DNA from: Anaerolineales bacterium
Lineage (GTDB): Bacteria; Desulfobacterota; DSM-4660; Desulfatiglandales; Desulfatiglandaceae
DNA: 33,012 nucleotides
Reading direction: 5' to 3'
Assembly: GCA_048636195.1 (NCBI GenBank)
Contig: JAIVXD010000001.1
Location: 1-33,012 of the forward strand
This document shows positions 1 through 33,012 of this stretch, piece by piece. Below the pieces are notes generated by a model, which saw nothing but the letters and a program-made list of their open reading frames with translations, did not search any database and was not told the DNA's origin. The position numbers were made by a program, and so were the translations under genes. Numbering within the stretch: the first letter of the stretch is position 1; every line of letters starts with the position of its first letter.

Positions 1-1
1 A

Positions 2-259
2 GAAAATTTAGAAGAACTCGGATTCCCCAGGGAAAAAAGACCATTTAGAGGGCATCTGACACTTGGCAGAATAAAGGGGAAAATTAATCCCAAAAAACTC
101 CTGGATGCAATGAAAAAGTTTGAAAAATTTGAATCAGAATTATTTATTGCTGATAAGATTTTTTTGTTTAAAAGCGATCTTAAATCAACAGGGTCTGTGT
201 ATACAGAGCTTATGGGAAAACGGTTGAGTGGTAAATTGGTCGAGCAGGGAAATAGGTAG
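2..259 (+). CDS. thpR: 2H-phosphoesterase family (RNA 2',3'-cyclic phosphodiesterase ThpR / LigT), C-terminal fragment; 5' end is outside the window
   Basis: Frame 2 is open from the window edge to TAG at 257-259. The translation ...FRGHLTLGRIKG...IFLFKSDLKSTGSVYTEL has the second H-x-T-x motif (HLTL) and the usual C-terminal pattern of this family. It is absent from the ORF track because no start codon lies in the window. Confidence 0.6.
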   Translation, partial: ENLEELGFPREKRPFRGHLTLGRIKGKINPKKLLDAMKKFEKFESELFIADKIFLFKSDLKSTGSVYTELMGKRLSGKLVEQGNR

Positions 260-260
260 C

Positions 261-387
261 CGTTCACGGCTTGAAACTTGAAATTGGAAAGTAGAAATCT
301 GGGAGAGATTAAAATAGAAATTGGAAATTGGGAAGAACAGTACAAAAGCATGAAGGCCAAATTTCTAATTTCAACGTTCTGTGAACG
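261..387. repeat. ORF-less imperfect inverted repeat with TTGAAA-rich arms, same family as the arms around 17967-18224
   Basis: Left arm 261-287 is cgttcacggcttgaaacttgaaattgg. The reverse complement of right arm 357-387 is cgttcacagaacgttgaaattagaaatttgg. Bases 269-288 (gcttgaaacttgaaattgga) match the reverse complement of 18205-18224 at 19/20 positions. It lies between convergent genes, so it may also act as a bidirectional terminator hairpin. Confidence 0.55.
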
Positions 388-422
388 CTTACATGCATTC
401 TAAATGCAGCGGTAATTTTTTC

Positions 423-662
423 CTACTCAGATCTTATTATCCCGTATTTCTTCATCTTGCTGTAAAGAGTGCCCCGGGCAATCTCCATTTCTTTTGCTGC
501 CTGCTTCAGGTTCCAGTCTGTTTCCTCCAGGACCTTATGTATCATAGTTGCTTCCGCAAGAGTGAGTGATCTGGAAGAGAGTCCGAGAGTAAAGCCCTTT
601 TTTTGAGCGGTTTCCCTCAATTCTTTAGGCAGGTTGGCTGGAATAAGTTCTCTTTGCAGCAA
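423..662 (-). CDS. small stand-alone Fis-type helix-turn-helix DNA-binding protein (79 aa)
   Basis: LTLAEATMIHKVLEETDWNLKQAAKEMEIARGTLYSKMKKYGI is the classic Fis/NtrC C-terminal HTH pattern. The ORF starts 10 nt after the hypE stop on the same strand. Confidence 0.6.
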   Translation of the reverse strand: MLQRELIPANLPKELRETAQKKGFTLGLSSRSLTLAEATMIHKVLEETDWNLKQAAKEMEIARGTLYSKMKKYGIIRSE

Positions 663-672
663 TATTTGTCGG

Positions 673-1701
673 TCAGCAGATCCTGGGAAGTTGTTCTCCT
701 GTGAGCATATCCACGATTCGGGTCCCGCCTATAGTTGTTTTCATAAAGACCTTTCCAGGAGAATCGGCGACGACTTCTCCTATAATGGAGGCATCTTTTC
801 CATATTCATTCGCTTTGATTGCATCCAATGCCTTTTCCGCATGATCCGGCCCCACAAAGGCAAGGAGTTTTCCCTCATTGCCGATGTAGAGGGGATCAAA
901 GCCCAAAAGTTCGCAAATTCCTGAAACTTCCTCCCGGATGGGGATGGCCGCCTCGTATATCTTTATTCCTACCTTTGACTGGGCGGCAATCTCGTTCAGC
1001 GAAGTTCCCACACCCCCACGGGTTGGATCCCTCAGCGTATGGATTTGGCTGCTTGCAGTGATCATTTCTTGCACCATATGGTTTAAGGGGGCAGTATCGC
1101 TCTTGATTGAGGATTCAAAGGTCATCCCTTGCCTTTGAGTCAATATGGTAATGCCGTGGTCGGCAATGGTTCCGCTGATTATAACCTTGTCTCCTGGGCG
1201 TGCATTATGCCCCGAAATATTTATCCCCTCGCGGATGAGCCCGACTCCGGAGGTATTGATAAATATCTTGTCTGCTGCCCCGTTCGGCACCACCTTGGTA
1301 TCTCCGGTGACAATCAGAACATCGGCCTTTATTGCCGTTTCTTTCATTCTTTTGAATATCTTTTTCAAGTCAGCCACGGAAAAGCCCTCTTCGATGATCA
1401 ACGCCGTGCTCAGATAAAGGGGTGTTGACCCGCACATGGCAAGATCATTTACCGTGCCGTTTATGGCAAGGTCTCCGATATTTCCCCCCGGGAAAAAAAT
1501 AGGATCTACCACATAGGTGTCGGTCGAAAAGGCAAGCCGCTTTCCTTCAATATCAAGTATGGCGCCGTCGTCAAGTTGAGCAAGGATCGGATTTTCGAAT
1601 TCAGGGACCAGAAGATCGGCAATCAGGCTGTGAGATGCTTTTCCCCCGCTTCCGTGATCAAGAAGAATCTTTTCTGTTCTCATGGATAAGACCTTTTTCA
1701 T
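673..1701 (-). CDS. hypE: hydrogenase maturation protein HypE (carbamoyl dehydratase, AIR-synthase-like)
   Basis: 342 aa with a PurM-like fold pattern. The C-terminus ends in the HypE signature PRIC. There is a 4-nt overlap with hypD. Confidence 0.95.
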   Translation of the reverse strand: MKKVLSMRTEKILLDHGSGGKASHSLIADLLVPEFENPILAQLDDGAILDIEGKRLAFSTDTYVVDPIFFPGGNIGDLAINGTVNDLAMCGSTPLYLSTALIIEEGFSVADLKKIFKRMKETAIKADVLIVTGDTKVVPNGAADKIFINTSGVGLIREGINISGHNARPGDKVIISGTIADHGITILTQRQGMTFESSIKSDTAPLNHMVQEMITASSQIHTLRDPTRGGVGTSLNEIAAQSKVGIKIYEAAIPIREEVSGICELLGFDPLYIGNEGKLLAFVGPDHAEKALDAIKANEYGKDASIIGEVVADSPGKVFMKTTIGGTRIVDMLTGEQLPRIC

Positions 1702-2786
1702 GTATGATACTTATAATAGGCTGCGCATGTGCCTTCGGTTGACACCATGCATGGGCCTACGGGATGATCAGGCGCGCAGACCTTTTTATAAAGGGAGCAC
1801 TCCGGCGGGATCTTTAGTCCCAGAAGTATCTTGCCGCAGGCGCATCCTTTCGGCTCTTTTGAGTCAGGGACAGTAAGATCAAACCTTTTTTTTGCGTTAA
1901 AGGAATCAAATTCCTTTCTAAGCTTCAGCCCGCTTTTCGGGATTATCCCGATGCCGCGCCAGGGAGCATCTGCCAGCTCAAAGACCTGATACATGATTTG
2001 TCGCGCTTTTTTGTTCCCTTCAAAAGTTACTGCCCGGCGGTATCTGTTTTCGAGTTTCGCCTCTCCGGCCTCAAGTTGTTTTACCAGCATATAAACGGTC
2101 TGCAGGATATCTGTTGATTCAAAGCCGGAAACCACACAAGGGATATGGTACTTTTCAACCACCGGAAGATAGGCGTTGCTTCCTATAATTACGGAAACAT
2201 GACCTGGGCAGATAAGGCCGTCGATTCTGACATTCTCTGTTTCCATGAGGGTAGTCAGAGCTGGCGGGACCAGCTTGTGAGCGCAAAGCACGGAAAAGTT
2301 TTTTAGTTTTCTCTTTTTTGCTTCCAGTAATGAGGCGGCAATTGTGGGAGCGGTGGTTTCAAATCCTACGCCGAGAAAGACCACCTCTTTTTGATGATTT
2401 TTCTGCGCAAGATCAAGTGCGTCAAATGCCGAATAAACAATCCTGACATCCTTTCCTTGGGCTCGTTCTTTTTGCAGTGAAGAATGGGTGCCCGGGACTT
2501 TCATAAGGTCTCCAAAAGTGACTACTATGACATCTTTTATTCCGGCCAGTTTGATAAAAGCGTCGATTTCTTTTTGAGCGGTCACGCATACAGGACAACC
2601 CGGCCCGGAAAGGAGCGTAATGGTTTCCGGCAGGAGTGCACGGATTCCGCTTTGAAAAATGGCCATGGTATGGGTCCCGCACACCTCCATCAAGCGGACT
2701 TTTTTCCGGCTCAGCTTTTTTATACTGTCAACTATTTTTTGGGAAATTTTCGGATCCCTGTATTCTTCCATGTGTTTGATAGGCAT
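1698..2786 (-). CDS. hypD: hydrogenase maturation protein HypD
   Basis: Contains the HypD motifs GPGCPVCV, GFETT and CPGHVS in 362 aa. Confidence 0.95.
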   Translation of the reverse strand: MPIKHMEEYRDPKISQKIVDSIKKLSRKKVRLMEVCGTHTMAIFQSGIRALLPETITLLSGPGCPVCVTAQKEIDAFIKLAGIKDVIVVTFGDLMKVPGTHSSLQKERAQGKDVRIVYSAFDALDLAQKNHQKEVVFLGVGFETTAPTIAASLLEAKKRKLKNFSVLCAHKLVPPALTTLMETENVRIDGLICPGHVSVIIGSNAYLPVVEKYHIPCVVSGFESTDILQTVYMLVKQLEAGEAKLENRYRRAVTFEGNKKARQIMYQVFELADAPWRGIGIIPKSGLKLRKEFDSFNAKKRFDLTVPDSKEPKGCACGKILLGLKIPPECSLYKKVCAPDHPVGPCMVSTEGTCAAYYKYHT

Positions 2787-2803
2787 TTTATTTAAATCCG
2801 TTA

Positions 2804-3295
2804 TTAGTCCAAAGCCTGGAAGAAAAAAGAAAACTCGGGGAATTGTTGAAGAATCTTTGTGATCTTATCCATTGCATTCCTTGCAGCTATCAGCGCTTTA
2901 CCGGAAATGACCTCGCCGATAGAAAAGTCATAGCCTTTTGGCATCACCGCATAGCATGGCGGCGCGGCTCCGTACCAATCAAGAGCAATACGCAAGAGCA
3001 CAGGCATACTAATAGTGTGAGAGGTATGGAGTGGCGTCACCGGGCCTGCCACAGGTTCGATGCGCTCAATTTTGACCAACGCTTCGCTGTCATCTACCCT
3101 GGCATCCACAAAAATTACCAGGTCAGCTTCGCTCATCCGGGAAGCCAAAATCACGTCAAGCTGCGGAAGAGACATAATACGGAGATCCACTCCATCCGAC
3201 CCAGTAATATCCTGAAGGCATTCTGCGATATAAGAACCTAACCCATCGTCTCCTCTTAACGTATTACCACAACAGATTATAATGAGCTTCTTCAC
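2804..3295 (-). CDS. [NiFe] hydrogenase maturation endopeptidase (HybD/HycI/FrhD family)
   Basis: GNTLRGDDGLG motif, metal-ligand Asp (FVDARVDD) and His (LHTSHT). The track ORF extends to ATG 3349. I prefer GTG at 3295, which overlaps the upstream ORF stop as GTGA and places VKKLIIICCGN at the N-terminus as is usual for this family. Confidence 0.85.
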   Translation of the reverse strand: MKKLIIICCGNTLRGDDGLGSYIAECLQDITGSDGVDLRIMSLPQLDVILASRMSEADLVIFVDARVDDSEALVKIERIEPVAGPVTPLHTSHTISMPVLLRIALDWYGAAPPCYAVMPKGYDFSIGEVISGKALIAARNAMDKITKILQQFPEFSFFFQALD

Positions 3296-3534
3296 TTCAA
3301 TGCGCTCAGCCACGCCCGTTTTTGTTTGGCTGTTTGTGCTACACCCCACATGCCCTTTACTTTTGGATCGGAACAGATAGACTCTACCATCAGCTTGAGC
3401 TTTTCCTGCTCGGTCTTTCCTCCCCTTCCCGCAGATATCGCCTTTGTAATAAGCACATTTGAAGTAATTTTTCCAAAAATATCGACCAATTTGGGCTTGA
3501 TAATCGTATCTCTGACTGACTTTGCGCCATTCAT
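3292..3534 (-). CDS. hypothetical 80-aa protein between the hydrogenase large subunit and its protease
   Basis: It starts 4 nt after the large-subunit stop and ends in a GTGA overlap with the protease start. I recognise no motif. Coding status rests on this operon-style packing only. Confidence 0.45.
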   Translation of the reverse strand: MNGAKSVRDTIIKPKLVDIFGKITSNVLITKAISAGRGGKTEQEKLKLMVESICSDPKVKGMWGVAQTAKQKRAWLSALK

Positions 3535-3538
3535 AATA

Positions 3539-4963
3539 TCACGCCATCCTTTCTGCTACATCGACTATTCTACCGTCTGCCGCCAGCAACTCAATTACAA
3601 GCGGCATTTGTCCGATGGCGTGCGTTGCGCAGGAAAGACACGGATCATAGCAGCGAATAGCCATCTCCACCATATTCAGGGCTCCTTCCTCAATTTTGCC
3701 ACCCCTGACGAATTCCCTGGCTACCTCATTGACACTCATATCCATGGCCGGGTTATTTTGAACCGTAGCGACGATGAGGTTGGCCTTCTCAATCTTGCCG
3801 CTGTCGTTTGCCCAGTAGTGGTGGATCAGGGTTCCCCTAGGAGCCTCTATGACCCCCACACCCTCACCGGCTTTACGTTCCACTTTGACGCGCACATCCT
3901 TACTGACCACGTCGTCATCGTCTATTAGCTCACGTGCGCGTTCTGCCGCATAGAGCAACTCAATAAGTCTGGCGTAATGGTAGTATAAGGTTTCATGCAC
4001 AGGTTTGCCGTTGCCCAGTTGTTTGAAAGCGGCAAGTTCTTTGTTGGCAAGCTCAGTGCTGATGGCATCTGCAACGTTCAACCTGCCGAGAGGAGCAACC
4101 CGATAAACACCTTCCGGAAAGCCCTGTTTCTTATAGAAAGGAAACTTCAGGTAAGACCAGTCTTCTACATGTTCGCCCAGGTAGTCGGGGTAGCTTTTGG
4201 GATCAAATTCCTCCAGAGTATTGCCTGTCTCGTCAATAATACGCAATGTGCCGTCGTACAATTCAAGGTTGCCGTTTTTTACCAGTCCCATATAGTTTGT
4301 TTTGATTACAGCAAACCTGGGTATAAGGTCGGCATATTTTTCGTTCAACTCTTTTCCGACTTGAACGCTAAGTTGCGCCAGTTCGATAGCTTCGCCAATC
4401 TCCTTGCCCGTGATGAACCGATCCTCGTGGGACATGGACTTGCTCATGCCTCCAGGGATGGCCGTTACCGGATGTATGGGCCTTCCTCCCACCCGCTCGA
4501 CGATATTCTGACCGATCTGTCGCAGACGGATTGCCTTCCTGGCAAGTTCAGGGTCGGCCTTAATCATCCCGACGATATTTCGCTTTGCCGGATCAGACGA
4601 AGGCCCGAGCAGAAAGTCAGGCGCTGCCAGATAAAAGAAATGGAGTGAGTGTGAATTAATCATCTGTCCCATGTGCATCAATTCACGCAACTTTTTTGCG
4701 GCCGGGGGGATATCTACATCAAGAACATCGTCGCAGGCTTTTACCGAGGCAAGGTGATGGCTGACAGGGCAGATGCCGCAGATACGTGTGGTAATAACCG
4801 GCATCTCGGACATCAATCTCCCCTCGCAAAATTTCTCAAAACCCCTGAACTCCAGCACGTGAAAATGGGATTCTACTACCTCGTTGTTGTCGTCCAGGTG
4901 TATGGTAACCTTTCCGTGTCCTTCGACCCGTGAAACAGGGCAAATCGTGATTGTTTTGCTCAT
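3539..4963 (-). CDS. mvhA: [NiFe] hydrogenase large subunit, MvhA/VhuA-like (cytoplasmic group 3 type)
   Basis: RVEGHG and [10 protein letters not shown] lie near the N-terminus. The C-terminal DPCLSCATH is followed by a 26-aa extension (AIGQMPLV...ERMA), the expected protease substrate. Confidence 0.92.
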
Positions 4964-5874
4964 TATTTTTCCCTCCCTTCTTTAGCAAGATGGGGATAGA
5001 TTGAGACCGGCATGGAATAGCGATATCCGACGCCGACTATATCTTCTTGAAACATCAACTCCCCTGCTGGCAGAATTGACGACAGCGCATTTACAATCTT
5101 AGCTCCCTGTTCAAGAGCGCCCGGCGTTGGCCCCATGCAGCCACGGCACGGCATGTTGCTTTTTAAGCACTTTGCGCCACATCCCTCACGGGTGGCCGGT
5201 CCCATGCAAAGCACACCTTGTTCCAGAAAACACAGGTCAGGGTCAATGTGATCAAGCTCATGCGGAGAGAGAACCCCGTCGGTCACGAAATCCCTTGATG
5301 CCACGAGCATCTTGTCCTTCTTGCGGTCGCACTCCTCACACAGATTGCGTAGCTTTACCTCCGGAGTCCTCCCTTCAACGAGCGCAACGAGTGTATTCTT
5401 AATCGCTGAGGGAAGCGGCGGACACCCCGGTATGTAGTAATCGACTTTAACGACCTGGTTAAGAGGCATGACGTATTCCTTGAGTGGTGGGATTTCGAGC
5501 CCGGAAGGAATTTTCCCATCTACAGTGCTTTCGGTGTCAACATAGGCGCGCTTCAGAACATCCTCACGCATGAATAGGTTCCTAAACCCGGTTATTCCCC
5601 CAAAACAGGCGCAAGTACCAAGGGCAATAATAGTCTTTGCCTTTTCACGAAACGTTTTCAGGATTTCTTCGTTGTCTTCATTGGCCACGGCGCCCTCTAC
5701 AAGCCCTATATCGACATCAGGAACATCTTTGATGTCCATTATGGTAGAATACCTTATGTCTATCAGTTCCAGCAAGTCGAAAAGCTCCATGTGCAAATCA
5801 AGCAGAGCAATATGGCAGCCAGAACAGCCCTGTAACCACGTGGTGGCAACGGTAACTTTTTCAGTCATTTTCAC
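4963..5874 (-). CDS. mvhG: [NiFe] hydrogenase small subunit, MvhG-like, no Tat signal
   Basis: CSGCHIALLD near the N-terminus, then GTCACFGG, YIPGCPP and a Cys-rich C-terminus (CMGPATREGCGAKC...CRGCMGP). The absence of a twin-arginine leader implies a cytoplasmic enzyme. Confidence 0.9.
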   Translation of the reverse strand: MKMTEKVTVATTWLQGCSGCHIALLDLHMELFDLLELIDIRYSTIMDIKDVPDVDIGLVEGAVANEDNEEILKTFREKAKTIIALGTCACFGGITGFRNLFMREDVLKRAYVDTESTVDGKIPSGLEIPPLKEYVMPLNQVVKVDYYIPGCPPLPSAIKNTLVALVEGRTPEVKLRNLCEECDRKKDKMLVASRDFVTDGVLSPHELDHIDPDLCFLEQGVLCMGPATREGCGAKCLKSNMPCRGCMGPTPGALEQGAKIVNALSSILPAGELMFQEDIVGVGYRYSMPVSIYPHLAKEGREK

Positions 5875-5877
5875 TAC

Positions 5878-7491
5878 CTATCTCCCTTTTTCAGCATTCA
5901 TCAATTTAAGTTCTTTGCAAAAGGATTTGATCTCTTCGCTGAACAGCTTTCCCTCATGAGGTGACACATGTATTATCCGCAATCTTTCATCATTGATGTT
6001 TCTCGACCGCAATACCTCACGAAAAAGCCCAATCCGTCGTTCCATATCGGTATTTCCCACAAGATGATGGCAGTGCCCGTCCCTGCAGATCGATAAAGCC
6101 ACTCCATCAAATTCTTTGCTAAATGCCTCAAGGATATACTGGGTGTCAATGCTGCCGCCACACTCCACCCGGACAGGCAGCACATTAGTAGAATACCCTC
6201 CTCCTATTATCTGAGTCGAGAGTTCTCCTGCCATGTCTGCCGCCGGATAGCCACAACCATTACAGAGGATAGCCAGAACCTTTGGCTCAGAATCGTCAGA
6301 GACCCCCTGGCTCAGAATGTCAATCGCCTTGACAACATATTTCTCTGGAAAACTCACAAGGTTCCGGGCGCCCGTGGGACAGGCAACCACACAGTTCCCG
6401 CACCCCTTGCATCTTTTCGGATCAATAACAGAGACCTTTCGGATCGGATCAATGCTCGATGCTCCAAACGCGCAGGTCTTCACACATGTGCCGCAACCGC
6501 CGCACACGTTTTCATCCACCTCTGATACCAGTATCGGATGTTTTATCTCATTTTTGTCAAGGATAGTTGTAAGTAAAAGTACTGCAGTGCTGGCACTGAT
6601 GGTTTCACGCGCAAAACGGTCATCACCTTTTCCAAACGGAACAAACCAGATCCCGGGGTCTCCTGTCCGACCCAAAAGAGTTGTCTTTTGCTTACCCCTG
6701 AGGAGCCCATTACGGTCTGTGTCAAATTGCATCTTTGGCTTTAGATCTTTGATCCACTCTGTATCATCACCAACGCTGAGAACAATCCCTCCGACGACAA
6801 TCTCCTCCTTTCCGGCGCTATTAGTCAGCACAACCCTGTAGTCACCGCACCATCCGGAAACGTCCGCCACATCGGTTTCAAAAAGGATTGTCGCCTTGTC
6901 ATCTGACTCCACAGCGGTCAAGCTGGGCAACATATCCTCATCCATCGCAGCATGCTTGCGAACGGAAAGTTCCTTTTCCACAACATATACCCTGTAACCT
7001 TTTGCCAAGAGCTCACTTGCGGCAACAATGCCGCCCGGAGTGGTGCCGACCACCAGTACCGAGCGCCTGGGCGAAACAGCTATTGATGTGATATTATGGC
7101 ATATTTCAACCTTGGCCAAAGCCACATCAATGAGAAGCCGTGCTTTTTTTGTTGCCTTCCCATTTTCGCCTTTGTGAGGGAGGGCCACCTGCTCCCTGAT
7201 ATTGGCAAAGGCGATCTTGTTTTTATTGACACCCCGGTCTTGCAGGGTCTTCAGTATCAGGTCGCCGCTCAATACCCTCTCAAAATACTTTGGAGAGTTG
7301 CCTGCAAAAACAATGGCGTCCAGCCTATCTTTATCCACGGTCTTCAGGATGTCCTGCTGATCCTCATACCTGAAGAAATTGTCGTACACCTTGCAAGCAG
7401 GGAGATAGGAATATTCCCTTGCCAGCAGATCGACGTCCACCGTTTCCGAGATTGTCCCGTCATCAAGGGACAGGAAGAGCCCTGTTCGCAT
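5878..7491 (-). CDS. HdrA-like flavoprotein / 2x[4Fe-4S] ferredoxin fused to a C-terminal MvhD domain
   Basis: The C-terminus KVLAILCNGCGYPAADMAG...VECGGSID...CRDGHCHH is MvhD-like. The centre has CGGCGTCVKTCAFGA and CKGCGNCVVACPTGA. A dinucleotide-fold-like stretch reads VLVVGTTPGGIVAASELLAKGYRVYVVEK. GGAGG lies 8 nt upstream of the ATG at 7491. Confidence 0.8.
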   Translation of the reverse strand: MRTGLFLSLDDGTISETVDVDLLAREYSYLPACKVYDNFFRYEDQQDILKTVDKDRLDAIVFAGNSPKYFERVLSGDLILKTLQDRGVNKNKIAFANIREQVALPHKGENGKATKKARLLIDVALAKVEICHNITSIAVSPRRSVLVVGTTPGGIVAASELLAKGYRVYVVEKELSVRKHAAMDEDMLPSLTAVESDDKATILFETDVADVSGWCGDYRVVLTNSAGKEEIVVGGIVLSVGDDTEWIKDLKPKMQFDTDRNGLLRGKQKTTLLGRTGDPGIWFVPFGKGDDRFARETISASTAVLLLTTILDKNEIKHPILVSEVDENVCGGCGTCVKTCAFGASSIDPIRKVSVIDPKRCKGCGNCVVACPTGARNLVSFPEKYVVKAIDILSQGVSDDSEPKVLAILCNGCGYPAADMAGELSTQIIGGGYSTNVLPVRVECGGSIDTQYILEAFSKEFDGVALSICRDGHCHHLVGNTDMERRIGLFREVLRSRNINDERLRIIHVSPHEGKLFSEEIKSFCKELKLMNAEKGR

Positions 7492-7514
7492 TGCGCATAC
7501 CTCCTTTCTTGAAT

Positions 7515-7550
7515 TCAGCCCGCTCCATCTGCTGTTGGTGGACGGGCTGA
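7515..7550 (-). promoter_or_regulatory. stem-loop in the predicted 5' leader of the HdrA-like/mvh genes
   Basis: tcagcccg (7515-7522) pairs with cgggctga (7543-7550) in an 8-bp perfect stem, with further partial pairing inside. It sits about 15 nt upstream of the RBS. Function is unknown. Confidence 0.35.
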
Positions 7551-7599
7551 GTTGAAAGCCTGTAACTTCTGGAATTCTGCCGACATTTTTTAGTTAAAA

Positions 7600-7628
7600 A
7601 GTTTAGCTTAAGCAATCTTGGGTGTCAA
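7600..7628 (-). promoter_or_regulatory. candidate sigma70-type promoter for the HdrA-like/mvhGA unit
   Basis: On the minus strand this reads TTGACA (7628-7623), a 17-nt spacer, then TAAACT (7605-7600), inside the 260-nt hypF to hdrA-like gap. This is a sequence match only. Confidence 0.3.
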
Positions 7629-7751
7629 TTGAAAACAAAGCACAAAATAAAAATACAGACCCTTTAACGGCATCCTTACATATAGGCCAAAAAGTAGTTT
7701 ACACTTTTTTAAAAAACAAGTTCCCGGCTTGCAGCTTTGTCGGCTCTGACG

Positions 7752-10067
7752 TCATCCAATCCCCAGATCTCTGGTGATAGCCGCTGCCACAACCGCCTGT
7801 CCCAAAGAGATGCCTCCGTCATTGGTTGGAACAAGGGAATGAGTAAAGACCTGAAAACCTTTATCTTTCAGGGCATTTCTCAGGCCGGCCAGTAAAGTTG
7901 CGTTTTGAAAAACCCCGCCGCTTAAAACCACACGATTTAGATCGGTCTCTTTACGGAGAATTGCGCAAAGTTCTGAAAACAACCTGACCAGGGTCGTGTG
8001 AAATTTAGCACTGATATCAGACACCGACAAATTGTTTTCAATGTCTTTTACCACACCACGGATAATAGGATGAATCAGTATCCTGCGCAAGTCCTTTCCT
8101 TGTTCCCATTCATAGTCATAAGACTCCTCTGTCTCTTCGCGTATCGCCATCTCCAGTTCCATAGCGGCCTGTCCTTCGTAAGTCACCTTCTTTCTGATGC
8201 CGAGAATGGCGGCGATTCCGTCAAAGAGACGACCGAGACTGGATGTTTGAGGGGAGTTGACCTGTTTGGAGATCATTTCCAGGATAATTTTGATCTTTTC
8301 CTTCTCAAGCTCCTGAAAGAGCTGGAGGTCTAAGTCATGGAAAGCTTCGCCAAATGCATTGAAAAGATAACCCACGGCCATTCGCCACGGTTCTTTAATC
8401 GCTGCCTGGCCGCCAGGCATGGGGAGATAAACAAGATGGGCCGCGCGCGTAAATTGATGTGCCTCGACAATTAATACCTCTCCACCCCAGATACAACCGT
8501 CTGTGCCATAGCCTGTTCCGTCAAAAGAGAGCCCCAGCACCGGCCCGTCCAATCTGTTTTCCGCCATACAGCTTACGATGTGAGCATGGTGATGCTGCAC
8601 TGCAATTTTTTTCATTTCTTTTTGTTTCCTGGCGTAATGGGCGCTGAGATAGTCAGGATGAAGGTCATGGGCCACGATTTGGGGATCAATGTCGAGAATT
8701 TGTTTCATATGCTGCACGGTCAGCTCAAGAAAACGATATGTCTCAATATTTTCCAGGTCCCCTATGTGCTGGCTGATGAACGCGTTTTTCCCCTTGGTCA
8801 GGCAGATGGTGTTTTTCAGCTCAGCACCGCAGGCAAGTATCTGTGGAATTTTCTCTTTAAGGAAAACAGGGGTGGGAACGTGGCCTCGCGATCGGCGGAT
8901 AAAGCGAGTTGCTCCATCCACCCTTCTGACAATGGAATCGTCGCAGCACAAATAGATGTCCCTGTTGTGGATCAGAAAATAATCGGCAATAGCGCCAAGG
9001 CGTTCAAATGCTTCATCGTTATCAATAGAAATCGGTTCTTCACTTATGTTGCCGCTGGTCATAACCAACGCTGTGAAATCAGAACGTAAAAGAAGATAGT
9101 GAAGCGGGCTATATGGCAGCATTGTCCCGAAATTTTTATTAAACGGCGAGATTTCAGGTGAAAGCGGGTTTGGCTCTTTTTTTCTCAAAAGGACAATCGG
9201 GCGCTGAGGAGAGCTCAGAATGACCTCTTCATCCGGTTCGATATAGGCGTATTTACGAATCCGCTCAAGGTCGTAAGACATCAGTGCAAACGGTTTTTCT
9301 TCCCGGTGTTTCCTGCGGCGCAGACGGATGACCGCATCGTTTTTTCCGGCATCCACGGTAAGATGAAATCCCCCCAAACCTTTTATAGCGACAATATGCC
9401 CTTGTTTGAGAAGATCAACCGTCCTTTTGACAGGATCCTGGGCCAAAACCGGTATGCGCCGGTTGTCATAGAGAGAAACACTCGGGCCGCATATCTCGCA
9501 GGCGTTTGGCTGGGCATGAAATCTGCGGTCTGCTGGATCATCATATTCTTTCCGACATTTTGGGCACATTTTAAAATGTTTCATGGAGGTATTCGGACGG
9601 TCGTAGGGAATATCGTCTATGATGGTATACCGTGGGCCGCAGTTTGTGCAGTTGATGAAAGGATATTGATATCGCCGGTTTTCAGGATCAAACAGCTCGT
9701 GAAGACAATCATCGCATATAGCCATGTCCGGGGAGATCAGAGTAGATCGCGAAGACTCTTTTCTGCTTGTCTGGATGGTAAATTCCTTATAACCTATAAC
9801 CGGCTCGTGCGAACTTGAAATCTCTGTAATGTGGGCAAGGCGCGGGCTCTTTTCACCAAGGTCATGGACAAATGCCTTTATCTTTTGTTTGCTCCCCTCA
9901 ATGTGGATGATTACTCCAGAGGAGGTATTAGCAATGTCTCCATTGAGCTCGTAATGGAGTGCTAATTGATAAACAAATGGGCGAAACCCAACCCCCTGAA
10001 CAATACCGTTTGCCGTTAGTTTTCGTCCAACTATAATTTTTTTTGTACCTGAGCGGCATTTCATCAT
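7752..10067 (-). CDS. hypF: carbamoyltransferase HypF
   Basis: Acylphosphatase-like N-terminus (GIVQGVGFRPFVY). Two zinc-finger pairs (CDDCLHEL...CTNCGPRY and CPKCRKEY...CEICGPS). YrdC-like KGLGGFHL and a Kae1-like C-terminus. 771 aa. Confidence 0.95.
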   Translation of the reverse strand: MMKCRSGTKKIIVGRKLTANGIVQGVGFRPFVYQLALHYELNGDIANTSSGVIIHIEGSKQKIKAFVHDLGEKSPRLAHITEISSSHEPVIGYKEFTIQTSRKESSRSTLISPDMAICDDCLHELFDPENRRYQYPFINCTNCGPRYTIIDDIPYDRPNTSMKHFKMCPKCRKEYDDPADRRFHAQPNACEICGPSVSLYDNRRIPVLAQDPVKRTVDLLKQGHIVAIKGLGGFHLTVDAGKNDAVIRLRRRKHREEKPFALMSYDLERIRKYAYIEPDEEVILSSPQRPIVLLRKKEPNPLSPEISPFNKNFGTMLPYSPLHYLLLRSDFTALVMTSGNISEEPISIDNDEAFERLGAIADYFLIHNRDIYLCCDDSIVRRVDGATRFIRRSRGHVPTPVFLKEKIPQILACGAELKNTICLTKGKNAFISQHIGDLENIETYRFLELTVQHMKQILDIDPQIVAHDLHPDYLSAHYARKQKEMKKIAVQHHHAHIVSCMAENRLDGPVLGLSFDGTGYGTDGCIWGGEVLIVEAHQFTRAAHLVYLPMPGGQAAIKEPWRMAVGYLFNAFGEAFHDLDLQLFQELEKEKIKIILEMISKQVNSPQTSSLGRLFDGIAAILGIRKKVTYEGQAAMELEMAIREETEESYDYEWEQGKDLRRILIHPIIRGVVKDIENNLSVSDISAKFHTTLVRLFSELCAILRKETDLNRVVLSGGVFQNATLLAGLRNALKDKGFQVFTHSLVPTNDGGISLGQAVVAAAITRDLGIG

Positions 10068-10711
10068 TTCTTAATATGCTCTAAAATCCACCCAAACCAG
10101 TTATTGAGTCCCTTTTTTGTCTGACATGAAATTTCAAATATCTCAATTTTGGGATTGATTTTTAGGGCAGACTCGCGGATCTTATTCATATCACAATTCA
10201 CATAGGGGAGGAGATCTATCTTGTTAATCAGGAGCACCGATGCCTCATGAAACATCAAAGGGTATTTTTCCGGCTTGTCATCCCCTTCGGTGACGCTTAA
10301 TATCATTACCTTGCAGTCTTCCCCCAGATCAAATTCAGCAGGGCAGACCAGGTTCCCCACGTTTTCGATAAACAAAAGATCTATTTCTTTTGTGTTAATA
10401 GAGCCAAGCGCGGCCTTTATCATATTCCCGTCCAGGTGGCATGCGCCATCTGTATTGATCTGCACGGCGGTGGCCCCCGCACGGATGATTCTTTCGGCGT
10501 CTGCCGAAGTCTGGATATCCCCTTCAATGACCCCGATACGTAAGTTTTCTTTCAGATGTCCGACGGTGTTCTCCAGCAAGGTGGTCTTTCCGGCTCCGGG
10601 GGAACTCATAAGATTCAGGACCAGCAGGTTGTCTTTTCGGAATAACTCTCTGTGTTCATTAGCGATACGATCATTGACCTCAAGAATGTTGCGTACAACA
10701 GGCACTTTCAA
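10064..10711 (-). CDS. hypB: hydrogenase nickel-incorporation GTPase HypB
   Basis: P-loop SSPGAGKTT and ENVGNLVCPA. There is no His-rich N-terminal tract. 4-nt overlaps with both hypC and hypF. Confidence 0.95.
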   Translation of the reverse strand: MKVPVVRNILEVNDRIANEHRELFRKDNLLVLNLMSSPGAGKTTLLENTVGHLKENLRIGVIEGDIQTSADAERIIRAGATAVQINTDGACHLDGNMIKAALGSINTKEIDLLFIENVGNLVCPAEFDLGEDCKVMILSVTEGDDKPEKYPLMFHEASVLLINKIDLLPYVNCDMNKIRESALKINPKIEIFEISCQTKKGLNNWFGWILEHIKK

Positions 10712-10935
10712 ACTAAAACCTCCTTATCTGCCAGTTCCCGAAGGAGCTTAAGAGATTCTTGCGCCTCTTTGGGATCTATTTTGTGGATGGCAAATCCTGC
10801 GTGAATAATTACATAATCTCCGACAACTGCATCGGCAAGGAGCATCAGGGACGTGGAACATGTCACGCCGCCAACATTGATTAAGGCCATCTCATCGTCG
10901 ATTTTTATCACTTTCGCAGGTATGGCAATACACAT
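10708..10935 (-). CDS. hypC: hydrogenase assembly chaperone HypC
   Basis: 75 aa, N-terminus MCIAIPAKV with the essential Cys2. AGGAGGGG RBS upstream. Confidence 0.93.
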   Translation of the reverse strand: MCIAIPAKVIKIDDEMALINVGGVTCSTSLMLLADAVVGDYVIIHAGFAIHKIDPKEAQESLKLLRELADKEVLV

Positions 10936-11209
10936 CTATGTCCCCTCCTATATTTAATCTGTTCGTATTTAATCTATCCGGCTCCACGCCAATAATAACG
11001 GTCTTAGGCGTATTTCCAATGGTTTGGCTCAAGGTTAATGATTCCAGCAGGACAATCTGATGCAAAGAGTTCTTGTATTTCATCTTTGTTGGAATGTCGC
11101 TTGCTTTGAACCGGCAGACCGTTCCTGAATGCTTTCCCTTTTTTTCCGCATCAAGGACTATGAGATGGAATGGAGATGCAACTTTTTGATTTATGCTAAC
11201 ATTGCACAC
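10892..11209 (-). pseudogene. remnant of a second hydrogenase maturation endopeptidase gene (central portion only)
   Basis: HLIVLDAEKKGKHSGTV and SLHQIVLLESLTLSQTIGNTPKTVIIGVEP match the middle and late conserved blocks of HybD/HycI-type proteases (Asp and His ligand regions). The N-terminal GNxxxxDDGxG block is missing because upstream sequence is AT-rich non-coding. The frame runs out of register into hypC. Confidence 0.4.
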
Positions 11210-11410
11210 CAGAAACTGCGATTGCAGATAATAAAATTAATATATTACCATTTTTTTTGGAAATTACAAGCAGAAAATGTAACATCAATGAGTTTGGGCA
11301 ATTTCTGGAAACCTGACACCTGACAAATTCGATTTTTTACAGGTTCATCAATTAAGATAAACATATACATTCAATTAATCCTGTCCAAAGAGAAAGATTT
11401 TTTGTATATA

Positions 11411-11563
11411 CCTCGGAAGGTTATAAATTGCGTTTTTTTCGGTGAGCAATGAGCATCAAGAGCAAGGCGCGAAGGTGCCCAATAGCAAGCTATTTCAAGC
11501 CTGAGCAACACAGCTATTGATGTTCATGGCCAGCGAAAAATCGCAAGTTATGGCCTTTCGAGG
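11411..11563. repeat. long imperfect inverted repeat (about 47-49 bp arms, about 57-nt centre) in the hypC/hypA divergent intergenic region
   Basis: Left arm 11411-11459 is cctcggaaggttataaattgcgtttttttcggtgagcaatgagcatcaa. The reverse complement of 11517-11563 is cctcgaaaggccataacttgcgatttttcgctggccatgaacatcaa. Several mismatches would be G:U pairs in a plus-strand RNA. The centre holds a small palindrome, aatagcaagctatt (11481-11494). Confidence 0.5.
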
Positions 11564-11569
11564 TATAAT
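11541..11569 (+). promoter_or_regulatory. candidate promoter for hypA
   Basis: A perfect TATAAT lies at 11564-11569, with a weak -35 (TCGCAA, 11541-11546) 17 nt upstream, about 80 nt before the hypA ATG. The -35 lies inside the right arm of the inverted repeat. Confidence 0.3.
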
Positions 11570-11651
11570 TAACTTGGGGTCAAGATTGAAACAATTTTGA
11601 AAAAGGTTCAGTTTTTTTTGATATGCATCTTAAGGATTGACGGGAATTATT

Positions 11652-11993
11652 ATGCACGAACTTTCTATTGCCGAAAGCCTTCTTTCCATTGTTCAAGAGG
11701 AAATCACACGTCATTGTCTGGAAAATGTGATCAGCGTTAAAATAAAGGTGGGCAAATTTACGGCGATTCAACCTGACGCCCTTTCATTCTGTTTTGAACT
11801 CATTACCGAAGATACTTCCCTAAAAGGAGTTGCGTTGGATATAGAAATTTTGGCTATAAAGGGGTATTGTGAGGAGTGTAAAGAATGCTTTGAATTAAAA
11901 GAGCCTATCATGATTTGTCCGAAGTGCCAGTGCTGGAATGTTCGCATAGAAGGGGGCCGGGAGTTGTATATAGCTGAGATAGAAGTAGAGTAA
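11652..11993 (+). CDS. hypA: hydrogenase nickel-insertion protein HypA
   Basis: MHELSIA N-terminus and CxxC...CxxC zinc site (CEECKE...CPKCQC). The track ORF begins at an upstream TTG (11637), but the family consensus starts at MHE. Confidence 0.9.
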   Translation: MHELSIAESLLSIVQEEITRHCLENVISVKIKVGKFTAIQPDALSFCFELITEDTSLKGVALDIEILAIKGYCEECKECFELKEPIMICPKCQCWNVRIEGGRELYIAEIEVE

Positions 11994-12089
11994 GGGCTCG
12001 GTCAAAAATTAAACTATTTAAAATCAAATTAGCGCCCTTTGGGCGACTTGTTGGTGTTCAAAATACGGCACCAGCGCTGGTTGTTGAAC

Positions 12090-14222
12090 TCATTGCTCAA
12101 GATCCTCCTGGTCCAGTACCTCCCGCACCTTGAGCGCCAGACCTTTGGGTGTAAAAGGCTTTTCAAGGAAATTCAGCCCAGGCTCCAGAACACCGTGATG
12201 AACTATGGCGTCGTCCGTGTACCCTGACATATAAATCACCTTCATTTCTGGATATAGAGGTTGCAGCCGTTTTGCTGCTTCCCTGCCGCCCATCTTTGGC
12301 ATCACCACATCAGTTATCATCAGATCAATCTGACCATCGTGCTCCTTGCAGACCCTCAGGGCATCTTCGCCATTTTTAGCCACAAGGAGTTTGTACCCCT
12401 GCTGCCTGAGAGCTTTTTGCGCAAATTTTCGAAGATTGTCATCATCCTCCACAATCAAAACGGTCTCAGAACCGCCAGGATCGTCCACTGGGGTTTGTTC
12501 TTTTTCCTCAGTCTCCGAATCCTTTACATTAGGCAGATAGACCTTGAATATTGTCCCTTTCCCGGGCTCGCTGTAGACCCAGATAAAGCCATTATTTTGT
12601 TTGACAATGCCGTATATAGTGGACAGGCCTAATCCGGTGCCCTGGCCGACTTCTTTTGTGGTGAAGAAAGGATCGAAGATATGTTCCCGGGTTTCTTTAT
12701 CCATCCCGCTGCCGGTATCGCTTACAGCCAGCATCACATAATGGCCTGACTTTTTTCCTTCAATACCGTACTCTCGAAAATAATTCTCGTTCAGATCAGC
12801 GTTGGCTGTCTCAATGGTGAGCTTGCCACCCTTTGGCATGGCATCTCTGGCATTGATCGCAAGGTTCATGATTACCTGCTCAATCTGGCCGGGGTCTATT
12901 TCCACCTGCCACAATGCAGGAGCCGGATTCGTCAACAACTCAATATCCTCTCCAATCAGGCGGCCAAGCATCTTTTCTATATCTGTTAATACTTCATTAA
13001 TATCCAGGAGCATAGGCTGGAGAATCTGCTTGCGGCTGAAGGCAAGAAGCTGGTGGGTCAAAAAAGCTGCTTTTTCTCCGGCTTTCTTAATCTCTTTTAT
13101 TCCATTGCGTAAGGATTCATCCTTGATGACATCCATCAACGCAAGCTCGGCATTCCCGATGATGGTGGTCAGTATATTGTTGAAGTCATGGGCAATCCCG
13201 CCGGCCAGAATGCCGATGGACTCCATCTTTTGGGCCTGAGCTAATTGGGTTTCAAGTTGTTTTTGTTCGCTAATATCTCTTGCGGCTACAAAAGCCCCGG
13301 CTACGCGCCCTTGTGCATCTTTGTAAACAGAAGCATTGTAAAGGACAGGGGTGACCTTTCCATCACGGTGTTTGATCTCAAGAGGATAATCCCGGATATA
13401 TCCATCTCGGAAGACCTGTTGATAACTTCTGTTCGATGCATCAGGGTCGGTAAAACAGTTTGAAAAGTCAGTACCGACGATCTCCTTACGGGACATTCCT
13501 GTGATAAACTCTGTTGCTTGGTTTACATCAGTAATCTTACCTTCGGCTGATATCATTACCAAAGCGTCAAGGTTGGCTTCAATAAGCCCGCGTGTATATT
13601 GCTGAGTTTCTTTCAGCGCTTCCTCCGCCCGCTTGTACTCGATGGTTCTCAATTTTTCTACTTCAATCTTTTTTCGGTACAGGTTGGCATTCTGTATGGC
13701 CATGGCAATATAGTCAGCCAGTGTATACAGAAACCGTAGATCTTTTTGCTTAAAGGGCGTTTCAAATTCTCTTCCGCTAAGATTGACCAATCCAAGCAGA
13801 TCCTTCTTTATGACCAGGGGAATCGACAATACAATATCACCCCCCGCTTTTTCTGCCATCTTTTGGAATAAGATCTTTATTGGAAGTGTTTCCTCGAGTT
13901 CAGAAAGGAATATTGCAGCCTTTCTTTCGATTATCCCCTGAATAATATCTTTGTTTACGTTTATCCTGGTTTTTCTTATGGTGTGTCTTTTCAGACCCTT
14001 GACCGCTTCAACGCTCAATTGCCGAGATTTTTCATCAAATAGCATTATATAGCCCACGTCCACCCGCAGCAGTTCAACAAATGCATCAATTGCTATCTCC
14101 AGCAATTTCTTCAGGTCAAAAATGGAAGGCATCAATTTAGCTTGGACAAACATTGCATAAGATCGAAAACTCAATTCATCCAGCTCATCTATCGGTGGAT
14201 AATTTTCAGTCAAACCAAGCAC
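12090..14222 (-). CDS. hybrid sensor histidine kinase (GAF-PAS-HisKA-HATPase-receiver)
   Basis: N-terminal GAF-like module and a PAS-like region. H-box GGIAHDFNNILT, ATPase boxes (NLAINARDAM, DTGSGM, GQGTGLGLS). C-terminal receiver (LIVEDDD...DLMITDVVMPKMGG). Confidence 0.9.
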   Translation of the reverse strand: MLGLTENYPPIDELDELSFRSYAMFVQAKLMPSIFDLKKLLEIAIDAFVELLRVDVGYIMLFDEKSRQLSVEAVKGLKRHTIRKTRINVNKDIIQGIIERKAAIFLSELEETLPIKILFQKMAEKAGGDIVLSIPLVIKKDLLGLVNLSGREFETPFKQKDLRFLYTLADYIAMAIQNANLYRKKIEVEKLRTIEYKRAEEALKETQQYTRGLIEANLDALVMISAEGKITDVNQATEFITGMSRKEIVGTDFSNCFTDPDASNRSYQQVFRDGYIRDYPLEIKHRDGKVTPVLYNASVYKDAQGRVAGAFVAARDISEQKQLETQLAQAQKMESIGILAGGIAHDFNNILTTIIGNAELALMDVIKDESLRNGIKEIKKAGEKAAFLTHQLLAFSRKQILQPMLLDINEVLTDIEKMLGRLIGEDIELLTNPAPALWQVEIDPGQIEQVIMNLAINARDAMPKGGKLTIETANADLNENYFREYGIEGKKSGHYVMLAVSDTGSGMDKETREHIFDPFFTTKEVGQGTGLGLSTIYGIVKQNNGFIWVYSEPGKGTIFKVYLPNVKDSETEEKEQTPVDDPGGSETVLIVEDDDNLRKFAQKALRQQGYKLLVAKNGEDALRVCKEHDGQIDLMITDVVMPKMGGREAAKRLQPLYPEMKVIYMSGYTDDAIVHHGVLEPGLNFLEKPFTPKGLALKVREVLDQEDLEQ

Positions 14223-14261
14223 CTCCGTGAATTAAACGCATGTTTTGTTCTTATTTGGCAA

Positions 14262-14897
14262 CTATTTATTTGTCATTTCTTTGATTTTCATTTCTATCTT
14301 TTCGATTATAATGTCTAAGGATTGACGGTCGAATACCAGTATAAAGCTTCCCCCTATCTCGAGAGATGGGTCCGTAAATTCGGTCTGGATACAGAATATG
14401 CAGTCCGCATCCTCACCGAATTCAATAGCCAGGGCCTCCAGGATTGCCCCAACCATATCATAGGCCATCAGTGGAACAGAGGGTATCAACACTATATTCA
14501 AAAAGTCAGCTAACGTGGTCAGAAATGCTCCGGTCAGGATATTTCCTACTTCTTTGATGGCCGAACAATCGATTTCCTTCAAGAATTTAGTCTGTCCGGC
14601 AGTCCGCTTCATCAATATATCCACCAGGTTAAATGTACTTTGCCTGGGAAATATCAGTAGGGACCTTCCCTGGGTGTCACCCATAAGCTGCATATATACG
14701 GCTGCTACAAAGTTTTCCGGAGGCCCAACAAGTTTCACTATTTTCTTTAAAGATAACACCTTCACTTCCGGTACAGTTATCATAATCTTCTTGCCAGCTA
14801 GTTGTGAGAGGGCATTAGCCGCATGGCCGGCCCCAATTGTGCCCACCTCTTTTAAGGCATCAAGCAGTTCTTTACTCAATATGTCAGAATTATCCAT
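14262..14897 (-). CDS. cheC: CheC/CheX-family CheY-P phosphatase
   Basis: One canonical S-x3-E-x2-N site (SAIKEVGN) and one degenerate first site (DALKEVGT). The start was chosen at MDNSD (14897) because GGGAG lies 7 nt upstream; the track ORF extends to 14945. Confidence 0.8.
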   Translation of the reverse strand: MDNSDILSKELLDALKEVGTIGAGHAANALSQLAGKKIMITVPEVKVLSLKKIVKLVGPPENFVAAVYMQLMGDTQGRSLLIFPRQSTFNLVDILMKRTAGQTKFLKEIDCSAIKEVGNILTGAFLTTLADFLNIVLIPSVPLMAYDMVGAILEALAIEFGEDADCIFCIQTEFTDPSLEIGGSFILVFDRQSLDIIIEKIEMKIKEMTNK

Positions 14898-14962
14898 AAT
14901 AGCTCCCTTTTTTGGATTGTTTGTTGATTGAAGGTATTCCATCAATCAACAATCCAACGTGC

Positions 14963-16837
14963 TCATGTTACAAGCGATGCCACGTCTAATATAAAAGCCA
15001 CCTTTCCATCTCCCAGAATGGTAGCACCGGCATAGCCTTTAACGCCTTTTAGATAGCCATCCAAGGACTTAATAACGATTTCCTGCTGTCCTATCAGGCC
15101 GTCAACTACCAGGCCTATCCTCTTGCCACCAATTTCCACCACCAGAACGTCGAATTCCGGTTTGGTATCTTCCTCAACATCGAGTTCCAGAGCCTTAGTT
15201 AGGCGTATCAAAGGAACAACTCCCTTTCTTAAAGAAATTGCCTCTTCTCCCTTAATTGTTTTAACATCACAGGCATTGACTCTGACTATCTCTTGCACAT
15301 TGGCTAATGGAACGATAAAGATCTCCTTTCCCACCATAACCAGCAGGCCCCGTGCTATTACCATTGTGAGGGGCAATTTCAGGGCAACTTTAGTCCCGGT
15401 GCCTTTCTCTGAGTCAATGGCCAGCGTGCCATCAAGGGATTGCATGGTTGTCTTTACCACATCCAACCCCACCCCCCTGCCTGAAACATCCGTGGCCTCC
15501 TCGGTGGTAGAAAAACCGGGAGCGCATATCAACATCAGTTTCTCCTTATCAGTTAAGCTAAAGCCCTCCTCCGGTTTTATGATCCCTTTCTTTACGGCTA
15601 AATCAAGAATCCGGTCCGGCTCTATCCCCTTTCCGTTATCTGAAACCTCTATGACCACATGCTCCTTTTCCCGACTGGCGCTCAGTCTTATAGAGCCTGT
15701 CTCAGGCTTTCGGGCATTCTTTCTTTCCGCAGCAGATTCGATTCCATGGTCAACAGCATTTCTAAACAAATGGATCAGGGAATCGCTGATCTCATCCAGT
15801 ATAGTTCGGTCTACCTCTACTTCCGTCCCTTTTACTATAAAGTCAATTTTTTTATTCTCAACTCTGGCCAGATCTCTTACCATTCTGGGAAACCTGTTAA
15901 AGATCAGGTCCACGGGAACGAGCCTCGCCTGCATCACCTCATCCTGAATATCAGCGATCAACCGGTCCAGATGGGCAATAGCTTCCGTTAATTCGGGTAT
16001 GTCATGCATCGAACCGATCCGGATCAATCTAATCTTATCGATGACTAATTCGCCAACCAGATTCATCAGTTTGTCAAGACGTCCTATATCTACCCGAATA
16101 GTCTGTGCCTTACTCAAGGAGGGGATTTTTATTGCCGGCAGGCTGACAGATGAGATATCTACGCTGTCTACTTCTGAGACGGATTCGATAACTTTCCTGA
16201 TCTTTTCTTCATTCTCCTTAGTTACAAAAAAGACCGTGAACGATTGATCAAACTTTTCATCTTCTATGTCTCTGACTTTGGGTGCCGTGTTGGCTATTTC
16301 CCCGAATTTGCCCAAATTTTTCAGCACTATAAAGGCTCTGAGCGATTTGAATATACAATCTTCCTTCAAGGTGATCTTAATCTGAGCGTTATACTCCTTT
16401 TCCGGCTCCACCGTAACCGGCACCTCTTCTGCTGTCTCGGGCTTCAAGGGAGGCTCTGCAAAAGATATCGCCTTGAGTCTGCCTATGAGCGGGGTGATCT
16501 CTATTTTTCTTTTTTTCTGCTTTGCAACACTACCTATAAGAGTCTCCAAAAAGTCAAAGGTTTCAAACAGTATGCCTATAATAGAGGAATCGGGCTTTAT
16601 GTTTTGGCTCCGCAATTTATCCATGAGGTTTTCCATCTCGTGGGCGAGCGTTGATATATCTTCATATCCCAAGGAGGCCGAGCCGCCTTTTATAGTATGG
16701 GAATGGCGAAACAACTCATCTATGAGATCCCTTCTGCCCGGTTCCTTCTCCAGTTCCAAAAGGGCTCTGTTCATATCCTGAAGGTCTTCTTCCGACTCAG
16801 CAATAAAGGCCCTCATGTATTTAGAATTATCGCTCAT
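14963..16837 (-). CDS. cheA: chemotaxis histidine kinase CheA
   Basis: Hpt site HSHTIKGGSASLG, kinase G boxes (DNGKGI, GRGVGLDVV) and a C-terminal CheW-like domain. Confidence 0.95.
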   Translation of the reverse strand: MSDNSKYMRAFIAESEEDLQDMNRALLELEKEPGRRDLIDELFRHSHTIKGGSASLGYEDISTLAHEMENLMDKLRSQNIKPDSSIIGILFETFDFLETLIGSVAKQKKRKIEITPLIGRLKAISFAEPPLKPETAEEVPVTVEPEKEYNAQIKITLKEDCIFKSLRAFIVLKNLGKFGEIANTAPKVRDIEDEKFDQSFTVFFVTKENEEKIRKVIESVSEVDSVDISSVSLPAIKIPSLSKAQTIRVDIGRLDKLMNLVGELVIDKIRLIRIGSMHDIPELTEAIAHLDRLIADIQDEVMQARLVPVDLIFNRFPRMVRDLARVENKKIDFIVKGTEVEVDRTILDEISDSLIHLFRNAVDHGIESAAERKNARKPETGSIRLSASREKEHVVIEVSDNGKGIEPDRILDLAVKKGIIKPEEGFSLTDKEKLMLICAPGFSTTEEATDVSGRGVGLDVVKTTMQSLDGTLAIDSEKGTGTKVALKLPLTMVIARGLLVMVGKEIFIVPLANVQEIVRVNACDVKTIKGEEAISLRKGVVPLIRLTKALELDVEEDTKPEFDVLVVEIGGKRIGLVVDGLIGQQEIVIKSLDGYLKGVKGYAGATILGDGKVAFILDVASLVT

Positions 16838-16864
16838 CTTTTATGCTTTCTCCAGTATCCGGTA

Positions 16865-17926
16865 TCATACCATCTTCATTATCTCTTCGGCTATTTTACT
16901 TAAAGGAACCACCTTATCCACAGCCCCTTCTTCGACCGCTGCTTTCGGCATGCCATACACCACACAGGTATCCTTATCCTGGGCAATTGTCTTGCCCTTA
17001 TTCTCCTTTATGGCCTTCATTCCCTTTGCCCCATCGTTGCCCATGCCGGTTAGAATAACCCCCGCTGCCTTATCTTCATAGACCTCTGCCACTGAAAGCA
17101 TCATCTTATCAACCGTGGGCCTCAGGCCATAGACAGGGGACTCCTGATTAAGACTTATAACCCCTGACGTCCTTTTGCCGGATATCTCTCTTTTTATGAT
17201 CATGTGATAATCGCCAGGAGCAATCAATGCCTTTCCCTGCTCTATTCTGTCACCTGCTTCCGCCTCTTTTACCTCTATCCGGGACTCGCTGTCCAACCTG
17301 CTGGCAAACGTTTTTGTGAACCCTTTGGGCATGTGCTGCACAATCAATAATCCTGTGGGAATATCAGGGTCGAGTTGGGAAAGTATCTCCCTTACGGCAC
17401 GTGGACCACCGGTGGATGCTCCAATAGCGACAACTCTCATTCCCTGAGCAATCTTCTTAGATTTGGCCGTTGGATATTTTTCAGGAATTTTTTTAGGCCG
17501 TATAAATTTGAGCCCATCAAGATCAACTCCGGCAGCTACCCTGATCTTGGCTATTAATTCATCACCTACCACTCTTATATCTCTTGATACAGGCCCTGAT
17601 GGCTTGGAAACAAAATCGACCGCCCCGTATTCCAGGGCACGAAAGGTGGCTTCTGCATCCTTTTGAGTATAGGCACTGACCATAACCACGGGAGTGGGAA
17701 TTTCGCTCATGATATAACCCAGGGCATGTAAACCATCCAGACGGGGCATTTCAACGTCCAGGGTAACCACATCAGGCTTTAGTTCGGCTACTCTCATGAT
17801 CCCGTCTTCACCATCCTTTGCCGTGGCTACCACCTCAATCCCCTTGTCAGAGTTGAGAATATCCGAAATCATCAGCCTCATCAAGGCAGAATCATCCACC
17901 ACCAGGACACGAATCTTATTGCTCAT
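16865..17926 (-). CDS. cheB: chemotaxis response regulator protein-glutamate methylesterase CheB
   Basis: Receiver domain (VLVVDDSALMR) plus esterase triad contexts GASTGGP, VQHMP and GMGNDG. Confidence 0.95.
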   Translation of the reverse strand: MSNKIRVLVVDDSALMRLMISDILNSDKGIEVVATAKDGEDGIMRVAELKPDVVTLDVEMPRLDGLHALGYIMSEIPTPVVMVSAYTQKDAEATFRALEYGAVDFVSKPSGPVSRDIRVVGDELIAKIRVAAGVDLDGLKFIRPKKIPEKYPTAKSKKIAQGMRVVAIGASTGGPRAVREILSQLDPDIPTGLLIVQHMPKGFTKTFASRLDSESRIEVKEAEAGDRIEQGKALIAPGDYHMIIKREISGKRTSGVISLNQESPVYGLRPTVDKMMLSVAEVYEDKAAGVILTGMGNDGAKGMKAIKENKGKTIAQDKDTCVVYGMPKAAVEEGAVDKVVPLSKIAEEIMKMV

Positions 17927-17966
17927 CCTCTTCCTTCACTACTTCCAAATACTGGAAACTGGAAAT

Positions 17967-18224
17967 TTGAAACTCGATACTTGAAAAGGGGCATTTTATT
18001 TAGTGCTTTTGATAAATGCATTGAGCTTTGGTCCCAATTCGTCGATGATCTTGGTGTAATCAGCAATCTGATACCCAATGGTCTTTTGAACTTTAACTGT
18101 CCAATTGTCAAAAGCATACCAAATCATATCGGATAGCTTTTCAGCCAACTTATAAACGTCCATTTCATAAATTTCTTTCATTCAACCCATCCCAGCATCC
18201 AGTATCCAGTTTCAAGTTTCAAGC
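17967..18224. repeat. inverted-repeat arms flanking the four-helix-bundle remnant (TTGAAA-rich element family)
   Basis: ttgaaactcgatacttg (17967-17983) matches the reverse complement of 18199-18215 (ttgaaactggatactgg) at 15/17 positions. The reverse complement of 18205-18224 equals 269-288 at 19/20 positions. The arms are rich in GGAAA/TTGAAA units. Confidence 0.55.
17996..18181 (-). pseudogene. internally deleted four-helix-bundle protein gene (23S rRNA intervening-sequence protein family)
   Basis: The 61-aa product joins an N-terminal block (DVYKLAEKLSDMIWYAFDNW...KTIGYQI) directly to a C-terminal block (IIDELGPKLNAFIKSTK). Both are typical of this roughly 120-aa family as I recall it, and the central helices are missing. 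Confidence 0.5.
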
Positions 18225-18231
18225 TCCCCCC

Positions 18232-18597
18232 TTACCCGCCTAAGATATTCTCAACTTCCTCGGTCACCTTTTCAGGCTTAAATGGCTTGACCACAAAACC
18301 TTTTGCTCCTGCTTCGACGGCTTCCTTTACCAGCGCCTGTTGGCCCAGGGCGCTGACTACAATTATTTTTGCTTTGGAATCTATCTTCAGGATTTCCCTT
18401 ATTGACTCAATACCCCCGACTCTCGGCATGACGATGTCCATGGTTACCAGATCCGGCTTCAGCTCCTTATAAAGCCTGATCGCTTCCTCGCCGTCTTCGG
18501 CCTCTCCGACAATATTATGACCTTTTTCTACAAGGATATCAGACAACATCATCCTCATAAAGGCAGCATCATCCACGATCAAGATTTTTACACTCAT
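18232..18597 (-). CDS. cheY: chemotaxis response regulator CheY
   Basis: 121-aa single receiver domain (ILIVDDAAFMR...DLVTMDIVMP...K). Confidence 0.93.
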   Translation of the reverse strand: MSVKILIVDDAAFMRMMLSDILVEKGHNIVGEAEDGEEAIRLYKELKPDLVTMDIVMPRVGGIESIREILKIDSKAKIIVVSALGQQALVKEAVEAGAKGFVVKPFKPEKVTEEVENILGG

Positions 18598-18607
18598 GCA
18601 TCCCCCC

Positions 18608-19099
18608 TCAAATTTCTTTGTTGCCGTGTAAAGCGTTCTTTGTCCTCACAACCCCTGTTTCAAGAAAAAATTCCACGGAACGACCATGGTTTCCCTCTGT
18701 ATCTTCCGCCACGAGGCTGATTTTTCTTTTTCTTAATTCATCCTTTACAGCAGCAATGTTTCTTGCTCCAATATGCATCGCATTGGCTCGATTTACAGTT
18801 GGAAACATATTTGCGCCTCCCACGATCCTGGCCTTTATCCGCCTCATGACCGCACCCAGATTGATCATTTCTTCCAGCATAATTTCCACGGCTGTATTGG
18901 CAAACTTGGCCTTATTCTTCTTTGATTTAGCGAGGTTGATATCCGGCAGCATGATGTGAGCCATGCTCCCTGCCTTGATCAATTCATCGTAAAGCATGAC
19001 CACCACACAGGAGCCCACCGATGGTGTGGTCAGCATATGGGATTTTTGGGCAGTTTTAACCTCCGCCAAACCAACTTTGATTACACTATCCAATGTCAA
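18608..19099 (-). CDS. cheD: chemoreceptor glutamine deamidase CheD
   Basis: Contains PSVGSCVVVMLYD (catalytic Cys context) and AHIMLP (His). 163 aa. Confidence 0.9.
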   Translation of the reverse strand: MTLDSVIKVGLAEVKTAQKSHMLTTPSVGSCVVVMLYDELIKAGSMAHIMLPDINLAKSKKNKAKFANTAVEIMLEEMINLGAVMRRIKARIVGGANMFPTVNRANAMHIGARNIAAVKDELRKRKISLVAEDTEGNHGRSVEFFLETGVVRTKNALHGNKEI

Positions 19100-19578
19100 G
19101 ACCCCATCACCTCTTCTACACTTTTCACCTCTTCGGGAGAAAGCACCTTGCTGAGGTTTAGCAGCACAAAAAGACGGTCATCAATCTTCCCGATCCCTTC
19201 AATATATCTGGTATCTATTCTGCTTTCTATTAGGGCAGGGGTAGGACCGATATCTTCCACAGAAATTCTCAGGACTTCCGGGACAAAATCAACAATCATA
19301 CCCACAATATTATCATCCACATCAACCACTACGATGCGGGTTTCTTCGCCACGCTCGGATGCGGGGAGACAAAACTGCCTGGCTAAATCGATAACAGCTA
19401 TCACCTGTCCCCTGAGGTTTATTACCCCCTCGATAAAAGAAGGAGCCTTTAGCATTCGTGTTATGTGGCTCATTTCAATAATCTCTTTCACCTGATCTAT
19501 CCTGGCTCCGAACTCTTCCTTTCCAAGGCGAAAGATAACCACCTGAATTTCTTTGCCAGCGGATTTATCTTCTTGCAT
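19096..19578 (-). CDS. cheW: chemotaxis coupling protein CheW
   Basis: 160-aa CheW-like domain (FRLGKEEFGARIDQVKEI...NLRGQVIAVIDL). Confidence 0.93.
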   Translation of the reverse strand: MQEDKSAGKEIQVVIFRLGKEEFGARIDQVKEIIEMSHITRMLKAPSFIEGVINLRGQVIAVIDLARQFCLPASERGEETRIVVVDVDDNIVGMIVDFVPEVLRISVEDIGPTPALIESRIDTRYIEGIGKIDDRLFVLLNLSKVLSPEEVKSVEEVMGS

Positions 19579-19579
19579 C

Positions 19580-21508
19580 CTAATTTCCTCCCACCTTGAA
19601 TTTGGCCGTCAATTCAGCCAATTTAATTGCCATATCAGACAACTCCTGGGCAGAGGAAGCCATTTCTTCCATGGAGGCTGTCTGCTCCTCAGTGGAGGCC
19701 GATACCTCCTGGACAGCCGAGGCATTTTCTTCGGCCGTCGCTGATATCTCCTCCATGGACCTTACGATCTTTTCGATACCCTCTACGATCTGTTGACTTG
19801 CGCTTGAGACCTGCTGGCTCATGGCACCTGCTTCCTCCGCTCCATTGATAATCTCTTCTAAAGCCACTCCGGTCTCCTTAACCATTTCCATCCCATCGGT
19901 TACCTCTTTACTTCCTGAATCTATGGAAGTAGCCGCCTTTTCTGTTTCTGTTTGTATCTCTGCAATCAGGTCAGCAATCTCCTCGGCTGATTTTTTAGAA
20001 CTTTCCGCAAGTTTGCGAACCTCCTCGGCTACTACTGCAAACCCCCGGCCTGACTCACCTGCCCTAGCCGCCTCAATGGCTGCATTTAAGGAAAGAAGAT
20101 TGGTCTGGTTGGCAAAACCGGTAATTACCTCAACAATCCGGCCTATCTGCTGGGACCTGTCTTTCAGGCTACGAATAGAACTGACAGACTCATTGATCAC
20201 AAAATCTATCTGCTCCATCTTTTCGACTGTTTTCTGGGTGGCGTTCCTGCCGGTCCTGGCCTTCTCAATGGCCTCCAGGGATGCAGATGAGGCCGACTGT
20301 GCAGCAGAGGCGTTTTCTTTTATAGTAGTTGAAATATCCTCTATAATCTTAGAGGTCTTTTCAGTGGCCTCTGCCTGCTTGCTCGAACCGGCAGCAATCT
20401 GCTGAACCGTTGAGGAGACCTCTTCGGTGGTCGCATTCATCTCCTGGGCCGAGGAAGATAACTCCTGGGAGGTTGCAGATACCTTTTCTGCTGTATTCTG
20501 GGTCTGACCAACAAGACCCCTGAGACTTTCAACCATCTGTTGAAAGGCAGTAGCCAGCATGCCCACTTCATCTCCTGCTTTTACCTCTACATCACGGGCC
20601 AGATCACCATTGGCAACGGTCTGAGATGCGGATACCAGTTCGCGGATGGGAATAGTTATCATCCTGGAAATAATCACGCCCATGACCCCGCCTGCAATTA
20701 CCGCAATAATGAGAACTACTATCATAACGGAGCCTGCTGTTGTCTGGGCCGTGGCTATGGTTGTCCATGCTTTATCTGCAATTTCCTCTGCTGTTTCATA
20801 AATAATTTGGCCATCATCCCTCATCCGGGCAATCAACTCATGGGTTTTTTTATGACTCACCACAAGTTTGTTAAAATCAGCCGCATATTGATCAGCCAAC
20901 CCATTGATTTCAGGATCGCCGCCAGCCACATCTTTTAGCCGGTTTATAGCATCGTTAAATTTCTCTTCATATGTTTTTTCTCCTGGCCGGGTCACTTTCA
21001 TATGGTATAGCTGGTAATTCTTTTCCGCCCTACTGGCTTCCAGCAGGCTGAGTATTATTTCGCCGGCTTTTTCTCTCCCCCCCGCAACTGCCTGCACTTT
21101 GCGGCCGGTAGCTATCATTTTACCGGTTAATTCTGCATCGGTTTCGATGTTTTTTATCATCTTATTAAAGATACCTTCGTATGTCTTTGTTGCACTCGTC
21201 ATTTTATCAAAACAGGAGATGTCAGCTTTGTCATGGATCTCTTGTCTTTCGGCAGCAAAATGTTCGCCCAGGTGGCTTATAGTTTCTTTAAGGCTTTCAA
21301 CATATTTTTGCTCATGCCATAAAAGATAATTTTTCTCATATATTCTGAGCTCCAAAACGTGATTCGTTATATGATCTCCCACTTGGACCAGTCTGGACGC
21401 TTCATCTATTTTACTAAAATTTACAAAGGCTGCTCCCGCCACTACCAGAGTTAAAAGAGTAATAGAAAAAAATCCAATAAACAGTTTTTTCCCAATGGTC
21501 CATTTCAT
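19580..21508 (-). CDS. methyl-accepting chemotaxis protein (two TM segments, extracytoplasmic helical sensor, HAMP, signalling domain)
   Basis: TM1 is [19 protein letters not shown] and TM2 is [20 protein letters not shown], followed by HAMP. The conserved hairpin tip reads [36 protein letters not shown]. Confidence 0.93.
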
Positions 21509-21532
21509 GTTTTCCTCCTTTCTGCTGATATT

Positions 21533-22351
21533 TTATATCTTCTGATATATGCGCTCTCTGATATTGACCGGCCGAAACAGCTCTGCCGACACCTCTGATA
21601 GGCTTTCGGCCTTTCCAAGTATCAAGTAGCCCCCTTTATTTAAGCCTTTACAGAATTTTCCAAACAGCCTCATTTGCAAACCTCTTGAAAAGTAAATCAA
21701 CACGTTTCTGCAAAGTATGATGTCTAAGCAGGCAAGAGGTCTGTCGGAAATCAGATTATGCCGCTTAAATTTTACCATCTGTCTTATCTCTTCCTTTAAT
21801 TTATATTTCAGGTCGCGCTTGAAATACAGCCTCAGTATTTTTTCATCGACTCCGGAAAAAGCGCCGGCTTCGTACTCAGCCGTTTTGGCTTTTTCCAGGC
21901 ACGGCTTATCAATATCGGTTGCATGAATAGAAATAAGAAAGTCATTAATCTTATTACCCAATATTTCATGGAACAGAATAGCCATGGAATATGGTTCTTC
22001 TCCGCTGGCGCAGCCGGCGCTCCAGACACGAATTATTTTCTTCCTATATTTTTTCTTCGATGAAACTAATTCCGGGATGACAGAGTCTTCTATTATCCTG
22101 TAAGCGCTCTTATCTCTAAAAAAATTGGTCACATTGATTGTGAGGGCGTCAAGGAGCCTGTCATATTCTGATGGATCTTTTTTCAGGACAGCCATGTACT
22201 CCAGGTAGCTATGCATCCCGGTTGCCCTCAATCTCACGTCAATCCTCCGCTTCAGGCATTTCTCCCTGTACTGGCTGAGATCCAGTCCTCTTTCCTTGAA
22301 TATCCTTTTCTGGAGGGCCAGGAAGCCCTGGTCACTTTGATCAATCAACAA
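21533..22351 (-). CDS. cheR: chemotaxis protein methyltransferase CheR
   Basis: SAM-binding VWSAGCASGEEPYS and CRNVLIYF. Its start codon directly abuts the stop of the upstream HD-GYP gene. Confidence 0.93.
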   Translation of the reverse strand: MLIDQSDQGFLALQKRIFKERGLDLSQYREKCLKRRIDVRLRATGMHSYLEYMAVLKKDPSEYDRLLDALTINVTNFFRDKSAYRIIEDSVIPELVSSKKKYRKKIIRVWSAGCASGEEPYSMAILFHEILGNKINDFLISIHATDIDKPCLEKAKTAEYEAGAFSGVDEKILRLYFKRDLKYKLKEEIRQMVKFKRHNLISDRPLACLDIILCRNVLIYFSRGLQMRLFGKFCKGLNKGGYLILGKAESLSEVSAELFRPVNIRERIYQKI

Positions 22352-23482
22352 TCAATCCAAAGCCCCCTTCTCCACCAGATCAAGGAACACCGGAACTATC
22401 TCCGGATCTAACTGTGTGCCGGCAACCTCTTTGATTATCCCCAAAGCCTTTTCTTTTGTAAAACATCTGCGGTAGGGCCTGTCCACCAATAAAGCCGCAT
22501 ACGTATCAGCAACGGCCAGGATGCGTGCCCCAAAAGGGATATCCTCTCCTTTAAGCCCGTTCGGATACCCACCGCCGTCATACCGCTCATGATGATGAAG
22601 GGCCAGGGATTTTACCTCCCACGGAAACTCTGCCTTTTCGATTATTCTGGCGCTAACAACAGGGTGTTCCTTAATAACACCGAATTCAGCATCTGTCAGG
22701 GACCCGAATTTCAAGAGAATCCCTTCCTGAAGCCCAATCTTGCCGACATCGTGCAGTATGCCGGCAACACGGATACCTTCAATTTCGGACTTAGAAAAAT
22801 TCATGGCTTTGGCTATAACGACAGCATATTTAGAAACCCGTTCAGAATGACCGCGAGTGTAAGGGTCCTTTGTCTCTATGGCCTCGGCCAAGGCTCTGAC
22901 GGTGCTGAAATAGCTTTTGAGCAGCTTCTCGTATAATTTTGCATTCTCGATAGCAATCGCAACGTGAACGGAGATGGTAGATAACAGCCGGAGATCTTTC
23001 TGACTAAATGGTTTTTTAGATTCTTTCTCTCCAAAATTAATCAGACCTACAAATTTATCCTTCACCACCAGAGGACAGGACAGGGTGATCTCCAATCCGA
23101 TTTTTTCCGACATTTTGCCGAAGAACTCTCTTGCGAACAATTCGTCTATATCGGACGGCAGAATCGGTTTTCTCCAATCAGTAATCCATTTGACAACTTC
23201 ATTTTCTGTCTTTATGCTGATTTCCTTCTCAATGCGCTTCTGTTTTAGCCCCTTGACCGACTTGATGTTCAACTCCCAGGACTTTTCATCAAAAAGCATG
23301 AGATATCCCGATGTTACCCTCACAAGCTCCACAAACATGTCGGTGGCAATATCGACAAGCTCCTTCAAATTAAGACCGGAAGCCAGCAGTTTGCCCTCAA
23401 GATAGACAGCATAAGACCGAAAACTTATCTCATCTAATTCTTCATCAAACTCTCTTCTCAAATCTTTATCCATAGGGAGCAT
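22352..23482 (-). CDS. GAF-domain HD-GYP phosphodiesterase
   Basis: The N-terminal GAF module is paralogous to that of the kinase at 12090-14222. The C-terminal HD-GYP signature is HDVGK...HHERYDGGGYP. Confidence 0.88.
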   Translation of the reverse strand: MLPMDKDLRREFDEELDEISFRSYAVYLEGKLLASGLNLKELVDIATDMFVELVRVTSGYLMLFDEKSWELNIKSVKGLKQKRIEKEISIKTENEVVKWITDWRKPILPSDIDELFAREFFGKMSEKIGLEITLSCPLVVKDKFVGLINFGEKESKKPFSQKDLRLLSTISVHVAIAIENAKLYEKLLKSYFSTVRALAEAIETKDPYTRGHSERVSKYAVVIAKAMNFSKSEIEGIRVAGILHDVGKIGLQEGILLKFGSLTDAEFGVIKEHPVVSARIIEKAEFPWEVKSLALHHHERYDGGGYPNGLKGEDIPFGARILAVADTYAALLVDRPYRRCFTKEKALGIIKEVAGTQLDPEIVPVFLDLVEKGALD

Positions 23483-23683
23483 AACTCCTTGTTAATATGC
23501 CTCCCAAAAAGAGGCAGCAATTTCATATCAACAATTTGGAAACGTAACTTCTCAAAAAGTTCGTGCCTCAACCCAACCTACAAAAATCAATCACTTGGAA
23601 GAACTTAATTTATCAGGGCGAAACCCAACAAATCGATTTAATAGCTTTTCGTTCAGGCACTATCTAAGGAAAGAGGTCAATAC

Positions 23684-25270
23684 ATGGTGGAAAAAAAATA
23701 TATTGTGGTCACAGGTGTGCCGAGCATTAAAAAATATGTATTCGGCACAGATCAATTAAAAGAAATCCGAGGGGCAAGTGCACTTCTTGAGGATTTAACA
23801 CGTAATCGAATAATCGAATATCTCAATAAATGTCCACAATTAGAAATCGAAACCGTGTTCGTGGGCGGTGGGGCCGGGCAGTTCATTATCGACGCTAAAG
23901 AAGAAGACCTGAATATGCATTTGAAAACGCTTGAAGGCGAATTCCTAAAAGTGACCCGCGGTGGGGCGCGACTGAGCTGGGGGAAGGCCCTGTTTGAGGG
24001 TAACAATTACCGGCAAACCTTGATACATGCTGAAATGAATGCCATGCAAAAGACCGAAGAAGCGCCCTTTCATCCTTTTGCCCGGCTCCACACAGGGTTC
24101 ATTCGGGAATGCGACAGTTGCGATGGTATGGTCTCTGCCCAATCTCAAAAAAAAGGCGAGAGAGATTCTCTGTTGTGCGACATCTGCTGTGCAAAGAGAG
24201 AATTCAATTATGAAAAGGCAAGGAAAAACTTTTTAAATGAGCTTTCCGAATACCTCAGCGTGAAAGGCCTTCACGTTGAGCCGGCCCAAGACTTTGAGCA
24301 AATCGGTGCACAATGCCGAACCAGACGTAGCTATACAGCGCTTGTATATGCGGATGGTAACGCCATGGGTAAGTTAATCAAGACTATTGACCGCAAGGAT
24401 TTATTTAAGTTTTTTTCCCGAACCGTTGACACCTCCATTAAGGAAGCCTGCTTCGAGGCATTGTTTGAGGCCTGCTTTCTCGACTTCAAAAAACCTTCTG
24501 CCATTATTCCGGCTGAAATCTTGATGCTTGGTGGTGACGATCTGCTGGTCTATCTAACCGCAGAAACAGCGTTTCCGTTTGCTGTCAAGGTGGCGGAAAA
24601 GTTTAACGCAATAACCAAAAAAAAGATGGAAGCTACCGAGGAGGGAGAATTCTTTTTAAAGAAAACGGAAGGCAAAGGGTTGTATATTTCCATCGGAATT
24701 GCTTTCGGGAAAAGTCATACGCCTTTTTCCATTCTACTGCACCAGGCAGAAGAACTGCTCAGCTTTGCTAAAAAGGCAGGATCGAATGATCCCGCTGCAG
24801 GAAAGTATTACGCTCCCGCTTATATCGACTACCACCTTTCCACCAACTACAATCAAATCAATGTGGTCGACAGCCGAATTAATCATCTGGAAGTTCCCGG
24901 CATGCAAGGGAAAAGGCCTATCAGGCTTTACCAGAAACCATACTCACTGACGGACGCTAAAGCATTGTTGGAGTCAGCCCGAAAACTTGTGCAATCCGGC
25001 ATCCCCAAGACTCGGCTAAATCGCCTGGGAAACGCACCGGTCATGGGAAAGATGAACGGCACATTGGAATGTCTCAAACTTTACACTCGAACAAAGGCGG
25101 ATCAACGTCTTGTAATATGGAACATCCTTGACCGCTTTGACTGTATCGGCAATATGCCGTGGAACGAGGAGGGTATCGTGGATACAACCATGCTGGTGGA
25201 TCTGATGGAACTTGTCGGGTTTTGTGGAAATGACAACATTAACGCCGGAAAGGAGTACGATGCAACATAA
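23684..25270 (+). CDS. cas10: Cas10, compact HD-less form with intact GGDD cyclase motif (type III-D-like)
   Basis: The N-terminus starts directly with a palm-like block (YIVVTGVPSIKKYVFGTDQLKEIRGASALL...FVGGGAGQFII). Cys4 zinc ribbon CDSCDG...CDICC (nt about 24110-24190). Second palm ALVYADGNAMG...LMLGGDDLLVY, with GGDD at nt 24530-24541. No HD motif or N-terminal extension. AAGAGG RBS. Confidence 0.8.
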   Translation: MVEKKYIVVTGVPSIKKYVFGTDQLKEIRGASALLEDLTRNRIIEYLNKCPQLEIETVFVGGGAGQFIIDAKEEDLNMHLKTLEGEFLKVTRGGARLSWGKALFEGNNYRQTLIHAEMNAMQKTEEAPFHPFARLHTGFIRECDSCDGMVSAQSQKKGERDSLLCDICCAKREFNYEKARKNFLNELSEYLSVKGLHVEPAQDFEQIGAQCRTRRSYTALVYADGNAMGKLIKTIDRKDLFKFFSRTVDTSIKEACFEALFEACFLDFKKPSAIIPAEILMLGGDDLLVYLTAETAFPFAVKVAEKFNAITKKKMEATEEGEFFLKKTEGKGLYISIGIAFGKSHTPFSILLHQAEELLSFAKKAGSNDPAAGKYYAPAYIDYHLSTNYNQINVVDSRINHLEVPGMQGKRPIRLYQKPYSLTDAKALLESARKLVQSGIPKTRLNRLGNAPVMGKMNGTLECLKLYTRTKADQRLVIWNILDRFDCIGNMPWNEEGIVDTTMLVDLMELVGFCGNDNINAGKEYDAT

Positions 25271-25964
25271 CATCAAGATCGCCCTTGACCTCCATTTTAT
25301 TTCCAAATGGCATGCCGGGTCAGGAGAAAGCAGCTTGAGCATCGACCGACTCATACAAAGGGATGCCAAAGGGTGGCCATTTATCCCCGGCAGTACCCTA
25401 AAAGGCATGGTGCGGGAAAACTGCGAAAAACTGTCCCGGACATTGAACTTTCCTGAGCCTGCCGATCCCCATCAAATCGACTTGACGATTCAGGACAGGT
25501 TTCAACCTCTGGATAAACTGGAATCGCCGGTGGATCGGATATTCGGAAACAAATACCAGAGCGGCAATCTGTTTTTCAGGGATGCACGCCTGGATACGCC
25601 GCCGCCACATTATTTTGCTAGAAATCAAAGCCGAACCAGCGTTTATCGTGTACTCGGTACGGCAAGAGAGCACCATCTCTTTTCAAGTGAGTACGTTGCT
25701 CCCATGACCTTATCGACCCTGATTGAGGGATACCAGCGAAAAATGACTTATCTCAATGAGGGAGACACTCCTTATGAATACTGCCTGCTTATCGCTGGAA
25801 TAATGAGCTTGGAGCGGCTGGGCGGAGACAAAAGCACAGGGAGTGGAAAGGTTCGCATACAAATTAATTCCATTGAATACAACGGCATATCTTTGGATAA
25901 AGAATCGGTTTTTGAATATCTGGATGAGGAGTTGTACAGATTGACTAAAGAGGAGATGGCATGA
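25260..25964 (+). CDS. cas7: Cas7-type RAMP (Csm3-like), copy a
   Basis: WHAGSGESSLSIDRLIQRDAKGWPFIPGSTLKGMVRE matches the Csm3 pattern G-rich loop, xID, xxRD, IPGSSxKG. Start is ATG 25260 with GGAAAGGAG upstream, an 11-nt overlap with cas10. Confidence 0.8.
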   Translation: MQHNIKIALDLHFISKWHAGSGESSLSIDRLIQRDAKGWPFIPGSTLKGMVRENCEKLSRTLNFPEPADPHQIDLTIQDRFQPLDKLESPVDRIFGNKYQSGNLFFRDARLDTPPPHYFARNQSRTSVYRVLGTAREHHLFSSEYVAPMTLSTLIEGYQRKMTYLNEGDTPYEYCLLIAGIMSLERLGGDKSTGSGKVRIQINSIEYNGISLDKESVFEYLDEELYRLTKEEMA

Positions 25965-27121
25965 ACTATTACCGCCTTACAGCCACACTTCTGGCTCCGC
26001 TCGCGATCCAACGAACCCGCCAGAACAATGCACCCGGGGCCTTGCCCTATCTGCCTGGGAGCAGTTTGCGTGGTGCAGTGGCAGCCAAATATCTTCGGGA
26101 GGGAGGAAGCCCTGAGGATGATGAATTCAGGACACTTTTCATCGAAAATCCGGTATTTTTTCCAAATCTGTTGCCAACTGACCATGATGGAAAAATCATT
26201 TCACAGGTGCTGCCGCTGACCAGTGTATCGTGCAAACGATATCCGGGTTTTACAAGCGAAAATGGTCATAGTGTTCGGGACACCTTGGTGAAAAAGATGT
26301 TGGAGCGTAACGATCCGGATAATTATCGTGAGCAGGCCTGCATAAAGTGTGACAATGATCTAAAGGGACTTTCCGGGTTTTGGAACGGTAATATGGCAGC
26401 TCCCCAGATGTTTCAGCCGACCATGTTCTTCCAGCGTCATACCGGAATCGATCGGACAACCGGTACTGTTGCACCTAAAATATTTTTCATCACCCAGGCC
26501 ATTGCTGACTTTCAAAAAACTCCGACGGGTGATTATGAACGTCAGATCCTTTCCGGCGGCATGTTTATGAATGACCGGCAGATAGCTGTACTGGAGCCAT
26601 TGTTTAAAACCCCTCTGTTTGCCGGTCAGGATCGTACACGGGGAATGGGGGAACTGCAAGTCGCCGTTGAACCTTTTAATATTGAACCTCCGGATATTGA
26701 TACCTGGGACCGAAAATTTAAAGACATAATAAAACATAATGCCCGTGGCAATCTCGACACGGCTCTTTTATCCGGCCTTTATTTCAGCCTTAAACTGGAA
26801 TCCCATGCCATTCTTGTTGATGATTTTTTGCGCCCGACAACTGAAATAGAGCTCACCTTGCCGTGCGTTGAGCCAGTTTTGAAGGTAACCGGATCACAGC
26901 TCATCCGGGGATGGAATGATGCCTGGGGGCTGGCCAAACCGGATGATATGGGAATCATAATGGGAAGTGTTTATCTGTTCCGATATACCGGCAACAATCG
27001 GGAAGGCCTGCGGCAGTATCTGAACAAGCTGGCCATTGACGGAATCGGACTGCGGCGCGCGGAAGGTTTTGGCAGCGTGTTGATCTGTGATCCACTGCAT
27101 ACTCGAAAGGAGGCGATTTAA
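25961..27121 (+). CDS. csx10: Cas5-like RAMP, Csx10-like by position and architecture
   Basis: YLPGSSLRGAVAAKY near the N-terminus, Cys pairs (CKRYPGF...CIKCDN) and a C-terminal glycine-rich RAMP loop GLRRAEGFGSV. It is the third gene after cas10 and cas7, as in type III-D loci. ATGA overlap with the upstream gene. Confidence 0.65.
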   Translation: MNYYRLTATLLAPLAIQRTRQNNAPGALPYLPGSSLRGAVAAKYLREGGSPEDDEFRTLFIENPVFFPNLLPTDHDGKIISQVLPLTSVSCKRYPGFTSENGHSVRDTLVKKMLERNDPDNYREQACIKCDNDLKGLSGFWNGNMAAPQMFQPTMFFQRHTGIDRTTGTVAPKIFFITQAIADFQKTPTGDYERQILSGGMFMNDRQIAVLEPLFKTPLFAGQDRTRGMGELQVAVEPFNIEPPDIDTWDRKFKDIIKHNARGNLDTALLSGLYFSLKLESHAILVDDFLRPTTEIELTLPCVEPVLKVTGSQLIRGWNDAWGLAKPDDMGIIMGSVYLFRYTGNNREGLRQYLNKLAIDGIGLRRAEGFGSVLICDPLHTRKEAI

Positions 27122-27546
27122 TGGATGTAATAAAATTTGCGGAGCCTATATTAAATCCTGAAACATTGAAGGCAATCGACTTGCATCTTGAGGCCTTATA
27201 CGAAAGTAAGACAACGATAGATATCGGTCAAAAAATGGCGGACGTCGAGCTTAAAAGCAGTCAAATACGCAATTTGGAAAACCTGGTGATGTCCACAAAA
27301 CGTTTTTCGGAAATTATTAATTTCATTAAAAATCAAACAGGGAAAGATAAAAAAGGGAAGTGGCCTCTGATTGCGGATACCCTCCTCCATCAACTCGAAG
27401 CTCTGGAGGATAAGGCCAGAGAGATTGGAAAAGATAATCCCGGCATAACTTTTGAGGTAAAAAGGCAACTGGCAAGGGGATGGGTAAAACAGATAGTGGC
27501 TCATTATTTTTTCGCTGATTCGAAAAAAAAGAAGGATAAACTATGA
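27121..27546 (+). CDS. cas11: Cas11-like small subunit (Csm2-like)
   Basis: 141 aa, predicted all-helical. LKSSQIRNLENLV resembles the SQ(I/L)R motif of Csm2/Cmr5. TAATG overlap with csx10 and an AAGGAGG RBS. Confidence 0.6.
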   Translation: MDVIKFAEPILNPETLKAIDLHLEALYESKTTIDIGQKMADVELKSSQIRNLENLVMSTKRFSEIINFIKNQTGKDKKGKWPLIADTLLHQLEALEDKAREIGKDNPGITFEVKRQLARGWVKQIVAHYFFADSKKKKDKL

Positions 27547-28019
27547 AAACAGATTTGCTGGAATCCTACTCATTTTATTTACTTCAGGACGAAGCAATGC
27601 GCAAAAATGCCTGCCAGGCTGTGGACCACTTTCTCAAAGTCCAACAGCCTGTTAAAAATGCACAACTGCACGCCATTCCTCCCGTCATGCAGGCCAAGGG
27701 TCTTTCAGGACTTCGGGGTTTGATTGATAATCAGAAAAGCAAAAACACTAAAAAAGAGAATAAGAAATTTTGGTTATTTTTATCGGATCTTATCCTGTCA
27801 AATCCCGGCCCCGAGTTTTCGCTTAGAAAATTTTTGCTTGACCAACCGCAAATAAAGGCCTTGCTTCAGGATGAGACATCAGCAATAGAAAAAAAAGAAC
27901 AAAAAAAGATTCGGAAAGCCAACAAGGCTATTGTAGATGAGATCATGGAATATGTTCTTCCAGTCTATTTTGAGCACTTCAATTGTCATTATTTCTATCG
28001 AACAAGGCAAGGAGCTTAA
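27543..28019 (+). CDS. second small helical subunit, distant tandem paralogue of the Cas11-like protein
   Basis: 158 aa. VKNAQLHAIPPVM...GLIDNQKSKNTKKENKKFW parallels LKSSQIRNLENLV...NFIKNQTGKDKKGKW of the preceding protein. ATGA overlap with the upstream gene. Confidence 0.35.
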   Translation: MKTDLLESYSFYLLQDEAMRKNACQAVDHFLKVQQPVKNAQLHAIPPVMQAKGLSGLRGLIDNQKSKNTKKENKKFWLFLSDLILSNPGPEFSLRKFLLDQPQIKALLQDETSAIEKKEQKKIRKANKAIVDEIMEYVLPVYFEHFNCHYFYRTRQGA

Positions 28020-28021
28020 TC

Positions 28022-28852
28022 ATGAACACCCGAAATTATTTTCGAAACAAGATCCGAATTGAAGGAACACTGGCCTTTGAAACTGCTTTTCACATTGGAT
28101 CCGGTAAAGAGGGCGAGTTGGCGACAAATATGGGAGTGTTGATAGCCCCGGACGGCAGGCCCATTCTGCCTGGATCTACACTTAAAGGTAATTTCAGGTC
28201 GTTAGCCGAGCGACTCTCCGGATATCTGGGCTTAAGCGCCTGCCTGCTCGATGATGGACTATCCGGTGATGGATGCTTTACCGGGCTGTCCGACCAGGAA
28301 AAACGCAAAGCAAAATACGAAGTGTTCAAGGAATTGAAAACCGAGGACGCAAAATTGAAATGGCTGCACAATAATACCTGCGAGATCTGCCGACTCTTTG
28401 GATCACCACTGCATGCCTCACGTATTTTTTTCAGCGACGGCCTGCTAATCAATTGGAGCAACGCGCTTCAAATCAGAGACGGCGTTTGCATTGACCGGGA
28501 TTCGGAAACCGCCCGCCACGGCGCAAAATACGATTTTGAAGTTGTTCCGGCAGGGGCCGCGTTCAAGATCACCATTGAACTGGAAAACCCGGTTGACAAG
28601 GAACTGGCCCTGGTCGGGGCTGTGTTGACTGAATGGGAAGCAGGATTTCGAATAGGCGGTTTTACATCCCGTGGCCTCGGCAGGGTGCGGCTCGAGGATA
28701 AGACTGTCCGGCAGGTGGATTATACAGACCCAGATCAACTCAAACGGTATCTGTTGAAACGCGAAATGCAGGAGGCGAAGACATTGCTGACCGAAAGCCT
28801 GAAAAGGCTGCTCAATCATCAGGGAGGAGACCATGCTGAAAAAAATAATTAA
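28022..28852 (+). CDS. cas7: Cas7-type RAMP (Csm3/Cmr4-like), copy b
   Basis: FHIGSGKEGELATNMGVLIAPDGRPILPGSTLKGNFRSLAE, CEICRLFGS and RIGGFTSRGLGRV (G-rich loop). Start is ATG 28022 with AAGGAG upstream; the track ORF starts at 27983. Confidence 0.85.
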   Translation: MNTRNYFRNKIRIEGTLAFETAFHIGSGKEGELATNMGVLIAPDGRPILPGSTLKGNFRSLAERLSGYLGLSACLLDDGLSGDGCFTGLSDQEKRKAKYEVFKELKTEDAKLKWLHNNTCEICRLFGSPLHASRIFFSDGLLINWSNALQIRDGVCIDRDSETARHGAKYDFEVVPAGAAFKITIELENPVDKELALVGAVLTEWEAGFRIGGFTSRGLGRVRLEDKTVRQVDYTDPDQLKRYLLKREMQEAKTLLTESLKRLLNHQGGDHAEKNN

Positions 28853-29837
28853 CAGCGCCCGGATCGAAATGGACATTATTCCCATTGATCCCTTGCTTAT
28901 CAAGTCAGGGCAGGCCAGCGTGAGCGGTGTGGACATGGCATTTGTCAGGACATATCGCAGTGGTGAGAAAGATGAGCCCTTTATTCCCGGCAGCTCCCTC
29001 AAGGGCGTGATTCGCTCCTACGCGGAAAAAATATGCCGCAGTCTGAAAGATGATCCAGTTCCCGTCTGCCTGCCCTATCTCAAACCTAAAGGCAAGGCTG
29101 AAAAAGGCGAGGAGCGCCAATACTCTTGCGGTTTACTCTTTGAAAAGTTTAAAAAAGACAAAAAACTGGAAACCGTTCCCACACCGGATGTTTACAGGCT
29201 TTCATGTCCAGCCTGCCGTTTATTTGGTTCGCACTGTTTTATCGGTCGGCTTGCCACATCCGATGCTTATTTAACGGAAAGCTTTAAAGCCCAGGGACGG
29301 CCGGTATTTGAAATCCGTGACAGCGTTGCCATCGACCGGATCACCGGCGGTGTAGCTAATGGACCATTTGATCTGGAAGTGCTCACCCGCGGTGAGTTCA
29401 GTACCAGTCTGGATATACGTAATTTCGAACGCTGGCAGTTGGGCATGATCGCCCTTGTCCTTCGGGACATGGAAGAGGGATTGGTTCGAATCGGTTTTGG
29501 AAAAAGCCGGGGGCTCGGGCGCTTCAAGGCCAGGATTACCCGTTTCGGGATCACCTATTATCATCGAAAACCTGATACCTTATCCGGTCTTCAGGCCCTG
29601 TGTTCTGAAAACGATTGTCAACAGTATGGCTTTTTTGAAGAATCCAAAAAAAATGCCTTTGAGCTACCCCAGGCTGAACCCAACGGGCTTCGAAACGAAT
29701 ATGACCTCACGGATAGCTGGAAAACGGCTCTTGCTCCGGCGGTGAACGATCTGATCCGGTATATCGAAACGGTGTCGTGGCCGACTGATCTTGAAAAGTA
29801 TCTTGAAGGAGGGAAACATGCCGTTTCTGCAGGTTAA
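28833..29837 (+). CDS. cas7: Cas7-type RAMP (Csm3/Cmr4-like), copy c
   Basis: SGQASVSGVDMAFVRT...PFIPGSSLKGVIRSYAE, CPACRLFGS and RIGFGKSRGLGRF. GGAGGA RBS and a 20-nt overlap with copy b. Confidence 0.85.
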   Translation: MLKKIINSARIEMDIIPIDPLLIKSGQASVSGVDMAFVRTYRSGEKDEPFIPGSSLKGVIRSYAEKICRSLKDDPVPVCLPYLKPKGKAEKGEERQYSCGLLFEKFKKDKKLETVPTPDVYRLSCPACRLFGSHCFIGRLATSDAYLTESFKAQGRPVFEIRDSVAIDRITGGVANGPFDLEVLTRGEFSTSLDIRNFERWQLGMIALVLRDMEEGLVRIGFGKSRGLGRFKARITRFGITYYHRKPDTLSGLQALCSENDCQQYGFFEESKKNAFELPQAEPNGLRNEYDLTDSWKTALAPAVNDLIRYIETVSWPTDLEKYLEGGKHAVSAG

Positions 29838-30357
29838 TGATTTTGATATTGACTCTTTTTTCGATTTAATCTGTCGATATCATACCCATGCTGCACAACA
29901 TTTTGAAACATTGCCCATCTTACTGGCTTTTTCACCGGCCCGGGCACTCTTTGAGATCCTGAACACGGATGAATCTTTTTTCAAGAACACAGACCAGGGG
30001 CGGGTCTTTTCACCCGAGGGCGAGCTGAAATGGCGACGAATTAGGGATAAGATGCGCGTTGTTTTTTTGGGGGATGTCGCTCCGCCGGAAGGGCTTGAAG
30101 ACCGCTCATCCGAACTATCTGATTTGAAAAAGGTTGTATCTGAACTCATCCTTTGGGGGGAAAGGACTGATACCAAAAAAGAATGGATCGAACAGCAGGT
30201 GCCCCATCGGTTTCAATACCCTGTTTTCACAACACGCTACAACCGAGGCAGGGCCGCCATTATAATCGAAAATTGGAATGATGTATTCGGGTTTCCGCAG
30301 GTTAGCCGCTACCACAGTCTAAAAGAAATGCCAGGAGAGATAAATGCCCAAGGATGA
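29818..30357 (+). CDS. uncharacterised type III-D accessory subunit in the Csx19/all1473 slot
   Basis: About 179 aa with no motif I can name. It lies between the third and fourth Cas7 genes, where III-D loci carry the all1473/Csx19-type gene. Start is ATG 29818 behind GGAGGG (the track start 29791 is a TTG). It overlaps both neighbours. Confidence 0.4.
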   Translation: MPFLQVNDFDIDSFFDLICRYHTHAAQHFETLPILLAFSPARALFEILNTDESFFKNTDQGRVFSPEGELKWRRIRDKMRVVFLGDVAPPEGLEDRSSELSDLKKVVSELILWGERTDTKKEWIEQQVPHRFQYPVFTTRYNRGRAAIIIENWNDVFGFPQVSRYHSLKEMPGEINAQG

Positions 30358-31429
30358 AACATTCTGGAATCCATATCGTCTGATCCCTGTTCAGGATACC
30401 ATTTCAAAAAAAAGGCCGTTGACTGACGAAAAATTCAGGGCCAACAGTGGCCGAATCTACTGCACAATCGAGAATCTTACCCCTCTTTTCATCGGCGGTA
30501 ATCGAAATAATTCGCAACAGTTTCTAATCAGTAATGGAAAGTACACTATCCCCGGCAGCTCACTCAAGGGAATGCTTCGCTCGCTTGCTGAAATTATAGG
30601 TGGAGGATGCAGTGTTACCGACTCCAATGGCCGGTTTAATAAAACGTATGCAGCCTGCAACAAGGTACATTCCTTGTGCGTAACCTGCCGCATGTTTGGC
30701 ATGATGGAACGTGGAAGAGGAGCCAAAGTACACAAAGGCAAAATCTTTATTAGCGATGCCTTGACACGGGAGGAAAAACCGGAAACAAAGCTCTTCGATG
30801 TTCAGCTTTTTAATCATGCTACGAAGCACGAACCATTTTACAGAACTCCCCAAACCGGCAGGCTTGATGGTAAGTCTCGTAAATTCTACTTTCATCAGCC
30901 AAAAAGAAAGAATTCTGCCTTGGAACCTACAAACATTCAGAAATTTGTGGATAAAAAAAATGCTATTCTGCCTGGTTGTCAATTCGAGTTTGAGATAGAT
31001 TTTGTAAGTCTGGAAAAATTTGAGCTTGAACTTCTGGTTTATATCCTGGCCCTTGAAGAGAATGTGGATGTTATTATCGAGGATGGGAAAATCCCATTAA
31101 AAGGTCCCATGCGGCACAAGCTTGGATACGCAAAACCATTGGGGCTGGGTAGCTGTCGTATTGATTTAAACAAAATTGAATATTTCGCAGCGCCGGCAGA
31201 GCGTTTCTCTTCTCTTGGTCAGATGGAAAACACAGTTTACGAAAGAGATACTCTGAAGACCTTGATAAAAACATTAACACATAGATTTGTATCCGACACT
31301 TCCGCCACCATGCAACAACTTCGAAAAATGATGGTATGGGATGAAAATGATCCAAGGGATTTTGCATATCCCAAGAATCATTGGTTTAATAACCCCTTGA
31401 ATTCAGGAAAGACACTAAAACACATCTGA
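30344..31429 (+). CDS. cas7: large Cas7-type RAMP (Csm5-like / cyanobacterial-type RAMP), copy d
   Basis: N-terminal FWNPYRLIPV resembles the F-x-NPY-x-F-(I/V)-P opening of the III-D-associated RAMP family. Also IPGSSLKGMLRSLAE, CVTCRMFG and YAKPLGLGSC (G-rich loop). Confidence 0.75.
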   Translation: MPKDETFWNPYRLIPVQDTISKKRPLTDEKFRANSGRIYCTIENLTPLFIGGNRNNSQQFLISNGKYTIPGSSLKGMLRSLAEIIGGGCSVTDSNGRFNKTYAACNKVHSLCVTCRMFGMMERGRGAKVHKGKIFISDALTREEKPETKLFDVQLFNHATKHEPFYRTPQTGRLDGKSRKFYFHQPKRKNSALEPTNIQKFVDKKNAILPGCQFEFEIDFVSLEKFELELLVYILALEENVDVIIEDGKIPLKGPMRHKLGYAKPLGLGSCRIDLNKIEYFAAPAERFSSLGQMENTVYERDTLKTLIKTLTHRFVSDTSATMQQLRKMMVWDENDPRDFAYPKNHWFNNPLNSGKTLKHI

Positions 31430-31495
31430 ACAGATAAATTTTTATTGGGCATTTAAAAAGCCAAAAACACAACCTCACTAATTGGGAGAAATACT

Positions 31496-32668
31496 ATGAA
31501 ACCTGTATTCTTAAGCTACAGCCGAAAAAATGTTAAGGATGTTCAGGAAATCGCCGACACTCTATGTGCTGGAGGCATCCGAATCTGGCAGGATATAGAG
31601 TCTTTGGCCACCGGCAATACTGATGAACAAATCCGGAAAGCCATTCAAGAAGAATGTGCCGCTTTCTTCCTGTACATTACAGATGAAAGTGTGGAATCGG
31701 AATTTATCCGGGAAGTCGAAATCAAGGAAGCATTAAATAAAAGCAAAAGAGATGAAACTTTCCATATTGTTCCCTTGATACACATGCCCTTAGAAAAAGC
31801 AAATCAAAAGTTACAAGGCAGTATGCTGGGTGATATTTCAAGATATAATGGTGTTATCATTCATGATGGTGAAACGCTTTCCGAAGCTTCCAGTAAAATC
31901 AGAAAGATTTTGCTGAAAGCGATTATCAAGCGCCCTGCGGATCAGGATTTTGCAATCTCCTTAATGACCTATTCAAGAACACCGGGTAATATTCAACCAC
32001 AACTTGATCTTGACTGGAGCCGATTAAATTTTTCCGATAAAATTATGTCTGACACTATCTGGAAGACACACCTCCTGCCTGCCTTGAAGGATGTCAAGGA
32101 TGCCTTGTTGAATGCCGGGGTGACGCATATAAGACTGTTTGCAAAAGCAACCCTGTCAGCGAGTATGGCATTCGGATATATTTTCAGGCGAGAGACAGGA
32201 TTTAAAATCATAATTAGTCAGGGAGAGCAATTGTGGTCTTCTCAGGATAGACCGGAAAAGCCATCGGGATTGAAAATCAAAGCGCAATCAAGAAATATCG
32301 GGTCAAAACATCTCGGAGTAAATCTTTCCATAACGAGATCTATTGATAACGGCCTTGAAAATTACATAGATAAACAGCGTCTTTCTCTTCGCTCTGAGCT
32401 TTTTTGTGAACCGGCAGAAGGTCCTTCCCGGGAGTCAGTGCCGAATCATAATGTAGCTTCTGCGATGGCTTGGGAAATCGGTAATGCGGTAAGAGATGCA
32501 AAGAGTAAATACAATATCACCGATATTCATATTTTTGGAGCAATGCCATTGGGACTGGCCGTTCTGATCGGTTCAGAGTTAAACGCCTGTGGCAGAGTCC
32601 ATCTTTACGAATTTAATAAATCTGAAAGCATGTATTATCCCTCATGGACACTTGAGGGGAACTACTGA
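31496..32668 (+). CDS. TIR-SAVED fusion protein, predicted cyclic-oligoadenylate-activated NADase effector
   Basis: The N-terminus VFLSYSRKNVKDVQEIADTL...IRIWQD...ESEFIREVEI is a TIR pattern. The C-terminal roughly 240 aa contains two CARF-like pseudo-repeats (HIRLFAKATLSASMAFGYIF and IHIFGAMPLGLAVLIGSELN...VHLYEF), typical of SAVED. GGGAG RBS, 66 nt after the last cas7. Confidence 0.8.
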   Translation: MKPVFLSYSRKNVKDVQEIADTLCAGGIRIWQDIESLATGNTDEQIRKAIQEECAAFFLYITDESVESEFIREVEIKEALNKSKRDETFHIVPLIHMPLEKANQKLQGSMLGDISRYNGVIIHDGETLSEASSKIRKILLKAIIKRPADQDFAISLMTYSRTPGNIQPQLDLDWSRLNFSDKIMSDTIWKTHLLPALKDVKDALLNAGVTHIRLFAKATLSASMAFGYIFRRETGFKIIISQGEQLWSSQDRPEKPSGLKIKAQSRNIGSKHLGVNLSITRSIDNGLENYIDKQRLSLRSELFCEPAEGPSRESVPNHNVASAMAWEIGNAVRDAKSKYNITDIHIFGAMPLGLAVLIGSELNACGRVHLYEFNKSESMYYPSWTLEGNY

Positions 32669-32882
32669 TTTTCGCAATTCTCTTGTAGCCTTTCCCTATT
32701 AAAAAAAGGCCAAAAAAAGGGGGTGGTTACAGGAAATTTATAATTATTTGTTATTGCTGATAAAAATTGTTGTTTACGATGGGAAATAAGGTGGTGAAAA
32801 CATGAAAAAAGAGTCGAAAAAGAGAGGTTACAGAAAAGCCTATTCTAAGTATCTGTATTTATTGTCTGGAAAAAGGCTGCCA

Positions 32883-33012
32883 TCTGAAACTGAGACCTGA
32901 TGAATAAGGGATTGAGACGTTTTTGAATATATCGTACAAATGGATAATGTCAAATACTCTGAAACTGAGACCTGATGAATAAGGGATTGAGACTGATAAT
33001 CCTGATTGTTCG
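32883..33012 (+). CRISPR. start of a CRISPR array: two 36-nt repeats, one complete 39-nt spacer, one truncated spacer
   Basis: tctgaaactgagacctgatgaataagggattgagac occurs identically at 32883-32918 and 32958-32993. Spacer 1 is 32919-32957. The repeat 3' end ATTGAGAC resembles the ATTGAAAC/G 8-nt tag, supporting plus-strand transcription. The array runs off the window edge. Confidence 0.85.

Follow-up and report, generated by a model that had tools for sequence, protein, structure and literature searches.

The window, a stretch of 33,012 nt, very probably carries a chromosomal, unfused III-D1 interference module of a Desulfobacterales bacterium, coupled to TIR-SAVED as a single effector sensing cyclic oligoadenylate (cOA), with the mode of action proposed below. 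It is a real and largely ordinary subtype III-D CRISPR immune locus, whose gene set is the published III-D1 set of four cas7, cas10, csx10, cas11 and csx19 (10.1101/2022.06.13.496011) plus one extra gene encoding a 158-aa protein. The novelty is modest. The pairing of TIR-SAVED with III-D, put forward as worth characterising in the sequence-only reading, is already catalogued in genome surveys: the available part of Hoikkala et al. 2024, which deals with complete genomes, reports TIR-SAVED in seven type III loci, III-D included (PMC11229360). The Desulfobacterales metagenomic lineage, the extra small subunit and the losses of Cas7 active sites are not described in that part of the survey.

Organization of the locus and its relatives

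Ten ORFs, all intact, tightly coupled and on the plus strand, make up the locus, with nine effector-complex genes spanning positions 23684-31429. Using the most plausible ATG starts, overlaps were computed for cas10/cas7-1 (11 nt), cas7-1/csx10 (4 nt), csx10/cas11 (1 nt), cas11/158-aa gene (4 nt), cas7-2/cas7-3 (20 nt), cas7-3/csx19 (20 nt) and csx19/cas7-4 (14 nt), together with a 2-nt gap between the 158-aa gene and cas7-2. A 66-nt gap separates cas7-4 from the TIR-SAVED gene, and the first repeat lies 214 nt past the latter. The pattern read earlier (nine coupled genes, overlaps of 1-20 nt, one 2-nt gap, spacings of 66 and 214 nt) is thus reproduced exactly from the ORF coordinates, and the order running from cas10 to a terminal cas7, TIR-SAVED and then the array is borne out by coordinates and HMM identities alike. 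Nothing CRISPR-related was found in positions 1-23482, where hyp genes lie along with a hydrogenase and an operon for chemotaxis.

The AT-rich 214-nt stretch at 32669..32882 is presumed, from its position only, to be the CRISPR leader. It is followed by the array (32883..33012), which is cut by the window end and comprises two identical 36-nt repeats (32883-32918 and 32958-32993) flanking a 39-nt spacer, as well as the beginning of a further spacer. A repeat match of this kind occurred in none of 100 shuffles, and arrays of six and seven copies of the same repeat are found in a close relative, L006. The repeat is essentially unstructured and its end, ATTGAGAC, resembles the usual 8-nt 5' tag of type III crRNAs.

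Relatives of the locus, close and distant, come from Desulfobacterales metagenomes and have TIR-SAVED in the same slot. It immediately follows the last cas7 in five independent lineages (L003, L006/7, L008, L013 and L018; 46-95% identity), and in L019 it is flanked by a RAMP gene and cas6. Since sister loci place Csx1 and Csx20, or CARF-RelE and Csx20, right after the last cas7, this position can be regarded as a slot for signalling effectors. In L006 and L013, whose TIR-SAVED is respectively 95% and 46% identical to that of the window, the 10 kb following this gene contain no CARF, SAVED or ring-nuclease gene. The more distant L018 has Csm6 as well, so TIR-SAVED is not always the sole output in this lineage, and further effectors of the window locus may be encoded past the window end, which falls inside the array.

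Subunits of the effector complex

Regarding the large subunit, the 528-aa product of cas10 (23684..25270) is indeed a Cas10 palm-domain protein, matching PADLOC Cas10 (8e-71, residues 4-409), Cas10d (4e-37, residues 7-513) and Pfam Cas10-Cmr2_palm2 (1.2e-14). It displays palm/cyclase domains, with GGDD at residues 283-286, and a Cys-rich zinc-finger-like stretch. HMM searches gave no HD family match, no HD dipeptide occurs in the first 150 aa, and the alignment to 8bmw_K begins at residue 314 of that chain, implying that the N-terminal ~310 residues are missing here. III-D Cas10 is almost always devoid of HD according to the available part of Hoikkala et al. 2024 (PMC11229360). Among PDB sequences, the III-Dv Cas10 8s9t_C is matched at 5.2e-8; the III-Dv enzyme, which the window Cas10 resembles, makes cOA that activates Csx1. 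An HD-less Cas10 keeping GGDD, as first read from the sequence, was retained after HMM, PDB-sequence and comparative tests, and the assignment to an unfused III-D subtype, with its Csx10 and Csx19 signatures, likewise survived the HMM, PDB-sequence and comparative tests.

The 386-aa Csx10 (25961..27121), a III-D-specific Cas5, matches TIGR02674 at 1.6e-48 (165.9 bits, slightly below the curated cut-off of 177.3) and PADLOC Cas5_IIId over its full length at 4e-49. The 179-aa Csx19 (29818..30357), a III-D1/III-Dv-specific subunit, matches TIGR03984 at 3.4e-10 (39.9 bits, exceeding the cut-off of 35) and PADLOC Csx19 at 2e-8, and its orthologues in related loci carry PF27799. The III-D1 systems (Özcan 2021, Schwartz 2022/2024) and the Synechocystis III-Dv complex (PDB 8s9t-8s9x) share with the window the order cas10, cas7, csx10 (cas5), cas11, cas7, cas7, csx19 and terminal cas7, as well as an HD-less Cas10 with GGDD and a Csx19, and the window's Cas10, Cas7-1 and Cas7-2 find their best PDB sequence matches among III-Dv chains. 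However, the window subunits are unfused, its terminal Cas7 lacks the large insertion, an additional Cas11-like gene follows cas11, and the effector is TIR-SAVED, not Csx1/Csm6, with no adjacent cas6 or adaptation genes in the window.

Four different Cas7 proteins are encoded. Cas7-1 (25260..25964, 234 aa) is a Csm3/Csx7-like backbone subunit (RAMPs 4.8e-18; PADLOC Csm3 3e-24) and, when aligned to the Cas7 domain of 8s9t_A, has its Asp29, the predicted catalytic residue from this comparison, opposite the catalytic D26 (PMC11026444). Cas7-2 (28022..28852, 276 aa) is of Csx7 type (TIGR02581, 3.9e-43, 147.6 bits, exceeding the cut-off of 108) and matches the III-Dv Cas7-2x, 8s9t_D, at 1.5e-17, but has Asn36 where III-Dv has the catalytic D33, each residue standing 14 residues before a PGS/T motif. 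Cas7-3 (28833..29837, 334 aa), which is Csx7-like (RAMPs 3.2e-22; TIGR02581 1e-28) and aligns with the second half of models for fused Cas7_IIId (PDLC02115, positions 222-443), has Asp34 as predicted catalytic residue. The terminal Cas7-4 (30344..31429, 361 aa) is a RAMP of TIGR03986 type (1e-44), matching no more of that 568-position profile than its N-terminal part and positions 328-556, and is also recognized by PADLOC Csm3/Cas7_IIId (2e-48); it has no Asp in the motif region, hence no catalytic Asp.

The second Cas7 lacks the catalytic Asp in all TIR-SAVED-linked loci, and another is lost in some close relatives, whereas all three are retained in sister loci with CARF effectors and the ring nuclease Csx20. 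This accompaniment of TIR-SAVED by Asp loss offers a new lead. The losses in close relatives could alternatively indicate decay of the system. The sequence-only reading had immunity resting on RNA cleavage by Cas7 plus NAD+ depletion; the effector identity behind the second part holds, but cleavage is probably reduced because of the Asn at the catalytic position of the second Cas7.

The small subunit Cas11 (27121..27546, 141 aa) is recognized by PADLOC Csm2 (1.7e-9) and III-D effector_SS (8e-9), and its all-helical AF2 model (pLDDT 92) best matches the Cas11 chains 8bmw_B/E (Foldseek probability 0.97) and the Cas11 domain of 8s9x_A. The 158-aa protein encoded next (27543..28019), also modelled as all-helical (pLDDT 90) and similar in size, is probably a diverged Cas11 paralogue acting as a second small subunit, considering weak profile and fold signals. 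That a gene is present in this slot, as read earlier, is confirmed, and in all related loci examined it directly follows cas11, overlapping it by 4 nt; its Cas11-like nature is backed by no HMM library. Compared with the neighbouring Cas11 family by hhalign (E 3.7e-4), it aligns over 114 colinear columns covering a Q-I/L-R/H helix, an NQxxKxxK...W segment and a C-terminal HYF[FY] motif, and its best fold candidates are Cmr5/Cas11 structures, with TM values (0.37-0.46) similar to those reached by the genuine Cas11 model. A less probable alternative, though one with appreciable weight, is an unrelated accessory or regulatory protein, e.g., an assembly factor or a Cas10 modulator, given the absence of any match in Pfam, NCBIfam, PADLOC or PDB sequences, an hhalign probability of 36%, E>1 for every Foldseek match, and a III-Dv complex for which a single Cas11 domain plus the Cas10 C-terminus suffices.

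The TIR-SAVED effector and its ligand

The last gene (31496..32668, 390 aa), preceded by the ribosome-binding site GGGAGA, was correctly read as TIR-SAVED, a predicted cOA-activated NADase: it matches SAVED (5e-31), TIR_2 (1.1e-11), PADLOC SAVED_TIR (9.8e-60) and, over its full length, 7qqk_A (4e-13). The latter, the filament-forming cA3-activated TIR-SAVED of Microbacterium ketosireducens (Mke; Hogrel et al. 2022), has the same two-domain architecture and a similar length, and its catalytic E84 lies opposite E75 of the window protein, which is invariant in 22 homologues. Contrary to the earlier reading, it is not type III-associated; it is part of a type II-C CBASS that includes a CD-NTase and was only artificially coupled to a type III-A system (10.1101/2022.05.04.490601). 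Its sequence similarity to the window protein is low, the latter falling in a CRISPR-linked clade separate from the CBASS-linked one. Work on the CRISPR-native form has so far concerned TSR1 (bioRxiv 10.64898/2026.09.16.751991), a TIR-SAVED-Crn4 fusion acting as a cA3-activated dimeric NADase, which shares with the window protein a type III-associated TIR-SAVED module, predicted in the latter to degrade NAD+ in response to a Cas10 product. Unlike TSR1, the window protein has no Crn4 ring-nuclease third domain and thus no built-in off-switch or dimer 'staple', and its behaviour is expected to be closer to that of the filament-forming CBASS protein. Cat1 (CARF-TIR) likewise supports type III immunity by NAD+ depletion as a cOA-activated TIR NADase, but its sensor is CARF, binding cA4, and has no sequence relationship to SAVED.

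With regard to the ligand, cA3 is used by both characterized TIR-SAVED-type proteins, the CRISPR-native TSR1 included, and an aromatic residue, present in the window protein too, is kept at the position of Mke W394. The same architecture triggered by cA4 (or cA6), with a SAVED pocket retuned after leaving CBASS, appears unlikely, even though cA4 predominates among type III signals. In the available part of Hoikkala et al. (PMC11229360), cA4 was tentatively suggested for CRISPR-linked TIR-SAVED because one such protein co-occurs with Csx1. The two clades also differ in C-terminal SAVED motifs (PSW versus PSC) and in the residue equivalent to Mke R388, which varies across the family and is Arg in the window protein. 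Furthermore, sister loci with a closely related effector complex use Csx1 and the cA4 ring nuclease Csx20; however, Csx20 is missing precisely from the TIR-SAVED loci.

Proposed mechanism and integrity of the module

In the proposed mechanism, every biochemical activity of which is deduced from the gene identities, motifs, synteny and conservation presented above, crRNA from the adjacent array would be held by a complex resembling the III-Dv structure, with Csx10 (Cas5), Csx19 and Cas10 at its base, the four Cas7 as backbone, and Cas11 and the 158-aa protein as minor filament. Binding of a complementary non-self transcript would lead the Cas10 palm domains (GGDD) to make cOA, most likely including cA3. 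By analogy with 7qqk and TSR1, the SAVED domain would bind this nucleotide, TIR-SAVED would self-associate to form a composite TIR active site, and NAD+ hydrolysis would arrest the infected cell. No DNA cleavage is expected because Cas10 lacks the HD nuclease, and the target RNA would probably be cut at two positions only, by Cas7-1 Asp29 and Cas7-3 Asp34, since Cas7-2 has Asn36. No ring nuclease is visible at the window locus.

It is most improbable that immunity is gone from a decaying or orphaned module, in which cas6 and the adaptation genes have been lost and the catalytic residues of Cas7 are disappearing, or that TIR-SAVED is a hitch-hiking former CBASS gene. In favour of such a view, cas6, cas1 and cas2 are absent from the window, which ends inside the array, homology to L006 reaches no further upstream than about 24 nt from the cas10 ATG, with the chemotaxis operon replacing cas6, catalytic Asp residues differ among near-identical relatives, and no protospacers were found for four spacers. 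Against it, Cas6 is encoded elsewhere in many type III systems (PMC12669027), the ten ORFs show no disruption, relatives' arrays hold varied spacers, and conservation across many metagenomes, from 43% to 97% identity, takes in GGDD, the catalytic Glu of the TIR domain and the entire gene order. Hitch-hiking is also made less likely by the synteny of TIR-SAVED and the last cas7, which at least five lineages share.

Organization and subtype of the effector complex

Ten open reading frames, all on the plus strand, can be read in the region 23684-33012, followed by a CRISPR array. The nine genes of the cas operon are joined by overlaps of 11, 4, 1 and 4 nt, a gap of 2 nt and overlaps of 20, 20 and 14 nt, as computed from plausible ATG starts. 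The ninth gene is separated by 66 nt from the TIR-SAVED gene, which is preceded by a GGGAGA ribosome-binding site and ends 214 nt before the first CRISPR repeat. The ORFs, overlaps and both spacings described in the sequence-only reading were all reproduced exactly.

Gene identities were assigned with three HMM libraries, which were in agreement. The cas10 gene (23684-25270) matches PADLOC Cas10 (8e-71) and Cas10d (4e-37, residues 7-513) as well as Pfam palm2 (1.2e-14). It is followed by cas7-1 (25260-25964), assigned by HMM to the Csm3/Csx7 type, and by csx10 (25961-27121), encoding a csx10-type Cas5 that matches PADLOC Cas5_IIId (4e-49) and, over its full length, TIGR02674 (1.6e-48; 165.9 bits, slightly below the curated cut-off of 177.3). 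The III-D small subunit gene cas11 (27121-27546; HMM match at 1.7e-9) precedes a gene for a 158-aa protein (27543-28019), after which come two other Csm3/Csx7-type genes, cas7-2 (28022-28852), scoring above the TIGR02581 cut-off, and cas7-3 (28833-29837), also assigned by HMM. The all1473-type gene csx19 (29818-30357) scores 39.9 bits against TIGR03984 (cut-off 35) and matches PADLOC Csx19 (2e-8), and its orthologues in related loci bear PF27799. The last RAMP gene, cas7-4 (30344-31429), is of the TIGR03986 type, and its match to the 568-position profile is confined to the two ends, which indicates that the large insertion is absent.

The GGDD motif of Cas10 lies at residues 283-286. No HD family match was found in the HMM libraries, nor any HD dipeptide in the first 150 amino acids, and the protein begins at palm1, its residue 6 aligning to residue 314 of the 829-aa Sulfolobus III-D Cas10 (8bmw_K). 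The closest solved relative is the HD-less Cas10 of the Synechocystis III-Dv complex (8s9t_C, 5.2e-8). With the HD domain missing from Cas10, cleavage of DNA is not to be expected. Such a Cas10 is usual in III-D, where 97% of loci lack the HD domain and only 3% have it (PMC11229360). In Desulfonema magnum (CP061800, positions 4353-7683 of the locus), cas10 is apparently split into a 387-aa palm2 ORF, a 515-aa unrelated ORF without GGDD and a 144-aa ORF, an arrangement suggestive of a gene that has taken up an insertion or been disrupted.

The published III-D1 operon has four separate cas7 genes together with cas10, csx10, cas11 and csx19 (10.1101/2022.06.13.496011), while in III-Dv and III-D2 these genes are fused and the last Cas7 carries an insertion (10.1101/2022.06.13.496011; PMC13294483; PMC11026444). 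The window has four separate RAMP genes, one cas11, no fusions and no Cas7 insertion, as in III-D1. Judged from gene sequences, the operon matches III-D1 in content and order, plus the one additional gene at 27543-28019. The assignment to subtype III-D made in the sequence-only reading is borne out by the HMM matches for csx10, csx19, a GGDD-bearing, HD-less Cas10 and an unfused cas7 set.

Regarding the additional gene, sequence and profile searches of its 158-aa product gave no match in Pfam, NCBIfam, PADLOC or PDB sequences, and a PADLOC scan of further family members gave no Cas11 match. The gene is kept at the identical slot in every related locus examined, and within 1.84 billion proteins its family makes up 74 clusters when grouped at 50% identity. 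AF2 gave a confident model (pLDDT 90) that is helical throughout. In a Foldseek search its top list was enriched in Cmr5/Cas11 structures (9l7c_G, 9arw_F, 2zop_A and the Cas11 domain of 8s9x_A) at TM scores of 0.37-0.46, all with E>1; the neighbouring HMM-supported Cas11 (pLDDT 92), used for calibration, retrieved Cas11 chains at TM 0.40-0.48 and E 0.18-1.4. An hhalign comparison of the 158-aa family with the adjacent Cas11 family gave E 3.7e-4 and a probability of 36% over 114 colinear columns, in which a Q-I/L-R/H helix, an NQxxKxxK...W segment and a C-terminal HYF[FY] motif are shared. The protein is probably a second, diverged Cas11 paralogue. A protein of 496 aa (P0131), matched in the representative library, carries a member of this family as its C-terminal domain (residues 337-493); the PADLOC candidate family PDC-M28B is matched by the N-terminal region of P0131.

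The TIR-SAVED protein and the effector slot

The 390-aa TIR-SAVED protein (31496-32668, plus strand) matches PF18145 SAVED (5e-31), TIR_2 (1.1e-11), NF033611 (4e-42) and PADLOC SAVED5--SAVED_TIR (9.8e-60). The HMMs place a TIR domain at the N-terminus and a SAVED domain at the C-terminus, in keeping with the identity first read from the sequence. An alignment to the Microbacterium ketosireducens (Mke) TIR-SAVED (7qqk, 4e-13) spans the whole protein. E75 corresponds in the alignment to the Mke catalytic residue E84, whose E84Q variant is inactive (10.1101/2022.05.04.490601), and is invariant in 22 homologues. The aromatic F373 stands opposite W394, which in Mke stacks on adenine (10.1101/2022.05.04.490601), and R367 stands opposite R388, at a position that is variable across the family. 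A search for a third domain found none: TIR and SAVED span residues 3-387, with no Crn4. The protein thus differs from TSR1, a TIR-SAVED-Crn4 protein with a C-terminal ring-nuclease domain, and is not a self-limiting effector of that type. Unlike CBASS effectors, which adjoin a CD-NTase (SMODS) gene, it has no such gene in the window.

In a distance tree, the TIR-SAVED homologues fall into two clades. Members of the first adjoin III-D or III-A genes wherever the context was checked (the window and homologues P0002, P0008, P0016, P0020 and P0022). A 43% identical homologue from Candidatus Desulfarcum epimagneticum (L014, 1-11161) is located beside a type III-A csm operon, with transposase genes between. 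Both members examined of the second clade adjoin SMODS CD-NTase and ThiF genes, i.e., CBASS operons (L015, 9123-11164; L020, 7126-9164; 36-38% identity). The C-terminal motif is PSW in the CRISPR-linked clade, whereas it is PSC in the CBASS-linked one. TIR-SAVED has been described as a 'moonlighting CBASS effector' (PMC11229360), and this wording fits the division of the tree.

No record matched the TIR-SAVED protein of the window exactly; Desulfobacterales MAGs and metagenomes supplied homologues at 88-97% identity. Genome and metagenome scans for the contig of the window gave only short contigs that break at the array, and relatives were used for the downstream context; the wider context was drawn from five longer contigs and one complete genome. 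On a 107-kb contig (L006; TIR-SAVED 95% identical), cas6 and an AAA ATPase gene lie upstream of cas10, followed by the same ten genes, then two arrays with the repeat of the window, small ORFs, a transposase and histidine kinases. The 10 kb downstream contain neither CARF or SAVED genes nor a ring-nuclease gene. Both cas6 and the ten genes recur in another locus (L013; TIR-SAVED 46% identical), where housekeeping genes come next, and a third (L008; 67% identical) shows the same arrangement as far as the contig end. The sequence-only reading had allowed that a CARF effector beyond the array might be the real output; none was found in the two relatives with downstream sequence, and there the reading stands. 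In other relatives, the TIR-SAVED gene lies between a RAMP gene and cas6 (L019), or in the usual slot (L018, 11382-12563) together with a CARF-HEPN Csm6 gene upstream of cas10 (1362-2780).

The same complex genes, including the pair of small genes, can be found in Desulfonema magnum (L011) and in two further, metagenomic loci, L016 and L017. The position after the last cas7 is there occupied by CARF-RelE and Csx20 in D. magnum (14117-15704) and by Csx1 and Csx20 in L016 (13207-14897) and L017 (13912-15587). Ring-nuclease activity on cA4 is confirmed for Csx20 (PMC12409355). Since TIR-SAVED, CARF-RelE with Csx20 or Csx1 with Csx20 can follow the last cas7, this position is a swappable signalling-effector slot, held by TIR-SAVED in the lineage of the window. 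Effectors are here seen to be exchanged as modules at a single fixed position, with the rest of the complex conserved.

To our knowledge, no stand-alone CRISPR-native TIR-SAVED has been characterised and no unfused III-D1 complex with Csx19 has been solved. The characterised filament-forming TIR-SAVED, which the sequence-only reading took to be type III-associated, is in fact a CBASS protein that was run with a heterologous type III-A system (10.1101/2022.05.04.490601). The CRISPR-native example is TSR1, an atypical self-limiting dimer (10.64898/2026.09.16.751991). With such corrections the interpretation is supported and the observation itself confirmed. The locus extends a known pattern and leaves current understanding unchanged; potentially new are the conserved putative second small subunit and the pattern of Cas7 active sites.

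Proposed signalling and Cas7 cleavage sites

In the proposed pathway, crRNA-guided binding of a foreign transcript would lead to cOA synthesis at the GGDD site of Cas10, SAVED-mediated self-association of TIR-SAVED would follow, and hydrolysis of NAD+ by the assembled protein would deplete NAD+ and arrest growth. Activation of the HD-less Cas10 by target RNA to make cOA is most likely by analogy with III-Dv, as is NAD+ hydrolysis on a cOA signal by analogy with Mke TIR-SAVED and TSR1; we infer every activity in this scheme from these likenesses. The identity of the ligand is the least certain step. Both Mke TIR-SAVED (10.1101/2022.05.04.490601) and TSR1 (10.64898/2026.09.16.751991) are activated by cA3, and on this analogy cA3 is somewhat favoured as the activating ligand here. 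Activation by cA4 instead is possible and rather improbable. Signalling by SAM-AMP, the mode of III-D2 systems that have CorA, was considered and rejected, there being no CorA, a SAVED sensor on the effector and a III-D1 rather than a III-D2 layout. The compact ten-gene cassette bears on which cOA an HD-less III-D1 Cas10 makes, on whether the minor filament is filled by a further Cas11 paralogue and on whether signalling lasts longer once Cas7 cleavage sites are naturally lost.

The catalytic aspartates of III-Dv are D26, D33 and D246 (PMC11026444). In the window, D29 of Cas7-1 aligns to D26, N36 of Cas7-2 occupies the D33 position (both 14 residues before a PG(S/T) motif), D34 of Cas7-3 lies at the corresponding loop, and Cas7-4 has no catalytic Asp. 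The Cas7-2 residue is Asn in all TIR-SAVED-linked loci having the gene (the window, L003, L006/7, L008, L013 and L018) and Asp in all CARF+Csx20 loci (L011/12, L016 and L017). For Cas7-1, Cas7-2 and Cas7-3 together, the residues are D/N/D in the window, N/N/D in L003, D/N/N in L006/7, D/N/G in L008 and L013, and D/D/D in the CARF+Csx20 loci. The extra losses are independent, even where TIR-SAVED is at least 92% identical to that of the window. No ring nuclease was found in the TIR-SAVED-linked loci.

A plainer explanation of the Asp losses would be relaxed selection on RNA cleavage. The association of Asn with TIR-SAVED would make sense if loss of cleavage and lack of a ring nuclease prolonged signalling for an effector that assembles to high order. 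From this it can be hypothesized, though we regard it as doubtful, that both usual type III off-switches are systematically dismantled in III-D1 systems with a CBASS-derived TIR-SAVED. A tree built from five concatenated effector proteins has a star-like shape in which the TIR-SAVED loci are not resolved as one clade, and it does not discriminate between a single origin and convergent D-to-N changes; with so small a sample of loci, the association is a lead rather than a result. If the off-switches were indeed dismantled, a self-limiting CRISPR response would have become a sustained, one-way, CBASS-like abortive-infection switch, such a switch might be required for cOA to rise to the level driving TIR-SAVED filament formation, and the remodelled complex would include a dedicated second Cas11 paralogue.

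cas6, the upstream flank and the array

The rest of the window (1-23482) has no cas6, cas1, cas2, CARF or ring-nuclease gene. In relatives, cas6 lies upstream of cas10 (L006, L008, L013, L016 and L017) or downstream of TIR-SAVED (L019), and the cas6 of the present system must be elsewhere. The ATPase upstream in L006 is an AAA_35 protein. In the upstream regions compared (L006 1-2168, L007 1-45 and L013 2090-2255), a solitary degenerate CRISPR repeat can be found about 65 nt upstream of cas10 in L006 and L007, and a remnant in L013. In the window (23483-23683), homology to relatives reaches no farther than about 24 nt upstream of the cas10 ATG, and the genes on that side include a chemotaxis operon; the III-D module may have been relocated or truncated.

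The upstream content is ordinary and chromosomal, consistent with an anaerobic Desulfobacterales chromosome. It comprises a hydrogenase cluster (673-11993) with a hypE-like AIR synthase-related gene, hypD, the NiFe hydrogenase large and small subunits, an FlpD/ferredoxin protein, hypF, hypB and hypA, and then a hybrid histidine kinase with a complete chemotaxis operon (12090-22351). On the minus strand, 201 nt from cas10, lies a divergent gene for a GAF-HD-GYP (HD_5) protein (22352-23482) that might in principle hydrolyse cyclic nucleotides. Its candidacy as a cOA phosphodiesterase of the system was rejected: adjacency to cas10 is kept in no relative, and the gene looks part of the chemotaxis/signalling cluster.

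The array is represented by two identical, unstructured 36-nt repeats on the plus strand (32883-32918 and 32958-32993) around one 39-nt spacer, and the window stops within the second spacer; shuffled sequences gave no comparable repeat match. Scans of the window for tRNA, Rfam and tandem-repeat features found none, and promoter and terminator scans were uninformative, as their site counts were no higher than in shuffles. An exact-match protospacer search of IMG/VR with the window spacer and three spacers of L006 gave zero matches for all four. The first array of L006 (11440-11851) contains a tandem duplication, in which spacers 1 and 2 are identical to spacers 3 and 4, respectively, and the terminal repeats of both its arrays are degenerate at the last two bases.

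Follow-up and report, generated by a model that had tools for sequence, protein, structure and literature searches.

The protein of 390 amino acids encoded near the end of the stretch of DNA studied here (33,012 nt, hereafter called the window; Anaerolineales bacterium assembly GCA_048636195.1, contig JAIVXD010000001.1, forward strand) is a genuine two-domain TIR-SAVED, and its gene is the last of a type III-D CRISPR operon. We consider it quite probable that this protein works as an accessory effector of the III-D system, in which a Cas10 devoid of HD domain would make a cyclic oligoadenylate, most likely cA3, that would be sensed by the SAVED domain and lead the TIR domain to destroy NAD+. 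This proposal builds on the architecture and fold of the protein, the conservation of its active site, the cyclase motif of Cas10, the position of the gene in the operon together with the conservation of this position, and the absence of a CD-NTase. Multimerisation driven by the ligand, the identity of the ligand and the final dormancy or death of the host would follow by analogy with characterised relatives. The features of the locus are collected in table 1.

Table 1. Features of the TIR-SAVED locus and its type III-D operon.
Feature	Position	Strand	Evidence
cas10, 528 aa	23684..25270	+	PADLOC Cas10, E 8e-71; Pfam Cas10-Cmr2_palm2
GGDD motif of Cas10, aa 283-286	24530-24541	+	motif intact
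Remaining III-D operon	25212..31429	+	PADLOC, Pfam, NCBIfam (Csx10, Csx19, TIGR03986)
Shine-Dalgarno-like GGGAGA	31484..31489	+	6 nt before the TIR-SAVED ATG
TIR-SAVED gene	31496..32668	+	ORF; Pfam TIR_2 and SAVED; PADLOC SAVED_TIR; AlphaFold; Foldseek
TIR (predicted NADase) domain, ~aa 1-145	31496..31930	+	Pfam TIR_2, AlphaFold model, family profile
Predicted catalytic glutamate E75, codon GAA	31718..31720	+	alignment to 7QQK E84
SAVED sensor domain, ~aa 150-390	31943..32665	+	two CARF-like halves, ~150-268 and 269-390
Probable CRISPR leader	32669..32882	+	likeness to the sequence upstream of the second array of locus L001
First part of CRISPR array, truncated at the window end	32883..33012	+	repeat search, comparison with L001

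Architecture and active site of the TIR-SAVED protein

The ORF begins with ATG and encodes 390 residues plus the stop codon, a length that an earlier note on this DNA had called compact but that constitutes no special feature, because members of the TIR-SAVED family range from 386 to 403 residues. The TIR plus SAVED architecture that the same note had proposed is supported both by sequence profiles (Pfam, PADLOC and NCBIfam) and by the match of the fold. The PADLOC profile SAVED5--SAVED_TIR covers essentially the full length of the protein (aa 3-386, E 9.8e-60), whose AlphaFold model has a pLDDT of 92.8 and a pTM of 0.91. With this predicted model, rather than a solved structure, as the query, the top Foldseek match is 7qqk_A over the whole chain (E 9.1e-21, TMq 0.78, TMt 0.71, 418 aligned columns), followed by the SAVED domains of Cap4, Cap5, CalpL and SAVED-CHAT. 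The comparison with TIR and SAVED structures, Cap4 included, which had been suggested as a check of the assignment, therefore returns 7QQK first and Cap4 among the next.

The TIR domain is matched by Pfam TIR_2 at residues 4-98 (E 1.1e-11), while the family profile aligns with the NADase SARM1/TIR-1 over residues 3-130 (E 3.2e-5); in the AlphaFold model, strands alternate with helices throughout this part, up to helix 128-143. The motifs previously quoted for the domain, VFLSYSRKN (aa 4-12), IRIWQD (28-33) and ESEFIREVEI (67-76), are each found in the ORF, and the catalytic glutamate presumed to lie in the last of them can now be specified as E75. Phmmer and MAFFT agree in pairing this residue with E84 of 7QQK, and it is invariant in two sets of homologues (38/38 and 31/31). 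The 7QQK protein is the TIR-SAVED of Microbacterium ketosireducens (Mk), the E84Q variant of which is inactive (Hogrel et al. 2022, bioRxiv 10.1101/2022.05.04.490601), and functional roles have been described in the same work for its E84, D45/L46, W394 and R388 residues. Also invariant alongside E75 are W31, D33, G40 and L37, the last being the counterpart of L46 in the BB-loop of 7QQK, while the BB-loop aspartate (D45 in the Mk protein) is aligned with a serine in our protein. For Y115, the tyrosine of the NAD site in the Mk protein, phmmer and MAFFT disagree on the counterpart, which falls in a variable loop. By analogy with these relatives, the TIR domain would hydrolyse NAD+.

The SAVED domain is matched by Pfam at residues 198-386 (E 5e-31) and by NCBIfam at residues 139-387 (E 4e-42). 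Its previously quoted motifs are likewise all present, namely HIRLFAKATLSASMAFGYIF (aa 211-230), KIIISQ (237-242), IHIFGAMPLGLAVLIGSELN (344-363) and VHLYEF (368-373). The claim that they form two similar beta-alpha units is borne out by profile-profile self-comparison with HHalign, in which residues 198-228 match residues 330-360 with a P value of 0.0014, against 0.053 and 0.13 in the controls with the TIR domain. The two halves also follow an equivalent order of long helix, strand, helix, strand and strand in the AlphaFold model (H186-206, E211-217, H220-229, E237-242 and E245-248 in the first; H318-339, E343-349, H352-361, E367-374 and E379-386 in the second). At the sequence level the signal of duplication is weak, and it is the structural match in the model that carries the suggestion of a duplicated domain; together, the HHalign halves and the model support the pseudo-dimeric, CARF-like arrangement which the earlier note had proposed for this domain.

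Several residues of the predicted ligand site can be followed through the homologues. The counterpart of F373 in 7QQK is W394, which stacks on adenine; 30 of 31 homologues carry an aromatic residue at this position, and N363 is invariant. R367 corresponds to R388 of 7QQK, which lies on the back face and is required for multimerisation of Mk TIR-SAVED (bioRxiv 10.1101/2022.05.04.490601). This arginine is found in only 8 of the 14 CRISPR-linked sequences and is replaced by isoleucine in a homologue of 95% identity, so that the contacts bridging the subunits may differ. The strand leading to F373 consistently distinguishes the CRISPR from the CBASS clade by H369 versus Gln and L370 versus Cys, with a further consistent difference at W384, which is Cys in the CBASS clade; ligand specificity could therefore have shifted. 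Such substitutions and the partial loss of the R388 equivalent might reflect either a re-tuned ligand (e.g. cA4) or an assembly other than the CBASS filament.

The type III-D operon and its conservation

Between cas10 and the TIR-SAVED gene lie genes for cas7/csm3, csx10 (cas5), cas11/csm2, a Cas11-like ORF of 158 aa, two cas7, csx19 and a cas7-like RAMP of the TIGR03986 family. In this region, some ORFs as listed probably begin too early, given the shorter genes called in the homologous locus L001. The 158-aa ORF matches Cas11 in HHalign (P 9e-5 over 109 columns) and looks like a second Cas11. Cas10, Csx10 (Cas5), Csx19, Cas11 and several Cas7 RAMPs, identified with PADLOC and NCBIfam, make up a III-D system together with the CRISPR array. 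Cas10 lacks the HD domain, with no HD dipeptide in its first 150 residues. Genes for cas6, cas1 and cas2 were not found within the 33,012-nt window; cas6 sits upstream in the homologous loci L001, L003, L016 and L021.

The TIR-SAVED gene follows the upstream cas7-like gene on the same strand after a terminator-free gap of 66 bp. A scan of positions 31300-33012 returned no terminator-like site, and promoter-like sites were no commoner than expected by chance. The window continues for only 344 bp past the gene, and this remainder holds a probable CRISPR leader and the start of an array. Positions 32698-32864 share 93% identity with the sequence directly 5' of the second array of L001; two identical 36-nt repeats then follow (32883-32918 and 32958-32993), with one spacer of 39 nt and one partial spacer. 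The 35-nt core of this repeat, that is the repeat minus its first base, recurs in nine copies with a spacing of ~74 bp downstream of the TIR-SAVED gene of L001, which has 95% identity to ours. Tandem Repeats Finder detected no array, as the window has room for only two copies of the repeat, and a search of the whole window against Rfam was without matches, CRISPR-DR families included.

An exact-sequence look-up of the protein returned no record, and its genomic context was therefore taken from homologues. These were gathered in a census of loci from a metagenome scan, the genome collection having yielded only three loci. The TIR-SAVED clade (bootstrap 96) contains homologues with 43-95% identity, distributed in 11 CRISPR-linked loci and three of unknown context. 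In all seven distinct III-D loci with the full operon visible, TIR-SAVED is the last gene in the order cas10, cas7, csx10, cas11, 158-aa ORF, cas7, cas7, csx19, cas7-like, TIR-SAVED. A block of DNA with 94% identity to L001 extends from 23 bp before cas10 to 68 bp past the TIR-SAVED stop codon, and the genes thus move as one unit. In another member of the clade (L007), transposases lie between TIR-SAVED and a III-A module. Viral contigs contained no relatives of TIR-SAVED, hence giving no hint of a phage-borne copy. In the tree, constructed by neighbour joining of corrected p-distances with 100 bootstraps and not by maximum likelihood, CRISPR-linked and CBASS-linked lineages of TIR-SAVED interleave. 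The CBASS CD-NTases that adjoin the sister lineages most resemble E. coli CdnC (E 7e-69) and CdnD, which synthesises cAAG.

The earlier statement that no CD-NTase is nearby holds across the whole window. An HMM iterated on the CD-NTases neighbouring family members produced 36 ORF hits, none of which in the window, and Pfam analysis of the other 20 large ORFs found only hydrogenase, hyp, che and signalling genes. Consequently, the adjacent CD-NTase/SMODS gene that defines a CBASS operon is absent here, and present beside the homologues of the sister lineages. The source of the ligand had been assigned to Cas10 instead, and the intact GGDD motif, the absence of CD-NTase and the synteny of the last gene, kept even where the TIR-SAVED proteins are 43-46% identical, support this assignment.

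Proposed ligand and mode of action

In the mechanism that we propose, the crRNA-guided complex encoded just upstream would bind an invader transcript, and the HD-less Cas10 would make a cyclic oligoadenylate at its GGDD cyclase site, cyclic tri-AMP (cA3) being the likeliest. Binding of this ligand by the SAVED domain, between subunits in a head-to-tail array, would bring TIR domains together, so that they jointly form an active site with E75 at its centre; hydrolysis of NAD+ would halt the metabolism of the host and stop invader replication. Abortive infection, which the earlier note had attributed to this protein as the only candidate effector of the locus, is assumed as the outcome; in the visible locus the TIR-SAVED is indeed the only recognisable effector, one unannotated ORF, that of 158 aa, resembling Cas11.

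Cas10 proteins produce cA3 to cA6 and CD-NTases produce cyclic di- and trinucleotides, so that cA3 is the messenger common to both types of cyclase; Cap4 binds another trinucleotide, cAAG. Since the cyclases beside the sister lineages are relatives of CdnC and CdnD, which synthesise cyclic trinucleotides, the ligand of our protein would most likely be cA3, which activates Mk TIR-SAVED (bioRxiv 10.1101/2022.05.04.490601) as well as TSR1, encoded by a type III-D locus (bioRxiv 10.64898/2026.09.16.751991).

A shift of the CRISPR-linked clade to cA4 (or cA6) in place of cA3, signals that type III systems use more commonly, appears rather unlikely to us. This possibility was tentatively raised for CRISPR TIR-SAVEDs by Hoikkala et al. 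(PMC11229360), because one of them co-occurs with Csx1, and it would fit the clade-specific residues H369, L370 and W384 near the ligand-stacking position, as well as the fact that some SAVED domains bind cA4, for instance that of CalpL, which is among our Foldseek matches. Yet the nearest structures all bind cyclic trinucleotides (cA3 for 7QQK, cAAA-type for Cap4), TSR1 from a III-D locus is specific for cA3 (bioRxiv 10.64898/2026.09.16.751991) and the interleaving of CRISPR and CBASS lineages is most easily explained by a ligand that both types of cyclase make. Moreover, Pfam and PADLOC reveal no cA4-type CARF effector at the locus, and a ring nuclease is not recognisable in the window, nor in the 10 kb of downstream sequence available for two homologous loci.

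Two other genes were considered as second effector or ring nuclease and rejected: the divergent GAF-HD-GYP gene beside cas10, which is the first gene of a che operon and has no equivalent in homologous loci, and the 158-aa ORF, given its resemblance to Cas11. One might speculate that the stand-alone CRISPR TIR-SAVED clade represents an 'off-switch-free' output of III-D systems, in which the HD-less Cas10 would rely on depletion of NAD+ as its sole output, apart from the expected cleavage of RNA by the complex, but we regard this as doubtful. If true, it would contrast with the view of type III signalling as normally reversible.

A role independent of Cas10, with the TIR-SAVED merely parked at the CRISPR locus and sensing a cyclic nucleotide of the host or encoded in trans (c-di-AMP or the product of a distant CD-NTase), seems quite improbable. 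Defence genes do cluster in islands, transposases part the L007 protein from a III-A module, and a haloarchaeal TIR-SAVED reportedly works without its cognate cyclase, by sensing host c-di-AMP. This role is difficult to reconcile with a last-gene position kept in seven distinct full III-D loci over 43-95% protein identity, with the terminator-free 66-bp gap or with the 94%-identity block shared with L001, in which cas10 through TIR-SAVED form one mobile unit; besides, the HD-less Cas10 would be left with no output but the cleavage of RNA by the complex. TIR domains with the same catalytic glutamate can also be cyclases or signal generators, as in Thoeris and plant TIRs, and our protein could by this token make a signalling nucleotide (a cADPR isomer, as ThsB of Thoeris does) for another effector, without depletion of NAD+. 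We find this very improbable, for neither the window nor the homologous loci contain a ThsA/SLOG-like protein or any other receptor acting downstream, and both characterised TIR-SAVED relatives hydrolyse NAD+. An inactive gene, kept as a relic or decoy, is hardly credible, as nothing specific favours it beyond cas6 and adaptation genes not being visible in the window, while the protein is encoded in an uninterrupted frame, has every one of the 28 residues invariant in the family (E75 among them) and gives a model with a pLDDT of 92.8, and close homologues are full length and retain E75.

Comparison with known systems

The TIR-SAVED linked to type III systems is a rare kind of CRISPR accessory effector, already catalogued in 2024, and the present locus adds no new principle. 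Hoikkala et al. (2024, NAR, PMC11229360) reported two-domain TIR-SAVED in 7 of ~1000 type III loci, III-D included, and labelled it a 'moonlighting CBASS effector'; our gene fits this class, the comparison being by description with a class itself defined by bioinformatics alone. In the literature searched we found no stand-alone CRISPR TIR-SAVED characterised biochemically, the only CRISPR-native TIR-SAVED studied so far being TSR1, a TIR-SAVED-Crn4 fusion characterised in 2026 (bioRxiv 10.64898/2026.09.16.751991), which is an atypical dimer with a fused ring nuclease. The clade described here thus offers a clean natural example of a plain two-domain TIR-SAVED wired to the HD-less Cas10 of a III-D system, with CBASS-linked sister lineages on hand for comparison. 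It makes a good system for studying how innate signalling (CBASS) and adaptive signalling (CRISPR) exchange one and the same sensor-effector and which cyclic oligoadenylate this protein reads, and also for asking if type III immunity is possible without a ring-nuclease off-switch.

Among more distant systems, Cat1 (CARF-TIR; Baca et al. 2025, PMC12162218) is likewise an accessory NADase of type III loci and is activated by filaments driven by cyclic oligoadenylate, but its sensor is a CARF domain binding cA4 instead of SAVED and its homology is limited to the TIR domain. The Cap4 proteins, SAVED-nuclease effectors of CBASS (7YIB, 6VM6 and 6WAN), have a homologous SAVED domain that binds cyclic trinucleotides (E 3e-9 with the single sequence and 1.6e-19 with the profile; Foldseek E 1e-16 to 1e-13), whereas their effector domain is a DNA endonuclease in place of TIR.

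The CBASS effector of M. ketosireducens shows the same order of N-terminal TIR and C-terminal SAVED and is the best PDB sequence match (7QQK; E 4e-13 with the single sequence, 1.6e-21 with the family profile), TSR1 chains not being among the PDB matches. The two proteins share the catalytic glutamate, the W-x-D motif, the BB-loop leucine and, at the position that stacks on adenine in 7QQK, an aromatic side chain; they are ~21% identical, with chains of 433 (7QQK) and 390 aa. They differ in the BB-loop aspartate, replaced by serine in our protein, in the R388 counterpart, which is not conserved in the clade, and in gene context, since the Mk gene lies beside a CD-NTase whereas ours belongs to a III-D operon with Cas10.

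Closest in context is TSR1 of Arachnia propionica, a cA3-activated NADase of type III-D with catalytic E86 (bioRxiv 10.64898/2026.09.16.751991). Each of the two proteins is a TIR-SAVED and the sole effector of its III-D locus, in our case as far as the locus is visible. The C-terminal Crn4 ring-nuclease domain renders TSR1 an obligate dimer that is self-limiting; in contrast, our protein has no Crn4, its SAVED match running to residues 386-387 and the chain ending at residue 390, four residues past SAVED, with no extra domain in the model. By analogy with the two-domain Mk protein, we would expect it to form filaments and to have no off-switch of its own.

Domains, fold and active site of the TIR-SAVED protein

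The sequence profiles of Pfam, PADLOC and NCBIfam agree with the TIR-SAVED identity that an earlier note had assigned to the last gene of the operon. Pfam recognises TIR_2 at aa 4-98 (E 1.1e-11) and SAVED at aa 198-386 (E 5e-31), NCBIfam matches SAVED at aa 139-387 (E 4e-42) and the PADLOC model SAVED5--SAVED_TIR covers nearly the full length of the protein (aa 3-386, E 9.8e-60). At this level of profile matching the TIR and SAVED assignments are not the product of chance, and the peptide motifs quoted in the note are all found in the ORF where it had placed them. An AlphaFold2 model built from an alignment of 38 homologues (mean pLDDT 92.8, pTM 0.91) was compared with the PDB by Foldseek, as the note had proposed. 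The top match of this predicted model is 7qqk_A (E 9.1e-21, TMq 0.78, 418 aligned columns), the CBASS effector of Microbacterium ketosireducens, hereafter abbreviated as Mk TIR-SAVED, whose PDB title is 'TIR-SAVED effector bound to cA3'; it is followed by the SAVED domains of Cap4, Cap5, a viral SAVED ring nuclease (PDB 9R8S), CalpL and SAVED-CHAT. Sequence searches of the PDB also retrieve 7qqk_A, with the single sequence (E 4e-13) and with the family profile (E 1.6e-21), the latter matching the SARM1/TIR-1 NADase as well across aa 3-130.

The two similar units noticed earlier in the remainder of the protein are the same segments, aa 198-228 and aa 330-360, that align when the two halves of the SAVED region are compared profile to profile (P 0.0014; control comparisons with the TIR domain gave P 0.053 and 0.13). 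Both halves of the AlphaFold2 model show the same order of elements, namely long helix, strand, helix, strand and strand. The duplication appears weak but real in the sequence, and agrees with the known pseudo-dimeric fold of SAVED.

In Mk TIR-SAVED, NADase activity is lost in the E84Q variant, the BB-loop variant D45A/L46A is inactive, W394 stacks an adenine of cA3 and multimerisation requires R388, which sits at the back of the adjacent subunit (Hogrel et al. 2022, bioRxiv 10.1101/2022.05.04.490601). Alignments with phmmer and MAFFT agree that E75 is the counterpart of Mk E84, and this residue is invariant (38/38 homologues and 31/31 context-classified sequences); the Glu-rich segment singled out in the earlier note thus does hold the predicted catalytic residue. 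W31, D33, L37 (Mk L46 in the alignment) and G40 are also invariant, and Ser replaces the BB-loop D45 of Mk. F373, the counterpart of W394, is aromatic in most homologues; R367, the counterpart of R388, is variable, with Ile in the homologue of 95% identity.

The type III-D operon and its CRISPR array

A type III-D effector module identified with PADLOC, Pfam and NCBIfam (23684-31429, +) lies 5' of the TIR-SAVED gene on the same strand, with a gap of 66 bp in which no terminator-like site was found.

Features of the type III-D locus and its immediate surroundings
Feature	Coordinates (nt)	Strand	Remarks
GAF + HD-GYP (HD_5) protein	22352-23482	-	divergent, 200 bp from cas10; heads complete che operon
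cas10	23684-25270	+	528 aa; first gene of III-D module
cas7/csm3		+	III-D module, after cas10
csx10 (cas5)		+	III-D module, after cas7/csm3
cas11/csm2		+	III-D module, after csx10
158-aa ORF	27543-28019	+	Cas11-like (HHalign P 9e-5, 109 columns)
cas7		+	III-D module, after 158-aa ORF
second consecutive cas7		+	III-D module, before csx19
csx19		+	III-D module, after the two cas7 genes
TIGR03986-family cas7-like RAMP		+	III-D module, last before TIR-SAVED
ribosome-binding site GGGAGA		+	6 nt 5' of TIR-SAVED ATG; from sequence
TIR-SAVED ORF	31496..32668	+	ATG start, 390 aa
E75 codon	31718-31720	+	predicted catalytic Glu, by alignment with Mk E84
divergent positions aa 367, 369, 370, 384	about 32594-32650	+	in TIR-SAVED; strands around ligand-stacking F373 (predicted)
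probable CRISPR leader	32669-32882	+	214 bp, between TIR-SAVED stop and array
CRISPR array start	32883-33012	+	two identical 36-nt repeats, 39-nt spacer; cut by window end

Cas10 is short, contains two CxxC pairs (aa 143-146 and 165-168) and has an intact GGDD cyclase motif (aa 283-286, nt 24530-24541); no HD nuclease motif was found in its N-terminal region. Type III systems with such a Cas10 are expected to have only two outputs, signalling by cyclic nucleotides and cleavage of RNA by the complex, so that the output of this module should rest on signalling besides RNA cleavage. The 158-aa ORF, for which no Pfam or NCBIfam family was found, is kept at the same position in every examined III-D locus of this type and probably encodes another, divergent small subunit, its profile similarity to Cas11/Csm2 being weak. 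Among the mechanically listed cas ORFs, those at 25212, 27983 and 29791 begin with TTG, 37-59 nt before the end of the preceding gene; their counterparts in L001, a JGI metagenome contig, comprise 234, 275 and 178 aa, shorter by 10-16 codons, and the true starts therefore probably lie further downstream.

The array, about which the earlier note is silent, starts 215 bp 3' of the TIR-SAVED stop. Its repeat is TCTGAAACTGAGACCTGATGAATAAGGGATTGAGAC; the final ATTGAGAC is similar to the 8-nt 5' handle usual in crRNAs, a likeness suggesting that array and cas operon share one direction of transcription. The 35-nt core of this repeat (minus the first base) recurs in nine copies with ~74-bp spacing 3' of the 95%-identical TIR-SAVED in L001.

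The other 23 kb of the window carries, on the minus strand, hydrogenase and hyp maturation genes, a hybrid histidine kinase, a che operon (cheR, MCP, cheW, cheD, cheY, cheB, cheA and cheC) and the GAF-HD-GYP gene, which was judged unrelated to the CRISPR module, being absent from homologous CRISPR loci. Annotation and iterated HMMs bear out the absence of a nearby CD-NTase claimed in the earlier note, and the window likewise contains no CARF protein, second SAVED protein or recognisable ring nuclease.

Relatives and genomic contexts

With 45 clusters at E < 1e-5, nearly all of 386-403 aa, the family is small; close relatives occur in MAGs of Desulfobacterales and other deltaproteobacteria, and no relatives were found in the viral contigs searched. 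Classification of 72 fetched loci, using HMMs iterated from the Cas proteins of the window and the CBASS proteins of three loci, resolved two contexts, CRISPR and CBASS. The gene order of the window, with TIR-SAVED last, is found in seven distinct loci having enough flank (the window and the homologous loci L001/2, L003/4/20, L014, L016, L021 and L022). L008/24, L017, L023, L034 and L035 have a RAMP gene 5' of TIR-SAVED and/or cas6 3' of it, and in L007 the gene is 5-10 kb away from a III-A module. TIR-SAVED of CBASS context adjoins a CD-NTase, with an E1-like ThiF gene in many loci or HORMA and TRIP13 in L009.

In a neighbour-joining tree rooted on 7QQK, the window protein clusters with ten other CRISPR-linked and three unknown-context sequences (bootstrap 96, 43-95% identity), and 13 CBASS-linked sequences cluster with one of unknown context (bootstrap 100); L008 is placed separately, and L034 and L035 join further CBASS sequences weakly (bootstrap 56). 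These groupings indicate more than one transfer of the effector between CBASS and type III CRISPR, in keeping with the 'moonlighting CBASS effector' of Hoikkala et al. (2024, PMC11229360).

Window 23661-32736 and L001 2145-11242 share 94% DNA identity, from 23 bp 5' of cas10 to 68 bp 3' of the TIR-SAVED stop; because this block spans cas10 to TIR-SAVED, the Cas genes and effector travel as one unit. Directly 5' of cas10, L001 carries cas6, a gene for an AAA ATPase and a lone copy of a CRISPR repeat (2068-2101); the window has the che operon at this place, and no cas6 was found in its 23.7 kb upstream of cas10. On the 3' side L001 has two arrays, the first without counterpart in the window. A shared block with different flanks suggests that the III-D module is rearranged or mobile at its repeat-bearing boundaries.

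SAVED proteins related to the family and lacking TIR are encoded in L056 (9869-10780), L058 (9833-10753) and L070 (8999-10234), by ORFs of ~305-410 aa whose N-terminus is instead a short segment, probably a coiled coil. In L056 and L058 the ORF is situated between cas6 and cas10 of a type III locus, and in L070 RAMP genes are nearby; a role as sensor, sponge or ring nuclease is conceivable.

Proposed signalling and relation to known systems

The best-supported reading is that the III-D complex would recognise target RNA and its Cas10 make cyclic oligoadenylate, which SAVED would bind at a head-to-tail interface; TIR domains would then pair, forming a composite site around E75 that hydrolyses NAD+. 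This reading builds on the observed architecture, fold and residues of TIR-SAVED, on the cyclase motif of Cas10 and on the conserved linkage of the two, and takes its presumed chemistry, assembly and outcome by analogy from Mk TIR-SAVED and TSR1, the TIR-SAVED-Crn4 protein of Arachnia propionica (bioRxiv 10.64898/2026.09.16.751991).

We favour cA3 as the ligand, with moderate confidence, because both of these characterised relatives respond to it, because the closest SAVED structures found by Foldseek bind cyclic trinucleotides and because the cyclases beside sister-lineage TIR-SAVEDs are nearest to E. coli CdnC (E 7e-69) and the cAAG synthase CdnD. The products of CdnC and CdnD are cyclic trinucleotides, and CD-NTases and Cas10 have cA3 as their common messenger. 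Against cA3 stand the tentative proposal of cA4 for CRISPR TIR-SAVEDs (Hoikkala et al. 2024, PMC11229360), the consistent differences of the CRISPR-linked from the CBASS-linked clade beside the predicted stacking residue (H369 vs Q, L370 vs C, W384 vs C) and the lack of conservation of R367 even in close homologues; the latter two may reflect altered ligand or interface contacts. The same effector logic with a different cOA is possible, if rather unlikely. Sensing of a host dinucleotide independently of Cas10, which has been reported in a haloarchaeal TIR-SAVED, is very improbable here in view of the conserved operon position. A TIR domain acting as signal generator is slightly more improbable still, no downstream receptor being present, and an inactive relic is scarcely credible.

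The lack of a recognisable ring nuclease in the window extends to 10 kb downstream at two homologous loci, raising a modest question on the reversibility of the proposed signalling.

By every feature that can be tested in sequence or structure, the window protein falls within the TIR-SAVED family, and the finding of the earlier note was, as a whole, correct and well interpreted. The literature searched yielded no work on the biochemistry of a CRISPR-native TIR-SAVED that stands alone. Having no CD-NTase, the locus is not a CBASS operon; without the Crn4 domain that TSR1 has, the protein is not TSR1, and it differs from Cat1, a CARF-TIR protein of type III systems (PMC12162218), in its sensor domain. 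It belongs among the type III-linked TIR-SAVEDs, a class catalogued in 2024 at 7 of about 1000 loci, III-D included (Hoikkala et al. 2024, PMC11229360).
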